A stretch of DNA of 64,000 nt from an uncultured Methanosarcinales archaeon (GTDB taxonomy: Archaea; Nanobdellota; Nanobdellia; Woesearchaeales; DATGWN01). The translations under genes were made by a program, and so were the position numbers. Positions 1 to 64,000 of this stretch are shown here, one piece after another (positions within the stretch are counted from its first letter, which is position 1; the number at the start of each line of letters is the position of its first letter). A model generated the notes under the pieces. The model was not told the DNA's origin, did not search any database, and saw only the letters and a list, made by a program, of their open reading frames with translations. The stretch spans positions 497 through 64,496 of the forward strand of contig CAZUXP010000002.1 in assembly GCA_964624275.1 (NCBI GenBank). The letters are read 5' to 3'.

Positions 1-1
1 T

Positions 2-133
2 CGGTTAACAACTATTTTTAGTGAGAAAATCGAATCATATTTATTTCCCGCTATTCTTTCACGTGTCAAAGAGTATGTAACAGCTACTGATGAGGCATTT
101 GGAAAAACAGATTCTTCACAGGATGAATCCTAA
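2..133 (+). CDS. 3' end of an upstream gene of unknown function (partial at window edge)
   Basis: Open frame running in from the window edge, ending at TAA 131-133. No recognisable motif. Confidence 0.2.
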   Translation, partial: RLTTIFSEKIESYLFPAILSRVKEYVTATDEAFGKTDSSQDES

Positions 134-179
134 TTTAATTTCGTACCTTTTATAAAAGATTTATTTTTACATACAAATC

Positions 180-1946
180 ATGGATTTTCAAACAATTACA
201 AGACAATTCGCTCTTTATTGGCGTTTTGCAAAAGAACACAAAACACGAATTTTCTTTATTTTAGTTTTTGCTGCTTTCATCGAATTATTCACACTTGGTG
301 AAAAATATGTTTTTAAATTTGTAATTGATGATGCAGCAGATTTTTTAGCAGAAAATATATCGCTTTCAGAATTTTATTCTGCAGTTTTGTTTACACTCGT
401 AATTTTTACGATCGTGATTTTAGTACGATTTTTTTGTATTTGGGTAAAAATTCACATTTCAAATATCTTTACTGCACAGCTTAAACAGAAACTTAAAGTT
501 GTTTTTTACAATCATATACTCGGATTATCCTATGATTTTCATACAACACATAAAAGTGGAATGTTAATTACACGTCTAAATAGGGGTGAACGTGCGATTG
601 AAGGAATAACAGAATCATTATTTGATAGTACCTTACCCATGCTTTTTCAAATACTTTTTGTTGTCGGCGCTGTATTTGTGTTACATTGGAGTTTATCGCT
701 TATAATGATTATAAGTATTATTATTTTATTAACCATAAATTTTTTCTTACAGAAAAAACAATTACCTAAACGTATTGAAGCAAATTTAGCTGAAGATGTT
801 GAAGGATCACACATTTCTGATTCGTTTACGAATATAGATACGATTAAATTATATGGAAAAGAATCGTTTATGCAAAATAAGTATTTTACTGTCACAACGA
901 ACACGAAAAAAAAGACGTTAAAGTGGGAACAATATTTTCGGTATTTTCAATCGATTAATATGACAATACCGTCATTGACTTTTATTGCGTTATTAGGTCT
1001 CTGTGCATATTTATTGACAATCGAACATGTAACAGTAGGGGATGTTGTATTTGTTCAGGCAGCTTTTTTTGGTTTAATTGGACCTCTTCGATATTTCATG
1101 TGGATGTTTCGAAATTTATACACTGGTTTAAGCGATTTATATACATTGTCCGAATATTTACACATTCAACAATCAGTTGCCGATAAAAAAAATGCGCTTC
1201 CGTTCACTGTGAAGAAAGGTTTGATTGAATTTGATTCAATACGGTTTAAATATAAGAAAACTCAAGTGTTACAAGATCTTTCATTAACTATTAAATCGGG
1301 TCAAAAAATTGCAATAATTGGTCATTCAGGGAGTGGTAAATCAACTTTGATAAAATTGTTATATCGTTTGTACGATGTTCAATCAGGAGATATACGTATT
1401 GATTCACAGTCGATTCGTGATGTCAAACAAGAAGAACTTCGTTCACAATTAAGTATCGTACCGCAAGAAGGTATTTTATTTGATGATACGTTATACAATA
1501 ATATTTTATTTGTTCGACCTTCTGCAAAAAGATTAGAAGTACTACAAGCAATCAAAGATGCACAACTTCAAAAAGTGATTGAAGCTTTTCCTCAAAAAGA
1601 AAAAACAATTGTGGGTGAGCGAGGTGTAAAACTCAGTGGTGGAGAACGACAACGAGTCGCAATTGCTCGTGCGTTACTTGCAAATAAAAAAATAGTAGTA
1701 TTAGATGAAGCTACATCGGCATTAGATTCACATACCGAACACGCTATTCAAAAAGCGCTAAAAAAAGTTTTAGAGAAAAAAACTGCTATAATTATTGCAC
1801 ATCGACTTTCAACTGTTATGAGTGCAGATAAAATTGTTGTATTACAAAACGGTTTGATATGTGAAGTCGGAACACACGAAGAACTTATAAATAAGAATGG
1901 TCTGTATACTCAATTATGGAACTTACAAAAAGGAGGGTATTTATGA
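180..1946 (+). CDS. ABC transporter, fused permease/ATP-binding protein (type I exporter)
   Basis: N-terminal 6-TM region; Walker A GHSGSGKST, ABC signature LSGGERQR, Walker B VVLDEATSALD, H-loop AHRLS. Confidence 0.9.
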   Translation: MDFQTITRQFALYWRFAKEHKTRIFFILVFAAFIELFTLGEKYVFKFVIDDAADFLAENISLSEFYSAVLFTLVIFTIVILVRFFCIWVKIHISNIFTAQLKQKLKVVFYNHILGLSYDFHTTHKSGMLITRLNRGERAIEGITESLFDSTLPMLFQILFVVGAVFVLHWSLSLIMIISIIILLTINFFLQKKQLPKRIEANLAEDVEGSHISDSFTNIDTIKLYGKESFMQNKYFTVTTNTKKKTLKWEQYFRYFQSINMTIPSLTFIALLGLCAYLLTIEHVTVGDVVFVQAAFFGLIGPLRYFMWMFRNLYTGLSDLYTLSEYLHIQQSVADKKNALPFTVKKGLIEFDSIRFKYKKTQVLQDLSLTIKSGQKIAIIGHSGSGKSTLIKLLYRLYDVQSGDIRIDSQSIRDVKQEELRSQLSIVPQEGILFDDTLYNNILFVRPSAKRLEVLQAIKDAQLQKVIEAFPQKEKTIVGERGVKLSGGERQRVAIARALLANKKIVVLDEATSALDSHTEHAIQKALKKVLEKKTAIIIAHRLSTVMSADKIVVLQNGLICEVGTHEELINKNGLYTQLWNLQKGGYL

Positions 1947-2037
1947 TAAAAAAAACACGAATATATCAAGCGCTGTACGTATTAATATTATTGGGTCTTC
2001 TGACTATTAGTGCATCATTAGTTGCAAGAATGGCATA

Positions 2038-2790
2038 ATGAAAATACAGAAAATTTGGTTTGAGAATAATAAAAAACAAAAACTGGTTGGTTACGTTCAT
2101 GTACCTAAATCATATATTCATGCGTACGTTCATCTTCATGGTTTTCCAGGTGATTGTGAAGGTTCAGCTAAACGATTTTGTACTCAAATGGCTAAGAGGG
2201 GTTTTCTTTCGTTTCGATTTAATTTTCATGGTTCGCTTGATTCTCAAGGTGATTTTAGCCAAAAACTTATGAGCCAAGAAGTCAGAGACATCAGATATGC
2301 AATTGATTTTTTACAAAAAAATTATACTTTTTCTAAACTCATATTATTTGGACATTCTACTGGTGCAATTGATGCATCATTATATGCGTTTAAAGATAAA
2401 CGTGTGACAGTTTTAGGAATAAGTGGAGGCGTGAGTGATTTAAAAAAAGCTGTGAATTATGATTTTACGAGTTTACAAGTCAAGTCATTTTGGGAAAAAG
2501 GATATATAATCTATAACCGACCTGGTAGCTGGGTTTATAGAAAAAAATTATTAAAACCATTTTATGATGAATTTTTTACACTCAATATTCAACGCGCATT
2601 GCAAAAATTCAATGGAAAAACAATGGTTGTACACGGGCAAAAAGATTCTGCTGTTCCAGTTGAAAATGCATATGAAATTTATGCACTTGTACAAAAACCA
2701 AAAAAGTTGTTAGTATTACCAAATGCAGATCATAAATATACTGTTACACAAGTTTCAATTGTTTGCGATTCGTTAGTTAGATTTTTGTAA
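2038..2790 (+). CDS. alpha/beta-fold hydrolase
   Basis: HGFPG oxyanion-region motif and nucleophile elbow GHSTG. The 250-aa size fits a small serine hydrolase. Confidence 0.6.
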   Translation: MKIQKIWFENNKKQKLVGYVHVPKSYIHAYVHLHGFPGDCEGSAKRFCTQMAKRGFLSFRFNFHGSLDSQGDFSQKLMSQEVRDIRYAIDFLQKNYTFSKLILFGHSTGAIDASLYAFKDKRVTVLGISGGVSDLKKAVNYDFTSLQVKSFWEKGYIIYNRPGSWVYRKKLLKPFYDEFFTLNIQRALQKFNGKTMVVHGQKDSAVPVENAYEIYALVQKPKKLLVLPNADHKYTVTQVSIVCDSLVRFL

Positions 2791-3891
2791 TGGTTGCTGT
2801 TTCTTATTTATTTGCCTTTTCTCACATAATTCGTAATAATCCCGTGTTGTTTTGTTTGAAATTCCGACTTTTGGTGTTTTTTTAATATAATCCATTACAG
2901 TAATTGGTTTTTTTTCGATGCAAAGTTCATGAAATTTTTCAAAATCTATCCATGTGTGCCAAACATCATTTATTCGAAATTTTTTTTGTGCAAGTAATAC
3001 AACATTTGATGCAACATGTTCGCTCATTAATTCATATTCTAAAAGATGTTCCGATATTTTGTAAGCCCAATTTCTGACATCTTCATGGGTAGGCATATGT
3101 TCTTTAGTGAGTCTTTCTCGAGATTCACCAACAAACATATATCCTTTGATTTCAATGAAATCCGGATTTGCAAGCTTAATGAGTTTGGCGTAATCTTTTT
3201 CATTCACATCGTTTAATCCTTTAATCATTGTTAAACGGATTGTTGTTCGATGTGTTTTTTGCGACAAATATTCAAGACTTAAAAGTAGTCTTTCCCAATA
3301 ATCTGCAAAGAGTGGAACATCAACAATTTTGAGTAATTCTTTTGTTGGTGCATCAAGACTGATATAAAGTTGTGTGACTGGTGCAAGATCTTTTATTGAT
3401 TCTGGATACTGGGCATTTGTAACAAGAAAGGTTGAGATATGTTCTTCGTGGCATAATTGAAGTAATTCGTTTATTCTTGGATACATAATTGGCTCTCCAG
3501 TGAGTGAGAGTGCAACATGTTTCACAGTTTGTGATTTTTTATAAAGTACTTGATTAGCATTTTTTGAATCTTTAAAACCACATAAACGTTTGTGGTGTGC
3601 TTTGAGCGCATCTTCAAGTATTAATACAGGATTATCCACACCCCATTTCCATTCTTTAGACACTGGTGCTTTATATCCTCTCCAGCAAAATGAACATCGA
3701 TTCGCACAACTAATTGAAGTAGTCATTTGCATACATTGATTACTCATAATACCATAAAAAGTGAGTTTGTAACAACCGCCTTGTCCATTAATCATATTTT
3801 TAGTCCAGCCGCATACTTTTACCGCACTGTGCTCACCAATAAGACTATAATGTTGTTTTTCAAGTTCTTTTTTTGCTGATTCATTTAACAT
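2773..3891 (-). CDS. taw1: radical-SAM enzyme, probable tRNA 4-demethylwyosine synthase (Taw1/TYW1-like)
   Basis: CxxxCxxC cluster motif (CANRCSFCWRG); N-terminal HSAVKVCGW...CYKLTFYGI and SLTGEPIMYP resemble the TYW1 family. Confidence 0.6.
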   Translation of the reverse strand: MLNESAKKELEKQHYSLIGEHSAVKVCGWTKNMINGQGGCYKLTFYGIMSNQCMQMTTSISCANRCSFCWRGYKAPVSKEWKWGVDNPVLILEDALKAHHKRLCGFKDSKNANQVLYKKSQTVKHVALSLTGEPIMYPRINELLQLCHEEHISTFLVTNAQYPESIKDLAPVTQLYISLDAPTKELLKIVDVPLFADYWERLLLSLEYLSQKTHRTTIRLTMIKGLNDVNEKDYAKLIKLANPDFIEIKGYMFVGESRERLTKEHMPTHEDVRNWAYKISEHLLEYELMSEHVASNVVLLAQKKFRINDVWHTWIDFEKFHELCIEKKPITVMDYIKKTPKVGISNKTTRDYYELCEKRQINKKQQPLQKSN

Positions 3892-3970
3892 ATTTTTCTA
3901 AAAAAACTTCTGACATAAAAATATTGTGTTTAAAATGCAAACATTCAAAAACTAATACTGCGTATTAAGT

Positions 3971-4462
3971 ATGATTATGAGAGAATCATTTTTAAAAGGG
4001 TTAGGCTTTGGTGTTACATCAGGTGTTGTAACAACTGTTGGACTACTCATGGGTCTGGCTGCAAGTACTCAAGCAATTATTCCCGTAGTCAGTGGAATCC
4101 TTATTATTGCCGTTGCTGATTCTTTATCAGATTCATTTGGTATATATGTCGAAGAAGAGTCTACAAATGGCAATTCTCTTGCTCAAATAAAAGAAGCAGC
4201 ATATGCGACATTTGTTGCAAAATTCTTTGTTGCAATTTCATTCATCTCATTTTTTATATTTTTCCCATTAAAATTAGCTGTTTTTATCAGTGTTATATGG
4301 GGTTTGACGTTAAGCGGTATATTTAGCTTGTATCTCGCAGGAATCAAAGGCAAAAAAAGAATACCTTTTGCACTAACACATGTTGCATTAACACTTTTTG
4401 TCATACTTTTATCCCATTATATTGGAACTTTTATTAATGTGTTTTTCACAATATATGGATGA
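3971..4462 (+). CDS. integral membrane protein (weak resemblance to the VIT1/CCC1 half-fold)
   Basis: Four or five predicted TM helices; an AVADSLSDSFGIYVEEES segment resembles the AGAiSMalGEYvS region of VIT proteins. Confidence 0.3.
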   Translation: MIMRESFLKGLGFGVTSGVVTTVGLLMGLAASTQAIIPVVSGILIIAVADSLSDSFGIYVEEESTNGNSLAQIKEAAYATFVAKFFVAISFISFFIFFPLKLAVFISVIWGLTLSGIFSLYLAGIKGKKRIPFALTHVALTLFVILLSHYIGTFINVFFTIYG

Positions 4463-4525
4463 AGATGTGTACTCACTAAATAATAGAAACATTTATAAAC
4501 ATCTTATAATTAACTACTCATTATC

Positions 4526-5302
4526 ATGAGAAAAATACAAATTTCAATGTTATTAGCGCAACTTTTTGCGATGGTTTTTGTACTTGGTACGATTACGACA
4601 TTAGGTGAAACGTCCCTCTTTTTACAGCTTTTATTTATTCCAATTTATGCTGTTTTATTATTATTATCATTTATCGGAAATACTCGAAGTATGATAGCCT
4701 CGGCGGGAGTATTTACAATCGTATTATTATTAAACGTAATTTACTTAATTGTAACTAACATTACGCTATATACTATCGGATTGATGCTTGTAGCATTATA
4801 TTTGATGTTAAGTTTTTTATTTGCATCATTAATTCCAACTCGAAAAATTGAACAAGAAGTTGTAGTTGAGCCAATTCGTCCACAAAAAATTTCAAGTCAA
4901 CAGCAAAATGAAGTTTCAACAAAGCAGAATAATCTCGAACAACCAAAAGTTGTTGTTTACAAAGCAAAACCAGCGAAAAAAGTTGTGAAAAAAGCTCCGA
5001 AGAAAAAAGCTCCGAAGAAAAAAGTTGCAAAGAAAGTCGCTAAAAAGAAAGTTGCAAAGAAAAAAGTAGCGAAGAAAAAAACCGTGAAAAAATCAGTAGC
5101 GAGAAAATCAGCGAAAAAAGTTGTGAAAAAACCAACTCAAAAAAAAACCGTGAAAAAATCAGTAACGAAAAAACCAACTCAAAAAAAAACCGTAAAAAAA
5201 TCAGTAACGAAAAAACCAGCGAAAAAAGTTGCGAAAAAAACAACGCAAAAGGTTGTGGATACTGAAGACGGAAAACAAATCGTCATTAATATTCAGAATT
5301 AA
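4526..5302 (+). CDS. membrane protein with a C-terminal lysine-rich tandem-repeat (histone H1-like) tail
   Basis: N-terminal ~110 aa has 3-4 TM helices. The C-terminal ~110 aa is (KKxAKK)n with a perfect KKPTQKKTVKKSVT duplication. Confidence 0.6.
   Translation: MRKIQISMLLAQLFAMVFVLGTITTLGETSLFLQLLFIPIYAVLLLLSFIGNTRSMIASAGVFTIVLLLNVIYLIVTNITLYTIGLMLVALYLMLSFLFASLIPTRKIEQEVVVEPIRPQKISSQQQNEVSTKQNNLEQPKVVVYKAKPAKKVVKKAPKKKAPKKKVAKKVAKKKVAKKKVAKKKTVKKSVARKSAKKVVKKPTQKKTVKKSVTKKPTQKKTVKKSVTKKPAKKVAKKTTQKVVDTEDGKQIVINIQN
4976..5261 (+). repeat. in-frame tandem repeat encoding the KK-rich tail (about 42-bp units)
   Basis: Direct repetition of ...aaaaaaccaactcaaaaaaaaaccgt(g/a)aaaaaatcagtaacgaaa... 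within the CDS. Confidence 0.6.
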
Positions 5303-5798
5303 TTTTTTTCTTTTTTTTCTTAAGTGAAAAACGAAGTATGTTTGTTTCTTTTTGCAATATTAACAAAATAACTCCAAAAGTAATTGCGATGTCTGCGATA
5401 TTAAATATCGCAAAAAATGGTATTGAAAAAAAATCAACGACACCTAAATCATAAACAAGTCTGTCAACCAAATTACCAATAGCGCCACCTAAAATCAAAC
5501 CTAAACTGAAATAGTATTTTGGATGTACTTTTGAAAATGAGTATAGTATAAAAAGTATAATTGCACTTACTAAAAGTGTGATTACCCATTGGTGATTTGC
5601 AAAGAATCCAAAAGCGACTCCAGAATTCCACGCAAAGTGAAGATATAATACATTTGGTATTAGTGATATGGGAGATTCTCCTTTAAGATAAAGTAATGCG
5701 AGTTCTTTAGATACTCTATCGATTAATACAATAATGCTTATAATAATGCAAACAAAGAATAGTGTTTGTTTTTTCTGAATCATTTCATATATTACCAA
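5286..5798 (-). CDS. lspA: lipoprotein signal peptidase (signal peptidase II)
   Basis: All LspA signature blocks are present: NSGVAFGFF, GGAIGNLVDRLVYDLGVVDF and FNIADIAITFGVILLIL, with 4 TM helices. The true start is probably the internal Met at about 5783. Confidence 0.8.
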   Translation of the reverse strand: MVIYEMIQKKQTLFFVCIIISIIVLIDRVSKELALLYLKGESPISLIPNVLYLHFAWNSGVAFGFFANHQWVITLLVSAIILFILYSFSKVHPKYYFSLGLILGGAIGNLVDRLVYDLGVVDFFSIPFFAIFNIADIAITFGVILLILQKETNILRFSLKKKKKKINSEY

Positions 5799-6199
5799 TA
5801 TTGTTTTTGTTCAGGATGAGCCGTTGTTTTGAGTTGTTGTTCAATATTTGATACTCTGTGATTCAGATTTTGTAGTTCTGAACGAATCAATTCTAATCGA
5901 GATAAAATAAGCTCAACGTCTCTTGTAGTGATTTGTGTCTCGTTTTGATGTGTTTGTTGTTCAATTGGTTGATTTTGTGATTGTGTATTTTGTGAACTAA
6001 ATGATGATTGCATATTGTGTAATTCAGGCATTTCAAAATTAGCTGAGTTATCAGTAAATGGATTAGAGCTGAGGTGATTAGATTGTTGTTTTGCATCATC
6101 ATTAAATGGATCGGACGATTGTAATGGGTCTTTTGCAGTTGAAAAATCACTATCAAAATTTTTATCGTCATGCTTCCAAAATTTTAGATTATCAAACAT
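5792..6199 (-). CDS. hypothetical Q/S/N-rich protein with a C-terminal coiled coil
   Basis: Long ORF with good coding potential. Low-complexity N-terminal half, then a heptad-like ELILSRLELIRSELQNL segment. Confidence 0.45.
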   Translation of the reverse strand: MFDNLKFWKHDDKNFDSDFSTAKDPLQSSDPFNDDAKQQSNHLSSNPFTDNSANFEMPELHNMQSSFSSQNTQSQNQPIEQQTHQNETQITTRDVELILSRLELIRSELQNLNHRVSNIEQQLKTTAHPEQKQYW

Positions 6200-6392
6200 A
6201 GTTACCTCTTTTAGTATGAAAATACTTTGTTCATTTAAAAATATTTATGTTTTACAGACTTTGTCCTAATTTTCAAAATATATGAATAGTAAAATATGTT
6301 AACTCATCAAATTACGTTTTTTGTATTACAATAATCAAGTCATGTTTGCACATTTTCAAGCTAATTTTTGAGATACGGTCTATTTTATATTT

Positions 6393-7025
6393 TTGACACA
6401 AACATTTTATATATCAGATTTATACTTCTATCATGTTATGGCAGATATAAATGTCCTTTTAGAAACAACAAATACAACTTCGTCGATTAATTCGTTTACA
6501 GATATTTTATTTAATGTAGTTGTTACAAATGTAACACTCGCTTTGCTCATCATTGTAATTGGTTTATTTACGGGTCAATTAATTAAAAAATTAATATTAA
6601 AATTTTTTAAAGAGTTTCATATCAATGAAATTATCTATTCAACAAATGTTATTCAAACAAAAATAGATGAATTAGTTGCATCTATTGTTGCATGGTTTAT
6701 ATATGTGTTTGCAATCTTATTTTCATTGCGTCAATTAGGTTTAGCAACGGTTATTGTAAACATTATTTTTGCATTTATTTTGCTCATAATTTTAGTGCTT
6801 ATATTCTTAAGTTTTAAAGACTTTATACCAAATTTATTAGCCGGCCTGATAATTCATAAAAAAAAATATATGAAAAAAAATGATGAGATATCACTTCACC
6901 TTGTGAAAGGAAAGGTCGAAACAGTTGATTTATTACATACGCATATTATAACAAGAAAGGGAGATTCGATTCGGGTTCCAAATTCGTATATAATCAAACA
7001 TCGATTAACTGTTAAAAAAACATAA
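6393..7025 (+). CDS. small MscS-like mechanosensitive channel protein
   Basis: Three TM helices followed by GKVETVDLLHTHIITRKGDSIRVPNSYI, which matches the MscS beta-domain motif (T.i.t.dg..i.iPNs). Confidence 0.5.
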   Translation: MTQTFYISDLYFYHVMADINVLLETTNTTSSINSFTDILFNVVVTNVTLALLIIVIGLFTGQLIKKLILKFFKEFHINEIIYSTNVIQTKIDELVASIVAWFIYVFAILFSLRQLGLATVIVNIIFAFILLIILVLIFLSFKDFIPNLLAGLIIHKKKYMKKNDEISLHLVKGKVETVDLLHTHIITRKGDSIRVPNSYIIKHRLTVKKT

Positions 7026-7050
7026 TTTTTCATTTAAAAGTGATTCTAAA

Positions 7051-7062
7051 CTTTTATATACC
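7051..7062 (+). promoter_or_regulatory. candidate TATA box for ppsA (cttttatatacc); SD-like aagaggt sits 6 nt before the ATG
   Basis: AT-rich TATA-like element about 70 nt upstream of the 7121 start, plus an AGGTG-type ribosome-binding site. Confidence 0.25.
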
Positions 7063-7120
7063 TCTAAATTCATTTTTTTATACTCGATTTAAAAACATTG
7101 AGAAAAAGAGGTAGATTTTT

Positions 7121-9535
7121 ATGAATAAAGATACAAAATTCATTCTTTGGTTTGATCAACTTGGCATTGAAGACGTTCCGCTTGTAGGTGGAAAAAACGC
7201 ATCCTTAGGTGAGATGTATAAGGAATTAACTGCAAAAGGTGTAAAGGTTCCAAATGGGTTTGCAATTACCGCACATGCATACAGATATTTACTTGAGCAA
7301 ACAAACGCGATTGACAAAATTCGCGATATATTATCAGATTTAGATACATCTAATATGGATAATTTAGCTGAACGCGGTGAAAAAGTTCGATATCTAATTC
7401 AGCATTTAGAATTTCCAGATGACTTACGTGATGCAATATATATAGAATATGAAAATCTTTCAAAATCATATGATAAAGAGTTTGTTGATGTTGCAGTAAG
7501 AAGTTCAGCAACAGCTGAAGATTTACCTGATGCTTCATTTGCAGGTCAGCAAGAAACATATTTAAATATTCGAGGAAAAGAATCACTTATTCTTGCATGT
7601 AAAAAATGTTTCGCGTCTTTGTTTACAAATCGGGCAATTTCATATCGAGTTGATAAAAATTTCGATCATTTCTCAATTGCATTATCAATAACAATCCAAA
7701 AAATGGCGCGTTCAGATTTAGCATCAAGTGGTGTAATGTTTTCACTTGATACAGAATCCGGTTTTAAAGACGTAAGTTTTATTACGTCGGCGTATGGTTT
7801 AGGAGAAAATGTCGTGCAAGGTGCTGTGAACCCTGACGAATTCTATGTTTTTAAACCAACATTAAAAGAAGGTTATCGTTCAATTATTTCAAAAACATGC
7901 GGTGAGAAAGCAATTAAAATGATATATACGCATGATATCAAGAATCCTGTGAAAAATGTTGCAGTTGCACCGGAAGATCAAAAAAAATTCTCGATAACTG
8001 ATGATGAAATTTTAAAATTAGCCGAATGGTCAGCAATTATTGAAGATCATTATTCTCAAAAAGCAGGACATCATAAACCAATGGATATGGAGTGGGCAAA
8101 AGATGGTGAGAGTGGCGAATTATTTATTGTACAAGCTCGACCTGAAACAGTTCATTCACAAAAAGATGTCAGTAAATTAACTAAATCTGTTTTAAAAGAA
8201 AAAGGAAATGTTATTTTAAAAGGTAAATCAGTTGGTGAATTAATTGGTGCTGGTGATGTAAATGTCATTAAAGATGTACACAATATTAGTCAATTCAAAA
8301 AAGGTCAAATACTTGTAACTGATATGACTGATCCTGACTGGGAACCGATAATGAAAATTGCATCAGCAATTGTGACAAATCGTGGTGGAAGAACATGTCA
8401 CGCCGCTATTATTTCACGTGAACTTGGGATACCATGTGTTGTTGGAACATCTAATGGGAGTGAAACACTCAAAAACGGACAAAAAGTAACAGTTGACTGT
8501 TCGCAAGGTGATGATGGATATATCTATGACGGTTTATTACACTTTGATATTGAAACTGTTGATTTAGGTGAACTTCCAAAACTCAACACAAAAATAATGA
8601 TGAATTTAGCAAATCCTGAACAAGCATTTGAACAGTCATTCATTCCAAATGAGGGAGTTGGACTTGCACGTGAAGAATTCATAATTAACACTTCGGTTAA
8701 AGTTCATCCATTAGCGTTGATGAATTATGATTCGTTAGAAGATGAAGAGTTAAAGCAGACGATTGCAGATCACACACATGGATATGCTGATAAGACTCAA
8801 TTTTTTATCGATAAATTAGCTGAAGGAGTTGGAAGACTCTGTGCAGCGTTTTATCCAAAACCCGTAATTTTGCGTTTTTCAGATTTTAAAACAAATGAAT
8901 ATGCAAACCTAATTGGTGGAAAAGCGTATGAGCCAAAAGAAGATAATCCAATGATTGGATGGCGGGGAGCATCGCGTTACTATGATCCAAAATATAAAGC
9001 GGCATTTGGTTTAGAATGTGAAGCAGTAAAAAAAGTTCGAAATGAAATGGGTCTCAAAAATTTAAAAGTTATGATTCCATTTTGTCGAACAGTTGATGAA
9101 GCTAAAAAAGTTATTGGCGTAATGAATGAATACGGACTTAAGCAAGGAGATGATGGATTCCAAGTAATGGGTATGTGTGAAATTCCTTCTAATGTATTAT
9201 TGGCTGAAGAATTCTTAGACATCTATGATGGATATAGTCTTGGAACTAACGATTTAACGCAATTAATACTTGGTGTTGATAGGGATTCAGAACTTGTTGC
9301 ACATGTGTATGATGAGCGAAATGATGCAGTAAAAAAGATGGTTAAACAAGTAATTGAGATTGCAAATAAAAAAGGTAAATATATTGGTATTTGTGGTCAA
9401 GCACCATCTGATTATATTGAGTTTGCAGAATTTGTTGTTGAATGCGGAATTCAAACAATGAGTTTAAACCCCGATACGGTTATTAAGACTTGGTATAAAA
9501 TTGCAGAAGTTGAAAAACACGTTAATAAACAATAG
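7121..9535 (+). CDS. ppsA: phosphoenolpyruvate synthase (pyruvate, water dikinase)
   Basis: Full 804-aa PEP-utilising enzyme architecture: catalytic His region GGRTCHAAIISRELGIPCVVG and a C-terminal PEP-binding TIM-barrel block. Confidence 0.9.
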   Translation: MNKDTKFILWFDQLGIEDVPLVGGKNASLGEMYKELTAKGVKVPNGFAITAHAYRYLLEQTNAIDKIRDILSDLDTSNMDNLAERGEKVRYLIQHLEFPDDLRDAIYIEYENLSKSYDKEFVDVAVRSSATAEDLPDASFAGQQETYLNIRGKESLILACKKCFASLFTNRAISYRVDKNFDHFSIALSITIQKMARSDLASSGVMFSLDTESGFKDVSFITSAYGLGENVVQGAVNPDEFYVFKPTLKEGYRSIISKTCGEKAIKMIYTHDIKNPVKNVAVAPEDQKKFSITDDEILKLAEWSAIIEDHYSQKAGHHKPMDMEWAKDGESGELFIVQARPETVHSQKDVSKLTKSVLKEKGNVILKGKSVGELIGAGDVNVIKDVHNISQFKKGQILVTDMTDPDWEPIMKIASAIVTNRGGRTCHAAIISRELGIPCVVGTSNGSETLKNGQKVTVDCSQGDDGYIYDGLLHFDIETVDLGELPKLNTKIMMNLANPEQAFEQSFIPNEGVGLAREEFIINTSVKVHPLALMNYDSLEDEELKQTIADHTHGYADKTQFFIDKLAEGVGRLCAAFYPKPVILRFSDFKTNEYANLIGGKAYEPKEDNPMIGWRGASRYYDPKYKAAFGLECEAVKKVRNEMGLKNLKVMIPFCRTVDEAKKVIGVMNEYGLKQGDDGFQVMGMCEIPSNVLLAEEFLDIYDGYSLGTNDLTQLILGVDRDSELVAHVYDERNDAVKKMVKQVIEIANKKGKYIGICGQAPSDYIEFAEFVVECGIQTMSLNPDTVIKTWYKIAEVEKHVNKQ

Positions 9536-9547
9536 AGGGCAGAAGCC

Positions 9548-10098
9548 CTATTTTTTTTCTTTTTCTAAAAATGTTGTTACTTTATTTCTGAGATTTTCTA
9601 AATTAGAATTGTTGTGTATGATGTAGTTTGCTTTTTGAAAACAAATTTTAGTTTGTTGTCTTTTTATATTTGGGTGAATTCCTTTATCGATATCATCAAT
9701 AAGTTTGAATTCATCGAGATTATTTGGATCATTTTCTCTATTTCGTGTAATAATTCTTTGTGCTCTTACTTTAAATGATGCATCTAAACCTATGAGAACA
9801 AAGTATGGGAGTGTTTGAAAAAAATTAATTTCTGCGACATTTCTTATTCCTTCTATAACGTAATGTGAATTAGGTTTAAGTGATTTTGCAATTCGTTTAG
9901 CCCAATAATCCCCCCATATTTTTTAACTTTTTCATATCCGATTTTTTGGAGATTTTTACGATTAAGTGTAATATGTTGATTCATCGCTTCTTTTCGAACC
10001 TCATCACCAAATGATTTTTTTTCAAATCCATTTTCAATAAAAATTTTAGCAAGCTCTGTTTTTCCTGATCCGATAAATCCTGTTATACCAATTATCAT
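9548..10098 (-). pseudogene. P-loop nucleotide kinase (dephospho-CoA kinase-like), frame broken at a G6 homopolymer
   Basis: N-terminal ORF carries the P-loop IGITGFIGSGKTE. The C-terminal 110 aa continue in the +1 frame straight after the C6/G6 run at 9910-9915 (...VIEGIRNVAEINFF...). Either a true pseudogene or a homopolymer sequencing error. Confidence 0.5.
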
Positions 10099-10532
10099 TT
10101 TATACTCTTAATAAAATTCTCACAGCAATTTTCTATAATATGAAACACTTCGTCAAAATTTAATTCATAATAAGGATCAGGTATTGATGATAATTTTGGT
10201 TCGTGAAAATCTCCTAACAATTGTACTTTTATTTTTTGTGTATCATTTTGACAGTATGAAAGTACATCTTGCATTCTCTCTGGATCGGAAACTAAAATAT
10301 AATCAAAGGTGTTAAGATCTTCAAATTGAAATTGTTGTGGTTTATGATTTATATCAATACCGTAATGCTTTGCAACACGCAGTGTTTTAGGATGTGCATT
10401 TGAAAAACTCAGTTCAGCATGTGTTCCAGCAGAATCAACAATCCAGTTTGGTTGTAATTTTTGTAAAATTGCATGCCCTGTTGGTGAACGACAGACATTT
10501 CCGTGACAGACAAAGAGTATCTTTTGTTTCAT
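10095..10532 (-). CDS. low-molecular-weight protein-tyrosine phosphatase / arsenate reductase family
   Basis: CX5R P-loop at the N-terminus (KILFVCHGNVCRS) and a DPYY motif near the C-terminus. The start is taken at the internal Met (MKQKILF). Confidence 0.8.
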   Translation of the reverse strand: MKQKILFVCHGNVCRSPTGHAILQKLQPNWIVDSAGTHAELSFSNAHPKTLRVAKHYGIDINHKPQQFQFEDLNTFDYILVSDPERMQDVLSYCQNDTQKIKVQLLGDFHEPKLSSIPDPYYELNFDEVFHIIENCCENFIKSIK

Positions 10533-10623
10533 AGTTTTTATGTGAGTATGAGTGTTTAAATAGATTACGACATAAAACTTTATAAACAAACTTATTTATA
10601 ATATGTACTAAAAGAGGTGTTTT

Positions 10624-11610
10624 ATGATTAAAGTAGCAATTAATGGTTTTGGCCGAATAGGTCGAATGGTGTATAGGGTTCTCAGAGAAGATAGTGATGT
10701 TGAAGTTGTTGCAGTAAACGATTTAACGGATACGAAAACATTAGCACATTTATTAAAATATGATTCAGTTCATACACGAATACCAAATGTGAGTTTTACT
10801 GATTCACAAATCGTTGATAATGGAAAACATATTCAAGTGTATGCACAAAAAGATCCATCTCAATTACCTTGGAAAGATTTAGACGTTGATGTTGTAATTG
10901 AGTCCACAGGTTTTTTTACAAAGCGTGAAAAAGCTGCATTACATTTACAAGCGGGTGCGAAGAAAGTTATTATTTCAGGACCAAGTGGTGATGCTGATAT
11001 TGTTATCGTAAAAGGTGTAAATGAGCATGATTATGACAAAGAAAAGCATCATATTATTAGTAATGCGAGTTGTACAACAAATTGTTTAGCACCAATGGTT
11101 AAAGTTTTAGATGATAATTTTGGTATTAAACGAGGATTTATGACAACAGTTCATTCATATACAGGTGATCAGCGTCTTGTAGATGCGCCACATAAAGATT
11201 TACGGCGTGCAAGAAGTGCAGCAGTCAGTCAAATTCCAACATCTACAGGAGCTGCAAAGGCAGTTGCACAAGTCATTCCAAAGATGGCTGGAAAATTAGA
11301 TGGCATGGCGATCCGAGTTCCAACACCTGATGGTTCAGTCACAGATTTTGTGTGCGAATTAGAAAAATCAACAACAATTGAAGAAATTAATTCGTTATTT
11401 CAAAGCGTTTCAAATAATCACCTAAAAAGTATTTTAGAATTTACCACAGATGAAATTGTTTCTCAAGATATTATTGGAAATCCACATTCAGTCATATTTG
11501 ATTCAAAATTAACAAAAGTGATGGATGGAAATTTTGTAAAAGTTATTGGATGGTATGATAATGAATGGGGTTATTCGAATCGTATGGTTGATATATTAAA
11601 ACTCTTATAG
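10624..11610 (+). CDS. gap: glyceraldehyde-3-phosphate dehydrogenase, type I (bacterial/eukaryotic type)
   Basis: NAD-binding NGFGRIGR, catalytic SNASCTTNCLAP, and an AGGTG Shine-Dalgarno sequence upstream. Confidence 0.9.
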   Translation: MIKVAINGFGRIGRMVYRVLREDSDVEVVAVNDLTDTKTLAHLLKYDSVHTRIPNVSFTDSQIVDNGKHIQVYAQKDPSQLPWKDLDVDVVIESTGFFTKREKAALHLQAGAKKVIISGPSGDADIVIVKGVNEHDYDKEKHHIISNASCTTNCLAPMVKVLDDNFGIKRGFMTTVHSYTGDQRLVDAPHKDLRRARSAAVSQIPTSTGAAKAVAQVIPKMAGKLDGMAIRVPTPDGSVTDFVCELEKSTTIEEINSLFQSVSNNHLKSILEFTTDEIVSQDIIGNPHSVIFDSKLTKVMDGNFVKVIGWYDNEWGYSNRMVDILKLL

Positions 11611-11689
11611 AGTCTTGTCAATACCGTATTTGTGAACTTTAATTTGGTTCACAATTTTATTTTTAACAATTAGTAACATCGTATAACTC

Positions 11690-11780
11690 TGTGGTTTTAT
11701 GACTACTGTCCATCTTGCCTAAATACGTTTGTGTACAAGGAAAAATCTTGTTTTCCGTGCACAAATAGATATTTTGTTTT
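11690..11780 (+). ncRNA. candidate small RNA or conserved intergenic element, copy A
   Basis: About 75% identical to 40990-41080 (shared TGTCCATCTTGCCnAAAT...TACAAGGAAAAA...TTTTyCnCGCACA). A TATA-like box lies about 27 nt upstream, and a hairpin plus T-run downstream. Confidence 0.3.
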
Positions 11781-11936
11781 TTCATGAATATTTGGAAAGT
11801 TATGTATTCTAAAGGTATTGAAGATATGGTTGTTCAACCATCAAAGTGTCCTATGACTTTATGTAAAATTTAATGCTTTTTTGTCGCCAACTATATTTTA
11901 GATAAATTTATTAACCTATTTAATTCCTAAAGGAGC

Positions 11937-12320
11937 ATGATATCAATAAGTGAATTAAAAAAATTCATCAATGAAACACATAAAAAACAAATGTTTGATT
12001 GTCGTAATATTGCAATTGATAATTATGAGGAAGAAATTATAACTCGAAATAATGAACTACAAAATTTTGCGAAACATTTTGAGGTTATGTTCAGTTCAAA
12101 TGAAGTAAGTGAAGAAAAGTTAATCGATGTTTATAGTTTGTATATACAACATATAATCAATTTTTTTGAAGCAGTTGAAAAAAAAACTTCTAATCTCACT
12201 AAAAGCGTTTTAAATGAACAACTAAATATGTTAATAAATAAGCACCAAAAACTTCAAGTAAGCAACATAGTATCGGTATCAACAATCGTGGATGAGTTGA
12301 TACAATTATGTAAAAAATAG
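11937..12320 (+). CDS. hypothetical all-helical protein
   Basis: 127-aa ORF with an AGGAG RBS, immediately upstream of the ParA-like gene. No recognisable motif. Confidence 0.4.
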   Translation: MISISELKKFINETHKKQMFDCRNIAIDNYEEEIITRNNELQNFAKHFEVMFSSNEVSEEKLIDVYSLYIQHIINFFEAVEKKTSNLTKSVLNEQLNMLINKHQKLQVSNIVSVSTIVDELIQLCKK

Positions 12321-12357
12321 GCAAACATTTATATATATCTCAGTAATTCAATTTGAA

Positions 12358-12379
12358 ATAGTTTTTCGCCAAAAACTAT
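12358..12379 (+). promoter_or_regulatory. perfect 9-bp inverted repeat ATAGTTTTT-CGCC-AAAAACTAT upstream of the ParA-like gene; a related half-site lies at 11877-11894
   Basis: Palindrome seen directly in the sequence. The related motif TTTTTGTCGCCAACTAT lies upstream of the preceding gene. Confidence 0.35.
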
Positions 12380-12396
12380 GAAAAAGGTGTTTTGTT

Positions 12397-13212
12397 TTGA
12401 GAAAAATTTGTATAATTAATCAAAAAGGTGGTGTTGGAAAAACAACTGTCACAGTAAATTTAGCAGCAGGTCTTGCACGAGCTGGTAAAAAAGTTCTGCT
12501 TATTGATTTAGACCCACAGGGCAATTTAGCAACATGTTTGCCAATTAGCGAAGAAAAAAAAAATATGTATCACATATTAATTGAAAATGCAAATCCGCTT
12601 GAATGTATTCATCGCGTAGCAATCAATTTAGATTTGATATCGTCAGATGAACAACTTACAAAAGCAGAATTATTATTAGCAACTGAACCTGCGCGTGAAT
12701 ATATTTTATCAAAGCGATTAAAATCAATTAAAAAATATGATTATGTATTTATTGACTGTCCACCATCATTGGGACTTTTAAATCAAAATGCTTTATTATA
12801 TTCACAAGAAGCTTTTATTCCAGTATCAACTGATACACTTGGTATAGATGCACTTGTAAAAATGGAAAAGGCAATTACTGTGCTAAATGACGTATTTTCA
12901 CATGATTTAGAAATAGGTAAAATAATCCCAACACAGTACGATAAACGAATTAAAATTTGTCGAACAAGTCTCGCTGAAATTCAAAATATTTCGTATGAAA
13001 AAGTCACAAATCCGATTCGCATAAATTCGAAAGTAAAAGAATGTGTGAGACATAAAAAGTCTATTTTTAGTTATGCGCCTTCAAGTCCAGGTGCCGTTGA
13101 TTTTAAAGAACTCGTTCGAAACATCTTATATCAAAACGAAATGGGTGACAGTGATGTTACACTTTCTTTAGATATAAAAGAAGGGAAAAAGCAAGCATCA
13201 TCTAAAAGTTAA
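12397..13212 (+). CDS. ParA/MinD/Soj-family P-loop ATPase
   Basis: Deviant Walker A NQKGGVGKTT, LIDLDPQGN, and Walker B YVFIDCPP. Confidence 0.85.
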   Translation: MRKICIINQKGGVGKTTVTVNLAAGLARAGKKVLLIDLDPQGNLATCLPISEEKKNMYHILIENANPLECIHRVAINLDLISSDEQLTKAELLLATEPAREYILSKRLKSIKKYDYVFIDCPPSLGLLNQNALLYSQEAFIPVSTDTLGIDALVKMEKAITVLNDVFSHDLEIGKIIPTQYDKRIKICRTSLAEIQNISYEKVTNPIRINSKVKECVRHKKSIFSYAPSSPGAVDFKELVRNILYQNEMGDSDVTLSLDIKEGKKQASSKS

Positions 13213-13218
13213 AAAAAT

Positions 13219-13517
13219 GGAAGGGAATAAGCCACCTTCTGTAAGATTTCACTTTTGTGAAGAATCTTTGGGAACATGTAACTAAGCGGATTAAACCTTG
13301 CACTTGTCAGGATGTCCGTTTCATCCATTCTTACATATAAACTCAGTTTGTTAACTCAATTCGGTTACCCAAATTTTCAAAACATCATCGCTAAATGTAA
13401 GGGGTCTCGTTTCTGTTACAGAGCCAATGATTACTCATTCTTAGTTTGCACCAAGTGACATACACGCAGTGGGTGGACTTTCCTCAGCAGTAACTACCGT
13501 CGGTTCCCTACCCTTCC
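13219..13517 (-). ncRNA. rnpB: RNase P RNA
   Basis: Minus-strand transcript with P1 formed by 5' GGAAGGG and 3' CCCUUCC. CR-I GAGGAAAGUCCACC lies near the 5' end and CR-V ACAGAAGGUGGCUUA near the 3' end, with a P4 pairing CCACC/GGUGG. The island is GC-richer than its AT-rich surroundings. Confidence 0.75.
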
Positions 13518-13585
13518 AAATTGTAGGAACAAATATTTATTTAAAAAAGTATGTATTATGTGGATATGAGATAGATGTTTCTAAT

Positions 13586-14710
13586 TTATCTCAAACATTG
13601 AATTACGAATAATTCAGATTTACCCATAGAAATAGTCTGTGTTTGAATTTTTTTAAAATATTCTTTTGCAATTTGACATACAAAATTACTATTGTTTGTT
13701 AAAAGTGTGATTGTTCCATTTTTTGAGAGAACTGCTAAACTTCGTTTGAAAAATTGGTGATACGTTTTTGACAATTTTGCTTGTGTGTGCTCTGAATAAT
13801 ATGGTGGAACAGTTATTATTTTATTAATTGAGTTTGGTTCAAATTTAGTGTCGATCCAATCAACATCAATTCGACTAACAGATATTGCAGGAAGTACACC
13901 TGCAATTTTTGCGTTTTTTTTTGTTGCATCAACACATTTTGCGAGGATATCGCTTGCAATAAGTTTTTGTGTTGGTTCTGTAATGTTTTTATCTATTTCT
14001 GATAACATATTTATTGATGTTTGAAAAAATGGTTTGAGGTTAAAAAGTGTTAAATCTTCTTTTTGATAAAATCGTGGACTTTTATTTGTGCAAAAAAATG
14101 CTGATTCAATCATAATTGAACCTGAACCGCAAAAAGGATCAAGTACGATATCTGTTTTTAAAACAGTACTTTTATACCATAATCCTGCTGCTACTGTTGA
14201 GCGAATTGTTGTAGGGGATGTGTAAATTTTATATTCTCTTTTTTCTAAATTACTCTGAACAAGGTCAATACCTATAAAAACTTGGTCGTGTAAGTATTGA
14301 ATATGGACTGTGACTACTGGTTTTGTTACATTGACTGTTGCATCAGGAATTTTTTTTTTAATTAAAGAACCGCAGAAGCTTCCAATTTCTTGCATATCTT
14401 CACCTAGTATTTTTGCAACAACTTTAAATGAATGTGTTTTATCAATCCATATATTCCAATCATATGCACTGATGACTTTTTCTAAATCTATTTTCATAGT
14501 TTGTTTTTCAAATTTAAAAGAATCGATATATGCTAAAACTTTTAGTGCAAGTTGGTTTTTATAAACATAAAAGATCGCTTGGTTGGTTGAACAGTTTTGA
14601 ATATAACAACATTGAGGGTATGGTGATGTTGCTTTTAGATGTAATATATGTTTGATTTCTTTAAGACATTCTTCTTCAAATCCTTTATCACAAAAAATGA
14701 GTAAGTTCAT
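13586..14710 (-). CDS. THUMP-domain tRNA (guanine-N2) methyltransferase (Trm14/TrmN-like)
   Basis: SAM motif I DPFCGSGSIMIESAFF and motif IV ITVPPYY, with an N-terminal THUMP-like region. Confidence 0.6.
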   Translation of the reverse strand: MNLLIFCDKGFEEECLKEIKHILHLKATSPYPQCCYIQNCSTNQAIFYVYKNQLALKVLAYIDSFKFEKQTMKIDLEKVISAYDWNIWIDKTHSFKVVAKILGEDMQEIGSFCGSLIKKKIPDATVNVTKPVVTVHIQYLHDQVFIGIDLVQSNLEKREYKIYTSPTTIRSTVAAGLWYKSTVLKTDIVLDPFCGSGSIMIESAFFCTNKSPRFYQKEDLTLFNLKPFFQTSINMLSEIDKNITEPTQKLIASDILAKCVDATKKNAKIAGVLPAISVSRIDVDWIDTKFEPNSINKIITVPPYYSEHTQAKLSKTYHQFFKRSLAVLSKNGTITLLTNNSNFVCQIAKEYFKKIQTQTISMGKSELFVIQCLR

Positions 14711-14807
14711 AAAAAAGTAACAAGTTTATCTTGTTTTTAAAGTGTTCTGTTTTGTATATTCTTATTCACAACAAACTATTTAAACTCAAACATAATCAAT
14801 ATATACT

Positions 14808-15377
14808 ATGACTCAAACAGAAGTTATTGACAACGAAAATATGCAAATTATTCATGGCGAAACATGTCCTATTTGTCTTAGAAAAACACTCACATTAATT
14901 GAAGAAGAACGTGAAATCCCATATTTTGGAAAAGTGTTTTTATTTGCGATGACTTGTCAACATGCTGAATGTGGTTTTCATAAATCAGATATTGAGGCTG
15001 CTGAAATTCGTGAACCTTGCTCTATTCAATTTGAAGTGAGTGGAGATGATGATTTATCAGTACGTGTGGTAAAAAGTGCTAATGCGACTGTTAAAATACC
15101 TCGTATTGTCACAATAGAATCTGATGAAACTGCTATTGGATATATTTCAAATATAGAGGGATTATTTAACAGAGTTAAATCTATTTTAGAATCTATTCGT
15201 GATTCATCAGATAATCCGGATGAAGTAAAAAAAGCTAAAAACCATCTTAAAAAGATTCAACGAATACTTTGGGGTAAAGATAAAATAACTATTACTATTG
15301 AAGACCCCTCGGGTAATTCTGCAATAATTAGTGATAAAGCAGTTGTAAAAAAGTTATCAAAACCCAAGAAAAAATAA
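14808..15377 (+). CDS. ZPR1-type zinc-finger protein
   Basis: CPICLRK...IPYFGKVFLFAMTCQHAEC matches the zf-ZPR1 pattern. Confidence 0.5.
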   Translation: MTQTEVIDNENMQIIHGETCPICLRKTLTLIEEEREIPYFGKVFLFAMTCQHAECGFHKSDIEAAEIREPCSIQFEVSGDDDLSVRVVKSANATVKIPRIVTIESDETAIGYISNIEGLFNRVKSILESIRDSSDNPDEVKKAKNHLKKIQRILWGKDKITITIEDPSGNSAIISDKAVVKKLSKPKKK

Positions 15378-15431
15378 TAAATACGTCTAAGTAGTCATTA
15401 AACTTATAAATATGTATAGATTTTTAAAATT

Positions 15432-16577
15432 ATGATTCGATATTTACAGAGATTACTTCCAACTCCAGGATATAAAAAAAAACATCTTATATTATTGGAA
15501 GATCTTTGTACAAAAGATGATTTTTTGTTTTTAAAGAAATATTTAAAGTCCGATCACATTTCAGTTGCTTATGAATCATTACAAACGAATTTTTTAAAAC
15601 ATCAAAAGTTCCCACAAATATTTCCAACAAAAGAGCAATCACCATTAAAGTCTCAAATAACTGAGATTAATGTATCTATAAAAAAAGAAGTTTTAAAGCG
15701 ATTTTATAGTGATTTTTCAAAATTAGCACCATATTTCTTTCCTCTCATTATGCGGGATGTTTCTGACTTAGATGCTGTTAAACGAACATTAATGCTTCAA
15801 TTATTTAGTTTAGATCCGATTCAAATTTTAATAATGGCAGATGAACGTGTACAAATAAAAGAATTAATAAAAACTGTTTGTTCATTTGACTCTCAGAGTA
15901 AAGTTGATGAAGCAGAAAATCTTAGTTTCGGAAAATTTTCACCTTTTTTATCTCTTAAACAAGGTATTTTTGCAGTTGAACATTTAGAAAAAATTGGTGA
16001 AAAAAAACAAGCTCAACTTGCAAAAGTATTACAATCAAACTCAATTTCTTATACGCAAGCAGATAAATCAAGACAAGAAGATATTAAATGTTCTTTTTTA
16101 GCTCATGCAACACCTCAAGGTGGGTTTTTTGTTGGAAAAGGGTTTGATATATTATTGAAACAAATACCATTCTCTCAAGATTTGCGTGATTCATTTCAAA
16201 TAATATTTTTAATTCGAGATATGAACAGACAAAAATTCAGTGATGTAATTGAGATTACAAAAGATATAGAGCAAGATTTACAAATACCTGATGAGTTAAC
16301 TCCTGAAGATATGGATTTTTTACAAGGTTATATAGAGTATGCACGTGATATAGAAGTCGATGTGCCAAATTCATGCGAGAAAATAATAACGGATTGGTCA
16401 GAAAAAGTTATTCAGGCAGATTATTTACAAGTCTCAAACATTTCAAAATCGCAACTAGTAGGTATAATTCGAATTGCAAAAGCAAATGCGCGTATGCATC
16501 TTCGAGATCAAGTAGGTGCGAAGGATTTAAAAATTGCATTTGATTTGCTCCAAACATCAATAGAAATTACAAATTAA
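15432..16577 (+). CDS. hypothetical protein
   Basis: 381-aa ORF with typical codon usage and no Walker or other catalytic motifs. Confidence 0.4.
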   Translation: MIRYLQRLLPTPGYKKKHLILLEDLCTKDDFLFLKKYLKSDHISVAYESLQTNFLKHQKFPQIFPTKEQSPLKSQITEINVSIKKEVLKRFYSDFSKLAPYFFPLIMRDVSDLDAVKRTLMLQLFSLDPIQILIMADERVQIKELIKTVCSFDSQSKVDEAENLSFGKFSPFLSLKQGIFAVEHLEKIGEKKQAQLAKVLQSNSISYTQADKSRQEDIKCSFLAHATPQGGFFVGKGFDILLKQIPFSQDLRDSFQIIFLIRDMNRQKFSDVIEITKDIEQDLQIPDELTPEDMDFLQGYIEYARDIEVDVPNSCEKIITDWSEKVIQADYLQVSNISKSQLVGIIRIAKANARMHLRDQVGAKDLKIAFDLLQTSIEITN

Positions 16578-16628
16578 CTATAAACTTATATATAAGCTTT
16601 ATAATTACACTAATTGGGGTTGTAACGA

Positions 16629-17321
16629 ATGAGTAAGGATGAACAATCAGTATTAACGTATGAAAAGTTATTCAATATTCTTCGTTCTGAAAAATCTGAT
16701 TTAAAAATTCAAAAACTGTCTGATTCATATTTTCAACAAATTGTTTCTTATTTACAATTAAAAACAAAAAGTGTTCAATCTGCAAAATCTTCTGATTTAT
16801 TTTCAAACGAACAGGTTGAAGCAGAACAACAACTTCGAAATGCGCAAAGACTTGTTCAAGATATTTATGATCGTCGAGAAAAAAAAGTTGTCACGTTGGC
16901 TTTAAACAAAAGTCGTTCGTCACAAAGTATGATAGATACAAGTTCATTACTTGTGCAAGAACAGGAATTATTATATGATTTAGTGTCCGTATTGTTAAAA
17001 TATCGAAAAAATATTTTACATTCGGTATTAAAACTTAATTTTGTTGATGATTCAGCTAAGTCAAATTCTGATGATTTACAACAAGTTACGAGTGTTGAAT
17101 CAAATTCAGCTGAAACGGATGATTCTCACCAAAACGAGAGTTCAGATTTATCGCCACAGAATCCGAAAGTTCAAGTCCAAATTTTAGAAGATATGGATCC
17201 TGTTACTGGTCCAGATATGCAAAAATACGGGCCGTTTTCAAAAGACGAAATTGTCGCTTTAGATGCAAAATTAGCAGCACTACTTGTCAAAGCAAAAAAA
17301 GTTTCATTGGTTGATTCGTAA
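16629..17321 (+). CDS. hypothetical protein; N-terminus resembles the GINS51 A-domain
   Basis: The YEKLFNILRSEKSDLKIQKLSDSYFQQIVSYLQ pattern (L..E...L..LpdsfY..v..yi..L) is typical of archaeal Gins51; acidic C-terminal half. Confidence 0.3.
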   Translation: MSKDEQSVLTYEKLFNILRSEKSDLKIQKLSDSYFQQIVSYLQLKTKSVQSAKSSDLFSNEQVEAEQQLRNAQRLVQDIYDRREKKVVTLALNKSRSSQSMIDTSSLLVQEQELLYDLVSVLLKYRKNILHSVLKLNFVDDSAKSNSDDLQQVTSVESNSAETDDSHQNESSDLSPQNPKVQVQILEDMDPVTGPDMQKYGPFSKDEIVALDAKLAALLVKAKKVSLVDS

Positions 17322-17549
17322 ATAGATCTTGAGTTAGTTTTTATATTTAACGACAGTAATATCGTATAACATATCTTCTCTAAAATTATTTTTTGTATGA
17401 AGCCGGTAATAGAAATATTTTATTTAACTTTAAATTAATCTCAGTGTAAAAAATAAGATACACACTTTATGTCAAATATAATTGATTTAAAAAAATAATA
17501 AAACCAATCACAAGGTAATATCCAGTATACAATAAAAATTTACTTACAA

Positions 17550-20440
17550 TTAGTAACCGCGCGCTGAAATTCTCGCAAAAGCTTGAATCTTACACGCCGG
17601 TTCTATCAACCCGATCTTTTATCGGAGTTTTTTAATGTCTTTTTTCAAGTCAGGTTTCGTGCTTAGATGCTTTCAGCACTTATCCCTTGGTGCGTAGCTG
17701 CCCAGCAATGCCTTATCAGACAACTGGTACACCAGTGGCACCGGTCCCTCGTTCCTCTCGTACTAGAAGGGCCTTACTTTCAGACATACTACAAATCTAG
17801 TAGATATCAAACAAACTGCCTCACAGCGTTCTGAACCCAGCTCACGATCCCTTTTAATGGGTGAACACCCCCACCCTTGGACGCTTCTGCACGCCCAGGA
17901 TAGGAAGAGCCGACATCGATGTAGCAAGCCTCGCCGTCGATATGAGCTCTCGGGCGAGACAACTCTGTTATCCCCGGAGTAACTTTTCAGTCATCCCCGA
18001 CCCCCACTAAGGAGGTACGGAGGTTCGCTAGACCACACTTTCGTGTTTGAGTTTGTTACTGTTCCAAACACAATCAGGCTGACTTATGCTCTTGCACTCT
18101 ACAGTGGATTTCTGACCCACTTGAGTCAACCTTTGGGCCCCGTCGATACATTTTCGACGGGGTGCCACCCCAGCCAAACTGTCCGACTGCTGATGTTCGT
18201 AATACAAATTACGTAAGTGGAGCAAACATCGTAGGATAGTGTTACATTGGTGCCTATTCCTAACCTAGCGACTAGGACTTCAAACGGCTACTATCTACGC
18301 TGGACAACAACATTTACTTCACAACAACAGCCTACAGTAAAGTTTCACGGGGTCTTCGCTTCCCACTAGATTTCTCCGGCCTTTGCACCGGAATGGAGTA
18401 TTCGGAGGATTGTTCGTAGGGACACTGTGAATCTCGTTACGCCATTCATGCAGGTCGTCAATTAAACGACAAGGCATTTCGCTACCTTAAGAGAGTTATA
18501 GTTACCCCCGCCGTTTACCTGATCTTAGCTCTGTTGAACCAAAGTTTTAATTACAGGCACTGGGCAGACGTCACCTTCTGTACTCACCCTTACGGGCTAG
18601 CAGAAAGTTATGTTTTTGTTAAACAGTCGGACTCACTTTGTTATTGAACCCTGCATTCGCACACATACATGCACAAGTACAGGGACCCTTTATACCGAAG
18701 GTACAGGGCTAATTTGTCGAATTCCCTTACGAACATTAATCCTTTACACTTTAGGCTTCTCACCTAGGGGCACCAGTGCTGGTTCTGGGTACGGCTTTTT
18801 GTAATTTTTCATTGTCTTTTTTTCACGGATTCCAGGCCTTCTCGAAATAGTTCATACAAACTACCATTCTATGCTTTACTCTGCTTCTCATTATAACAAT
18901 ACTCCACAGACTTATGCATATTAGCACGAGCGATAGCTCGTGTTCAAATAGCCCAAAATGTCAAATACAATGCTTGTGTCACCACGCATATACAAAAAGT
19001 ACAGGAATATTAACCTGTCTCCCTTTCCTTATTAGATCCGTTAGGATCGTAGTTAGGACCGACTAACTCTTCACTGATTTACATTGTGAAGAAACCCTTG
19101 CCCTTTCAGTGACGGTGATTCTCACACCGCTATGATCTTACTACCACCAGGATTCTTATTATTGAACGGTTCACACACACTTGCATGTATGCTTTTGCCC
19201 GAACAATACACCAGTCTACCATGTACAAACTTTGCACACCTAAAGTATCGGTAAATATCTTAGCCCCGTCCATCTTCAGAGCCCATTGTCTCGATAAGTA
19301 AGCTGTTACGCACTTATTATAGGATGGCTGCTTCTAAGCCAACCTCCTCACTGTCTTAGACAATAGACATCTTTTACTCATTAACACTTAGATATTATTT
19401 TGGGACCTTAACTTTAGTCTGGGTTGTTCCCCTCTCCGGACTAGGGCTTACCCCTAGCCCGCGTCTCCTTGCGTCTACAGTGTTACAACATTTTGAGTTG
19501 GACAAAGAACCGAGGGATTTCTCCCCCAAAATCCTAAATCCGTCGCTTTACAATTGTAACTACCTCGGCAAAGGCTTGACTACGGCCAACTTTGACTGGA
19601 ACCAGCTATCACCGCTCTCGATTGGCTTTTCACCCCTAACCCCAAGTTAAAAGAGCACTTGCACGTAGCACCTCTGCGGACCTCCACGATATCTTACTAT
19701 CGCTTCATCCTACTCAGGGTTAGATCGAGCGGCTTCGGGTCGTATCCATGTGACTTAAGGCGCTTATGACACCTTATCTCTCGCAAGCTGCAGAAAATTG
19801 GTTTCCCTACGGGTACCACGCGTTACGTGTTACCCTCGCCACACAAATACACTTCCTGGCACGTTATTCAAAACGTACGATAGAACTTTCGCCCTATCAA
19901 ACTATCACCATTAGGTTTCAGAGTCTTTTAACTCCCTATCAGAGGTTCTTTTCAACATTCCCTCGCGGTACTGTACGCTATCGGTCTTGGTAAGTATTTA
20001 GGGTTAGAAGTTAGTCCCTCCTATATTCACGCATAATTTCCAATATACGCTACTCTTTACCGCCTATGACTGTCTGTGTTCCTTTTACGGGGCTATCACC
20101 CTGTGTTGCGTTGCATTCCAGCAAACTTCAAATTACACAACGAAGCCTAGGGGCGGAACCACATCTCCTCTTTATTTCTAAAGACGATTCAGTTTGCCCT
20201 ATTCTGTTTTTAGTCGCTCTTACTCACAGAATCTCAATTGATTTATTTTCCTACGGGTACTAAGACGTTTCAATTCCCCGCGTTTCCCAACCTTATCGGT
20301 TTTATAGAGAAGTCTCATTCGGAAATCTTTGGTTCGAAGACTACATACATCTCGCCAAAGCATATCGCCGTTAGTCGCGTCCTTCTTCGGCATACCAAGC
20401 CAAGTCATCCACCTAATGGTTTACTTTATTTTTATTGTGT
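17550..20440 (-). rRNA. rrl: 23S ribosomal RNA (ends approximate)
   Basis: Reverse complement contains the sarcin-ricin loop CTAGTACGAGAGGAAC (about 17750), the 3' domain GTTGATAGAACCGGCGTGTAAG (about 17580), and 5' GGTGGATGACTTGGCTTGG...GAAGGACGCG (about 20400). Confidence 0.85.
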
Positions 20441-20638
20441 TGGATATTACCCTATGATTGGTCTCATTAAACGTGAAATGATAAATTTACACAAAATGTG
20501 TTTTTTTATCAAACGTAGCGGCTCGTAAGATTGCTACGCGCTTTAAACCCTTGACCCATAAGCATATGCTTACGTGCTGCAGCAACAAATTGTTGCGTTT
20601 GATTAGTGTTTAAACGGACTGCATTACATCCGAGTAAA

Positions 20639-20712
20639 TGGACTCGCCGAGATTTGAACTCGGGACCCCCTGCTTGCAAGGCAGGTGCTCTACCGGACTG
20701 AGCTACAAGCCC
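20639..20712 (-). tRNA. tRNA-Ala (anticodon UGC) in the 16S-23S spacer
   Basis: Cloverleaf on the minus strand: GGGCUUGUAGCUCAGUCCGGUAGAGCACCUGCCUUGCAAGCAGGGGGUCCCGAGUUCAAAUCUCGGCGAGUCCA, with the G3:U70 alanine identity pair. CCA is not encoded. Confidence 0.85.
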
Positions 20713-20780
20713 GTGTGTATGAAAATGAAAAAGCATACCAGCAACATATTTGTTGTATTAATATTACTATTAATAAAAAA

Positions 20781-22252
<1,472 letters not shown>

Positions 22253-22953
22253 TTGGTAATTATCCTTATTCGCATATTATACCTAATATAATTATTTGCT
22301 GTTGTACTATCTTATTAAAAGAATTGTCGTTGAATACACATAACGTTTGTTATTGTATTACATTTGCACACATTGCATTGTCAAAATCACAATTACAATA
22401 TGTTGCCGGTATGTTTCTCGTAATTGAACATGAGTTCAGTTACACATGGTGTGTATTTGTGTTGATTTTTGGAGACGATATTCGTGATTGAATTCAATCA
22501 GAATCTGTTAACAGAAAAATAGGTTATTTATAAAGTTATTTGTTTTAAAATAGTTTTTATTTGCTGAATTCCTCATACAGAGTGGGTATTCGTATACTAG
22601 TTTCATTTAGACGAATAATAATCATATTTTATTTGTGATTAAATGATAAAATAATATTCAAATTTTTAAAAAATAAAAAACAAAATCAACTTATCTGTTT
22701 AATTTCGAATCAATGCAATAATTAATGTTAAAACTATTGCAACTGGATATGCGGGAAGTGGGAGCAATCGAAGTTCAGTCAAGACCCAAGCTATTACTAA
22801 ACACAGTAACAGTATTTGAAAACTTTTTGGTATTGAGATTGATTTTTTCTTTGTCATATATTTACTTCGATATTAAATCTTTATAAAATTATCTTATTAA
22901 ATAATAAATATAAAATGAGATGCTTGGTTCATTCGAATAATTTTTTATTATAA

Positions 22954-23300
22954 TCATCTTATTGGGATTTGATTAATAGATGATACTGCAGTACAGCCGT
23001 TATCAGTATATGAACCACTATACACACAATTATTTACCCCATCAGATGAAATATTTACCCAATAAGAATTTGAAATAGTCCCCCCATCAGCTACATTACT
23101 CACTAAACCTCCCTGCGTCACATTTACATGTATAACACTTGTATAACTATTTGAAATTTCAATATAAGCTTCACTATACCCACTAAACCACCACCAAAGC
23201 AAACATGAGCATCATCACTATGATTAATCCAGCAATTAGTTCTAGTACAAGAGCATATGTATATCCAACAAGACCCTAAAGGTTCACAAAAACCATTTCC
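22954..23300 (-). pseudogene. degraded fragment of a GLUG-repeat surface protein gene
   Basis: Three frames carry ISNSY/GGLVx pieces and a hydrophobic GLVGYTYALVLELIAGLIIVMMLMFALVVV segment. No single frame is open across the region. Confidence 0.3.
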
Positions 23301-23361
23301 TATTTTTTTAAATATATAAAAAAGCAGAAGATTTTTAAATATTGGAATTTATTTATTCCAC

Positions 23362-23901
23362 ATGGAACACATTTGTTACGATTTATTTGAAGAACTCAAA
23401 GAGCCTATGCACATAAGGGAACTTGCAAAAAGGTTAAGAACAAATCATACTACTATCATAAGAAAACTAAATGAACTGGAGAAAAAAAATGTTGTCGATT
23501 TTGAATTTGAAGGTAAAAACAAGCAATATTTCAGGAAAAAAAGCCTTGAGTCCGCATTTTTCAAAAAACAAGTAGAATACCAAAAAATATTAGATTTTAT
23601 AGAAAAAAATCCTCAATATCGACAACTAATTGAAGACATTCTAAAAAATCAGAGTATTAAATTAGCAATTATTTTTGGTTCTTATGCAAAAAATACACAA
23701 GTAAAATCAAGTGATTTAGATTTATTTATCGAAAATATTTCAAAAGACATTATAAAAAAAGTAACAATACATAATGCGAATATATCTATTAAATCAGGGA
23801 AAATCGATAAAAATTCCTTGTTAGGAAAAGAAATACACAAAAAACATATTATCATTAAAGGAGTGGATTATTATGAACAAATTTATCAAGAAATTATGTA
23901 A
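23362..23901 (+). CDS. HTH-fused minimal nucleotidyltransferase (MNT), HEPN-partner type
   Basis: N-terminal wHTH (LAKRLRTNHTTIIRKLNELEKKNVV) and an NTase motif GSYAKNTQVKSSDLDLFI. Confidence 0.7.
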   Translation: MEHICYDLFEELKEPMHIRELAKRLRTNHTTIIRKLNELEKKNVVDFEFEGKNKQYFRKKSLESAFFKKQVEYQKILDFIEKNPQYRQLIEDILKNQSIKLAIIFGSYAKNTQVKSSDLDLFIENISKDIIKKVTIHNANISIKSGKIDKNSLLGKEIHKKHIIIKGVDYYEQIYQEIM

Positions 23902-24340
23902 AGAACAAACGATTAAAATTACAGAACCAAGTATTGAAGTTTGTGAATCATATCAAAAAAAATCTAAGAAATCGCTTTTATCAGCAAGAGCACTTATTGA
24001 TATTGAAAACTTTGACGATGCAACCGCTCTCACATATTACTCCATGTATTACATGGCTCTTGGTTTATTATATAAAACAGGAATTAAATCTGAAAATCAT
24101 ATGGGAACAATTTTACTTCTTGAAAATTTGTTTGACATAAATATTGAAATTATCAAACAAGCAAAAAAAGATCGTGTTGATAAACAATACTATACTGATT
24201 TTGAAGCAACAAAACAAGATGTTGAAGAAGGAATTGAAATTGCACAAGAATTTAATGCAAAAATTAAAAACATTATTGATACCAGTAAACAAATTGAATT
24301 AGAAAAGAAAAAAATACATTTTGAAAACGCTTATTTTTAG
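23873..24340 (+). CDS. HEPN-domain protein (partner of the upstream MNT)
   Basis: Overlaps the MNT gene by 29 nt. All-helical ~155 aa with a HEPN-like ...SENHMGT... motif region. Confidence 0.55.
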   Translation: MNKFIKKLCKEQTIKITEPSIEVCESYQKKSKKSLLSARALIDIENFDDATALTYYSMYYMALGLLYKTGIKSENHMGTILLLENLFDINIEIIKQAKKDRVDKQYYTDFEATKQDVEEGIEIAQEFNAKIKNIIDTSKQIELEKKKIHFENAYF

Positions 24341-24465
24341 GTAGAATCGTATAAAATTTTCTTTTTGAGAAAGAAATTATGATTTAGTCTCTTTAGAAGA
24401 CTTCTTTATTGTATTTATCATAATGAAAAAATCTTTATCTTAAATGAATGATTTTGTTATTAGAG

Positions 24466-25965
24466 TTACCTCGCTTCGCACCCACTTGGATTCGTTCCAC
24501 TTGGAGCTGGATTGCTATCACCTACACAAGCACCAGGATCTCCACTTGAATGATTTACCCAAGTGTTTGTGCCGGTGAGTGTTGCACCACCGCCTGTTCC
24601 AATTAATCCGCCACAATATGTTCCAGTGCACGTAATTTGACTAGTTGTGTAACTATTTGAAATATCATCATGTGTATACCCAACCAAACCACCAACTTCA
24701 GCTCCACTTCCACTCACTGAACCAGTTGCATAACTGTTAGCAATGTCAGCAGAAAGACCAACAAGACCACCAACTCTATTTCCACTTCCACTCACTGAAC
24801 CAGTTGCATAACTATTTAAAATAGTACCACTCTGTGTAGAACCAACAAGACCACCGACTATATCCTCGCCAGTCACTGAATTAGTAGCATAACTATTTGA
24901 AATATCATCATACCCATACCCAACCAAACCACCAACTCCCTCTCCACTTCCACTCACAGAACCAGTAGCATAACTGTTGGAAATAGGATCCCATGTCCGC
25001 CCAACAAGACCACCAACTCCCTTTCCACTTCCACTCACTGAACCAGAAGCATAACTGTTAGCAATGTCAGCAGAATTAGAACCAACAAGACCACCGACAT
25101 AAGTTGAACCAGTTATGTCAACATCAACAACACCGATATCATAAATATTTGAACCTGAATCAGCATATCCAAACAATCCTTGATAATCATCTGATTCTCT
25201 ATCAATAAATAAATTTGCAATAACAAACTCTCCGCCATCAAAAGTGCCTTCAAAAAGATCAGCCCAATCTGTTCCTATCGGCTCCCAACCACCTTCACCA
25301 TTACTTTCAGTAAAATCAACGCCAAACTCTGCTAAACACCGATTAAAATCAATGGAATTTTGCATCGTATGATTTTCATCTAAATTATCCCTAGTTTTAT
25401 TCAAATCAACACAAGTACAAATCGGAATCGGATTAACTGAATCATCATGACAACCATCAATAGAGTCATTCCAATAATTATTGGATTGTATCGTATTCAA
25501 ATACTTATTCGAAACAGAACCAACCAATAACACATCATCGCCTTCTTGGCTATATGAAGCATCATTTGAAATATCAGTCCAATTTATTTGAATCGGCCAT
25601 GAAATAGTATCTGATTCTAATTCATAGACATTCTGACAAGTAATTTCCAAAGAACGTCCCGAACGTATCTGATGACGAGTTCCATAAAAAAATAAACATT
25701 GTTCGCCATTTATACTCATCGTATCAATTCGAACAGTATTTGGATGATTATTAGTTAACGTAAACACTGTATCATAATCAGACACCGCATAATCACTAAT
25801 CCCAATTGTTTGGGTTTGCAATATAAGTCGAGCTTGTTGTTCAGAAATACCTGAACCAAGTCCTGGAATACCACCTAAGACATTAACAACAATTAAGGCA
25901 ATAATAATTACAACAGCAGTAATAATCAAATATTCAGTTGCTGTTTGGGATTTGAGAGGTTTCAT
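24466..25965 (-). CDS. archaeal class-III (type IV pilin-like) signal-peptide protein with GLUG repeats
   Basis: N-terminus MKPLKS/QTATEYLIITAVVIIIALIVV is the prepilin motif (K-S|Q-T-A-x-E-Y-L + hydrophobic). Its C-terminal half has about 7 tandem ~20-aa units NSYATGSVSGSGxGVGGLVG (GLUG motif). Confidence 0.7.
   Translation of the reverse strand: MKPLKSQTATEYLIITAVVIIIALIVVNVLGGIPGLGSGISEQQARLILQTQTIGISDYAVSDYDTVFTLTNNHPNTVRIDTMSINGEQCLFFYGTRHQIRSGRSLEITCQNVYELESDTISWPIQINWTDISNDASYSQEGDDVLLVGSVSNKYLNTIQSNNYWNDSIDGCHDDSVNPIPICTCVDLNKTRDNLDENHTMQNSIDFNRCLAEFGVDFTESNGEGGWEPIGTDWADLFEGTFDGGEFVIANLFIDRESDDYQGLFGYADSGSNIYDIGVVDVDITGSTYVGGLVGSNSADIANSYASGSVSGSGKGVGGLVGRTWDPISNSYATGSVSGSGEGVGGLVGYGYDDISNSYATNSVTGEDIVGGLVGSTQSGTILNSYATGSVSGSGNRVGGLVGLSADIANSYATGSVSGSGAEVGGLVGYTHDDISNSYTTSQITCTGTYCGGLIGTGGGATLTGTNTWVNHSSGDPGACVGDSNPAPSGTNPSGCEAR
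24700..25160 (-). repeat. tandem ~60-bp coding repeats (GLUG units) inside the pilin-like gene
   Basis: Repeated ...ccaccaactccctctccacttccactcac(a/t)gaaccagt(a/t)gcataactgtt... units. Confidence 0.6.
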
Positions 25966-26099
25966 TTTTAACCTCCAAAAGAAATAATTAATTCAGTATG
26001 TGGTATCATAAAATAAACTTATTTTTTTATTCTTTTTAAATATATTGTTTTGATAAAACCATATTGAAAAAATCACGTAACTAATTCTTACATCAATTT

Positions 26100-27797
26100 C
26101 TACATCCGTCTTGGCGCTTGAATCCCAAGCAATTCTAATCCATTTCGCAATACCTGTCCAACACTCTCTATTAAAACTAATCGAGCATTTGTTATAGATT
26201 CATCATCAGTTAAGACTTTATGTTTTTGATAATAATCATTAAACATCTGCGCCAAATCATATACATATCGCGCAATAATATGTGGTTTATAATTCTGTAC
26301 AGAGTTTTGCACAATATCTCCAAACTCAGATAAATGATTAAGTAAAAATCGATCTTCAACCGCATTTAATTTCGTAAAATCAACAGAATCAAAAACTGGT
26401 TTTTGTTTATCTAATATCGAACAAATCCGAGCATGTGTGTATTGGATATACGGACCACTTTCCCCTTGAAAATCTAACACTGCATCCCATTCAAAATTCA
26501 CGTCTTTCACTCGATCGTTTTTCATATCAAAAAATACTATCGCACCAACACCAATTGCTTTTGCCGTTAGTTCGAACTCATCTGACTCAGCCAATACAGG
26601 ATTTTTTTCTTGAATAATCTCGCGAACCTTTTGAACAGATTGATTCAACACATCTTCCATTAAAATAATATTACCTTTTCGAGTCGAAAATTTTTGATCT
26701 TTAAAGCGATAAAACCCGTGATCAATGTGTGTTATTTTATCTGCCCACTCATATCCCAGTAGTTTTAATGTTGCAATTACTTGTTGAAAATGTAATTTTT
26801 GTTCAGCTCCAACTTCATAGAGTAAATAATCTGCACCAAACGAATTAACTCGATCAATTGCTGAGGTTATATCACGCAAAGCATATGTTGACGCACCATT
26901 TGATTTTACAATAATAATGGGTGGTAATTTGATATCAAAATCGGCAAAATCAATTATTTTTGCACCTTCACTTTCTTTAAGTAGATTTTTTTCTTCAAGT
27001 TGACTAATAATAGGTTGCATTTTATCGTTATAGTATGCCTCACCTCGCACTTCATCAAATGATACTTGTAATAAATCATATGTTTCATCAAATTTATCCA
27101 AACTTAATTTTCGAAATTCTTCCCATAATGCTAAATATTCTTTATTCCTATCTTCTAATTCAGAAAATATTTTTCGTGCTTCATCATTTAGCGAATCATT
27201 TGTTGTTGCCTCTTCATGAAATCGCACATATAAATCTAACAAATACGCAACTGGATCTTTTTGGAGTTCTTCACGATTGCCCCACGTTTTGTAAGCATAA
27301 ATGACTTTTCCAAACTGTGTTCCCCAATCACCAATATAATTAAGTCCAACTACATTATGACCTAAAAAAGAAAGTAGGTTTTTAATCGTATTTCCAATGA
27401 CCGTACTTCGTAAATGTCCGATTCCAAATGGTTTTGCAATATTTGGAGCTGAATAATCAATCACAAAAGTTTGAGGAGTTTCTTGAATTTGAGATCCATA
27501 TGTATCTTTTCGCGTGTGAATGTGAGTTAATACATCCTGTGCAACTTTTGATTGATCTAAAAAAAAGTTTACATAGGGACCAACTGCTTTAGCTTTTGAA
27601 ATTACAGAACTCCCTTCAAGTTTGGTTGCACACGACTTTGCAAACTCAACTGGGTTTTGACCCTTTGCAAGCTGAAAAACAGGCAATGCATAATCACCAA
27701 ATGATTTTTCCTTGGGTTTTGTTACTAATTGCTGAATTAAAATTTCGTCAACTGCAAGTTTTTCTGCAATAAATTTCACAATTTTTTGAATATCCAT
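26100..27797 (-). CDS. argS: arginine--tRNA ligase
   Basis: Class I region PNIAKPFGIGHLRSTVIGN and the C-terminal anticodon-binding domain ending ...APRRM. 565 aa. Confidence 0.9.
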   Translation of the reverse strand: MDIQKIVKFIAEKLAVDEILIQQLVTKPKEKSFGDYALPVFQLAKGQNPVEFAKSCATKLEGSSVISKAKAVGPYVNFFLDQSKVAQDVLTHIHTRKDTYGSQIQETPQTFVIDYSAPNIAKPFGIGHLRSTVIGNTIKNLLSFLGHNVVGLNYIGDWGTQFGKVIYAYKTWGNREELQKDPVAYLLDLYVRFHEEATTNDSLNDEARKIFSELEDRNKEYLALWEEFRKLSLDKFDETYDLLQVSFDEVRGEAYYNDKMQPIISQLEEKNLLKESEGAKIIDFADFDIKLPPIIIVKSNGASTYALRDITSAIDRVNSFGADYLLYEVGAEQKLHFQQVIATLKLLGYEWADKITHIDHGFYRFKDQKFSTRKGNIILMEDVLNQSVQKVREIIQEKNPVLAESDEFELTAKAIGVGAIVFFDMKNDRVKDVNFEWDAVLDFQGESGPYIQYTHARICSILDKQKPVFDSVDFTKLNAVEDRFLLNHLSEFGDIVQNSVQNYKPHIIARYVYDLAQMFNDYYQKHKVLTDDESITNARLVLIESVGQVLRNGLELLGIQAPRRM

Positions 27798-28199
27798 AGT
27801 ATTTCATTTCTTATTTGACTTTATTAGCGTTACGGTTTTCAAAAAAACGACATATTTATATATTAGTATAGTTAAATGTATATTGGGTGACTCATGCATA
27901 TATCAAGATATAAGCACATAAAAGTACGAAAACAAATATATAATCCACTCATGCAATATAAATTTTACACGATGCAAGGATTATTAATACTCTATAATCT
28001 TATTTTACTTAAAAATCCAATTGCTTTTTTTGATAATGCAACTATTTTCACTCAAACAAATCGTAAACAAAAACCATCTGTCAGTATTATAACCAAAAAT
28101 GATCAAGAAGTAATCATCCCTTTACACACAATATCAAATAAAAATACAATCTCATATAAAACACAAAACTATAAGAATACGAAGTTATTATAATATCAT

Positions 28200-29285
28200 A
28201 TGGAAAATAAAAAAGAACAGTTAGAAACACCATCTGTTTTTGTTGGAAAATTTGGATATCCTAATATTTCTGTCGGGTTTTTAAATACAAAAAAAGACAA
28301 TCATCATGACAATCCTAGATTTTGGGCAAAACATAATTACTCAATCCCAAACGTTTTACAACTTCGAAAAGAACTTATTCACACACCATTTCAAACATCA
28401 GTCACTGAACGATTTGATTCACGTATTGAACTTGCAAAAACGATTGCAATGGCACAAAAAAGTGCAGATGTGCAAATTACCTATGAACTTTTAAAATCTG
28501 AAAAACTCAAATCACAAGGTGAAGCAATTCCGTATGGCCCAACTGCCAAACTCCAGTCAATTCAGGCAGTTGAAAATATTAAAACAGATAAGCGAATGGA
28601 ACAATTATTCCACGATATAGATTCAAGTGCAAAAACTGCAATTCACGAATTATACAAAAAAGGTGTTGATGAACATCATATCTCTAAACTACTTAGTGTC
28701 GGTTGTTTAGGCCGAGGACGAACACGAAAACTCGTACCAACTCGCTGGTCAATTACGGCAACAGATGACACGCTATCTCAAACATTACAAGAAAAAATTA
28801 TTGGAACAGATACGCATCCTTTTACATCATTTAGTGCAGATTATCTCGGCAACCATTTTTTGATTTTATTCTTTGAAGGTCCATTTATGTTTCATTTTAT
28901 CGAAATTCTGCCTGATAAAACACTAAAAGATGATTTTGAATTAACATTGGGTCGAACAAAATACGCACAAAATACAGCGGGTGGCTATTATGCAGCACGC
29001 GTTGCGATTTTAGAACATTTGGCACTCAAAAAAAGAACTGCATCTGTTGTGTGTATTAGATTTATCACAGACGAATATTATTTATCCCTCGGTGTTTGGG
29101 TTGTTCGTGAAGCGGTTAAAAAAACATTGCTAGAAAAACCACTTGAATTTTCAGATTCACAATTACTAAAAGTTTATATTGAAAAATTTTGTCAAAAAAA
29201 ACATTCTGTTTCACTAAAAAATATTCTTGATACATCACCCGTTTTAGAAGTTTTACAAAACCAAAAAAGTTTGTTTGATTTTTAA
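28200..29285 (+). CDS. conserved hypothetical protein, possibly Nre-family (archaeal DNA-repair-associated)
   Basis: N-terminal PSVFVGKFGYPNISVGFL resembles the Nre N-domain; no zinc ribbon precedes it. Confidence 0.3.
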   Translation: MENKKEQLETPSVFVGKFGYPNISVGFLNTKKDNHHDNPRFWAKHNYSIPNVLQLRKELIHTPFQTSVTERFDSRIELAKTIAMAQKSADVQITYELLKSEKLKSQGEAIPYGPTAKLQSIQAVENIKTDKRMEQLFHDIDSSAKTAIHELYKKGVDEHHISKLLSVGCLGRGRTRKLVPTRWSITATDDTLSQTLQEKIIGTDTHPFTSFSADYLGNHFLILFFEGPFMFHFIEILPDKTLKDDFELTLGRTKYAQNTAGGYYAARVAILEHLALKKRTASVVCIRFITDEYYLSLGVWVVREAVKKTLLEKPLEFSDSQLLKVYIEKFCQKKHSVSLKNILDTSPVLEVLQNQKSLFDF

Positions 29286-29348
29286 AATAAATAATTATTC
29301 TACTCTATAGGAACATTTAAGAAGAAATGAAAATTTCACCAAAAATTA

Positions 29349-29963
29349 ATGAAAAACATATATCAATATGAATACTGGGTTTATAATCATCGATTTCAAG
29401 GTACAACTATAATTCCTTTAGGAGTTAAAACTATTCAAATTACACCCGTATATGAATCAATTGCAGAAAAAATACAGAATACCATTCCAACTGATGAAGG
29501 CGATTTAGCAGAAAATGTTTTAGATATTAATATGAATTTACGTCAAAGTCTGCCATTTTTATACGAAGATAATATTCATGAATTTCTAATTACATTTGAT
29601 GATGAAGAAGATGAAAAAATAAAACACTATCTACGTTTTGAAAATAAACCAAAAACATTATATGATTTAACAAAAGAACAAGATATGACTTGTGTAGAAC
29701 AAACACTTGCAATAAAAGAAACAGCACTTTTTGATTGGCAAATATATCTCAAAAGAAAATCCGTGCAAGGACATACACACAAACATATTTTTCTGGCAAA
29801 AGAAATAAGACCAGACTATATGACTATCATTGATCCTAGTCGAAGTATTGACTCATTGGATGAATCGTTGTTTACTGTTAAAAAAGATACGTTTTTGCAA
29901 AAATATAAACCTGTAGACTATAAAACTAATCCAAACCCAAAACTTCCTTCTGCCACTTCTTGA
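29349..29963 (+). CDS. hypothetical protein
   Basis: 204-aa ORF with no recognisable motif; 38-nt convergent overlap with the next gene. Confidence 0.4.
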   Translation: MKNIYQYEYWVYNHRFQGTTIIPLGVKTIQITPVYESIAEKIQNTIPTDEGDLAENVLDINMNLRQSLPFLYEDNIHEFLITFDDEEDEKIKHYLRFENKPKTLYDLTKEQDMTCVEQTLAIKETALFDWQIYLKRKSVQGHTHKHIFLAKEIRPDYMTIIDPSRSIDSLDESLFTVKKDTFLQKYKPVDYKTNPNPKLPSATS

Positions 29964-30990
29964 GACTCTGTTTTTGCGTAATATACTGAATAAGTTGATC
30001 TTTTGTTACAAGTATATGCTGATTAATTTGAAGCGTTTTTGCTTGTACATCTCGTTTTTGTAATAACACATCAAGTTTATCTTTTTGTGATTGATTCAAT
30101 CGTAATCGTTTTGCCTTTTCAATGTGAATCGGGTTTTGTAAACCTTTTTGAATTGCGGATGCAAATGTTTGAGCTTCTTTTCGTACAACTGGATGCACAC
30201 CTTTTAATTTTGCAAAATATTCTTTAGATGGTTTTGTTATTGCTAATTCAAACAATAATTTATTGTTTAACACAAAATGTACTGGTCTATTTACCTGTTT
30301 TGCAAGTTTTTCGCGAACAAGATACAATTCCTTAAATACCCCAATTTCATCTGATCGTAATTTATGAATGCCTTTCACATCAAGAAATTCAGGGATTTTA
30401 TGTACAAATTCTCTTTGTTCAATTGCAAAAAACTCTTCTTGAGCCCAAGATAATCGATTTTTTTCTGCAAGCGCTTTAATAAACTCATCATATAACCGAA
30501 TCAAATATGCCGTGTCGATTATTGCGTATGAAATCATTTCAGAATTAATCGGTCTTTTAGTCCAATCTGCCTTTTGAAACTTTTTTTGTTTTTGCACATC
30601 GAAATATTCAGCTAATAATGATCCTAAACCAAGTTCTTTTTTTCCAAGAAGTTGTGCGGCAACCTTTGTATCAAAAATATTTTGCGGTCGAATTTGAAAC
30701 TCAAAATTTAAAATACGAAAATCAAAATCTACATCATGAAATATTTTAACGATTTGTTTGTTAGTTAACACATATAGCAATGGCTTAAGATTAACCTTTT
30801 TTTTTCGTAATTCTAACACATCAATAACCCAATTTTGCTCTTTTGAGGATATTTGAATAATCGATAAATATGAACCATAGTAATGCAAATTATTCTCGCA
30901 TTCTAAGTCTATTGCTAAGATATTCTTTGTTTGTATCACTGAAACTGTTTGGGTAAATAACTCTTGAGTATCGACTAATATAAAATCCAT
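29926..30990 (-). CDS. DEDDy 3'-5' exonuclease with HRDC domain (RNase D / Rrp6-like)
   Basis: Exo I LAIDLECEN, Exo II KIFHDVDFD, Exo III YAIIDTAYL, then an HRDC-like helical domain. The start is placed at the internal Met (MDFILVD), because the longer ORF overlaps the divergent neighbour. Confidence 0.7.
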   Translation of the reverse strand: MDFILVDTQELFTQTVSVIQTKNILAIDLECENNLHYYGSYLSIIQISSKEQNWVIDVLELRKKKVNLKPLLYVLTNKQIVKIFHDVDFDFRILNFEFQIRPQNIFDTKVAAQLLGKKELGLGSLLAEYFDVQKQKKFQKADWTKRPINSEMISYAIIDTAYLIRLYDEFIKALAEKNRLSWAQEEFFAIEQREFVHKIPEFLDVKGIHKLRSDEIGVFKELYLVREKLAKQVNRPVHFVLNNKLLFELAITKPSKEYFAKLKGVHPVVRKEAQTFASAIQKGLQNPIHIEKAKRLRLNQSQKDKLDVLLQKRDVQAKTLQINQHILVTKDQLIQYITQKQSLKKWQKEVLGLD

Positions 30991-31070
30991 GACAAGATTA
31001 AAAACCCAGTCATATATAAATTTGTGGTTTCCAAACCTTTTAATACTCAAAGAAATTACTAAAACAAAAT

Positions 31071-31637
31071 ATGAACATAATCTTAATACGACACGGACAA
31101 AGTGAAGGGAATAAATCAAAAATTTGGCAGGGATATCGACCAAGTTCTTTAACAAAAAAGGGTAGAAAACAGGCAAAAAAAGTTGCTGAATATGTGCAAA
31201 ATGAGAAAATCGATTACATCTATTCCAGTGATTTAAAACGAGCTTTAGAGACTGCAGAAATTATTGCAGAAAAATTTCCAAATATTTCTTTTGATACAAA
31301 CCCATTACTTCGCGAAGCCTATTTAGGAGAATTAGAAGGACAACCACACAGCGTACTACCTGATTGGGATATTAATCCACCCAATGGTTCTGAAACTTTT
31401 GATATACTCTGTAAACGAGCGAAAATTTTGCTTGAATATTTATATTTTAAACATCCACATGATTCATTGATTTTAGTTGCACACGGTGGTATAAATAAAG
31501 CTATTATTGAAACCTGTAAAGGTTTGAATGTGTATGATAAAACGTATGAGCAGAAAAATTGTTGCGTAAATCGAATTGTATTTAACGGGTTTGATAATGC
31601 ACAAGTGTTATCTGTGAATGAATGTGATTATTTGTGA
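31071..31637 (+). CDS. histidine phosphatase family protein (phosphoglycerate mutase-like)
   Basis: N-terminal RHGQSEGN catalytic motif and a distal H in LVAHGG. Confidence 0.8.
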   Translation: MNIILIRHGQSEGNKSKIWQGYRPSSLTKKGRKQAKKVAEYVQNEKIDYIYSSDLKRALETAEIIAEKFPNISFDTNPLLREAYLGELEGQPHSVLPDWDINPPNGSETFDILCKRAKILLEYLYFKHPHDSLILVAHGGINKAIIETCKGLNVYDKTYEQKNCCVNRIVFNGFDNAQVLSVNECDYL

Positions 31638-31927
31638 GTCAATACGAGATAACTTTCAACTCAGGTATAATACCAAAATGCTTTTGATATTTTGTGATGA
31701 TTCTCCCACTAGTATGACAAATCGAACAGTTTGCAATAATGCAATCATTTTTTGCGTACTCTCCTCAGAAATATTTCCTGCAATAAAAACTTATAATTCT
31801 CTTCCTTGATTTTAATTGATTTGTAAGCCATACTACTTAGTTGAAAAAGTAACTTCGTATATTTTTCTATAGTTGTATATATAGTATTATCTATTCAACT
31901 TAAAAATAAGAATAACAAACAACCCAA

Positions 31928-32827
31928 TCACATATTTTTCAACAATGCAATTCGTTCTTTAATCGGTGGATGAGTTGAAAACATCTTAGAAAAAAAACTT
32001 TTTGTTTTTGGAGTTGAGATAAACATATGTTCATTTGCAGATGATGCTTGTGCAAAATTATGCGAATCACCGCTTATTTTTTCTAATGCACGAGCCAATG
32101 CCGGCGGATTCCGAGTAAGTCGTGCACCTTCGGCATCTGCAACATATTCACGTTTTCGACTAATTGCAAGTTTAATTGCATACGCAACAAAAGGCGCTAA
32201 AATTGCTAGTAGAATACCAACAATTAATAAAATAAGCATCATACGACCATCGCTCCCACTACGACGATTACTACCACCAAAAATTGCAACTCGAAAAATA
32301 AAATCTGATAAAATAATCACAATACCAACTAAAATGCCTGCTATAAGCATTGTTCGAATATCATAATTTTTAATATGTGCAACTTCGTGTGCAACAACGC
32401 CTTCTAACTCTTCACGATTTAATTTTTCAAGTAAACCTTTTGTTACTGTTACTGCCGCATGACTTGGATCTCTCCCTGTTGCAAAAGCGTTTAATGCAGG
32501 TGTATCAATAATATATGCTTTTGGTGTCGGAATACCAGCAGCAATTGCCAACCCTTCAACAGTATTAACGTAATAAGGATAATCAGATTTTTTTACTTCT
32601 TTTGCACCCATCAGTTTAAGAATCATTTGGCTTCCAAAAAAATATGCAACAACTGAATACATACTTGCTATAATAAGTGTGATAATTAAACCAACATAAA
32701 TATTATCAAAGTAAAATCCAACAAGCCAACCAAGACCTAATATCAAAACAAAAAATAATATGAATAAAAGTGCAGTCTTAAAATTATTTCTTCGAATTTG
32801 GCTGTAAAAATTGGTTTTTTGGCTCAT
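31928..32827 (-). CDS. htpX: M48 zinc metalloprotease HtpX homolog
   Basis: Four TM helices and HEVAHIKNYD (HExxH). Confidence 0.85.
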   Translation of the reverse strand: MSQKTNFYSQIRRNNFKTALLFILFFVLILGLGWLVGFYFDNIYVGLIITLIIASMYSVVAYFFGSQMILKLMGAKEVKKSDYPYYVNTVEGLAIAAGIPTPKAYIIDTPALNAFATGRDPSHAAVTVTKGLLEKLNREELEGVVAHEVAHIKNYDIRTMLIAGILVGIVIILSDFIFRVAIFGGSNRRSGSDGRMMLILLIVGILLAILAPFVAYAIKLAISRKREYVADAEGARLTRNPPALARALEKISGDSHNFAQASSANEHMFISTPKTKSFFSKMFSTHPPIKERIALLKNM

Positions 32828-32851
32828 CTTTTTTTAAAATAAAAAGAGTCT

Positions 32852-33400
32852 CTAAAAAGAGACTTTTACGTTTTTTCGTTCTTGCTCACTTGCTTCAAAA
32901 GAATCTTTTTGTGAAAAACTCAACGCATTTGCAAAAATATTGTTTGGAAACATCTGAATTTTTGTGTTAAAAGTCATAACCATATCGTTATAGTGTTGTC
33001 TAGCATATGCGACTTTATTCTCTGTTCCAGACAGTTCTTCTTGTAATTGCAAAAAGTTTTGATTCGCTTTTAAGTCAGGATAATTCTCTGAAACTGCAAA
33101 TAATGATTTTAATGTTCCACTCAACATATTGTCCGCATCAGCTTTTTCAGACACTGAATCAGCTTGCATTAATTGTGTACGTGCCTTTGTTACATCATTT
33201 AAAACACCTTTTTCATGTTTAGCATATCCTTTCACAGTTTCAATGAGATTTGGAATTAAATCTGCTCGTCTTTTTAATTGGACATCAATTTGAGCCCATG
33301 CGTTTTCTACTTGGTTTTTTAATTGAACTAAACTATTGTATAAAAGCCATACGAATAAAACAAATAGTACAATTAAACCCCCTATAATCCATGCTATCAT
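32852..33400 (-). CDS. LemA family protein
   Basis: N-terminal TM helix and [32 protein letters not shown] (LemA core). Confidence 0.8.
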
Positions 33401-33478
33401 AATTATTACCTCCTAAATACGATATGAACATAAAATTGGATTTATAAATATTGTGTAAAAATAATTCATAATTACATT

Positions 33479-35263
33479 TTACTCATCTAATCCCCAAACA
33501 GGGTTTTGTTTTCGATTAATCTCTGCAATTTCTTTTAAAAGATTTTTTTGCTCTTCATTTAGCAGATGTTTTTTTTCTTTCATCTTCAAAAAATCACTTT
33601 CGCAAATCATCGAATAGAATATATCGCCTTCATCAATTTGTCGACCAATTGTAACACCTGAGATTGATATTGCGACTTGTGCACCTTTTTGTGCGTTTGA
33701 AACATCCTTGTTATTTTCTTGAATTGTTGAGACTTGATTTACTCGTGAACCATCTTTTTTCATCAAAAGCATGTTTTTTGTTATTTCACCTTGCAAGACT
33801 TCAACTCCAAAAACTGCGGGATTATTTTGTCTAAACGCACATCCATCCAAAAATTTACAACATCCGACCTTTGGTAATGATGAAATTTCTTGTTGTTCTT
33901 TTTGTGCAAACTTTTCTTTTCGCCATTCAACAAACTTTTCAATTAATTCATAAATAACAGGAGCAACAAAAACTTGCGTACCTTTTGGTATTTGAACGGG
34001 TTTTTTGATGTTAAATCCAAGTAATACTGCATTGTCTTCATCCGTTTGCAAATTTGCTTCAATTTCTAATAAATCACGTTTTGAAATCTCGCCAACGGAA
34101 GCTTCACGAACAGGAATATTTTCTTGTTTGAGTAATGTTACTAATGCTTCTAATGATCCAATCGTATCAGCTTTGACAATAACTCCTTTTTCATCTAACT
34201 CTAATTGCATCGATTGAATTTCTTTCATTATTTCTTTTTGAACTTTTGCGACATTTTCTTGAGTACAAACGGCAATTGGCATACCGCTTTTGACCCGATC
34301 TAAATTTGAACCGCAAATTCGAACACCCGTTGCAGCACAAACTGATTTTACGCTCACATATTTTCCTTTTTTATCTCTCATATCGCTCATCGAAGAAGGT
34401 ACAAATAATCCGCGAACTTTTGTCACTGTTGGTTCTTCTAAATCACCAATAACAACAATATCATTTACTGAAATCGTTCCATCATAAATAATAACATCGA
34501 GTGCAGTTCCCATACCTATTTCATCTTTAACTTCTAAAATTGTTCCTTTTGCAGGACCGTTTGCACTCATATGAAGTTTTTGCTCTAGATATTTTTGTGT
34601 TAATGCAGAAAGTACTAATAATAACTCAGGCATACCATCCCCTTTAAGTGCAGACGTTGGAACAAGTGCTACTTCTTTTGTGAAATCAGAAACCCGATCA
34701 AAACGCTCAGCAGGAAAACCTAATTCGTATGATTTTTGTACAATTTCATACATTTTTGTTTCAAACTCACTCTGCAGTTGCGGTGTTTGCTTTGCAATAT
34801 TTGCAAGAACTGATTTTTCTTGAGTTTGAGATTGTGTTTTATATGAATTAAGCGTGTCGATTTTATTTACCGCAATAATAAATGGTGTTTTTGATTCTTG
34901 TAATATTTTAATAGACTCTATTGTTTGTGGTTTAAACCCTTCTTTAATATCAACAGCAACAATTGCAATATCTGCTAAAGAACCACCACGTTTTCGTAAA
35001 CTGGAAAACGCTGCGTGACCAGGAGTATCAATAAATAATAATCCTGGGATTGTAAATGTTAGTTTCATTTGTTTTGCCAAATCACCGCATTTTTTTTTAA
35101 TGACTTCAATTGGAATAATTGATGCACCAATTGCTTGAGTAATTGAACCGGCTTCATTTGCAACAATATTTGTGTTTCGAATAAAATCTAAAATAGATGA
35201 TTTACCGTGATCTACATGTCCGACTACTGCGCAGATTGGCGAACGCATGCATTTATCTTCCAT
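33479..35263 (-). CDS. infB: translation initiation factor aIF5B (IF-2)
   Basis: G1 GHVDHGKS, G3 DTPGH, and the C-terminal beta-barrel domains. 594 aa with no intein. Confidence 0.9.
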   Translation of the reverse strand: MEDKCMRSPICAVVGHVDHGKSSILDFIRNTNIVANEAGSITQAIGASIIPIEVIKKKCGDLAKQMKLTFTIPGLLFIDTPGHAAFSSLRKRGGSLADIAIVAVDIKEGFKPQTIESIKILQESKTPFIIAVNKIDTLNSYKTQSQTQEKSVLANIAKQTPQLQSEFETKMYEIVQKSYELGFPAERFDRVSDFTKEVALVPTSALKGDGMPELLLVLSALTQKYLEQKLHMSANGPAKGTILEVKDEIGMGTALDVIIYDGTISVNDIVVIGDLEEPTVTKVRGLFVPSSMSDMRDKKGKYVSVKSVCAATGVRICGSNLDRVKSGMPIAVCTQENVAKVQKEIMKEIQSMQLELDEKGVIVKADTIGSLEALVTLLKQENIPVREASVGEISKRDLLEIEANLQTDEDNAVLLGFNIKKPVQIPKGTQVFVAPVIYELIEKFVEWRKEKFAQKEQQEISSLPKVGCCKFLDGCAFRQNNPAVFGVEVLQGEITKNMLLMKKDGSRVNQVSTIQENNKDVSNAQKGAQVAISISGVTIGRQIDEGDIFYSMICESDFLKMKEKKHLLNEEQKNLLKEIAEINRKQNPVWGLDE

Positions 35264-35377
35264 ATTTTCAAAGAATACGAGTTTCTTTTTAAAGGTTACT
35301 TTTGTGTTAGTCAGTTGTATTAGTAAGTTATCGGTTCACACCAAAAACTTATAAATACGCAGATTTTATTCAAACAC

Positions 35378-35884
35378 ATGAACATAGACGCATATAAAAC
35401 ATTAACACAGAGTCCAAAATTCACCGAATGGATTACACAAAATCCACAATATAAACTCGCACATTGTTTTTTCTTAAAAGATTCTAAAGCAAAAAATGAC
35501 TGGCATTTTGGGTTTATCGATGAAAAAAGTCAAGAACTAGTTAACTTCATAGTTCATAACACTAAAATCATCCAAGAAAATCACACCGAACTTGCAAAAG
35601 AACCAAATCAACAAGTGCTTCCACTTGATATTAAAAAAGTTACAATCACAAAAGAAGAAGCAGAAGACATTTTACTCAAAGTCGTTGAAGAACAAAAACA
35701 AGGTGGAATTACAACGACTATTTTTCTCCTCCAACACATCCCAATGATTGGAACTGTTTGGAACCTTACTGCAGTAACACTAGCTTGGAAAACACTCAAT
35801 GTCAAAATAGATGCGCAAACTGGTGAAGTAAAACTTACTAGCACAAAATCACTCTTTGATGTGAAAAAATCTGATAAAGTATAG
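35378..35884 (+). CDS. hypothetical protein
   Basis: 168-aa ORF with no recognisable motif. Confidence 0.4.
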   Translation: MNIDAYKTLTQSPKFTEWITQNPQYKLAHCFFLKDSKAKNDWHFGFIDEKSQELVNFIVHNTKIIQENHTELAKEPNQQVLPLDIKKVTITKEEAEDILLKVVEEQKQGGITTTIFLLQHIPMIGTVWNLTAVTLAWKTLNVKIDAQTGEVKLTSTKSLFDVKKSDKV

Positions 35885-36045
35885 GTTAAAGTATACAGTT
35901 TTAATAAGATATATTCAACTCCCACACTCTTTATAAACAGAGTTTCATAATATTCTATACTGATGGTAAGTATCAGTAAAATTGGAATAAAAGAGATGTC
36001 TAAAGCAAAATCCCTACTTGATTTTGGTGAAGAAGAAGAAGAAAA

Positions 36046-36375
36046 TTAAAGTTTTTTTTGAACCGCATCAAAATCTTCGCGAGTTATTTTTCGCGATTTT
36101 TTTTTAAACATTCGACTCGTCTTTTTATTGATAGTTTCAACAAATGAAAAGTCTGCATAACAATCACGAATTGTTAATCCGGTAGAATTTTCTTGTATTT
36201 GTATAAAAAAATCAGCACCATATTCATAAATACCTACAATATGTAATGTTGTTGGTTCATAACAAATACACAAATCTTTGGGTGAAATCGTTGAAATATC
36301 TCCACCTAAAAAGTCGCTATCTAGAAATATTGTTTTTCCGCTTTGCAGTGTTCGATATAAAAAGTATTGTGTCAT
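36046..36375 (-). CDS. hypothetical small cytoplasmic protein (4-nt overlap with the antiporter gene)
   Basis: ATGA overlap with the upstream transporter suggests translational coupling. Confidence 0.4.
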   Translation of the reverse strand: MTQYFLYRTLQSGKTIFLDSDFLGGDISTISPKDLCICYEPTTLHIVGIYEYGADFFIQIQENSTGLTIRDCYADFSFVETINKKTSRMFKKKSRKITREDFDAVQKKL

Positions 36376-37637
36376 TTTTTCTCAACAAGTATATCTCGTT
36401 TTAATGGATGATACAAACCACCAAACCAATTTTTCTCCGTGACAAAAACTAAAATTGATGTCAAAATAATACTAAAAAAAACAACAGATAATGCAAGATT
36501 ACCTAACATTCCGGCAATACTTGCAAACTCAACATACTCAGATAATTGAAGTGATATTAATTGCGCAAGCACGGCTGCCGCTAAACCTTTTGGAACCATA
36601 ACTTCAAGAATTGTTCTCTCCGTTACACTTGGTTTATCTTTTATGAATGCAGTATATATAACCATAGGTCTGATAAAAAACAAAACTACTGTTATCACAA
36701 GCCCCATCATGATAATCGAAATACTCGTAAAATCAATTAACATACCTAAATACACAAAAAAAACGACTTTGAGTAAAAAAGAAATTTCCGAATAAAAACT
36801 TAGCGCACTATGATCGAAAACTGGATGAACAGTTTCATCATCACTTGGTTTTTGAAAAAAAGATAAAAATTGTTTTGAATTGCCAACAACAATACCAAAC
36901 GCTAAACATGCCAATGCACCACTTCCTCCTATCCATGGCGTTTGTACTAAGGAGTATAATATTAATAATGCGCCAATTGTAACCATATATGCTTGCGATA
37001 ACGACTTAAATTTTGTCAAAAGAAGAGTCCATAAAATTCCTGCAAAAACACCACTACCAACACCAAGCGATATTGAAACAAGCGCAGATTGAAACAATGT
37101 TTCAGGTGCCATAATACCCGTTTGAATAAAACCTAAAACTGCTAATGAACCAACAATACATAATACATCACTAAATGCTGATTCAAGCATTAAAGATGAA
37201 GAATACTTTTCTTTTAAAACAATATTTTGTAAAATTGGAACAGTGACAATTGCTGATGTTCCACCTAGAATTGTTCCCATTAAAAGTGATATTTCCCACG
37301 CAAATCCAAACACAATTAAAATACCCATTATACCAGCTACTGAAAGAAAGAAATTTGCTAAAGTTAATTTTGTTGCAGTTGTCATACTTTTCAGTAATTT
37401 TTTTAACTGTATTTTTAACGCACCTTGAAATAGAACATAGAGTAATGCAAATGTAATAAACAATTCAGCTATAACGGAATCTTGTAATGGTTGAATACCA
37501 AAAAAAACTTTTATAATTATACCAATAAATATTAAAATTAACACATCAGGAATATTTGTTCGTTTAAAAAGCAATTCAGCTAAAAAACCAATAAAAATGA
37601 CAATACCAACCGTAATAAAAATAATATTTGTGTCCAT
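36372..37637 (-). CDS. monovalent cation/proton antiporter (CPA family, NhaP-like)
   Basis: About 11-12 TM helices and an N-terminal GFLAELLFKRTNIPDVLILIFIGIII motif typical of Na+/H+ exchangers. Confidence 0.55.
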   Translation of the reverse strand: MDTNIIFITVGIVIFIGFLAELLFKRTNIPDVLILIFIGIIIKVFFGIQPLQDSVIAELFITFALLYVLFQGALKIQLKKLLKSMTTATKLTLANFFLSVAGIMGILIVFGFAWEISLLMGTILGGTSAIVTVPILQNIVLKEKYSSSLMLESAFSDVLCIVGSLAVLGFIQTGIMAPETLFQSALVSISLGVGSGVFAGILWTLLLTKFKSLSQAYMVTIGALLILYSLVQTPWIGGSGALACLAFGIVVGNSKQFLSFFQKPSDDETVHPVFDHSALSFYSEISFLLKVVFFVYLGMLIDFTSISIIMMGLVITVVLFFIRPMVIYTAFIKDKPSVTERTILEVMVPKGLAAAVLAQLISLQLSEYVEFASIAGMLGNLALSVVFFSIILTSILVFVTEKNWFGGLYHPLKRDILVEKK

Positions 37638-37674
37638 TTATTTAATTCAGATTATTTAGGGTTTATAAACATTA

Positions 37675-38976
37675 TTACAAACCAAGTGTTTGCATAACTT
37701 TTTCTTTATCAAACTCTTCTAAATCGTCATACATTTGTCCCACACCAAAATACACAATCGGCTTTTTAGTCACATACGACACAGAAATAGCAGCTCCGCC
37801 TTTTTCATCAATATCTGCCTTACTTAAGATAATCCCATTCACACCAACAGCTTCATCAAATTTAACTGCCTGTTCAATGCAATCATTTCCCGTAATACTT
37901 TCTCCAACAAAAAACGTAAAATCAGGATTTACAACTCGATTTATTTTTCGAAGTTCATCCATCAAATTTGAATTAGAATGTAAACGTCCTGCGGTATCAA
38001 GTAATACAACATCTATTTTTTTTGCTGTTGCATGTGCGACTGCATCAAATGCAACAGCTGCAGCATCAGCACCATAATCGTGTTTTATCAACTTCACACC
38101 AAGTCGTGTTGTGTGTTCTTCCAACTGTTGAATAGCTGCTGCTCGAAATGTATCACACGCACCAACAACACAAGAAATATTATTGTTTTGTAATAATTGT
38201 ACAAATTTTGCAAGATGAGTCGTTTTACCCGAACCATTTACCCCAATAAACGAAATAATATATGGTCTTTTTGTTGAAATGTTTTTGAGTATATCTACTT
38301 TTTCAAATGTTAAAATTTCTGTAATACTTTTGTGCAATGTTTCTTGTACAACCGTTGATATTTTACTTCGCTCAACTGCATTATTAACGAGTTTTTTTTG
38401 TAAATCAATTTTGAGTTTTTCAATAACTTCTACTGCCACATTATTTTCTAACAAAACAATTTCTAAATCAAAAAATAATTCTTCAAACTGTTCCAGTGAT
38501 AATTTTTTCTTTGTTATTTTTTCTGTAAAACGTGAAAAAAAACCTTTTTTCTCAGCTTGTTTTTCAACCGAAACAGGTTCAGATTCTTCTATTGTTTCAT
38601 TTTTTTTAACAGCCGATTGTGCAACAACTTCAATTTCTGATTTTTGTTCTTGAATCATTTCTTCAACTGGTTTAGATTGTTTTTCTTGAATTTTTTTTTC
38701 TTTAACAACAGTTTGCGATTCTTGGTTTTTTTGAATTATAACATCGGATTTTTTTGGTTTATCTACCAAGACTTCTTTTTTGGGAAGCTTTGAATCTGGT
38801 TTTGAATCTGATTTTGAATCTGATTTTTGTTTTTGAACAGTTTTTTTTTCAGGTTGCATTTGAATTTTCTCAACTGGTTTTGAAATTTCCTCAACTTGTT
38901 CTTCTGCTTTCTCATCTACTTTTTTACTAAAAGAAGAAACTGCTGATTTAATTTTATCTTTTAAAAATTTAAACAT
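37675..38976 (-). CDS. ftsY: signal recognition particle receptor FtsY
   Basis: SRP GTPase motifs GVNGSGKTT, DTAGR and SKADIDEKGG; charged repetitive N-terminal region. Confidence 0.9.
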   Translation of the reverse strand: MFKFLKDKIKSAVSSFSKKVDEKAEEQVEEISKPVEKIQMQPEKKTVQKQKSDSKSDSKPDSKLPKKEVLVDKPKKSDVIIQKNQESQTVVKEKKIQEKQSKPVEEMIQEQKSEIEVVAQSAVKKNETIEESEPVSVEKQAEKKGFFSRFTEKITKKKLSLEQFEELFFDLEIVLLENNVAVEVIEKLKIDLQKKLVNNAVERSKISTVVQETLHKSITEILTFEKVDILKNISTKRPYIISFIGVNGSGKTTHLAKFVQLLQNNNISCVVGACDTFRAAAIQQLEEHTTRLGVKLIKHDYGADAAAVAFDAVAHATAKKIDVVLLDTAGRLHSNSNLMDELRKINRVVNPDFTFFVGESITGNDCIEQAVKFDEAVGVNGIILSKADIDEKGGAAISVSYVTKKPIVYFGVGQMYDDLEEFDKEKVMQTLGL

Positions 38977-39388
38977 GGTGAACCTCAGTTATTTTTTGTT
39001 GTGTTTCATCTAAATCTTTTTCAAGTTTTTCTAATTGTTTTTCAAATTGTATTTTATATGATTGCAACTCTTGAATTTGTTTTTCTAATACACCCACCGT
39101 TTCAGTTTTTGTTTTTGAAACTGCAACTTGTGCACCTACAGTAAGAACGCACGATGAAATTTCTCCGATTTTTGCAGGAATATAAATACCATCTGCGATT
39201 TCAACAAATGTTTGAGATTCATTTTGAGAAGTGATTTCGCTCAATATATGTATTGCGTTTTGAAATGATTGTGTTTTTTCTTCAATAAAATCTAACTGCG
39301 AAACTAAAAACTCAATTTGTTTTTGAATCATATCAAAACGATTATGCAAAGTTTGAATATCTTTTCTTTCGTTACTCATCTTCCTCAT
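38969..39388 (-). CDS. pfdA: prefoldin alpha subunit
   Basis: Coiled coil, two beta hairpins (IYIPAKIGEISSCVLTVGAQVAV) and a second coiled coil. Conserved position between eif6 and ftsY. Confidence 0.7.
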   Translation of the reverse strand: MRKMSNERKDIQTLHNRFDMIQKQIEFLVSQLDFIEEKTQSFQNAIHILSEITSQNESQTFVEIADGIYIPAKIGEISSCVLTVGAQVAVSKTKTETVGVLEKQIQELQSYKIQFEKQLEKLEKDLDETQQKITEVHHV

Positions 39389-40058
39389 CTAAAAATCCAA
39401 GCGCTTCATCAATATGTACCAATTCTGAACCACTCGTTGCTTTACCTATTATAAAACCATTTGAATTTGGAACTAAACCGCTTTTTATGTACGGGGACTG
39501 CATATTTACTGTTCCTTTTGTTAAGGGTATTTGTAATACTTCCTCAAATAAGTCTAATGTTGAATCTGACGCTTGGGGATGCACGATTCCCCCTTTTTTA
39601 TTGAATGCGATGCATGAACCGACAACATCTGTGTCCGCAATTTCAACACGATGGACTGCTTGAACATCAACGCTGTTTTTTATCGCTTCAATAGCCGAAT
39701 CTTCAAATTCTTTACTGACAAAAAGCGTTTTGTTATTATAAATCATATTATTTCCAAGAGCAGTTAGTTTTGTTGGAACCGAAACAACTTTTAATCCGGT
39801 TTTTTGCAACGAAGTTACTTCAAAATCAAATGCAATATCAGGAACAAAAATATATTCATCCGTCATATAAATAAAAATTCCTACTAATGACGTGCCACAT
39901 ATTGTTGTCTGTAAAATCGGTGTTTGTAAGACAACCTTAATATCTTCAATATCAGTTTCTCTAACTGACATTCCAATAATTGTATAAGTATCAGATGCTG
40001 CAATGTATAATCCAACATTATCTGAACCGAGAATGTCAATTTTTTGAATATGTTTCAT
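39372..40058 (-). CDS. eif6: translation initiation factor 6 (aIF6)
   Basis: Five-fold repeat protein; ILGSDNVGLYIAASDTYTIIG matches the eIF6 family. Confidence 0.8.
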   Translation of the reverse strand: MKHIQKIDILGSDNVGLYIAASDTYTIIGMSVRETDIEDIKVVLQTPILQTTICGTSLVGIFIYMTDEYIFVPDIAFDFEVTSLQKTGLKVVSVPTKLTALGNNMIYNNKTLFVSKEFEDSAIEAIKNSVDVQAVHRVEIADTDVVGSCIAFNKKGGIVHPQASDSTLDLFEEVLQIPLTKGTVNMQSPYIKSGLVPNSNGFIIGKATSGSELVHIDEALGFLDEEDE

Positions 40059-40134
40059 AGTAAATACAGAAACTGAATGTATTTATAAAAGTAATTGTCA
40101 ATAAATGCAAGGTATATATACCAAACATACTTAT

Positions 40135-40923
40135 CTACAAAGATTTTGAATCTAATTGCAGTTCTTGACGAAGTTCTTGAGCTGGTTGCTGAATAAAAAA
40201 ATCACCGAAATGCTCGTCTTGATGGATATCTATTTGTTGCGAATTCGAAAGATGCAGCAATGGAATAAAAGTGTAAATTTGATCTTTTCGAGATTTTGAG
40301 GGAATGAGTTGGGAAAATGTTAATGGTTTATGTTTATTTTTTGAGAAATACTCTTTAATAGCAGTGTGAACAAGATCCATAGATGATGAAATATCAAATT
40401 GTTTTTGTGGAATGTGAACTTGCGGAATATCAAGTGGTAAATTTCGAATTTGTCTTCGTTTATTCACTTCAATCGCTTGTTCTAATGCATCAATTAAATC
40501 ATATACCGAAACTTTTCGTTTTCGCGGCTGCGGAGTTCGCTTTTGCAACGTATACGTTTCTTCTGTCTGGGATGTATCATCTTGTGATTCTAATGATTCG
40601 TCATCCATTGAAAAATCATCTAAAAACTCTTCATCTTGCCGTTCAGCTGAAGAAATAAGTTGATCTAAAATAGTCATATCTTCCGATACAAATCGTTGAG
40701 ATTTCAATTTTAACAATAATGCAGATGCAAGAACAACTTTACCTGATAACTTAAAATTCATCTCAGTTAAATTTTTTAATCTGTTTAAAAACTCAGCCGC
40801 TAAGGCGCTCAAGTCTATATCCCATGGATTCATCTCATGAGATTTGACTGCATCCATAATCATAGCTTGCCAAGAAATATCATCACCTTGCAATATATTA
40901 TCCAGAATTGTAGTTTGACCCAT
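40135..40923 (-). CDS. scpA: segregation and condensation protein A (ScpA kleisin)-like
   Basis: N-terminal NPWDIDLSALAAEFLNRL...VLASALLLKLKSQ matches the ScpA N-domain. Acidic linker and a winged-helix C-terminus. Confidence 0.5.
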   Translation of the reverse strand: MGQTTILDNILQGDDISWQAMIMDAVKSHEMNPWDIDLSALAAEFLNRLKNLTEMNFKLSGKVVLASALLLKLKSQRFVSEDMTILDQLISSAERQDEEFLDDFSMDDESLESQDDTSQTEETYTLQKRTPQPRKRKVSVYDLIDALEQAIEVNKRRQIRNLPLDIPQVHIPQKQFDISSSMDLVHTAIKEYFSKNKHKPLTFSQLIPSKSRKDQIYTFIPLLHLSNSQQIDIHQDEHFGDFFIQQPAQELRQELQLDSKSL

Positions 40924-40989
40924 TATTATAACACCAGCACTCAGTATTTATAAACCTTACTTTTGTATAGTTTGCGACAAAAGTTCTTT

Positions 40990-41080
40990 ATAGTGCGATG
41001 CTTTCAAGACAGTTGTCCATCTTGCCGAAATTACTCTGCATACAAGGAAAAACTGCAAGTTTTTCACGCACAGAAAATCA
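40990..41080 (+). ncRNA. candidate small RNA or conserved intergenic element, copy B
   Basis: Paralog of 11690-11780, with a TATA-like CTTTATAG about 25 nt upstream of the conserved block. Confidence 0.3.
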
Positions 41081-41171
41081 AAAAGATTTTCTCATGAATC
41101 GACCAATTTTGTGATTTTACTTCAAGGCACTATAATTTATTAATGTTGCAAACTAGTACATTTATATATCA

Positions 41172-41918
41172 TTACTCAATCACTGTTCCTTTGCCATTCT
41201 TTTCTTCTAAAAATAATCTGACGCTTTTCAAATCCTGACCATTCACAATAACAACTTTTAATCCATTTTTATATGCATATTTACTTGCAATAATATCAAA
41301 AGGTGAATGCGAACCAGCAGACCACGAATCTACACCAATTATTGCAAAATATTCTTTCCAAGACAAATTTTTAATTGGTTTTTGATTTGAATTACTTCGA
41401 GGATCTTTTGCATACACATAATCAATATTCGTAAGATTATAAACTGTTTTAGCATCCAAATGTTTTGCAAACCGAGTTGCAACATAATCTGTAGATGAAC
41501 CAGGTTTCATTCCATATGCAAAAAAAACATTATATTTTTTTGTATCTAATTTTTTTAGCGTGTTTAATATTTTTGGAAATACTTGAATATGAGACTCTTT
41601 TTGTGAATACGCAACCATTATTTCTTTTACGAGTTGTGCATTTAACTTAGTTGACTGAATACCCAACCAATCAGCCGAATTAAAATTTTGCGTAGAAACG
41701 TCTAATAATTTAGTAGCCTCATTTAAACCTCGAATGTATGTTCGAGCAGTTTTTCCGCCACCAATTACTATACAACACGAATATCCTTTTACTAAAATTT
41801 GAGATATCATTTGCACAAAACACCGTAAATATTCAACTTGAATTGTATTTTTTACAATAATTGAACCACCCAAAGAAATCACTACTGTTTTTGACATAGA
41901 ATTAAGCTCTTTTTTCAT
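41172..41918 (-). CDS. pyrH: UMP kinase (archaeal type)
   Basis: Amino-acid kinase fold VVISLGGSIIV, VIGGGKTARTYI and GIQSTKLNAQL. Confidence 0.6.
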   Translation of the reverse strand: MKKELNSMSKTVVISLGGSIIVKNTIQVEYLRCFVQMISQILVKGYSCCIVIGGGKTARTYIRGLNEATKLLDVSTQNFNSADWLGIQSTKLNAQLVKEIMVAYSQKESHIQVFPKILNTLKKLDTKKYNVFFAYGMKPGSSTDYVATRFAKHLDAKTVYNLTNIDYVYAKDPRSNSNQKPIKNLSWKEYFAIIGVDSWSAGSHSPFDIIASKYAYKNGLKVVIVNGQDLKSVRLFLEEKNGKGTVIE

Positions 41919-42028
41919 CTAAACACCTGATTATGTATACTAATATAAAAAATCTCTGGTTAGTATAGGAATAGTAATATTTATATAGGTTTGATACTCT
42001 ACACCATACTGTTTGGGGAAATGACATA

Positions 42029-42421
42029 ATGGTAATACTATTTGATCAATTTAATTTGCCGGAAGATATTTATGAAATTATATTTGCAACACCACAACAA
42101 AAAATTGTTGCAAAGGTTTTAATAGACTTCATTAAACAAAATGGTGGAGAAATAAATAAGACTGAAATGTCATATTTTGCAACAAAATTACATGAAGGTA
42201 TTTTGGAAACTGAAATTGATGAACCTGGTTATCGGGGAAAAATTGTCAAGCTTGCATATAATAAACGTCAATTTTATGATCGAATCTTAACTCCCATGAA
42301 AAGCATGGGTTTAATACATTTTAATTTATATAAAAAGACATACAGAATTTCACAAGATTTCTCTAAAAATATTGTAAACATTGGTCTTCTCTGGACGCAA
42401 GAAGTAAGGAGTATTGACTAA
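42029..42421 (+). CDS. hypothetical protein (possible winged-helix)
   Basis: 130-aa ORF with no motif. Confidence 0.35.
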   Translation: MVILFDQFNLPEDIYEIIFATPQQKIVAKVLIDFIKQNGGEINKTEMSYFATKLHEGILETEIDEPGYRGKIVKLAYNKRQFYDRILTPMKSMGLIHFNLYKKTYRISQDFSKNIVNIGLLWTQEVRSID

Positions 42422-45400
42422 TTACTTAGTACCTTTTATTCGAGTGAAAGCACGTTCGATATCATCTTTGCTCCATTCTGTTGTTAATAAAAATTCTCGA
42501 AGACGTTTTTCACTAATACCTTTTTGCAATTCTCGTTTCATATACGCGGTTAGTTGCGGATATGGATCTTGGGATAATGAAACACTAATCGGTGGTTGGT
42601 TTTGTTTAGAAACAGTCTTCTTGCTTTTCTTTGAAATTACAACAGTTGCACCAACAATACCAACAATCATGAATATTCCGACAAGCACTATTAAAACATT
42701 AAATGAAGAGATAATTCTTGATAAAATGGAAGAATCTGTTTGTTCATCTTCAGTTTCATCTTCAGTTTCTGACTGAGGAGGTTGTTGAGGTCTTGGAGTT
42801 GGTGTTGATTGATTCGATAATGATTCTTCTTGTGTTGTATTCTCAACATCTTCATCAGTTTCTTCTGATTGTGAAGGAGGAGGAATTGAGACGCTTCCAC
42901 TTGAACCGCTTCCAGGACTACCACTACCCGGACTACCGCCAGGACTACTTGTTGTACAACTCTGCGTTGTACTAGGTTTATTCGTTGTTAGCCCACAACT
43001 ATTTAGATCTACAACTGTTCGTGTCTGTGTTGAACCTGAACAACTACCCCACGAACCAACTTGCCAATCAACTGTACACATCTGAGTTACCCCTGAATAT
43101 GTTAAACCTGAAATATTGTATAATGTCGAACTACTATTTGTAATGGTGTATTGACTTGGAATTGTTGAAGAATCGTTTAATACTACATAATATTCATTTG
43201 CTGCATCACAATTTGCTGAAAACTGTGATATTGAGGTAAATGATGCATCTTTAATACAAATACTATTATGTTTTGTTAAATCACCAGTTAAATTGATAAA
43301 CAATGATTTAGTCACACCCGAACTTAATTGTAAACCTTTCACAAAAATGCTTGCTTTATTTTCTTTTTGACTTGATTGTAATATTATTCTTGTAAGATTC
43401 AAAGGAGATTGACTTAAATTATCACTATATGAAACAAGTGGTGTATTTGAAGATGATTTTATTTGAACGCTTACTGGATTTTGCGAAGTATTCTGAGTCA
43501 AATTATCACTTCCATTGACAAAAATCATAATATCTTCCTGATTTGTTGCAACATTAGTTGTATTTCCAACAATCGTACCCTCTGTATTTTGACTTATTTG
43601 TTGTGAGTCTAAACTTACATTTACTTGTACTGTTGTTTGATTCACAAATCCAAATCTATCTTCAGCACTAAATGTAATATTAAATACTCCATATTCTAAA
43701 ATATATACTGAACCTAATAACGTGTCACTTGTTATAAATTCACTTGCATCAATTGTTGTACTCCCTATCATATATGATGCATCCGTAATATTCCTATTAT
43801 ATGAAATATTTATTGGAATTTCAAGTTTTGTAATATTTTGATGAGTTGAGTTTGGTTGATCAAATAACGTGTATTGTAATGGCGTTGTATTAATAAAAAT
43901 CTCGTGTGATGCAGAACTCACCCCTACACTATTATTCGCATAAAATATTAATTCATATTCACCATCAGATAAATTAATTACTGTTGGTGCAGTATAGGTT
44001 TGATTATTCGTTGTATTGTAAAAATAGAGTGTGTCTGCATCATCTGCTTCAAACTCAATAAGTATTTGATTCGTGCCATAGTATGAATTATTTAATGGAC
44101 TTATTACAGTGATATTCGGCTTTGAACTTGGTAAAGGAGTTGTTTCATTTATTTTAACACTAAAAGTCCTATTTTGAGATATCGTTTCATTTAAAGTATT
44201 GTTAACCCAAAATGTTAACGTATGTGTTTTATTATTCGCAAATGTGATTAGTTGTGAAAGCGAACTGTTTTGTACAATTCCCAATACATCATTTGTTTCA
44301 TTTGTTACCCACATATACGAAACATTTTCGGATGAGGAATCAAGCGCAGTTGCATTTACCCAGATACTTGTCGTATTATATGTTATATTTAATGGACTAT
44401 TGATTATTAAATCCATACCATTAAAATCCACAGTAATATTAAATGAAGTCCAATTTATATTTCCCGCTTCATCGGTTGCAGTAAAATTAAGTGTGTAATT
44501 ACCATTTGCCAAAATATGGTTAAATGATTCATTGTAAACTAATGTTGTACCATTTCCAAGATTAATTTGCCTTAAAATGTTTTGCGGTAATGAAACATCA
44601 TCACTTACACTAATATTAAATAGTACATTTTTTGTTGTATTAAATACTTCATTTTCTTGTGGACTATGAACAGTAAGATTTGGTTTGATTGAATCTTGCA
44701 CATATGTTACATTAATTTTAATTATGTTTGTATTATTTACCGAATCATTTGCATATAATGTGATTTCATAAGGCGTATTCAAAACTAAATTTGTTAAATT
44801 AAAAATGAGCGTTTCATTATCAGTCGAATTAAAAGGACCAAACTCTCCTGTTTTATTTGTTGTTGCCCAAAATCGAGAAACATCAGATAAACCAGTTTTA
44901 ACTGAATTTGAAAATGCGGTTACATTAATCGTAACATTTTCAGTATATACAATTGAATCAGGCGATAATATTGTTATATTAGGTGCTTTTCTATCAAAAT
45001 AAAATTCAACTAATTCGTTTGAGATTAAACCTTCCGTATCATTTGCAAAAAATTCAATCTCATATTTTTTATCTTGTGTGAATGTCCGCATTACAACAAA
45101 ATCAGGTTCGCTAATATTGTATGGTTTTATATCTTGTGGAACATATGAAACACCGCCTATTTCAAACCATAAATGTGAAACATTCACAAATAAATCTGTT
45201 GCAGTAAAATTAATTAATAATTGGCCATTTGCATTCGTATATATTTTTTCGCTAATTGGACCAGATATATTTAAAATAGGAGGCGCAGTATTATCCGTAT
45301 TAATTCCAAAAAAAAGAGTTTGAGTTGATGAACGATTGTTTGTGTCTGTTACATTTATTTGAACCTTATAAGATGTTTGATTTGCCAATGTTATAGAATC

Positions 45401-48400
45401 ATTCGTATAACTATATAACGCGGGAATCGCTGAATCATTTATGTGTAAATTTGAAGAAATATTACTCGCATTTTTTAATATTTGTGAATGAATGATTGTG
45501 TTATTATTCGCATAAAACAGTTCATAACTTATATACGATAAATTAAATCTATCACTTGTTGAAAAATTTAACAACAGTGTTGTTTCATTATAGTTAACAT
45601 TATTTTGTGGATTATAAATTGTAATTATTGGATCAAATAAATCAATTGTTACATTGACAGTTGTTGCGTTCCAATTTCCTGCTGCATCAGTTGCATTGAC
45701 TTGAAAATAATGAATTCCTTCCGGTATGCCTGTGAAAATAGGATTTGAATTCGCACAATCAACTGAACCAAAACCAACTCTTGTACATTCAACTGTTAAA
45801 TCACTTTCATTGCGATTATCCGAGACATTTACTCCCATCATAACACTATTCACAAAAATAAGCGTGCTATTTGGTTGTAATATTTCCACAAAAGGTTTTT
45901 GCGTATCAGGCAATTCAATCTTAAAACTTTTACTCAAATTATAGACATTATTTGTCGTATCGTTCACGTAAATTGTGATATTATGATTCATTACTTCTAA
46001 TCCATTCATCAAATCAGTTAAATTATATGTTTTATTTAATAAAAACTCATTAGAACCATAAGCCATATCATTTACTGTTGTATTCGTCTCATTCCCATCA
46101 AAATAATACCAAACATGTGAGATATTAATATTATCTGTAATATTTGCGATAATTGACACATTTGATGTATTGAAAACAGGAGTGATTTGTGATAATTCAT
46201 CTAACAACGTTATTTGAGGCTTTGTCGTATCTACTGTAAACGAAACGGTCTCCTCTGTACTCTTATCAAATTGATCACGAACAACAAATGTTTTTGTATA
46301 TATACCATCTGCTAACTCTGAAAAATCATTTGTACAACTAAAATTTTGTTGGTTTATATTTTGACATAATGCAACACTGTCTTCTTTTATACGAACGCTT
46401 TTTAATAACGTATTATCACTGACATTTATGATAATTGATATATCTTCAGTATTATAAAACCCATTTTGAATTGGCGAGATTACATCGATATTCGGTTTAT
46501 TCGTACTCATATTTATAACACGAAAGAACAGTGATTTATTTTGTAGCCATCCATTACTATCATACGCTAAAATTGAAATATTTAATAATTCTTCATCAAA
46601 CTCATTAAAATCTTCTGTAAATGAAAATGAAACTGTATCATTAATTATTGAATCGTTATAATACAAAATCGGATTTGTTATTGAAGTCTTACCTGTAAGA
46701 TTATTATTCAAAAAAACAGTTACATTTGTTAAATTAAAATCATCAAAAATAGTTATATTTATGTTTTGAGCTGTTTTATCAGTGTAATTTTGATTTTGAT
46801 TTGGAGAATGAATAGTTACTACTGGTTTTGTAACATCAACAGTGAAATTTAAAAGTTTATGAGATGTTCTATTTAAATCATCAATTGCAGTAACATTAAT
46901 TTGATATTCACCATCTGTAAAAACGTTTGGAAATGAATTAACGGTATAAGTATCGTCATTAACTAATATATTTGTATTGGCAACAACATTTGTATTATTC
47001 CATAAATTTTGTATTGTATATGAAACTAACGAAATTTGATAGTTATCTGTTACTGTTAAATTTAAAAAGATTGTACTATTTTTGTAAACTTTTTCTAATG
47101 GATTTGATATAGTAATTATCGGTTCATTTGTATTTGGATCATATGCCCGAAATTCTCGTTGCGCAAATAATTTATTTCCATTTACATCATAGGCAGTAAT
47201 GTTTATTCGTAATGGAAAAGCATCAAATCGCGACAGATTTACATTTGAAATATTCCAAAATTCAGTACTGCTTTCTCCAAAAGAAATCGAATTATTTTCA
47301 GGAGTTATATTCTTTTCGGGAGTATAAATAACATATGTTGCATTTTTAACACCAAACATATCTTCAAACGTTAAATTAATGTCTATTTGTGTCGTATTAA
47401 ATAATTGACTTTCATTTATGGAAGTTATATTTACCGTTGGTGGTGTTTCATCTATTGAAAATGTAAAATTCTGTGAGCCTTCATCACCAAAAACATCTAC
47501 CGCAGTTACAAATAGTGTATATGCGCCATCACCTTGCGTAATTTCTGTTTGAACATTTGGCCATAATTCTTGTTTTTCATCGCCAACAACATTTGTATTT
47601 GTTGAAATAACTGTATTATTAGTATGTACATCTTTAACCAAATAACTAATTTCATCTATATAACCTTTACCAGTTACATTGAATAAGAATGTAATGTTCC
47701 GATTTCCAGTTACATTTTGGTTCGGACTTAAAATCGTTACATTTGGAGGATTTAATCCAGGTTGATATGGCGTAAATGAAATAGTTTGTGTATTTTTATT
47801 CCCACTGATATCATATGACTCAACTGTGATGTTTACAACTTCTTTATCAAAAACTGTAAAATCAAAATCTGTTATATTCCAATAAACCTGCTCAACAGGG
47901 TTTGTAAAATTTCCAATTGATTCATTTGTTTGGTTTAACACACCATTTATGTATAATGATGCATTTTTTATACTTACTTCATCAAACAAACTCATATTTA
48001 TATTCAAAATTGTTGTATTATACTCTTGAGCATCTACTGGAAATAAAATGTCAATAGCAGGTGGCGTTGTATCAACTGTAAAATTCACAGTCGCATTACT
48101 TATTTTCCCAAAAGAATCATTAACCTGAAATGTTTCAGAATAAAAACCATCAGATACACTTGATAAGATAATATCACATAGTTTTGTTTTCAATTCATTA
48201 CCTTCACAAAAAGGACTTGGCGCTATTGATAAATTACCGCTCAGCCAAATAACTTTATCTATACCTGATTTATCACTCACATTAATCTGGAAATCAACCG
48301 AAGAACTATTAACTAAATTTTCAGGTTTAATAATAGTTATATTTGGATGTCCTACCGATGGATCAATAACACTAAAATTAACGGAATTTGTAAATGTATT

Positions 48401-49582
48401 ATTTGCAACATCAATTGCAACAAAAGTTATAAGTGTAAATTCTTCATCAGTAAATTCACTCCATTTCGTAACATTACTTTCACTTTGATTTATAACAAAC
48501 CCATCAGATACTGTAAAATTGTACCGGTCTGATTGATTATTATTAAGATAGTAGTATAACTTGTTTACCCCATTTAAATCATTTGCACTTATATTAAGCG
48601 TAACATTCGTATCGTTATATGCTGTTGAAAATGTATTATTTTCTGGTGAAAAAACAGTTATTGTTGGTTTTGTCGTATCTATTGTAAAATAATGAGTTAA
48701 ATTTGTCTTTAAACCTGCATTATTTTCAGCAAAAAAAGTTATGTTTTTTTGTCCATCAATTTCATATGCAACAGTGGTTTCATTCGTATTATTTGTTAAA
48801 ACATCAGAACCTACTGAAGTTTGAAATGAAAATGACTTGACATTTGATTCACTATCATTAATTGAGAATAAAATTGGAATGGTAAATATATTAAAATACG
48901 AATTGTTTTTTGGACTTGTTATATTAAAAATAGGTGGAGTGTCATCTTGAATGACTGTGAATATAACCGTTTGTGAATCATCTAAACCAACCGTATCATT
49001 TGTAGATACTGTTAGATTGTATTGGTTGGAGGGACTTACAAATGATCTATTAAATATCCAAGTATAAGACGTATTTGTTTGCATTTGTAATGAGTCATCG
49101 TCTATTGAAGCCCCACCAACAATACCTAACGTATACCAAAAGGTATGTAATCGAACATTATCATTTGCAAATAATTCAAAACTTATATTATCCTGCGTAA
49201 GATTTGTAATGTAATATGTTTTATTCAATGGAGCTGTTATGTTTACTTCTGGCGGTTGGGTGTCAACGGTAAAAGAAGCAGTAAATATATTTGATATCCC
49301 GCTAGTTGAATTTGTTGCATTAACTGTTATAATCCGAATACCATCTCCTAATATCGTATTATTAAAATAATTTTGGTCAGTAAAACTATCACTAAAATCA
49401 CCACCAAATGAAACAGTGTAACTCGTTGCATTTGCAACGGTAAAATTAACCAAAATAGTATTATAATTAAAAATATCACTATCTTGCGGGCTATGAAAAA
49501 TAACAGACGGAGACGCAAAAACTGTTGAAAGAAAAATCAAACAAAATAACAGAAATACAAATCTCTTTAATTCTTTGTGCAT
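42422..49582 (-). CDS. giant cell-surface protein: signal peptide, about 20 tandem Ig-like beta-sandwich domains, C-terminal TM anchor (S-layer/adhesin candidate)
   Basis: 2386 aa. Cleavable signal peptide (VFA|SP); recurrent ~100-aa modules starting D-T-T/K-P-P-x-I-x-I-x-S-P-x-N-x-x-Y. Very many N-x-S/T sequons. S/P/G linker, acidic TEDETEDE stretch, a single TM (LIVLVGIFMIVGIVGATVVI) and a ~80-aa cytoplasmic tail. Confidence 0.8.
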   Translation of the reverse strand: MHKELKRFVFLLFCLIFLSTVFASPSVIFHSPQDSDIFNYNTILVNFTVANATSYTVSFGGDFSDSFTDQNYFNNTILGDGIRIITVNATNSTSGISNIFTASFTVDTQPPEVNITAPLNKTYYITNLTQDNISFELFANDNVRLHTFWYTLGIVGGASIDDDSLQMQTNTSYTWIFNRSFVSPSNQYNLTVSTNDTVGLDDSQTVIFTVIQDDTPPIFNITSPKNNSYFNIFTIPILFSINDSESNVKSFSFQTSVGSDVLTNNTNETTVAYEIDGQKNITFFAENNAGLKTNLTHYFTIDTTKPTITVFSPENNTFSTAYNDTNVTLNISANDLNGVNKLYYYLNNNQSDRYNFTVSDGFVINQSESNVTKWSEFTDEEFTLITFVAIDVANNTFTNSVNFSVIDPSVGHPNITIIKPENLVNSSSVDFQINVSDKSGIDKVIWLSGNLSIAPSPFCEGNELKTKLCDIILSSVSDGFYSETFQVNDSFGKISNATVNFTVDTTPPAIDILFPVDAQEYNTTILNINMSLFDEVSIKNASLYINGVLNQTNESIGNFTNPVEQVYWNITDFDFTVFDKEVVNITVESYDISGNKNTQTISFTPYQPGLNPPNVTILSPNQNVTGNRNITFLFNVTGKGYIDEISYLVKDVHTNNTVISTNTNVVGDEKQELWPNVQTEITQGDGAYTLFVTAVDVFGDEGSQNFTFSIDETPPTVNITSINESQLFNTTQIDINLTFEDMFGVKNATYVIYTPEKNITPENNSISFGESSTEFWNISNVNLSRFDAFPLRINITAYDVNGNKLFAQREFRAYDPNTNEPIITISNPLEKVYKNSTIFLNLTVTDNYQISLVSYTIQNLWNNTNVVANTNILVNDDTYTVNSFPNVFTDGEYQINVTAIDDLNRTSHKLLNFTVDVTKPVVTIHSPNQNQNYTDKTAQNINITIFDDFNLTNVTVFLNNNLTGKTSITNPILYYNDSIINDTVSFSFTEDFNEFDEELLNISILAYDSNGWLQNKSLFFRVINMSTNKPNIDVISPIQNGFYNTEDISIIINVSDNTLLKSVRIKEDSVALCQNINQQNFSCTNDFSELADGIYTKTFVVRDQFDKSTEETVSFTVDTTKPQITLLDELSQITPVFNTSNVSIIANITDNINISHVWYYFDGNETNTTVNDMAYGSNEFLLNKTYNLTDLMNGLEVMNHNITIYVNDTTNNVYNLSKSFKIELPDTQKPFVEILQPNSTLIFVNSVMMGVNVSDNRNESDLTVECTRVGFGSVDCANSNPIFTGIPEGIHYFQVNATDAAGNWNATTVNVTIDLFDPIITIYNPQNNVNYNETTLLLNFSTSDRFNLSYISYELFYANNNTIIHSQILKNASNISSNLHINDSAIPALYSYTNDSITLANQTSYKVQINVTDTNNRSSTQTLFFGINTDNTAPPILNISGPISEKIYTNANGQLLINFTATDLFVNVSHLWFEIGGVSYVPQDIKPYNISEPDFVVMRTFTQDKKYEIEFFANDTEGLISNELVEFYFDRKAPNITILSPDSIVYTENVTINVTAFSNSVKTGLSDVSRFWATTNKTGEFGPFNSTDNETLIFNLTNLVLNTPYEITLYANDSVNNTNIIKINVTYVQDSIKPNLTVHSPQENEVFNTTKNVLFNISVSDDVSLPQNILRQINLGNGTTLVYNESFNHILANGNYTLNFTATDEAGNINWTSFNITVDFNGMDLIINSPLNITYNTTSIWVNATALDSSSENVSYMWVTNETNDVLGIVQNSSLSQLITFANNKTHTLTFWVNNTLNETISQNRTFSVKINETTPLPSSKPNITVISPLNNSYYGTNQILIEFEADDADTLYFYNTTNNQTYTAPTVINLSDGEYELIFYANNSVGVSSASHEIFINTTPLQYTLFDQPNSTHQNITKLEIPINISYNRNITDASYMIGSTTIDASEFITSDTLLGSVYILEYGVFNITFSAEDRFGFVNQTTVQVNVSLDSQQISQNTEGTIVGNTTNVATNQEDIMIFVNGSDNLTQNTSQNPVSVQIKSSSNTPLVSYSDNLSQSPLNLTRIILQSSQKENKASIFVKGLQLSSGVTKSLFINLTGDLTKHNSICIKDASFTSISQFSANCDAANEYYVVLNDSSTIPSQYTITNSSSTLYNISGLTYSGVTQMCTVDWQVGSWGSCSGSTQTRTVVDLNSCGLTTNKPSTTQSCTTSSPGGSPGSGSPGSGSSGSVSIPPPSQSEETDEDVENTTQEESLSNQSTPTPRPQQPPQSETEDETEDEQTDSSILSRIISSFNVLIVLVGIFMIVGIVGATVVISKKSKKTVSKQNQPPISVSLSQDPYPQLTAYMKRELQKGISEKRLREFLLTTEWSKDDIERAFTRIKGTK

Positions 49583-49659
49583 TTGATAACCCCTAGGTAT
49601 ATTTAAGAGCTGTTTTATTTATAAATATGTCGATTTTTGTCGACTCAAAATACTTAAAT

Positions 49660-50646
49660 TTAATCTTCTAGATTCTTTAAATGTTGGCGAAACTCTTTAC
49701 TTTTAGTTATTTTGTTTAAAAGTTCATTAGATTCAATAAATATACCAGGATATTCTTTTACAAACTCCGCAACATCAATTTTTGATAAAATATCAGTTTT
49801 AGATAAATACACGTAAGTTTTTTTCTCAAGTTTGAGTGTTTTTTCATACAATTTTTTTTGTGTTTCAATATCAACAGCGTTATCTAAATCAAAGACAAAG
49901 ACAAATGCGTTTGCAACATGTTTCATCGCCAAATACGCTTGTTTTTCGATATTATTCATTTTGTCTAAGCGATTTAGAGTTCCAGGGGTATCAATAAATT
50001 GTATTTTTTGATAATTATATTCAGCATATCCTAAATTTAATGATTTAGACGTAAACGCATAATCAGCAACTTTTGCTTTTGCACCAGTCATCGTGTTTAA
50101 CAATGTTGATTTACCTACGTTTGGAAAACCAACTAAACAAATTGTAAAAATATTGCTTTTTATAACAGGAAATTGCCGAAATGTTCGTCTTGCCTCCTCC
50201 AAATACGCTAAATGCTCACGTAATTGTTTACAGACTGACGCGCAACGACCCATATATCTTTTATGATGCATTAACACATCACTTGATGTTTTACTTGAAT
50301 ACAATTTTCGATTTGTCACTTCACTAAATTCAGAAATTTTTTGTAAACCCCACACAAGTGCACCAAATGAACGTTTTAAATACGAATAATCAAGTGTTAA
50401 TTTTGTGAGTTCTAGATAAAATGGAGTTAGTTCATCTAATTTTGGAAAACTGCTTAAAATGTTTTGAAACTGTTTTGTCAAAACATCATGCATCATTCGT
50501 ACCTTTACTCCTGCTTTTTTTTTGTTTCGCAAAAGAGCATCTCGAACAGTAATGTTTTTCTTATCACATTCTTCTCGAGCTCGACGAATAGCTAACTCTA
50601 AGTAAAACGAATCAGATTCAATTTTTCCCATATCTGCAAAACTCAT
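49660..50646 (-). CDS. NOG1-family GTP-binding protein
   Basis: NOG1 N-domain followed by the G domain (GFPNVGKSTLLN, DTPG). Confidence 0.8.
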   Translation of the reverse strand: MSFADMGKIESDSFYLELAIRRAREECDKKNITVRDALLRNKKKAGVKVRMMHDVLTKQFQNILSSFPKLDELTPFYLELTKLTLDYSYLKRSFGALVWGLQKISEFSEVTNRKLYSSKTSSDVLMHHKRYMGRCASVCKQLREHLAYLEEARRTFRQFPVIKSNIFTICLVGFPNVGKSTLLNTMTGAKAKVADYAFTSKSLNLGYAEYNYQKIQFIDTPGTLNRLDKMNNIEKQAYLAMKHVANAFVFVFDLDNAVDIETQKKLYEKTLKLEKKTYVYLSKTDILSKIDVAEFVKEYPGIFIESNELLNKITKSKEFRQHLKNLED

Positions 50647-51299
50647 TTTTTACACACATAAAACGCATGATCCAATTCAAATGGATCTAATGTACGTTGA
50701 TCAACTATTTTCATCTTTGTTTCAATATGAATTTTTGATTCTGCAAAAATCACTTTTGGTTTTTTAGTAATATCAATTGAACGAGATTTAAGTGCTAATA
50801 ATCCAAAACCAGTGTCTTTGAGATACGCCTCACAATTTTTTAAAAAAATTTCGACTTGATTTGGTTGGGCAATGTCCATAAATACAACATCAACTTGCTC
50901 CAAAAACTGTGAATAACTTAATGGATTTGAAGCACTTGCATAAATTGAAATAATATTGTTTCTTCTTTGGCTTACAAATGCCATTTCTCGCAAAACTCTT
51001 GGCGCAACATCTAATGCATACACACGACCATCTTTACCCACAATATCTGAAACGTGTGAAACTGTTGTTCCTGTTGAACAACCTAAATATAAAACCGTGC
51101 TTGCAGGTTTAATACCAATTTGCGAAACGCCTTTTTTAAGTGCAGCACCTAATTTACTTCTTTTTGGATCCCATTGGCGAAATTCATGTCCGTCTCGTTT
51201 AAGTAATCTTTCACCATATATACAAACACCTGGAACTAAGTTTTTAGTAAAAAGCCATCCTTTATCTTCATAAATTCCTTGTAACCTTGTTTGTTTCAT
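50643..51299 (-). CDS. flpA: fibrillarin-like rRNA/tRNA 2'-O-methyltransferase
   Basis: FRQWDPKRSKLGAA, VLYLGCSTGTTVSHVSDIVG, VYALDVAPR and DVVFMDIAQPNQ. Confidence 0.9.
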   Translation of the reverse strand: MKQTRLQGIYEDKGWLFTKNLVPGVCIYGERLLKRDGHEFRQWDPKRSKLGAALKKGVSQIGIKPASTVLYLGCSTGTTVSHVSDIVGKDGRVYALDVAPRVLREMAFVSQRRNNIISIYASASNPLSYSQFLEQVDVVFMDIAQPNQVEIFLKNCEAYLKDTGFGLLALKSRSIDITKKPKVIFAESKIHIETKMKIVDQRTLDPFELDHAFYVCKK

Positions 51300-52291
51300 T
51301 TTGAGACTCCTTCGATTTTTTGTATGAATTTTGTGGAATCAAAATCTGTACTTTTAAAATAATCAGATTTAATTGCAAGTGACAAGGTATTTGCAAACAT
51401 TCGTGCAACACGACCACGATTGCTTGGTTTTGCATTACTCACAAATTTGTGTTGAAACAAAATTCCATATTTAGGAGGTTTTGCCCCTGTTTTTAAATGT
51501 CTAAACAATGCTTTTTCCGCACCTAAGACTTGTATTGTTGACGACGTCATTTTTGTTAATCGTGAAAAACTACCAGCCATCGCAAGTAATTTCCCACCTA
51601 TTTGTGAACCTGCGATTTCAGTGAAATATGGAGCATGTTCGAGCATTTTTTTTTCAACATACAATTTAAGTTTTTCTTGTTCATCAATAAGATTTTTTAT
51701 AGAAGTACATAAGGATTGAATCGTTTGTTCATCCTCTAATTCAAATGATTGTCCAAGCGAAATGTTTTCATATAATCTACTTTTTTCAAGGAGTTGTGTA
51801 TATCCTTTTGTTGCAACTGCCGAATCTGTTTATTCATGCGAAGAAATTTTTTTGGAAAATTCAGGTAATTGCCATTAAAACCATACTCGAACCCGTATTG
51901 TAAATAAAGTAATCGATTTTGGAATCTCATCAACTGTTCGAACTGCTTGACACACATGTAAGTCCCACGTCACATACTCTTGAAGTTTCTGTGCAACATG
52001 TGCATATGCAAATGTTTTTGTTTTTGAAAAATTGGGGGGTTGGACTTTACTCAAAATTTTTCGTAAAATTGATAAATCTATTAAATTCGAAAAACCTTGA
52101 TCTTTATAGTTACAAAAATACACTTTTGCATCAGAAAATGATTCAAATAATATTTTTTCAGTCTTACTTACTTTCTGTTGAGCTATCTGCAAAACATCAC
52201 TTTCTGATAATTTCTGTGACTGTAATAATTGTAATTGATCATCAAATACGTACACAGTATCAACAGTTGCATATAAGTATCGAACATTCAT
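51296..52291 (-). pseudogene. nop5: Nop5 (Nop56/58) C/D-box snoRNP protein, reading frame interrupted twice
   Basis: NOP domain (APYF..IAGSQIGGKLLAMAGSFSRL...VLGAEKALFRHL...PKYGILFQH) and N-domain are in different frames, joined by a third frame carrying the ...FPKKF... middle segment. T6 and T7 runs lie at the junction region. Could be a sequencing artefact. Confidence 0.55.
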
Positions 52292-52388
52292 ACATTATGA
52301 GACTATGGGGTATTTATAAAAGTTGATGTTTTACTGGTTCAGTACGCAAAATCTGGTCCCATATTTTCTCCTATAATTTAAGAATAAA

Positions 52389-53039
52389 TTAATTTACGAA
52401 ACTAAATTTAGGAAAACGTGCTAATACTGCTTGTTGATCAAGTATTGAACTTTTTAATTTTGCAACATCAGTATGCACAAAACTAGCATCAGTTTGCAAT
52501 TTAAAGCTTATTTTTTGCACTAAGAGAAGTTGGCGATCTAATACATCAAATAAATTCTTTTTTTGAAAAATCGCATCAACTGATTGTTGAAATTGTTGAT
52601 AATCCTTATATGCGTCTTCATAATACCTTGTTTGAGAGATAATTGCATATTCTTCTAATGGAGTAAAAATTGACCCAAAATGTTGTTTAACAAAAAATGC
52701 GTTTTTTTGGACAAACTCTTTTTCTTCTTCATGTAATTCGCGTTTTTCAATAGTATGGATGAGAGTTGGTTTTTGAAATTGAAGGTTTTGAAGTAGTGGT
52801 TTTTCTTTCGTCAAAATAAGATTACCTAAATTTCTAATTTGGTTATCCAATTGGAAAACTTGTTGAAAGTGTAAACTATCAATAATACTTTTTTTCATAC
52901 TTAAAACAGGATGGTGTTCAAATATTCGCTGAATGTGTTGAAGTTGATCCATATACTGTAAATCAAACTCCGGATGGATATGGTTTAAATGCATAAATGT
53001 ATTTATGTTATTCTTATTTATAAAAGTTGATGTTTTCAA
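52389..53039 (-). CDS. hypothetical protein
   Basis: 216-aa ORF with no motif; lies between the S2P and nop5 genes. Confidence 0.4.
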   Translation of the reverse strand: MKTSTFINKNNINTFMHLNHIHPEFDLQYMDQLQHIQRIFEHHPVLSMKKSIIDSLHFQQVFQLDNQIRNLGNLILTKEKPLLQNLQFQKPTLIHTIEKRELHEEEKEFVQKNAFFVKQHFGSIFTPLEEYAIISQTRYYEDAYKDYQQFQQSVDAIFQKKNLFDVLDRQLLLVQKISFKLQTDASFVHTDVAKLKSSILDQQAVLARFPKFSFVN

Positions 53040-53042
53040 AGA

Positions 53043-54269
53043 CTATGAAAAGAAAAACGGTACTATCAATCCTGCAAGTAACATAGCTAAAAATACATTA
53101 CAGACCCAAACATACACTCTTTTTGCAACTTTTTTATTTTTAATAAACTGATTTGACATTGTTTGTACAATTTGACCACCATCAGTAATAAATAACGGTA
53201 AAAGATTTGTTAAACCAATGAAGAGGTTAAACAAGAATAACCATCGAACCAGTTCCATAAACCACCAAAAAATAGAACCTTGAGTCGAATATCCGTCTTT
53301 ATAATCTCGTTCATTATATAATCCTATTACTCCAATAACTGCTCGTGATTCATTATCTTCTGCAGTCGTTGTCTGGATTGTTTTTACTTGTAAAGTATTA
53401 TTTTCATAGTACCCAAGTGTTATATTATCGCCGACTTGAATGTTTTCTTGCATATCGTTGAAAAATATTGATGCATTCGTAATATTTTGTCCATTATAAT
53501 AGGTATAAACTTGACCAGCTTTTACTCCAGCTAATTCTGCAGGCATACTTTCGGTAATTTCCATAAATGACATTCCAACCGGCTCAGTCATATCTGCATA
53601 AAATGGTTGCATTACAAAAACTAATAGTAAAAAAAACGGAATTGCTAATAGAATGTTTGAAACAGGACCTGCGGTTAAAACTGCGTAACGTTTATACGGT
53701 TTAGCTTTTTCAAACTTTTTTGGATCAGGTTCAACAAATGCAGCAGGAATTATTGGTAAGAGTATGTTTAATACCGCAAATCCACTACTATTAACTGGTA
53801 TTTTATAATAACGTGCAACAACACCATGTGCAAATTCATGTACAGTTGCCATAATAAAGATTGCAATAATCCAATGTGAAAATGAAAGATACCCTAAGTA
53901 CGGAATATTCGTAAATGGAAGTGCTAACGTCACTCCTTGAACTTGTGGAGTATTAAATAATACATACACCAACCAAAACATTGCTAAGGATTGTATAAAC
54001 ATTCCAATAAAACCTAAAATAACTGAAATGAAACCAAATAATTTGATAGTTAAGGGATGTTTTTTTGCCATTGAATCCATAAACCCAATACCCCAACCAG
54101 TTTTAACAAGAATCATTGATATAATTGCAAAAGGACCAAATGACAGAATTTTTTGCGTATGAATTTTGTCTTTATTTTTTTTAAGATACACAATGAGCGT
54201 TAAGATTACAATCGCTAAAAGCATGAATTCGTATCGTTGTGTACTTATAAACTCTAAAAAACCACTCAT
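53043..54269 (-). CDS. site-2 protease (M50 family intramembrane metalloprotease) with PDZ domain
   Basis: HEFAHG in a TM helix, a PDZ-like AELAGVKAGQVYTYYNGQNI segment, and a C-terminal LDGG-type motif FITDGGQIV. Confidence 0.8.
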   Translation of the reverse strand: MSGFLEFISTQRYEFMLLAIVILTLIVYLKKNKDKIHTQKILSFGPFAIISMILVKTGWGIGFMDSMAKKHPLTIKLFGFISVILGFIGMFIQSLAMFWLVYVLFNTPQVQGVTLALPFTNIPYLGYLSFSHWIIAIFIMATVHEFAHGVVARYYKIPVNSSGFAVLNILLPIIPAAFVEPDPKKFEKAKPYKRYAVLTAGPVSNILLAIPFFLLLVFVMQPFYADMTEPVGMSFMEITESMPAELAGVKAGQVYTYYNGQNITNASIFFNDMQENIQVGDNITLGYYENNTLQVKTIQTTTAEDNESRAVIGVIGLYNERDYKDGYSTQGSIFWWFMELVRWLFLFNLFIGLTNLLPLFITDGGQIVQTMSNQFIKNKKVAKRVYVWVCNVFLAMLLAGLIVPFFFS

Positions 54270-54500
54270 GTTTGGTTTGAGAATTAACGTGTTTATAAAA
54301 TTTGCTTTTGTTAAATGTCAAATAGTATGTTTAACTTTTCTTGAAGTTTTAAAAGTATACTCTTAAAGTATTTTTTATTTCGAAACATAAAATCTTCAGT
54401 TATTGGAAAACCTTTCTATTATATTGAATTTTTATAAACAAACAAATACCACCTACTACTGAAACTTTTGTTGCAGAAATTAAAAAATCTCTCAAAAAAT

Positions 54501-57500
54501 CTAAGGACAAGTACTCCAAATTGGTTCATGTTCGGAGTTATCAAGAGAAAAAATATATCTCCAATAATCTGATATTCCAGAAACACACCATGAAGATAAA
54601 TCAAAAGAGTACGAACTAGAACCAAAATTAAACATCCCGTTCATGTCAACAACATTACTCACATCCCAGCTACTAATATCTTGATTAAACACTCTAGCAT
54701 TACTAAACATACTATTCATATAAACAACATTACCGACATCCCAATTATGTAAGGGTTGATTAAAGGAACCCGTGCCATAAAACATATGACTCATGTCAAT
54801 AACCGAAGAAACATCCCAATCATCAATATTTTGGTTAAAACTATCTGCACCATAAAACATATGGCTCATATCAATAACCGAAGAAACATCCCAATCACCA
54901 ATATCTTGGTTAAAACTATCTGCATCATAAAACATATAACTCATATCAATAACATTATTTACGTTCCACTCGTTTAATGATTGATTAAAAGAGGACGTTT
55001 TTCGAAACATCTCTTTCATACTAATTACATTTTGTACATCCCAACGATTAATATCTTGATTAAAAGAAATAGCACCATAAAACATACGACTCATATCAAT
55101 TGCGTTATTCGTATCCCAATGACTAATATCTTGATTGAAAGAATTCGCAAATGCAAACATCTCACTCATATCAATTACATTACTCGTATCCCAATGACTA
55201 ATATTTTGATTGAAAGAATTCGTGTAATAAAACAATCTACTCATATCAGTAACATAAGAAGTACAAATTTTTGTATAATCACTCATCGATGGATTCATTT
55301 CTTTTTTTATAATATTATCGTCAACAACTAAATAACTTTCACCATTTACCGAAACAGTACTTCCAACCAACGCATTATTACAAACTATTGTACCAGAACT
55401 AAGTTTTTGAGCTTCTCTAGGTCTATTATCATCATTACAGTTCCAAGTCGGATAATTTTGAGACAATAGGTGTGAAAGTGCAAAATTATAAGGCTTAGAA
55501 TTTATTCTTGGAGTACACCAACTACTAATATCTTGATTAAAATTAATTCTACCCCAAAACATATTATCCATATTACCAACATTACTCACATCCCAACTGC
55601 TAATATCTTGATTAAAAGAATCAGCACCATAAAACATACCCTTCATATCAATAACATTATTAACATTCCAATCGTCAATATCTTGATTGAAAGAAGTAGC
55701 ATCTCTAAACATATAATTCATATTTGTCACAGAACTTACATCCCAATTATGTAAGGGTTGGTTAAAAGATATTGCATCTTTGAACATGCCACTCATATCT
55801 CTAACATTGCTAACATCCCAACTACTAATATCTTGATTAAAACTACTTGCACTCTCGAACATGTTACTCATATATCGGACATTACTGACATCCCAGTTAT
55901 CCAATGGTCGATTAAAACGTGCTCCGAACATGCCACTCATATCTCTAACATTACTGACATTCCAATTATTAATACCTTCTGGATACGATCCGGAAAGCAT
56001 ACCACTCATATCTCTAACATTACTAACATCCCAATCACCAATGTCTTGACTAAAAGAAATAGCACCGTGAAACATATCACTCATATCAATAACAGAACTC
56101 ACGTCCCAATGACCAATATCTCGATTAAAAGACCAAGCTCCATCAAACATACCAGTCATATCTTTCACATTACTCACATCCCAATGACTAATATCAGGAT
56201 TTAAAGACCGCGTTAAATGAAAATCCCAAGTTGAAAAAATATCATTCATAACAGTTACATGAGAAGTACATATGTTAGGATATTCATTAAAATTTCTTTC
56301 GAGTCTGAAATTAAGAAACATTTCATCATTCACAACTAAGTAATCTTTCCCATTAACAGTGACATACTCACCAGGAGGGGTATCTTTACAAGTGATAGTT
56401 TCCATAGACGTTTCAGATGGTTCAGTTTCCACTAAACCCCTATCAGGACAACTTCCCCAATCCGGTTTAAATTTTTCAATTAAATTTTCATTAAATCGAA
56501 TTGGTTCATCTTGTATATTGGAAACGCACCACATAGATAAATCCTGATAAAACATATCGTTTTGATAAAACATCGCACCCATTTCAGTCACTGCGCTAAC
56601 ATCCCAATTACTAATATCTTGGTTAAAAAAAGAAGTTTTATGAAACATACCACCCATATCTCTAACATTACTTACATCCCAATTATGTAAGGGTTGATTA
56701 AAAATTTCAGTATTTCCAAACATACCATTCATATCAGTAACAGCACTTACATCCCAGTTATTTAAGGGTTGATTAAAAACAGCTCCATTAAACATACCAC
56801 CCATATCTCTAACATTACTTACATTCCAATTATGTAAGGGTTGATTAAATAATTGGTTATCTTTAAACATTCCACTCATATCGACAACATTACTCACATC
56901 CCAATTACTAATATCTTGATTGAAAGAATTCGCACTATAAAACATCCTACTCATATCAACGACATTACTCACATCCCAATTACTAATGTCTTGATTAAAT
57001 GATCTTGCGTGAGCGAATAAATCACCCATATCAGTCACATGTGAAGTACAAATATTAGTAAAATCATCGCTTAGAGGATCCATATCATGTAACATAGTAT
57101 TATCAACAACTAAGTACTCATTACCTTCAACAGTAACCGTTTCACCAGGAGTTGCATCATAACAAATTATTATGCTTGCAGATAATAAACCGCCACTATT
57201 CGTATTCGAAGTACCCGTATTACTATCTCCCGAATTATCATTATCGTCAGTAGTATCATCTCCCGAATTATCATTATCGTCAGTAGTATCGTCTCCCGAG
57301 TTATCATTATTCGTATTCGAAGTGCCCGTATTACTACTTTGATCATTTTGTGATTGACAAGAATTCACAGTTGATAACTGTATTGAATCATCTTTTGGAC
57401 ATTGGACAAACCAACTATTAAAACCATATGACGAACCATCTGCTAAACTTGGATGGCATTCTCTTGACCAACAACTTCCTTGTGTGCATCCAGTCCCCCA

Positions 57501-58601
57501 ATCAGTTTTCCAGTATTGTGTTTCTTCCATGCAACCATTTTCGTCATAAACTATGTTTGAATCGAAATTAGTATTTTGATTACCATTATTATTCGAATTA
57601 TCATCAACCGTATTAGTATTATCACTTAAATCACCAGTGTCATCATCACCAACAGAACAAACTGCAACACAATTAGTAGTACATTGCTGAGAATCAGTAT
57701 GACGACAAGCACTTGCACATGAATTAAATGTACCACCTAATTCATCACACGAATCAATTGAAGTCAAACCTTCACACTCATCAAATTCTGACAACCACGT
57801 GCCACCTAAATTTTCACATCGTGATTGAAGAGTTTCTCCCACGTCACCAGGGCCATTATTTGGAGGTGTTGCTGTTACCGAAGTACTTCCAGGAAATCCT
57901 GAAGCGTCATCTGGTGGTTGAATACATGCACCATCACTACAACCATAATCACAATCAACACTTACTGATTTTCTTAAGTTATCTTCGCAATAATTTTCTG
58001 CGAGTGCATTATTAGAACAAGAATCTTCATATTCATACGAATCACTATTAATCATTCCACTAACAGTTCCTTTTTCATAAATGTTATATCCGCCATCAGT
58101 ATCTTCACAAGTATTTTGCGAAGCTCGTGTAATTTCAAATATTTCAATTTGCCACCGATTATCATAACAGTCAAAACTGCCGTCCGAATCTCGATTACAA
58201 GAATATCCTGCAACAAAAAACTCATCGTTTCCATCAGTCATACTCAGTAAATAACTACATTCAAAGTTTAGCGTAAAAGATTCTTCGTCAACGTACCATT
58301 TCTTGTTATCAACGGAATATTCGGCCCATGACGAATCAGATTCATCATAATAATAGACTGTTGACCAGATAAACTCATTTTCTGTTGGTTCAAAAGTCAT
58401 CGTGACACTTTCACCAGAATTACATTCAATTATATCTTCACTAACAAGAGTACTGCCAGAAAAAGGAATTGTGTCAGAAACAACTGATCTGTAAAAATTC
58501 CCTGCAACACCTAGAGCGTTTGGTTCAGGCGGATATTGTGAAGCGCAACCGGCTACGAAGAATAAACAAATAAACATTAAGAATATTAATTGATACCTCA
58601 T
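54501..58601 (-). CDS. giant DUF285-repeat surface lipoprotein
   Basis: Lipobox signal peptide MRYQLIFLMFICLFFVAG|C. Cys-rich N-terminal modules; an N/D/S/T-rich low-complexity spacer with GDDTTDDNDNS repeats. Three arrays of ~26-aa FNQDISxWDVSNVxDMSxMF units (Pfam DUF285 type), each preceded by a CxxTPPGExVTVxGxxYLVV module. Confidence 0.8.
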   Translation of the reverse strand: MRYQLIFLMFICLFFVAGCASQYPPEPNALGVAGNFYRSVVSDTIPFSGSTLVSEDIIECNSGESVTMTFEPTENEFIWSTVYYYDESDSSWAEYSVDNKKWYVDEESFTLNFECSYLLSMTDGNDEFFVAGYSCNRDSDGSFDCYDNRWQIEIFEITRASQNTCEDTDGGYNIYEKGTVSGMINSDSYEYEDSCSNNALAENYCEDNLRKSVSVDCDYGCSDGACIQPPDDASGFPGSTSVTATPPNNGPGDVGETLQSRCENLGGTWLSEFDECEGLTSIDSCDELGGTFNSCASACRHTDSQQCTTNCVAVCSVGDDDTGDLSDNTNTVDDNSNNNGNQNTNFDSNIVYDENGCMEETQYWKTDWGTGCTQGSCWSRECHPSLADGSSYGFNSWFVQCPKDDSIQLSTVNSCQSQNDQSSNTGTSNTNNDNSGDDTTDDNDNSGDDTTDDNDNSGDSNTGTSNTNSGGLLSASIIICYDATPGETVTVEGNEYLVVDNTMLHDMDPLSDDFTNICTSHVTDMGDLFAHARSFNQDISNWDVSNVVDMSRMFYSANSFNQDISNWDVSNVVDMSGMFKDNQLFNQPLHNWNVSNVRDMGGMFNGAVFNQPLNNWDVSAVTDMNGMFGNTEIFNQPLHNWDVSNVRDMGGMFHKTSFFNQDISNWDVSAVTEMGAMFYQNDMFYQDLSMWCVSNIQDEPIRFNENLIEKFKPDWGSCPDRGLVETEPSETSMETITCKDTPPGEYVTVNGKDYLVVNDEMFLNFRLERNFNEYPNICTSHVTVMNDIFSTWDFHLTRSLNPDISHWDVSNVKDMTGMFDGAWSFNRDIGHWDVSSVIDMSDMFHGAISFSQDIGDWDVSNVRDMSGMLSGSYPEGINNWNVSNVRDMSGMFGARFNRPLDNWDVSNVRYMSNMFESASSFNQDISSWDVSNVRDMSGMFKDAISFNQPLHNWDVSSVTNMNYMFRDATSFNQDIDDWNVNNVIDMKGMFYGADSFNQDISSWDVSNVGNMDNMFWGRINFNQDISSWCTPRINSKPYNFALSHLLSQNYPTWNCNDDNRPREAQKLSSGTIVCNNALVGSTVSVNGESYLVVDDNIIKKEMNPSMSDYTKICTSYVTDMSRLFYYTNSFNQNISHWDTSNVIDMSEMFAFANSFNQDISHWDTNNAIDMSRMFYGAISFNQDINRWDVQNVISMKEMFRKTSSFNQSLNEWNVNNVIDMSYMFYDADSFNQDIGDWDVSSVIDMSHMFYGADSFNQNIDDWDVSSVIDMSHMFYGTGSFNQPLHNWDVGNVVYMNSMFSNARVFNQDISSWDVSNVVDMNGMFNFGSSSYSFDLSSWCVSGISDYWRYIFSLDNSEHEPIWSTCP
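54580..57040 (-). repeat. arrays of ~78-bp coding repeats (DUF285 units) within the lipoprotein gene
   Basis: At least 25 recognisable FNQ(D/P)(I/L)xxW(D/N)VSxVxDM(S/G)xMF units at the protein level. Confidence 0.7.
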
Positions 58602-58688
58602 ACGTAATTTTCGGATGATAATTATTTATAAATATATCGATTTAATTAAAACAGAAGTTTTATTAAAATATATGGATTTACTCAATAA

Positions 58689-59321
58689 ATGGCAGAGTTA
58701 CATTGGCTAGGACACAGTAGTTTTTTACTCGAATCGCGGCAATTAAAAATATATATCGATCCATTTCAATTAACCAAAGATGAGCCAAAAGCAGATTTTA
58801 TTTTTTTGACACATTCTCATTATGACCATTTCTCACCTAAAGATTTACGCAAAGTTTCAACAAATAATACTGTATTCATTACAAGTCAAGATATTCAGTT
58901 AGAAGACATACCACATAAAGAACATATCAAACTTAAACCAAATGAATCAAAAAGATTAGAGTCCTTAATAATTCAAACCGTTCCTGCGTATAATATTGAT
59001 AAAAAATTTCACCCAAAAGAAAATGATTGGATTGGATTTATTATTGAATGGGAACACACTCGATATTATTTTGCAGGTGATTGTGATAGAATACCAGAAT
59101 TTGAAAAATTAACTGAAATTGATATTGCCATAGTGCCAATTTCTGGAACATATGTCATGACTGCATCAGAGGCCGCAAAAGCAGTTTGTGAGGATTTAAA
59201 ACCTCAACTTGCCATACCTTGTCATTATGGATCTATTATTGGAACTGACGAAGATGCAGACGAGTTTTTCCAATTAGTTTTAGAAAAAGGATATGTTGCC
59301 CAAATCTTAAAAAAAGAATAA
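58689..59321 (+). CDS. MBL-fold metallo-hydrolase
   Basis: THSHYDH metal-binding motif, a distal D and H, 210 aa. Confidence 0.8.
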   Translation: MAELHWLGHSSFLLESRQLKIYIDPFQLTKDEPKADFIFLTHSHYDHFSPKDLRKVSTNNTVFITSQDIQLEDIPHKEHIKLKPNESKRLESLIIQTVPAYNIDKKFHPKENDWIGFIIEWEHTRYYFAGDCDRIPEFEKLTEIDIAIVPISGTYVMTASEAAKAVCEDLKPQLAIPCHYGSIIGTDEDADEFFQLVLEKGYVAQILKKE

Positions 59322-59333
59322 AACAAAAGAAAT

Positions 59334-59498
59334 CTATTTCTTCTTTTTTGGTCGAAGTTTATTTGTTCCTTGCGGACCTCGACTTTTGATTTTCCCAGCT
59401 AACACTTTGAGTGGTGGAGCTCGAATTTTTTTCTTCGTTACTTTATCCACATATATATTTTGGAATAATCGGGTATTTGCTTCTTGAAATTTTGCCAT
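59334..59498 (-). CDS. small basic protein resembling ribosomal protein L40e but lacking the zinc-ribbon cysteines
   Basis: 54-aa ORF MAKFQEANTRLFQNIYVDKVTKKKIRAPPLKVLAGKIKSRGPQGTNKLRPKKKK. The N-terminal MA(R/K)F.EA..RlF and C-terminal LRPKKK fit L40e; no Cys. Below the 60-aa track cutoff. Confidence 0.4.
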   Translation of the reverse strand: MAKFQEANTRLFQNIYVDKVTKKKIRAPPLKVLAGKIKSRGPQGTNKLRPKKKK

Positions 59499-59518
59499 TA
59501 TATTAATCTCCTAATTAA

Positions 59519-59920
59519 TTATTTTACTTGTTTAATTACTTTATCTTCTAAAATTTCCCAATAAAGTATTTCTTTTCCTTCCACGACTTGTCCCTGCAAA
59601 TCTTCAGGAATGGGTAAGTCAAATGTTTCATATGTTTCCATATCCATTAAATTTGCTAAATTATCAGTAACAGAAAGCACTTGTGCAGATTTTTTTCCAA
59701 CTATCGGAACTTGAACTTCATCGTGACCCGGAAGAACTAAATTTCGTTTTTTCCCGTCAAGCATACCTACAGCCATCATATTAACCTTTGCATGACCGTG
59801 TTTTCCTGGACGTGATGTTTTTGTGTCAACAATTTTACATGCAACCCCATCAACAACAATAGAATCACCTTTTTTTAAACTTCCGACGCTTGCGTGTTTT
59901 GTTTCTCCTGCCATAATCAT
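59519..59920 (-). CDS. eif5a: translation initiation factor 5A (aIF5A)
   Basis: Hypusination loop TSRPGKHGHAKVN and an OB-fold C-terminus. Confidence 0.9.
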   Translation of the reverse strand: MIMAGETKHASVGSLKKGDSIVVDGVACKIVDTKTSRPGKHGHAKVNMMAVGMLDGKKRNLVLPGHDEVQVPIVGKKSAQVLSVTDNLANLMDMETYETFDLPIPEDLQGQVVEGKEILYWEILEDKVIKQVK

Positions 59921-59963
59921 AACCTCAATAATAAGTGTATGTCTTTAAGAAAAAAATGGGCAT

Positions 59964-60863
59964 TTATAAATCTTTATGTTTTTTCTGATGATATTTGTGA
60001 ACGATAATTGGAATAATACAACCAATACCCAAGAATACTAAGGCAAAAATTCCGTGATTCGGTGATTCTAAAACTGGAATAATTTGGCGAATTGGTAAAA
60101 TTAAACTCCCTAAAACAACGCCCATTAACAAATACACTGTTTTATCATGCGCAATTTTGAGTAAGTAAGATACGAATCGACTAACAACATACATTCCAAC
60201 AACTGCACCAATTGCAAATAAAAGTAATATCCCAATATGTGAAAATGGTGATTTGATTGCGTTAATAATTTGAGAATATTTTCCTAATAGTAATAATATA
60301 TATGATCCTGAAATTCCTGGTAAAAAGAGTGCAAAAATTCCAAAAAATCCGCTTAATGTAAACATCCACCAAGAATCAGGTGTTTGAGTTGGAATTAAAA
60401 CCGCTAATACAATTCCCAAACTTCCCCCTAGTACAAAATATGCAAATAAATCGAGTGTTTTCTCATGTACTCTTTCTTTAAGATAAAATAAACTTACAAT
60501 GATAACTCCTACAAAAAAACTCATTGTTTGCACAAAATAATAGGTTAATAAATACGAAACACCATGTGCTCCAAAAAATATTGCAAGCCCAATTCCTAAA
60601 CCTAATGGGACAAAAAACTCCCAATCTGTTTTCAAAAAATGAATTCGTGATTTATGCCACGCAGATGTTCTCCCCGTAAACAAAAATTTAAAAAAAAACA
60701 ATAACCAAAAAATGTTGAGTTCTTTAATTCCCGTAATCAGTCGTTCATATATTCCCGTAATAAATGCAATAGTTCCACCAGAAATTCCTGGAACCAAATC
60801 ACAAATTCCCATTGTGGTTCCTTTTAAAAAAAAAGGAAATTTATCTGTCATACTATTACGCAT
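59964..60863 (-). CDS. DUF368-family membrane protein (putative polyprenyl-phosphate transporter)
   Basis: Signature GICDLVPGISGGTIAFITGIYERL, repeated as LFLPGISGSYILLLLG, and about 8 TM helices. Confidence 0.5.
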   Translation of the reverse strand: MRNSMTDKFPFFLKGTTMGICDLVPGISGGTIAFITGIYERLITGIKELNIFWLLFFFKFLFTGRTSAWHKSRIHFLKTDWEFFVPLGLGIGLAIFFGAHGVSYLLTYYFVQTMSFFVGVIIVSLFYLKERVHEKTLDLFAYFVLGGSLGIVLAVLIPTQTPDSWWMFTLSGFFGIFALFLPGISGSYILLLLGKYSQIINAIKSPFSHIGILLLFAIGAVVGMYVVSRFVSYLLKIAHDKTVYLLMGVVLGSLILPIRQIIPVLESPNHGIFALVFLGIGCIIPIIVHKYHQKKHKDL

Positions 60864-60923
60864 GTTGTTTTGTTATTATAAACCTTGTTATTTAAGAACC
60901 ATTAATTTTTTTTTGATAAAAAC

Positions 60924-61985
60924 TCAAACACCATAACATCGATAAATCCACTTACGCATACCTTGTGATTGAGAATATCTTGAATCATTTTGTTTTTGAG
61001 GATGATAATATTCCCACACAATTTCTTTTTGCGAAGTTAGTTCAAACACTCTTCCTTTTTCAGATTCAGTTATTAAATAATTACTATTTGGTAATTTTTC
61101 CACAAACCCTCTTGATTCAGAAAAAAAAGAATTGTCTCTATACTCAAATGTTATGTGTTTAGTCACTGGATGAAACTCTATAATTCTTGACCAACCTCTG
61201 TATCGACCATTGTCAAACAATAGTATGTTGCCATTTTCTAATAGTTGAGCTGCATGTTGTCCTTGAATTTCTTGTTTAATATTATTTTGACTTATCGACC
61301 AAACTATTTTTTTGGTGTTTGCATCGATAATAAAAAGTATCGAACCATGTCGTGCTGAAATAAGCCAATTACCGTGTTTAAAACGAGAATCTTCTTTTTC
61401 CAAAATGTTCTTTGGAAGTACTTGAAACGAATTAAACCGGTAGTAATCATAAAATCCACCAAATGGACTTTTTGTTTTTCGCTTCATTCCTGTTGGAATT
61501 AACAGTACATCAAAAGGCATTTTTTTATGATGTTTTTGTAATTCTTGTAAATACTCATACGAAGACCAACGTTGGAGTTCTTTTCCTTTGTAGTCAAATT
61601 CAATGATTATATCAAAATCAACTACTCTTCCCTTATACTTTTTTGTCTCTTTTGTAAAGGTAAAAAACGATTTTGTTTGTGGAAATATATCGTGATGTAT
61701 AGGAATTTTTTTAGACCAGATTTTTTTGTTTTTTTTTGTGAATAATCCAAATTCTTTTGATTCATATTCTCTTTGTGCTAAATATCCTTTTTCACAAAAT
61801 ACTGAAAGATATTTAAATGAATATTCTTGCTTAACACTTCCTTTCCAATCGATTAAAAAACCATCAAAGAGTCTATCACATCTACACACTTTTTTTTTAT
61901 CATACATGTGCACGCCAGATAAAGATTCATCAAAGTTTGATTCTAATTTTTCTAAATTCCGTTTTATTAAGTCTGCAAAACTCAC
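60924..61985 (-). CDS. beta-propeller protein, arylsulfotransferase (ASST)-like
   Basis: HGNWLISARHGSILFIID and GQHAAQLLENGNILLFDNG motifs. Paralog of 63002-64000. Confidence 0.35.
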   Translation of the reverse strand: MSFADLIKRNLEKLESNFDESLSGVHMYDKKKVCRCDRLFDGFLIDWKGSVKQEYSFKYLSVFCEKGYLAQREYESKEFGLFTKKNKKIWSKKIPIHHDIFPQTKSFFTFTKETKKYKGRVVDFDIIIEFDYKGKELQRWSSYEYLQELQKHHKKMPFDVLLIPTGMKRKTKSPFGGFYDYYRFNSFQVLPKNILEKEDSRFKHGNWLISARHGSILFIIDANTKKIVWSISQNNIKQEIQGQHAAQLLENGNILLFDNGRYRGWSRIIEFHPVTKHITFEYRDNSFFSESRGFVEKLPNSNYLITESEKGRVFELTSQKEIVWEYYHPQKQNDSRYSQSQGMRKWIYRCYGV

Positions 61986-62413
61986 TGTAAATCCTCATAT
62001 GTTTTCTTTGTAAAACGATACACTTTTTCTGCATACTCAATAGATAAAATCTTCCCATAATAAATAATACCATTTCTAAAGTATCGGATATCATTTAAAA
62101 ATTGCACATCAGCTTCAGATAATCCTTTTTCACGAACGTATGCAACTTCAGCTTCATGTGCACCATGACCTGATGCATTGAGTCCTTCTAATAACATTTT
62201 TGCACGTATAAATTCCATCAACATATCGTAACAATCTTTAACTATAGATTTTACCGAATCATCGTCAAAACCTAATACATCAATTCTTCGTATAAGAGCT
62301 CGAAGCGACATTTCAACTTCATTTTGTAAAAATTGTGATCGAGATGTATCGGGTACTTGTTTTCTGACTACACCTCTTCTTACATAATCTTCAAATGGTT
62401 TTAACTGATTCAT
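61982..62413 (-). CDS. HEPN-domain protein (partner of the upstream MNT)
   Basis: 4-nt overlap with the MNT gene; all-helical 143 aa in HEPN/MNT arrangement. Confidence 0.5.
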   Translation of the reverse strand: MNQLKPFEDYVRRGVVRKQVPDTSRSQFLQNEVEMSLRALIRRIDVLGFDDDSVKSIVKDCYDMLMEFIRAKMLLEGLNASGHGAHEAEVAYVREKGLSEADVQFLNDIRYFRNGIIYYGKILSIEYAEKVYRFTKKTYEDLQ

Positions 62414-62829
62414 AATGAAACTGCTCCAGATAACACTATCCCATTACACAGATTTTCTTTCATGTTTTTATGTATTTCTCTAAAATTATCGAAAAAACTA
62501 ATATTTATCGTTTTTCCAAACTCAGCCTTATATACGGCAAAATCAATATTTTTACGTTTGACTCCGATAACTCCAATATCAATATCAGAGGTATATATGT
62601 CATCCCCTCGAGAATAACTTCCAAACAAAATTATTGTAGCTCCAGGATATGAATTTTTTAAAAAATCTCCTAAACCACTTGTATAAACTTTCGTAATATT
62701 CCAATATTGTTTCAAACCCATAATAAAATCATTTTCTTCATTTATATGAATTGAGGTACGGTTTTCAGATTTTGTTAGAATTACAAAATCTTTTTCAATA
62801 AGATATGGTAACGCTTTTTTCACAGCCAT
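62410..62829 (-). CDS. minimal nucleotidyltransferase (MNT)
   Basis: GSYSRGDDIYTSDIDIGVIG NTase motif. A 41-codon HTH-like ORF (62830-62952) sits just upstream, separated by a stop codon. Confidence 0.7.
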   Translation of the reverse strand: MAVKKALPYLIEKDFVILTKSENRTSIHINEENDFIMGLKQYWNITKVYTSGLGDFLKNSYPGATIILFGSYSRGDDIYTSDIDIGVIGVKRKNIDFAVYKAEFGKTINISFFDNFREIHKNMKENLCNGIVLSGAVSL

Positions 62830-63001
62830 TTACGAACAACCTATTTTTGTTGCGATTTGTTTTTGACTCACAAAACAACCTTGAGATGCATATAATTGAC
62901 TCAAGATTCCTCTTTGAACTAAACTAAACTCACCTTTATAATTATAAACCATAGTTGATTATAATAAACTTAAGTTCATAAAACTTTTGAATATCTTGCA
63001 T

Positions 63002-64000
63002 TTACTCTAAAAACTGTTCAATAAAATCAGCACTATATCTAGTCATACGATAAATTTGTTGTCGTTTACCCCACTGGTCTTCAACAGCCGAATTAGTTTC
63101 ATTTTGCACATCTGGATGATAAAATTCCCAAACAATTTCTTTACTTTTCGTTATTTCAAAAACCCTTCCTGGTTCAGATTCAGTTATCAGAATATTTTTA
63201 TTTAGTAAAGGTTGAGCCATTCCTTGCGAAAGTGTATAAAAATCATCAGCTTTATATTCCCATTCAATTTGCATCGTAATAGGATTTAATTCAATTACTC
63301 GCGACCATTCTCGCCATCTCCCATTGTCCATAATGATAATGTTTCCATTTTCTGACATTAATGGGGTGTGTTGACCTTCTAAAGTTCCTGGAACTTGACT
63401 ATGAATCCCAGTCCAATGTACGTCTTGAGTATCCTTATCTAAAATGAATATCATACTTCCATGTCGAAAACTAATAATCCAATTACCAGGATTAAATGCA
63501 GGATGCATTCCTTGAAGTGGTGTTTCAGGTACAAAACTCATGCTGTTTAAGTGATAATAATCATAGTTTCCGCCCCAAATCGACGTGTTTTTATATGTGT
63601 TGTCTGCTAAATCTAAATGTCTTGGTTTATCTAATTCTAATGGTCTATGAAATGTTTGTAAGTATGCTAAATTATCCCATGTTGACCAAGTATTTAGGAG
63701 TGTCCCATTTGTATCATATTCCAAAATCGTATCAAACTCAACATTTCGTCCATTATACATATGCACTTCTTTTCCCATTGTAAAAATCGTTCCCCGTGGA
63801 CTTTCGATAATTTCGTGATGAATTGGCTCTTCAATTTCCCAAATTGGTGTGTCATTCCAAGTATACTTTCCCCATTTAGGACATTCAAAACATTGTTGTC
63901 CGTAGTAGTATCCATCACTTGAAATATATCCCAAGTAAATTGCATTTTCCCATTCATTAACGGTATTACCTTGCATATCAATAAGTTTTCCTTCGTACAA
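63002..64000 (-). CDS. beta-propeller protein, ASST-like paralog (5' end beyond the window)
   Basis: GNWIISFRHGSMIFILD, GQHTPLMSENGNIIIMDNG and GGNYDYYHLNS are collinear with 60924-61985. Confidence 0.35.
   Translation of the reverse strand: MYEGKLIDMQGNTVNEWENAIYLGYISSDGYYYGQQCFECPKWGKYTWNDTPIWEIEEPIHHEIIESPRGTIFTMGKEVHMYNGRNVEFDTILEYDTNGTLLNTWSTWDNLAYLQTFHRPLELDKPRHLDLADNTYKNTSIWGGNYDYYHLNSMSFVPETPLQGMHPAFNPGNWIISFRHGSMIFILDKDTQDVHWTGIHSQVPGTLEGQHTPLMSENGNIIIMDNGRWREWSRVIELNPITMQIEWEYKADDFYTLSQGMAQPLLNKNILITESEPGRVFEITKSKEIVWEFYHPDVQNETNSAVEDQWGKRQQIYRMTRYSADFIEQFLE

Follow-up and report, generated by a model that had tools for sequence, protein, structure and literature searches.

Two copies of an intergenic element in a Woesearchaeota-like archaeon: a candidate family of small RNA genes

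Examining a stretch of archaeal DNA of 64 kb (the window), we found that two unlinked intergenic regions carry copies of one element, which is real, statistically solid and lineage-restricted. Copy A spans 98 nt (11692-11789) and copy B 101 nt (40999-41099), both on the plus strand, as delimited by their local alignment and by nhmmer and covariance-model matches. In our leading explanation, to which we give a probability of roughly 40%, the two copies are sibling small RNA genes of a family specific to this lineage; the transcripts would measure ~75-100 nt and may come from either strand. Judged from the sequence, a small RNA best fits the combination of an unpaired 18-mer with a single free position, a spacer of fixed length and diverged sequence, loops that are free to vary and independence of the neighboring genes. 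The window is 31% GC and its best named protein matches are to Candidatus Woesearchaeota. An archaeal rRNA operon (16S-tRNA(Ala)-23S) occupies 17.5-22.3 kb of its minus strand, an archaeal RNase P RNA lies at 13219-13517, and the tRNA-Ala gene at 20639-20712 is the only tRNA gene that ARAGORN detected in it. Exact copies of the window's proteins were found in only one NCBI contig (65,905 nt) and in the Logan contigs of SRR11308339, and the lineage is thinly sampled. DPANN archaea have small genomes and very short intergenic spacers, and given this a conserved unit of about 100 nt present in two spacers is unlikely to be idle DNA.

An earlier note on this DNA, made by reading the sequence, had described an element of ~75 nt at 11690-11780 that shares ~75% identity with a second intergenic region. 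That the two regions share an element is borne out by an exact 18-mer and an exact 12-mer present in both and by a local alignment score of 69, compared with 18 +/- 3.5 for shuffled sequences. The homologous unit is wider than described, reaching to a shared TCATGAAT, and the identity is slightly lower, with 45 of 65 positions identical (69%) in the core described and 68 of the 101 aligned columns matching (67%) in the full unit. With copy A as query, blastn over the remainder of the window gave E = 1.7e-5, and the A/B match reached E = 3e-6 when the search was restricted to the 6.65 kb of intergenic DNA in the window. The pair is the top intergenic match once rRNA processing stems, promoter boxes and palindromes are set aside. 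Identical positions come in runs of 13+4, 12 and 8 nt, a degree of clustering beyond what a random placement of the 33 differences would produce (p ~0.007), and for this reason the block-wise identity looks constrained, unlike that of a fading duplication. Neither nhmmer nor the covariance model detected a third copy in the 64-kb window. Ahead of the units, 11626-11648 and 40943-40965 match at 18 of 23 positions, a marginal similarity that 25 of 1000 shuffles equalled.

Conservation is concentrated in three blocks. The first is an 18-mer of the pattern TGTCCATCTTGCCnAAAT, which occurs exactly twice in the window, both times on the plus strand, and reads TGTCCATCTTGCC[T]AAAT in copy A (11707-11724) and TGTCCATCTTGCC[G]AAAT in copy B (41014-41031). 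Seventeen of its 18 positions are invariant; the bracketed 14th is T in A, G in B and A in a variant of copy B found in the Logan assembly. The 18-mer was located by exact pattern matching, is unpaired in the minimum-energy folds and is a candidate seed or binding box. The second block, an exact 12-mer TACAAGGAAAAA, forms the 5' side of a hairpin in copy A (11734-11745) and lies at 41041-41052 in copy B, both on the plus strand. It follows the 18-mer at a distance of 9 nt in both copies, and the spacer between them has diverged, differing at 5 of 9 positions. The third block, defined by alignment, is TCATGAAT itself (11782-11789 in A and 41092-41099 in B, plus strand).

The two copies differ in their relation to the genes around them. 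Copy A lies between the GAPDH gene (10624-11610, plus) and ORF127, an open reading frame of 127 codons (11937-12320, plus) with parA after it; the genes on either side of copy B are scpA (40135-40923, minus) and the UMP kinase gene (41172-41918, minus). Copy A thus runs parallel to both of its neighbors and copy B antiparallel to both, in agreement with the earlier note, which had reported differing orientations and had held that the element is not a promoter. Read on the plus strand, copy B has no downstream gene and meets the 3' end of a convergent gene; read on the minus strand, copy A has none and meets the 3' end of the GAPDH gene. Given that copy B is flanked by two minus-strand genes and copy A is parallel to GAPDH and ORF127, the element is not the promoter or leader of its neighbors, and the inconstant position and orientation exclude a shared promoter, leader or riboswitch. 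A search for homologues of ORF127 among 5.8 billion proteins and among 1.84 billion representatives gave only a marginal partial match (E 1.4e-5); since it is an ORFan, ORF127 is of no use as an anchor for locating the element in other genomes.

The spacing of the blocks is also what a cis-acting DNA site would lead one to expect, and we weighed the reading that the element is a bipartite site consisting of an 18-bp box, a fixed 9-bp spacer and a 12-bp box, together with a TCATGA palindrome, recognized by a putative regulator or chromosome-organizing protein, so that the strand would be irrelevant. The identical distance between the two best-conserved blocks across a diverged spacer argues for such a site, as does the lack of a consistent strong promoter or terminator on either strand, and genes of chromosome segregation are near: scpA begins ~90 nt downstream of copy B, and some 600 nt separate copy A from parA, which lies downstream of it. 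These are two cases, however, and their nearness could be coincidence; the boxes are neither palindromic nor repeated, unlike most archaeal operator sites, and the nearest relative, described below, keeps a near-identical parA leader and the scpA TATA box in the absence of the element. A DNA site would moreover leave unexplained a hairpin with one compensatory change. We therefore regard this explanation as unlikely.

The Logan assembly of SRR11308339 provides an independent view of both loci. Four of its contigs cover them and all four end within the elements, at window positions 11775, 11752, 41023 and 41003. Their 18.9 kb show only three mismatches to the window, all of them within copy B: 41027 G>A affects the 18-mer at its free position, 41037 T>C falls in the stem, where pairing is kept only on the minus strand, and 41094 A>G falls within TCATGAAT, which reads TCGTGAAT in the variant. 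The breaks and the clustered differences hint at a multi-copy repeat with gene conversion, or at a near-identical third copy.

The variant also bears on the suggestion that the element is a small protein gene or the remnant of one. A candidate is an ORF of 38 codons in copy B at 40998-41114 (MLSRQLSILPKLLCIQGK...), which would be read from a leaderless mRNA. In the frame that reads S-I-L-P-K the variable base of the 18-mer falls on the third position of a proline codon, so that CCT, CCG and CCA are synonymous, and by hand translation a TGT/TGC difference in the same frame is synonymous and a GTA/ATA difference conservative. In copy A, however, this frame is closed by a TGA just upstream and has no ATG; the 2-nt difference in loop length shifts the frame, so that the two copies do not share a frame over their conserved 3' blocks; and the Logan variant turns a conserved Cys codon into Arg. 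Hand translation found no open frame conserved in both copies in any frame, the gene callers never called an ORF at the element, and none of six candidate small ORFs was found in a collection of 15 billion proteins. The frame analysis thus largely refutes a coding function, which we consider highly improbable.

Folding both copies yielded a hairpin whose structure is plausible. In copy A (11728-11765, strand unassigned) it consists of a 9-bp lower stem, an AA bulge and a 6-bp GGAAAA/UUUUCC upper stem; in copy B (41035-41074, strand unassigned) the upper stem is retained and extended. The A/U-rich upper hairpin is thus present in both copies with unlike loops, as the earlier note had described; its lower part did not hold up equally well, being lost on the plus strand in copy B. 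There the lower stem, a perfect 9 bp in copy A, is reduced to four Watson-Crick pairs and one G.U, and it is retained on the minus strand through G.U pairs. Accordingly, the predicted free energy of the hairpin on the plus strand is -15.3 kcal/mol for copy A, -6.7 for copy B and -5.8 for the Logan variant, and on the minus strand -12.1, -10.9 and -10.2 kcal/mol, respectively. One pair of the lower stem differs in a compensatory manner between the copies (U-A to C-G), while the remaining stem changes, four between A and B and one in the variant, are one-sided transitions that leave C.A on the plus strand and G.U on the minus strand. Across the three sequences 80% of the cells are paired on the plus strand and 89% on the minus strand. 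With three sequences only, covariation is not significant on either strand (168-169 of 500 shuffles equal it). Fold z-scores range from -2.1 to -2.9 for the units on either strand and fall to -4.9 for the hairpin of copy A alone.

To judge the signals for transcription we used a TATA matrix trained on the upstream regions of 52 ORFs of the window (consensus TTTATAAATA). Most of the sites it recognizes begin 29-34 nt ahead of the start codon, a spacing that suggests leaderless mRNAs in this genome, and as a control the matrix predicted the 5' end of the RNase P RNA within 1 nt, from a box of 9.8 bits. Genes of the window typically score ~8-13 bits, the 35 best of the 52 reaching at least 7.8 bits. 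The TATA-like boxes that the earlier note had placed upstream of each copy are present at equivalent spacing, and both proved to be weak, scoring below zero bits on this genome-trained matrix: CGTATAACTC at 11680-11689 of copy A (plus) scores -2.2 bits, within the top 5.5% of all 10-mers, and TTTATAGTGC at 40987-40996 of copy B (plus) scores -0.2 bits, within the top 3%. The starts predicted from them, 11711 in A and 41018 in B, are equivalent positions. The box of copy A sits inside a separate 33-nt module (11655-11687) of which there is a second instance at 17339-17370, downstream of the GINS gene, where the element does not follow. Boxes on the minus strand score better, at 6.6 and 7.2 bits, and are at non-equivalent positions.

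Downstream on the plus strand, copy A is followed by the T-rich tract TTTTGTTTTTT (T4+T6; 11772-11782), a candidate archaeal terminator. The T-rich tract claimed for both copies is therefore substantial in A only; the T4 that follows copy B (41087-41090, plus) is weak evidence for a terminator, given that T4 runs occur at a background of 13.8 per kb per strand, about one every 72 nt. Taken together, the plus-strand signals are compatible with weak independent transcription, and chance in AT-rich DNA would give the same. The strand is accordingly ambiguous: plus is favored by how the weak TATA-like boxes and the T tracts are spaced, minus by the substitutions in the stem.

If the element is a small RNA gene, each copy would be transcribed independently of its neighbors, the unpaired and almost invariant stretch (17 of 18 nt; GUCCAUCUUGCCnAAAU on the plus strand) would serve in recognizing a target RNA or a protein, and the A/U-rich hairpin with its variable loop would confer stability. 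The block-wise constraint, the differing relation to flanking genes, the lack of a conserved reading frame, the hairpin with one compensatory change and its fold z-scores, the equivalent predicted starts and the T4+T6 tract after copy A argue for such a gene, while the lack of a homologue, the absence from the relative, the weak boxes and terminator, the conflict over the strand, the non-significant covariation and the lack of a target site in the window argue against it. The earlier note had seen in the element the signature of an independently transcribed structured small RNA; its account of the anatomy stands and its reading is reasonable and in part supported, with arguments from promoter, terminator and stem that are weaker than it assumed. 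Scanning the 64 kb in windows of 50 nt for target sites, we found that the strongest duplexes listed were all self-antisense. Were the 18-mer a seed, target sites at translation starts would read ...GGCAAGAUGGAC....

Sibling trans-acting small RNAs are known from bacteria (Qrr1-5, OmrA/B), and intergenic small RNAs have been described in Methanosarcina and Haloferax. Copies A and B resemble these RNAs in being unlinked intergenic copies of ~75-100 nt that combine an almost invariant unpaired stretch with a hairpin and are independent of their neighbors, the loop and flanks being free to diverge. They differ from them in being known from sequence alone, in having promoter and terminator signals that are weak for this genome, in their ambiguous strand, and in showing neither a target in the window nor a homologue outside this genome. 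A fuller proposal, that the copies form an undescribed sibling trans-acting small RNA family of a DPANN (Woesearchaeota-like) archaeon, with an invariant 5' seed (17 of 18 nt), a recent gain, and gene conversion that homogenizes or diversifies the copies, is one we would put forward only tentatively. To our knowledge, the regulatory RNAs of DPANN archaea are almost wholly unexplored, and our literature search found no paper on the subject. If the proposal is true, the element would be among the first candidate regulatory small RNAs in this group of reduced genomes, and a transcribed small RNA with a fixed seed would offer a concrete handle on post-transcriptional control in DPANN archaea. Whether the element is a small RNA or a mobile repeat, the general impact would be modest, since its family seems limited to a single, poorly sampled lineage.

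We looked for the element in other genomes by several means. A degenerate two-block pattern matched only 10 times in 185,579 GTDB representative genomes, all chance matches in bacteria, and a stricter pattern found no match in the JGI metagenomes. The 18-mer alone gave at least 122 matches in at least 120 stretches of the JGI collection; among the matches listed, similarity barely extended past the 18-mer, and the best score was 46, of which 36 came from the 18-mer itself. Searches of IMG/VR returned chance matches only, with no likeness outside the searched blocks, and phage and plasmid collections gave no match. The covariance model gave no credible match in Woesearchaeota loci of other genomes, ~100 kb in all, and the same loci contain no near-match to the 18-mer with up to 4 mismatches. 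One covariance-model match in the nearest relative, described below (locus L038, 5544-5614; 17.5 bits) is similar to the eye, and its local alignment is no better than that of shuffled sequences. As far as public data reach, the outcome is thus the one that the earlier note had named as refuting its reading: no further copy emerged in the window, the GTDB representatives, JGI or IMG/VR, and the element is missing from the nearest relative.

The nearest relative (GCA_007116655.1, contig SKHY01000030.1, also present in ENA ERZ27301260) lacks the element at both syntenic sites. Its GAPDH is 88% identical to that of the window; its UMP kinase, 53% identical, comes from a different contig of that ENA sample and perhaps belongs to another organism. 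GAPDH is followed there directly by parA, and the ~650 nt that carry copy A and ORF127 in the window (11674-12320, plus; boundaries placed by hand from the alignment) are missing, while the ~100 nt upstream of parA are almost identical in the two. Likewise, the spacer between the UMP kinase gene and scpA measures 96 nt in the relative and 248 nt in the window; the scpA TATA box is kept and a segment of ~150 nt with copy B (40996-41142, plus; hand-aligned boundaries) is absent. Given that the relative is itself distant, absence from it is a weak test, and in this comparison of two, made without an outgroup, gain in the window's lineage and loss in the relative cannot be told apart.

These differences are what one would expect if the element were an insertion-derived dispersed repeat, that is, a small mobile or duplicated module of intergenic spacers whose transcript, if any, would be incidental and whose hairpin and blocks would reflect the needs of the machinery that mobilizes or recombines it. 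We regard this as a possible reading, short of a probable one and ranking not far below the small RNA gene. Prokaryotic MITEs and small dispersed intergenic repeats include the Correia, ERIC and RUP elements and the SM MITEs of Sulfolobus. Like them, the element is ~100 bp long, intergenic, hairpin-forming and present or absent between close relatives; like them, it disrupts short-read assembly and is adjoined by other short repeat modules. The extra ~650 nt and ~150 nt relative to a genome with a conserved flanking spacer argue for insertion, as do the ORFan next to copy A, the ends of all four Logan contigs and the confinement of the three mismatches in 18.9 kb to copy B, the mosaic flank of copy A (11655-11687, matching 17339-17370) and the weakly inverted ends TTTTATGA...TCATGAAT, which in either copy agree, by hand alignment, at 6 of 8 positions.

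Several features fit a mobile repeat poorly. Neither copy has a target-site duplication, and the larger insertion around copy A shows on hand inspection only a 3-4-nt 'TAG' common to both junctions. The terminal inverted repeats, 8 bp with two mismatches, are indistinguishable from chance in DNA of 31% GC. Conservation is strongest in internal blocks and not at the termini, the opposite of MITEs, and no transposase or integrase was noticed near the copies by Pfam searches of five neighboring ORFs, so that the partner transposase of a MITE was not seen either. The copies here are two, counted in 64 kb of genome. Where the larger insertion around copy A ends on its right, the sequence is unlike the extra DNA to the right of copy B, and as these right ends have no homology we rejected the idea that copy B is a deletion derivative of that insertion. 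Finally, at 67% identity the copies are old and their blocks are intact, implying selection on something besides mobility, and, with two genomes compared, an insertion in one looks like a loss in the other. Should the element be a small mobile repeat all the same, it would be a documented case of mobile DNA between genes, and of gene conversion, in an archaeon with a streamlined genome.

Returning to the small RNA gene, we asked whether the element is a member of a described class. The earlier note had suggested a comparison with Rfam, and no family matched: at gathering thresholds, Rfam 15 recognized only the rRNAs, tRNA-Ala and RNase P RNA in the whole window, and permissive scans of both loci gave only chance matches of 12-18 bits against thresholds of 41-93. 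With no homologue outside this genome, membership of any named (Rfam) family is excluded, and by its sequence the element fits no family so far described. The C/D-box and H/ACA guide RNAs of archaea are similar in that they are small archaeal non-coding RNAs of like size, often independently transcribed, and an ACA follows the element's hairpin; the element differs from them in having no C/D boxes, no K-turn or K-loop and no pocket. Specifically, neither RUGAUGA nor CUGA was present in either copy on either strand and no K-turn or K-loop was found, so a C/D-box RNA was rejected. An H/ACA RNA was likewise rejected, the structure being a simple bulged hairpin with no pseudouridylation pocket and no tandem G.A; the ACA triplet (within GCACA) that follows the hairpin is base-paired inside a stem in copy A. 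Nor does the element pair convincingly with the window's own 16S, 23S, tRNA-Ala or RNase P RNA; the best antisense runs against rRNA were of 10-12 nt including G.U pairs, which we judged, with no shuffle control, to be at chance level for a target of ~5 kb. ARAGORN detected no tRNA or tmRNA at the element, and on a hand check the 18-mer is unable to form an anticodon stem, so a tRNA, tmRNA or split tRNA half was also rejected.

Two further identities concern the DNA between and around the copies. That they are att sites of an integrated element was rejected, because the 29 kb between them hold the rRNA operon, the RNase P RNA, MCM and GINS. We also decided against origin recognition boxes and Ter sites: no orc1/cdc6 was seen among the annotated neighbors, the switch in GC skew near 16 kb is of the terminus type, and the copies are direct and not inverted.

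Comparing the window with an independent assembly of run SRR11308339 (Logan), we found that 18.9 kb of assembled sequence was identical to the window save for three transitions, at window positions 41027, 41037 and 41094 (contig L013 versus window), each of which lies within element B, the second copy (40999-41099, + strand) of the ~100-nt intergenic repeat. The Logan contigs over the two loci end at window positions 11775, 11752, 41023 and 41003, i.e. all four stop within the elements, copy A occupying 11692-11789. Together, the confinement of the transitions to element B and the contig ends within the elements suggest extra copies, gene conversion or a hotspot of variation.

Exploring upstream regions throughout the window, we identified a promoter box specific to this genome, TTTATAAATA, found for example at 13538-13547, 22541-22550 and 40947-40956. 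At most sites the box starts 29-34 nt ahead of the start codon, a spacing from which we read that the mRNAs are probably leaderless. For scpA, the box at 40947 reaches 9.9 bits when scored on the + strand too (TATA matrix trained on 52 ORFs of the window), which makes it conceivable that transcription also runs divergently, toward element B. Promoter-like boxes are also held in common by 49615-49636 and 58622-58643. The TATA-like box that the earlier note placed ahead of copy A sits inside a different short intergenic repeat, TTTTATnTTTAAC..AGTAAYATCGTATAAC, whose two copies at 11655-11687 and 17339-17370 share 28 of their 33 positions (E = 7e-4). One lies directly past the GAPDH terminator and the other directly past the GINS gene; the repeat at 17339 has no element behind it.

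Between copy A and parA, the 127-codon ORF127 (11937-12320) carries a Shine-Dalgarno-like AAGGAG and its sequence is helical-looking. It is nevertheless an ORFan: no Pfam domain was found in it, neither 5.8 billion proteins nor 1.84 billion representatives yielded a real homologue (one marginal partial match, E 1.4e-5), and it is absent from the nearest relative. The region upstream of parA (12321-12420) is almost base-for-base the same in this relative (L038 9700-9790), and appears to be a non-coding leader or operator under strong constraint. It includes the palindrome AAATAGTTTTTCGCCAAAAACTAT at 12358-12379. The neighbouring spacers cannot be aligned between the two genomes. In the relative the PEP synthase and LMW phosphatase genes overlap; the ~560-nt interval that separates them in the window (9536-10098) is missing there, marking another indel between the two genomes. 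An 81-codon P-loop kinase-like ORF lies inside this interval at 9853-10098. The spacer separating MscS from PEP synthase is 95 nt long in the window and 335 nt in the relative (L038 5401-5735). Within the longer one, a covariance-model match (L038 5544-5614, 17.5 bits) was rejected, as its similarity to the element is not significant.

At a larger scale, the maximum of the cumulative GC skew falls near 16 kb, and around 14000-18000 the genes change from lying mostly on + to lying mostly on -, a pattern that we regard as a probable terminus-like convergence. An MCM-like gene, the GINS gene and the rRNA operon adjoin it. This operon (16S-tRNA(Ala)-23S; 17531-22252) carries flanking inverted repeats (17496-17524/20441-20469 and 20731-20750/22397-22416) resembling processing stems. 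Across the whole window, no 5S rRNA was found. Further along lie a 2386-codon ORF of tandem repeat architecture (42422-49582) and, within 54.6-57.1 kb (54629-57115), a long run of ~23 units repeated with a 75-nt period.

Follow-up and report, generated by a model that had tools for sequence, protein, structure and literature searches.

What does an archaeal gene encode whose product begins like a pilin and ends in an array of GLUG repeats, and what might such a protein do at the cell surface? The gene lies at positions 24466..25965 of the window, the 64-kb stretch of DNA analysed here, on the minus strand (as do all the features for which coordinates are given below); it is complete, stop codon included, and encodes 499 aa. 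It starts with ATG, with an in-frame stop nine codons upstream, and a putative Shine-Dalgarno ribosome-binding site, GGAGGT (25971..25976), is seen in the sequence 5 nt before the start codon; upstream of this site, within the 134-bp spacer after the ArgRS gene, is a TATA-like, A/T-rich stretch. Full-length homologs (P0002, P0007, P0015 and P0092) are 41-68% identical to the 499-aa protein, and the AF2 model of the whole protein has a pLDDT of 91.9 and a pTM of 0.87. The source is a tiny, probably symbiotic DPANN archaeon, Woesearchaeota/Nanobdellota-like; an exact 50-nt search of the JGI metagenomes with the 5' end of the gene gave no match. We establish the domain architecture, the homologies and the fold of the product as well as the conservation of its cleavage motif, and we propose, with a probability of about 0.7, that it is a minor type IV pilin of modular build, from a DPANN archaeon, in which a GLUG beta-helix serves as the adhesive module.

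The N-terminus of the protein reads MKPLKS|QTATEYLIITAVVIIIALIVV; cleavage is predicted at S6|Q7, so that Lys occupies position -2 and Ser position -1. Removal of the class III leader peptide MKPLKS (residues 1-6; 25948..25965) would leave a mature protein of 493 aa, in line with the length of about 490 aa given in the earlier note. The mature N-terminus (residues 7-30; 25876..25947) carries Gln at +1, Glu at +5 and a hydrophobic alpha1 helix, the putative membrane anchor and later core of the filament: in YLIITAVVIIIALIVV, 16 uncharged residues follow Glu+5, and the helix of the AF2 model spans residues 9-30 and runs directly into an invariant GGIPG hinge. All sequences of the family alignment (A2, 98 homologs with a median leader of 5 aa) keep Q7, E11, Y12, L13, I15, A23, L24, G31, G32, I33, P34 and G37; position -2 holds K 81 times and R 14 times (K/R in 95/98), and position -1 is always small (A in 60, G in 25, S in 13). 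The cleavage motif is likewise kept in 13 GLUG-type members. Ser at -1 is thus the minority residue of the family, and we found no experimental data on cleavage with Ser at this position. The combination of Gln+1 and Glu+5 is the signature of EppA substrates (PMC4371748), and because both residues are invariant in the family, the sequences point to a peptidase of the EppA/Epd type rather than of the generic PibD/FlaK type. The earlier note had recognized a class III (prepilin-type) signal processed by a PibD/FlaK-like peptidase; the signal is borne out by family homology, by the conserved motif and by matches to solved pilins, and of the processing the class III motif stands but the type of enzyme would have to be revised in favour of EppA. 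A relaxed class III motif, which follows criteria quoted in reviews and not the exact FlaFind rule, found the target, and no other class-III-like N-terminus, in the six-frame translation of the window. The profile PF04021 (Class_IIIsignal) covers residues 7-29 of the target at 14.2 bits with the full protein and 16.2 bits with the N-terminal 160 aa, below the gathering score of 23.7, which tells against the assignment; this cutoff is a detection threshold and not a biological feature, and the same profile matches 93 of the 98 homologs at E<=0.1 (best E 2.5e-6).

The similarity to pilins extends well beyond the signal. More than 100 stand-alone class-III pilins of about 150 aa, from Woesearchaeota/Nanobdellota, align end to end with residues 1-152 of the target and end at its residue 152; judged by these alignments, residues 1-152 are a full pilin module, more than a signal. 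The module (residues 7-152; 25510..25947) consists of the alpha1 helix and a beta-sandwich head with C90 and C110. Searched against solved proteins, the family profile has a single significant match, the Aap pilin of S. acidocaldarius (8q30, E 6e-4), and Foldseek with the model returns archaeal type IV pilins among the top matches (AapB, E-value 1e-3). The globular head is therefore homologous to subunits known to polymerise. AapB (PDB 8q30) resembles the target in its hydrophobic helix, G-IPG hinge and beta-sandwich, all covered by the profile match; unlike the target, it is a stand-alone major pilin of 141 aa without a C-terminal module, processed by PibD at an RA|LS site. A stand-alone homolog, P0153, which is 39% identical, is encoded in another MAG (locus L030) directly downstream of T2SSE, two T2SSF and four minor-pilin-like genes, the ATPase and platform genes being identified by precomputed Pfam matches. 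At locus L034 a different modular pilin comes after two stand-alone pilins in tandem. In a neighbor-joining tree, the modular pilins cluster together, apart from about 80 stand-alone pilins. A related pilin module is present in 52 other proteins, joined to Lcl_C in 14 and to Laminin_G_3 in 5, the further modules including discoidin, dockerin, LRR, beta-propeller and DUF285. The modules borne by such related carriers, a ConA-like lectin among them, are of the lectin or adhesin type.

The remainder of the protein is a beta-helix with its caps. The linker and a Cys-rich N-terminal cap (residues 153-240; 25246..25509) contain the motif GC..D....PIPICTCVDLN...QNSIDF.RC...GWEPIG...F.GTFDG, with cysteines C172, C183, C185 and C210; these four cysteines and D, L, W and P of the motif are invariant in 14 members (alignment A3). 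A right-handed parallel beta-helix follows (residues 241-470; 24556..25245), in which seven GG[LI][VI]G rungs occupy residues 291-452 with a period of 26-27 aa, six of the seven starting with NSY. The count of about seven tandem GLUG units in the earlier note is therefore accurate, and PF07581 (Glug) matches in six stretches (E 8e-23; 79.7 bits against a cutoff of 20.5). With repeats above the Pfam threshold that are modelled as a beta-helix, the target is a GLUG-motif protein. At the DNA level the rungs are encoded by a tandem array of 81-nt (27-aa) repeats (24599..25098), for which TRF gives a period of 81, 5.5 copies and 73% matches and a repeat search (D1) six copies of 81 nt that keep register over 24599-25067 and are 61-85% identical. 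The C-terminal tail (residues 471-499; 24466..24555), with the pattern W.NHS..D...C.G.....C and cysteines C480 and C496, is conserved in homologs (P0002, P0007, P0009, P0028, P0032 and P0092); at a pLDDT of 60-69 it is, in a part of the model of low confidence, a family-specific end cap.

The beta-helix model itself is of high confidence and matches the GLUG domains of IgA1 proteases. The comparators are the M26 IgA1 proteases of S. pneumoniae (6xja/7jgj) and G. haemolysans (7uvk), together with BACOVA_03286 of Bacteroides ovatus (3n6z); unlike all of these helices, that of the target has a DPANN-specific four-Cys cap and is attached to a pilin. The GLUG-bearing IgA1 enzymes, spoken of as adhesins in the earlier note, are proteases, in which the GLUG beta-helix is a substrate-binding and gating domain that binds Fab (PMC7695701). 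The target has neither the M26 catalytic domain nor HExxH, G5 or LPXTG. The cap and GLUG helix (residues 153-499) are also found in non-pilin proteins: GLUG domains in DPANN surface proteins of 1000-4500 aa begin with the same Cys-cap, and a genome-wide scan with the cap motif returned mostly non-pilin GLUG giants, so that the cap is not specific to pilin fusions. These giants (1000-6600 aa; loci L005-L028) share P[IHK]P[IL]C[TS]CxDL...QN.ID..C and the GLUG rungs with the target and occur in the same lineages (Woese-, Pace-, Iain-, Aenigm- and Nanoarchaeota); they differ in their Sec-type or TM N-termini, in the absence of a pilin module, in having many more rungs and in having several cap-plus-helix units each.

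A protein built in this manner has close counterparts in bacteria. Modular type IV pilins were defined there, and their role in adhesion was demonstrated (Raynaud et al., 2021, PMC8179133); PilB and PilC of S. sanguinis carry a vWA and a ConA-like lectin module, respectively (PMC8179133; Shahin et al., 2023, PMC9934059). As in these proteins, a small N-terminal pilin module leads through a short linker into a large binding module at the C-terminus, of a kind not specific to pili, and one carrier is combined with many effector modules. By the architecture that defines the class (Raynaud et al., 2021), with a pilin module at 1-152 and cap and helix at 153-499, the target can be classed with the modular type IV pilins, as one from an archaeon. 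It differs from the bacterial ones in its Epd/EppA-type class III signal (K/R at -2, a small residue at -1, Q+1), as opposed to the bacterial G|F..E N-methylation motif, and in its archaeal beta-sandwich head, as opposed to an alpha-beta roll. P0109 is a bacterial N_methyl+T2SSG+GLUG protein. IPR011493 is, we assume, the GLUG entry, so that an IPR012902-IPR011493 architecture would correspond to pilin-GLUG. This architecture is found in 6 bacterial proteins in Dataset S1 of PMC8179133. No paper that treats modular pilins of archaea as such came up in a literature search.

Among archaeal systems, a close parallel is with the Epd pili of Methanococcus maripaludis, a type IV filament system 1 with pilins EpdA-E, the peptidase EppA, the ATPase EpdL and the split platform EpdJ/K. 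The Q+1/E+5 site of the target belongs to one type with the sites KGQ[VIL] and RAQI (PMC4371748), and relatives of its pilin module adjoin, as in system 1, an ATPase gene, two platform genes and several minor-pilin-like genes. The split platform is the hallmark of archaeal system 1. Reports place this system in DPANN, and among its class-III proteins are some whose domains are adhesin-like or galactose-binding. Unlike the Epd pilins, the target lies outside such an operon, and a GLUG effector module has not been reported for Epd systems. Pfam searches with 51 ORFs, which make up most of the ORFs of 100 aa or longer in the 64-kb window, gave no match to T2SSE, T2SSF or Peptidase_A24, which agrees with the absence of adjacent pilus-assembly genes remarked on earlier; nor did Pfam scanning of the window find Arc_PepC, or the relaxed class III motif a stand-alone pilin in its six-frame translation. 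A simple motif scan of ORFs flagged no ATPase or A24 peptidase in loci L001-L029. Because genes for a prepilin peptidase, an ATPase and a platform are absent from the 64-kb window, we infer processing and assembly, as follows. [quoted passage not shown] A system-1/Epd-like machinery (T2SSE ATPase and split T2SSF platform) would then extract the pilin module of about 146 aa from the membrane, and the alpha1 helix would polymerise it with stand-alone pilins of its family, as homology and the operon context of the relatives indicate. The C-terminal 350 aa or so would form a rigid beta-helix, stapled by disulfides and built of about nine rungs of 27 aa (the GLUG motif being present in seven), which by analogy may project from the filament as a ligand-binding (adhesive) module. 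In view of the bulk of the helix, its position would most probably be the pilus tip, and its targets could be cells, whether of a host or not, or a surface. With a complete pilin module fused to a sticky-looking beta-helix, the product is most probably a type IV pilus-borne adhesin, an archaeal counterpart of the bacterial modular pilins; the proposal in the earlier note of an adhesive pilus subunit or tip protein thus gains support from homology, the cleavage motif, solved pilins, the P0153 operon and the beta-helix model.

The GLUG module in itself needs no pilus, since most DPANN proteins with the Cys-cap and GLUG have Sec-type or TM N-termini. The protein could accordingly be one for surface display that borrows the class III route, its leader being cleaved and the mature protein held by its N-terminal anchor or in a short, bindosome-like assembly, with no long pilus formed; the sugar-binding proteins of Sulfolobus with class III signals would be its parallel. 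The same GLUG module in the non-pilin, Sec- or TM-anchored DPANN surface proteins speaks for this, as does the genomic context: all four GLUG-type pilin genes with visible context (the target and those at three homologous loci) are orphans among housekeeping genes, with no pilus genes nearby. Archaea also have large class-III proteins that form no filament, such as the substrate-binding proteins of Sulfolobus (PMC4371748). Nevertheless, a complete globular pilin head has been retained here, and not merely a signal, and that head is homologous both to stand-alone pilins, one of them in a type IV pilus operon, and to the Aap filament pilin, which makes display of this kind unlikely. A Sulfolobus bindosome-type substrate-binding protein as such was rejected: no SBP family match was found in Pfam or NCBIfam, and the model shows a beta-sandwich joined to a beta-helix.

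A further reading, more speculative and in our view doubtful, is that the gene belongs to a recombining, cassette-like system of pilus adhesins that sets partner or host specificity in episymbiotic DPANN archaea, a constant pilin carrier being combined with rapidly exchanged or diversifying beta-helix warheads. P0002 is 100% identical to the target over residues 1-115, then 84%, and then 45-58% in the beta-helix; P0008 is 100% identical over residues 1-72 and then about 50%. More than 12 different binding modules are joined to pilin modules of the target's kind. Further hints are another paralogue that survives, 1.2 kb away, as a frameshifted remnant, and a MAG with at least eight paralogous GLUG giants. 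If true, the system would be comparable to antigenic variation in pilins or to the way in which phage tail fibres diversify.

It is very unlikely that the beta-helix is instead a pectin-lyase-fold enzyme (a polysaccharide lyase, hydrolase or depolymerase) borne on the pilus and degrading, rather than binding, the envelope of a host or substrate. An M26 IgA1-specific metalloprotease of the ZmpA family was rejected, as a catalytic Pfam match and HExxH are both absent from the translation and NF046017 (ZmpA) scores 7.7 bits on the target, against 3000. Least probable of all is an unprocessed type II (signal-anchor) membrane protein whose helix tethers an extracellular beta-helix and whose likeness to prepilins is an evolutionary residue: the sub-threshold PF04021 score, the lack of a peptidase gene in the 64-kb window and the non-canonical Ser at -1 would fit it, but such conservation of Q+1/E+5, -2 and -1, seen in the 98 homologs and again in 13 GLUG-type members, would hardly be expected unless cleavage and assembly imposed it, and a plain anchor would not need Glu+5 inside its TM segment.

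As a proposed modular minor pilin, the protein bears on a poorly charted side of DPANN biology. Little has been established on how these ultrasmall archaea find partner cells or surfaces and attach to them, and very few of their surface proteins have been given a role. The practical value of the finding is limited: none of the organisms is in culture, and the mechanism extends known biology in a way that was to be expected. Even so, the gene and its family provide specific candidates for what makes the end of DPANN type IV pili adhesive, and the poorly understood GLUG repeat gains a defined place in a structure, namely in a beta-helix effector module with a disulfide cap. The family combines an Epd-type pilin carrier with exchangeable modules (GLUG beta-helix, Lcl_C, lectin, discoidin and dockerin), and the grafting of a binding module onto a pilin, hitherto documented for bacteria, is seen to be in wide use in archaea.

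The 499-residue protein encoded at 24466..25965 (-) appears, from its sequence, to be a modular type IV pilin, new to this class and of archaeal (DPANN) origin. The reading frame is as the earlier note placed it: it starts with ATG, has an in-frame stop nine codons upstream, and is preceded at 5 nt by the ribosome-binding site GGAGGT, which lies within an A/T-rich 134-bp spacer following the ArgRS gene. The N-terminus reads MKPLKS followed by QTATEYLIITAVVIIIALIVV; taken singly, the protein scores 14-16 bits with the Pfam family Class_IIIsignal (PF04021), below the cut-off of 23.7, and a class III assignment made from this score alone would be weak. The decisive test was a homology search with residues 1-256, in which the first ~150 residues match more than 100 stand-alone proteins of ~150 residues (33-45% identity, E 1e-13 to 1e-22), several of them carrying the source name 'class III signal peptide-containing protein'. 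Residues 1-152 cover the stand-alone homologs end to end in a 98-sequence alignment; the homologs terminate at ...LEGTCA and the target runs on beyond. Invariant in this alignment are Q7 (+1), E11 (+5), Y12, L13, I15, A23, L24 and the GGIPG hinge; position -2 of the cleavage site is K/R in 95 of the 98 members, position -1 is A in 60, G in 25 and S in 13, the median leader is 5 residues long, and PF04021 is matched at E<=0.1 by 93. The profile of the alignment has one significant solved match, the Aap pilus subunit of S. acidocaldarius (8q30_A, E 6e-4), spanning the hydrophobic helix, the G-IPG hinge and the beta-sandwich. AlphaFold2 places a helix at 9-30 and a beta-sandwich at 54-152, with a flexible hinge and then a short helix between them, and the archaeal type IV pilins 8q30, 8fk7, 8fj5 and 6w8u rank among the top PDB matches in Foldseek. 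Rather than to the PibD/FlaK-like peptidase first proposed, the invariant Gln+1 and Glu+5 point to one of EppA type: this signature marks the substrates of EppA, the dedicated Methanococcus pilin peptidase, and not those of FlaK or of PibD in general (PMC4371748).

ArgRS and Nre are encoded next to the target. The earlier remark that no pilus-assembly genes are adjacent extends to the whole window: neither T2SSE, T2SSF nor an A24 peptidase occurs among the 51 ORFs scanned with Pfam (the greater part of the ORFs with 100 aa or more), which include, besides housekeeping genes, two giant surface proteins and an MNT/HEPN pair. The window has a GC content of ~31% and carries archaeal LSU rRNA, SSU rRNA, a tRNA-Ala spacer and archaeal RNase P RNA; many target homologs are labelled Woesearchaeota or Nanobdellota by their sources, which makes a DPANN archaeon the most likely origin of this archaeal DNA. 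The MNT nucleotidyltransferase (with an N-terminal wHTH) and the HEPN protein, at 23362-24340 (+) with a 29-nt overlap, form a typical toxin-antitoxin pair convergent with the target gene. Of the giant proteins, one (54501-58601 (-), 1366 aa) has eight DUF285 repeats and starts with a bacterial-type lipobox, LFFVAGC|A; the other (42422-49582 (-), 2386 aa), with a Sec-type signal and the Ig-like domains Big_7, Big_3_3 and Big_13, is likely a giant surface adhesin. This archaeal contig also encodes a signal peptidase II (Lsp, PF01252, E 8e-33) at 5286-5798 (-), an enzyme generally regarded as absent from archaea.

Archaeal pilin genes are commonly orphan, and three further GLUG-type family members are likewise orphan genes amid housekeeping genes. 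On homology, it is P0153, a stand-alone protein with 39% identity to the target's pilin module, that would link this module to a pilus machine. P0153, at locus L030 (1-10477, GCA_964354685.1), whose genes include a major pilin, lies directly downstream of an operon encoding a large secreted protein, a T2SSE ATPase, two T2SSF platform proteins and four small minor-pilin-like proteins with class-III-like N-termini; at locus L004 (9510-15293) a comparable cluster of minor pilins accompanies two pilins. Both are complete DPANN type IV pilus loci. No A24 peptidase is encoded within 10 kb of either, and KaiC-like ATPase genes lie close to both. A platform split over two genes is the hallmark of the archaeal, Epd-like TFF 'system 1'; a 2026 survey reports this system from methanogens and DPANN archaea and notes that it includes class-III proteins whose domains are adhesin-like or bind galactose. 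A bindosome-like display at the cell surface, with no assembly into a filament, is conceivable for an orphan gene of this kind, and in view of P0153 we consider it improbable.

The C-terminal half does hold about seven tandem GLUG units, as had been read from the sequence: seven GG[LI][VI]G rungs with a period of 26-27 aa, six of which start with NSY, are encoded by a tandem DNA array with an 81-nt unit, and PF07581 (Glug) matches six stretches at E 8e-23. AlphaFold2 gives a confident full-length model (mean pLDDT 91.9, pTM 0.87), in which a short helical linker leads from the pilin head to a Cys-rich cap, followed by a regular beta-helix (residues ~241 to 470) and a Cys-containing tail; the cap cysteines C172, C183, C185 and C210 are invariant among 14 family members. 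The relationship to the GLUG domains of 'IgA1-protease-type adhesins' stands; the adhesin label needs correcting, since those relatives are proteases whose GLUG domain binds, and the target has neither a protease domain nor an HExxH motif. That its beta-helix is itself enzymatic seems quite unlikely.

The analysis itself establishes architecture, homologies, motif conservation and fold, whereas cleavage, assembly, place in the filament and ligand are inferred. The reading we favour, with a probability of about 0.7, is that of a processed, pilus-assembled pilin presenting a GLUG ligand-binding module. The precursor would enter the membrane and lose its leader MKPLKS to an EppA-type peptidase; a system-1-like ATPase and platform would then build the pilin module into a filament together with stand-alone pilins, and the rigid, disulfide-stapled GLUG beta-helix, whose bulk makes a position at the pilus tip probable, would be displayed to bind a ligand. 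An N-terminus retained as an unprocessed signal anchor, in a family with so conserved a cleavage region, is least probable of all.

A cap-motif scan over GTDB genomes returned 25 loci, nearly all from MAGs that bear a DPANN label (Woese-, Pace-, Iain-, Aenigm- and Nanoarchaeota) or just 'uncultured archaeon'; three of the loci are labelled Methanosarcinales. The majority are GLUG proteins of 1000-4500 aa with ordinary Sec-type or TM N-termini, which argues that the cap-plus-GLUG helix is a common DPANN surface module, one that in the target's family appears grafted onto a pilin. One DPANN MAG, CAZUDQ01, has at least eight paralogous GLUG proteins (L006-L008, L010-L013, L015; ORFs of 1000-3500 aa, several interrupted by contig ends), whose near-identical N-terminal regions (…YEYF.TPPESNETG…DCW…PHPICSCDDLN) indicate a large paralogous surface-protein family. 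At L014 1588-2905 (Woesearchaeota MAG.56), the ORF of a 141-aa pilin (P0149) overlaps the next one, which lies in a different frame, has a signal-less start and leads directly into Cys-cap and GLUG rungs. A pilin-GLUG fusion broken by a frameshift or by mis-assembly is the probable explanation.

An exhaustive phmmer search with residues 1-262 against 1.84 billion representatives gave 1485 matches at E<=1e-3. Roughly 20-25 clusters, covering pilin and cap in one stretch, are pilin-GLUG fusions, and dozens more proteins of 290-640 aa have a pilin module followed by other content. Pfam scans of 52 of these further proteins (for example P0248, P0122, P0150, P0157 and P0138) found Lcl_C in 14 and a ConA-like lectin domain (Laminin_G_3) in 5, as well as GLUG, a neurotoxin receptor-binding domain, beta-propellers, DUF285, BspA-type LRR, discoidin, FG-GAP, dockerin and PKD; the fused modules are largely of binding type. 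DUF285 occurs both here and on the lipobox protein of the window, from which it seems that one set of binding modules is used on pilin, lipoprotein and Sec anchors alike. When pilin modules are arranged in a neighbour-joining tree, computed with no bootstrap from a query-biased sample, modular proteins group together, apart from ~80 stand-alone ~146-aa pilins that include the operon-linked P0153. At locus L034, two stand-alone pilins in tandem are followed by a modular one.

Residues 1-115 of the target recur unchanged (100% identity) in the homologous protein P0002, after which identity falls to 84% and, within the beta-helix, to ~45-58%; in P0008 the fully identical stretch spans residues 1-72, with ~50% beyond. 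A frameshifted C-terminal remnant of another GLUG-type paralogue lies at 22954-23300 (-), between the 16S rRNA and MNT genes, matching in tblastn residues 421-457 of the homolog P0015 (frame -1, E 1.4e-6) and the tails of P0002/P0007 (frame -2, E ~1e-4), and shares short DNA repeats with the target's array. Together, the mosaic identity and the remnant suggest recombination or gene conversion in which the carrier may stay fixed and the adhesive part vary; if true at the DNA level, this could make the target more interesting.

The family resembles bacterial modular pilins, in which a small pilin module bears grafted adhesive modules in 264 known architectures and of which S. sanguinis PilB has been placed at the pilus tip by modelling (PMC8179133). 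The search matches include P0109, a bacterial N_methyl+T2SSG+GLUG protein. In the InterPro nomenclature, we take IPR011493 to be the GLUG entry. The architecture IPR012902-IPR011493 is present in six bacterial proteins (PMC8179133). The literature searched yielded no description of archaeal modular pilins or of an archaeal pilin-GLUG fusion. Both parts joined in the target, the Epd-type class III pilin and the GLUG beta-helix, are already known, and the target is mechanistically unsurprising; it is a useful lead on the attachment of DPANN archaea to their partners, and its family shows pilin grafting to be widely used by archaea.

Follow-up and report, generated by a model that had tools for sequence, protein, structure and literature searches.

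Does the archaeon behind this locus lack a full-length Nop5 while its fibrillarin remains intact, or does the assembled sequence misrepresent the gene? The C/D-box methylation particle is built on Nop5 as its scaffold, a protein whose N-terminal domain holds fibrillarin and whose C-terminal NOP domain binds the L7Ae-bound guide RNA. In the stretch of DNA analysed here (64,000 nt, hereafter the window), the preliminary description had recognized an interrupted nop5 beside an intact fibrillarin, and this was borne out: three minus-strand ORFs of 138 aa (52291-51875), 73 aa (51957-51736) and 122 aa (51664-51296) are listed within 51296-52291, against one intact 218-aa PF01269 protein for fibrillarin. 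The locus comprises the following features.

52389-53039, minus strand: ORF of ~200-216 aa without a Pfam family, directly upstream of nop5
52311-52320, minus strand: putative TATA-like box (TTTATAAATA), 20-29 nt ahead of the nop5 start codon, as read by eye
51296-52291, minus strand: nop5 (Nop5/Nop56/58 family), 332 codons with two internal TAA (PF01798, PDB alignment, homolog HMM)
50643-51299, minus strand: fibrillarin, intact, 218 aa (PF01269)
49660-50646, minus strand: NOG1-type GTPase, last gene of the conserved nop5-fibrillarin-NOG1 string (PF17835, PF01926, PF06858; same order in the relative L005)

The locus holds nop5, fibrillarin and NOG1 as an ordinary gene string and belongs to a small, AT-rich DPANN (Woesearchaeota-like) archaeon. 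The window is archaeal, carrying a 16S-tRNAAla-23S operon and an archaeal RNase P RNA at a G+C content of 32%, and the named relatives of its Nop5 are annotated mostly as Woesearchaeota or Nanoarchaeota. The closest database homolog is P0001 (GCA_007116655.1, contig SKHY01000158.1), a Nop5 of 331 aa whose gene lies at L003:952-1947; together with P0002 (Candidatus Woesearchaeota, GCA_047603085.1; 325 aa) it shares 55-56% identity with the window Nop5. In the relatives L003, L004 and L005 the nop5 gene is intact. In L003 and L004, nop5 is preceded by an unannotated ORF and followed by fibrillarin and the first part of another gene; in L005, fibrillarin, NOG1 and a giant surface protein follow nop5. 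The fibrillarin ATG of the window overlaps the nop5 TGA by 4 nt (ATGA), the same 4-nt overlap occurs in L003, and fibrillarin starts 4 nt past the nop5 end in L005. The window fibrillarin is equal in length to the relatives' proteins and 80-81% identical to them. The upstream ORF of L003 and L004 encodes 204 aa with no Pfam match on record, and its likeness to the window ORF at 52389-53039 is one of position alone; the latter may be functionally linked to the nop5-fibrillarin-NOG1 string.

Translation of the three minus-strand frames indicated that the region from the ATG at 52291 to the terminal TGA at 51298-51296 forms one frame of 996 nt, or 332 codons, which is shared by the 138-aa N-terminal piece and the 122-aa NOP-domain piece. 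With the stops written as X for the domain search, the single-frame translation matched the Pfam Nop domain PF01798 with 156.5 bits (gathering cut-off 25.4) over residues 120-317, across both stops. Using phmmer against the PDB, the Nop5 chains of S. solfataricus and P. furiosus were found at E ~1e-36 in a gapless alignment that spans both stops, and the query stretch RVRVWFxWQLPEFSKKISSHExTDSAVA aligned without a gap to S. solfataricus Nop5. An alignment with P0001-P0014 takes in all of residues 1-120, with the FCNYK and VTWD motifs; the Pfam N-terminal model gave no match to the window Nop5 at E<=1. No gap was needed to align all 332 codons with the P0001 gene, and 188 residues are identical. 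The single frame reached 360 bits with an HMM of 120 homologs, versus 278 bits for a three-piece frameshift model, and no match to this HMM was found in the other two frames. The earlier view that the three nop5 parts each occupy a different frame is refuted by this single gapless frame and its higher score, and the middle piece is an accidental overlapping frame.

51736-51957, minus strand: spurious overlapping 73-aa ORF (the 'FPKKF' middle piece), without a Pfam match and in a frame without a Nop5 HMM match

The homopolymer runs to which the break had been attributed do exist. The T7 run at 51847-51853 corresponds to the two lysines of the conserved SKKI, and the T6 run at 51781-51786 falls in LEKS, where E169 and K170 match FEKV of P0001; since both runs translate in frame to homolog-matching residues, neither holds an indel. 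Indels associated with these runs were thus not borne out as the cause, the codon alignment being gapless and both runs of correct length. Correcting single-base indels and re-translating, as the preliminary description had proposed, is expected to repair nothing, as the alignment to archaeal Nop5 is already gapless. Because the lesions are two substitutions, it is the reversion of both that would repair nop5.

The sole defects of the nop5 frame are two TAA codons located 45 bases apart.

51875-51877, minus strand: in-frame TAA at codon 139, GAA or GAG (Glu) in relatives
51830-51832, minus strand: in-frame TAA at codon 154, TAT (Tyr) in the two closest relatives
51833-51874, minus strand: the 14 codons between the stops (WQLPEFSKKISSHE), with the invariant Pro143 and the near-invariant Glu144

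Among the 120 homologs, column 139 is occupied by E in 59, S in 41, G in 9, A in 6, N in 4 and D in 1, and column 154 mostly by K, A or T, with Y in the two closest relatives; a stop codon was found at neither column in any of them. Relative to the closest relatives, the lesions are two single-base substitutions, GAA to TAA at codon 139 and TAT to TAA at codon 154. As assembled, translation would end after 138 residues. The stretch between the stops shares 13 of its 14 residues with P0001, and four of the six nucleotide differences are synonymous, a pattern which suggests that it was translated in the nop5 frame until recently.

Long-standing loss of Nop5, with the gene persisting as an old pseudogene, was ruled out by the gapless alignment, the invariant residues and the lack of gene-wide acceleration. 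No indel relative to the P0001 gene was found over the 332 codons, and the family-invariant residues are all retained. The three-way amino-acid identities are equal, at 56.5, 55.7 and 58.2% for nop5 and at 80, 81 and 78% for fibrillarin. Codons 161-223, which follow the second stop, are ~50% identical to P0001 (counted by eye on the alignment). A gene-wide relaxation of constraint was not seen in nop5, the relaxation being confined to codons 124-160. The lack of indels, the kept invariant residues and the equal distances argue that one protein was translated through essentially all of the lineage history. On these comparisons, the stops would be either recent or not real.

Both stops lie within a patch that departs from the rest of the gene.

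51812-51922, minus strand: patch of lost family conservation, codons 124-160, containing both stops (by conserved-column deviations)

In this patch, 7 of the 13 columns that are at least 80% conserved among the 120 homologs deviate in the window (N128T, L130F, K132I, L134V, E136V, Y138F and F155T). No homolog of the 120 exceeds four deviations at the same 13 columns, and the closest ones have one. At the 55 conserved columns elsewhere, the window has 8 deviations, as many as P0001, and the difference between the patch and the rest of the gene is supported by a Fisher test (p = 0.005). In the relatives, codons 124-160 constitute the best-conserved part of the protein, being 92% identical between L003 and L005; the window is 59% identical to L003 over these codons. 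The window-specific base changes in the patch fall at codon positions 1 or 2 in 16 of 18 cases, and their overall density is not raised. Several patch codons carry two or three changes, and each TAA needs one; these multi-hit codons argue that the divergence of the patch is old and real rather than the product of a few read errors. The multi-hit replacements would also predate the two stop codons, judging from the number of changes per codon. The patch hints at something lineage-specific in this helix of Nop5: the KRLREWY helix of the Nop domain, normally near-invariant, carries the lineage-specific radical replacements K132I, E136V, N128T and F155T. A sequencing-error spectrum was considered as an explanation and set aside as uninformative, the transversion excess in the patch (13:5) being the same as that outside (76:41).

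The assembled sequence was compared with Logan contigs, all of run SRR11308339, that were found by exact-protein look-ups.

41003-45954: contig L009, with three mismatches (41027, 41037 and 41094), within ~90 nt of one contig end
46311-51478: contig L001 (full contig), 100% identical over the compared part 46643-51478
51479-51931: stretch uncovered by the SRR11308339 Logan contigs, holding both stops (from the ends of L001 and L002)
51932-56672: contig L002, with one mismatch only
51934, minus strand: the mismatch between window and L002, codon 120 GTT (Val) versus ATT (Ile), 3 nt from the L002 end
57799-60567: contig L008

The four contigs were 99.9-100% identical to the window. Logan contigs of this run break every 3-5 kb, and the other gaps, at 45955-46310 and 56673-57798, lie inside giant surface-protein genes. 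No repeated k-mer that would explain the contig ends at 51478 and 51932 was found in the window; by contrast, an exact repeat of at least 31 nt lies at the far end of L002. The mismatches to the Logan contigs are all close to contig ends, and a de Bruijn assembly would be expected to behave in this way where strains vary. Codon 120 is ATT (Ile) in P0001, as in L002. The disagreement between L002 and the window at this codon, 3 nt from the contig end, marks the reads of SRR11308339 as heterogeneous there and shows that they contain a second sequence version exactly where the aberrant segment begins. The breaks and end mismatches of the contigs suggest strain microdiversity in that sample. Pattern scans of genome_contigs and metagenome_contigs for an alternative version of the region gave no match, the source record's own 116-aa fragment (P0134) was the sole match when proteins were searched with the middle region, and exact look-ups of the 138-, 122-, 73- and 116-aa products were without a match; an intact version of the middle segment was accordingly not recovered in the contig collections or the protein searches. 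The preliminary description was right to have a technical cause weighed first and to regard the reads alone as decisive.

We consider it somewhat probable, at roughly 0.6, that the nop5 of the window is a non-representative, disabled version of the gene, being either a defective allele present in part of the population or a local consensus error. What was observed directly is the single frame with its two TAA codons, the sense codons at both sites in relatives, the lack of gene-wide decay and the disagreement of independent contigs at the region edge. Under the first of the two forms, the population would be heterogeneous and a null nop5 allele may be carried by part of the cells; under the second, a local consensus error would have arisen in a poorly resolved stretch of the assembly. 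In either case, the lineage would have used nop5 as a continuous 331-aa protein until very recently, and we infer that an intact version exists in the population. The other window genes that were checked are intact, which also speaks for this explanation. Against this explanation, two independent errors or mutations 45 nt apart are each improbable a priori, and the patch around the stops, with its old, multi-hit replacements, hints that something specific to this lineage may affect the helix.

The main rival, which we regard as unlikely yet serious, holds that all cells carry both nonsense codons, that Nop5 is a very young pseudogene, and that fibrillarin either still persists or functions independently of the guide particle. 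Both stops are present in the deposited sequence and the gene calls of the source contig include a 116-aa C-terminal piece, as such a loss would have it, and K132I and E136V in the conserved KRLREWY helix beside the stops fit a weakened function; the coincidence of the stops with the relaxed helix is the one feature that keeps this reading alive. A passage in PMC7994747, citing Tomkuviene 2017, states that a fibrillarin-Nop5 heterodimer can methylate RNA in vitro without a guide. If full-length Nop5 were truly lost, fibrillarin together with only the 138-aa N-terminal fragment might take part in guide-independent methylation. A fixed loss is opposed by a nop5 that shows neither an indel nor gene-wide acceleration and keeps all invariant residues, by the intact fibrillarin with its 4-nt coupling overlap, and by the independent contigs that disagree with the window at the region edge. 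Moreover, few archaeal ribosome-biogenesis factors are as ubiquitous as fibrillarin (PMC8481954). We give little credence to the proposition that both UAA codons are genuine and fixed, such that they are either decoded or full-length Nop5 has been lost while fibrillarin was kept. Were the stops fixed, this would be a rare archaeon with fibrillarin but without full-length Nop5, or a case of archaeal UAA readthrough; either would interest specialists in RNA modification or translation, and nothing found here favours that outcome. For annotation, the gene is best described as a nop5 with two internal stops and not as a frameshifted gene, and both the gene family and the kind of lesion are already well known.

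The idea that the UAA codons are decoded, through a suppressor tRNA or through readthrough that depends on context, so that full-length Nop5 is still made, has a very slim chance of being correct. UAA recoding is not known from archaea. The surroundings of the stops, the 14 codons between them and the downstream NOP domain do look selected for translation in frame, as decoding would require. However, TAA is the commonest genuine terminator, closing 28 of the 51 window ORFs of at least 120 aa, and genome-wide reassignment of TAA was rejected on this count. None of the 120 homologs has a stop at either position. The RNA around and after the stops forms no stable structure, with an MFE of -22.3 kcal/mol compared with a shuffle mean of -24.5 kcal/mol (z = +0.63). 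The sole tRNA in the 64-kb window is tRNA-Ala(TGC), and no other in-frame stop was found among the window genes checked. Because TAA is a common terminator, the relatives have sense codons and no RNA structure accompanies the stops, programmed recoding is unsupported. An mRNA intron or a translational bypass over the stops was excluded by the 13/14 identity and the invariant residues of the stretch between them. A diversity-generating retroelement or gene conversion was likewise rejected, the window being without a second copy of the segment.

Fission of the gene, into a 138-aa fibrillarin-binding domain and a separately initiated C-terminal NOP fragment acting as two proteins, is less credible still. 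Short forms do occur, as many of the listed DPANN Nop5 homologs have only 244-248 aa, with matches that cover ~61-73% of the 331-aa query. One such short locus, L007:2501-3235 (GCA_900089805.1), is directly followed by fibrillarin, has a divergent eRF1 as its upstream neighbour ~75 nt away and is without a separate N-domain ORF, so that the covalent link between the N-domain and the NOP domain appears dispensable in some lineages. In the window, however, no ATG, GTG or TTG was seen by eye in the first 54 codons past the second stop (155-208), yet conservation persists over codons 140-153 and 161-223. The first in-frame start codon comes 55 codons past the second stop, and a restart at the TTG at 51664 or the ATG at 51646 would remove helices that even the 244-aa homologs keep. 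The Pfam Nop domain begins at residue 120 and also encloses the break. Least of all can two frame shifts by homopolymer indel errors account for the locus, a model that has the T6 and T7 runs of the region in its favour and is refuted by the gapless 332-codon alignment, by the runs being in frame and by a score 82 bits worse than that of the in-frame model.

Compared with the characterized archaeal Nop5 (aNop56/58, PF01798; S. solfataricus 3id5, P. furiosus 2nnw/3nmu), the window protein shares the Nop domain, the conserved helix with the FPE motif and the GAEKALFRH core, and fibrillarin likewise lies immediately downstream. It differs in being shorter (331 aa versus ~370-390 aa), with a coiled-coil that is reduced as in the Woesearchaeota relatives, in giving no Pfam N-terminal match and in carrying two internal TAA. 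The length equals that of P0001 (331 aa; 325 aa in P0002), whereas both relatives have GAA or GAG and TAT at the sites of the window's TAA codons and retain the KRLREWFE helix of the consensus, from which the window departs. Young pseudogenes and nonsense alleles in MAGs similarly show single-base stops in an otherwise intact gene, and consensus errors at strain-variable sites similarly make contigs break and disagree at one place. What differs here is that the two stops lie 45 nt apart within an older, lineage-specific divergence.

The remainder of the window was surveyed alongside nop5. When 40 other ORFs were compared with Pfam, those that were matched appeared intact, most with full domain coverage, and nine were without a family. 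A truncated ParA-like gene at 12565 was considered and rejected, as the P-loop lies upstream in the same frame and the apparent break stems from an ATG-only ORF filter; an open frame upstream of the Nre gene was likewise rejected as broken coding sequence, being low-complexity, AT-rich and probably non-coding. Pattern searches for C/D sRNAs with rRNA-complementary guides gave nothing convincing within the 64 kb, which is a small sample for this purpose. Further features are given below.

13219-13517, minus strand: archaeal RNase P RNA
15432-16577, plus strand: MCM-like protein, 381 aa, with a partial MCM P-loop domain (profile 121-211 of 224) and lid
16629-17321, plus strand: Gins51-like gene, adjoining the MCM-like gene
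17531-22252, minus strand: complete archaeal rRNA operon with 16S, tRNA-Ala(TGC) at 20639-20712 and 23S
23362-24340, plus strand: toxin-antitoxin-type pair of an NTase (wHTH region) and a HEPN protein, with a 29-nt overlap
42422-49582, minus strand: giant predicted surface protein, 2386 aa, rich in Asn-x-Ser/Thr sequons, with a C-terminal membrane anchor
54501-58601, minus strand: giant predicted surface protein, 1366 aa, with 8 DUF285 repeats (787 bits)
60924-61907, minus strand: arylsulfotransferase-like (ASST) gene
61982-62829, minus strand: toxin-antitoxin-type pair of an NTase followed by an unannotated 143-aa ORF, with a 4-nt overlap
63002-63976, minus strand: arylsulfotransferase-like (ASST) gene

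No rRNA introns are apparent, both rRNA models matching end to end. The MCM-like protein has an unusually small size for an archaeal MCM. In the relative L005, too, a large protein comes after NOG1. The two ASST-like genes, ~1 kb apart, are unusual content for a small DPANN genome.
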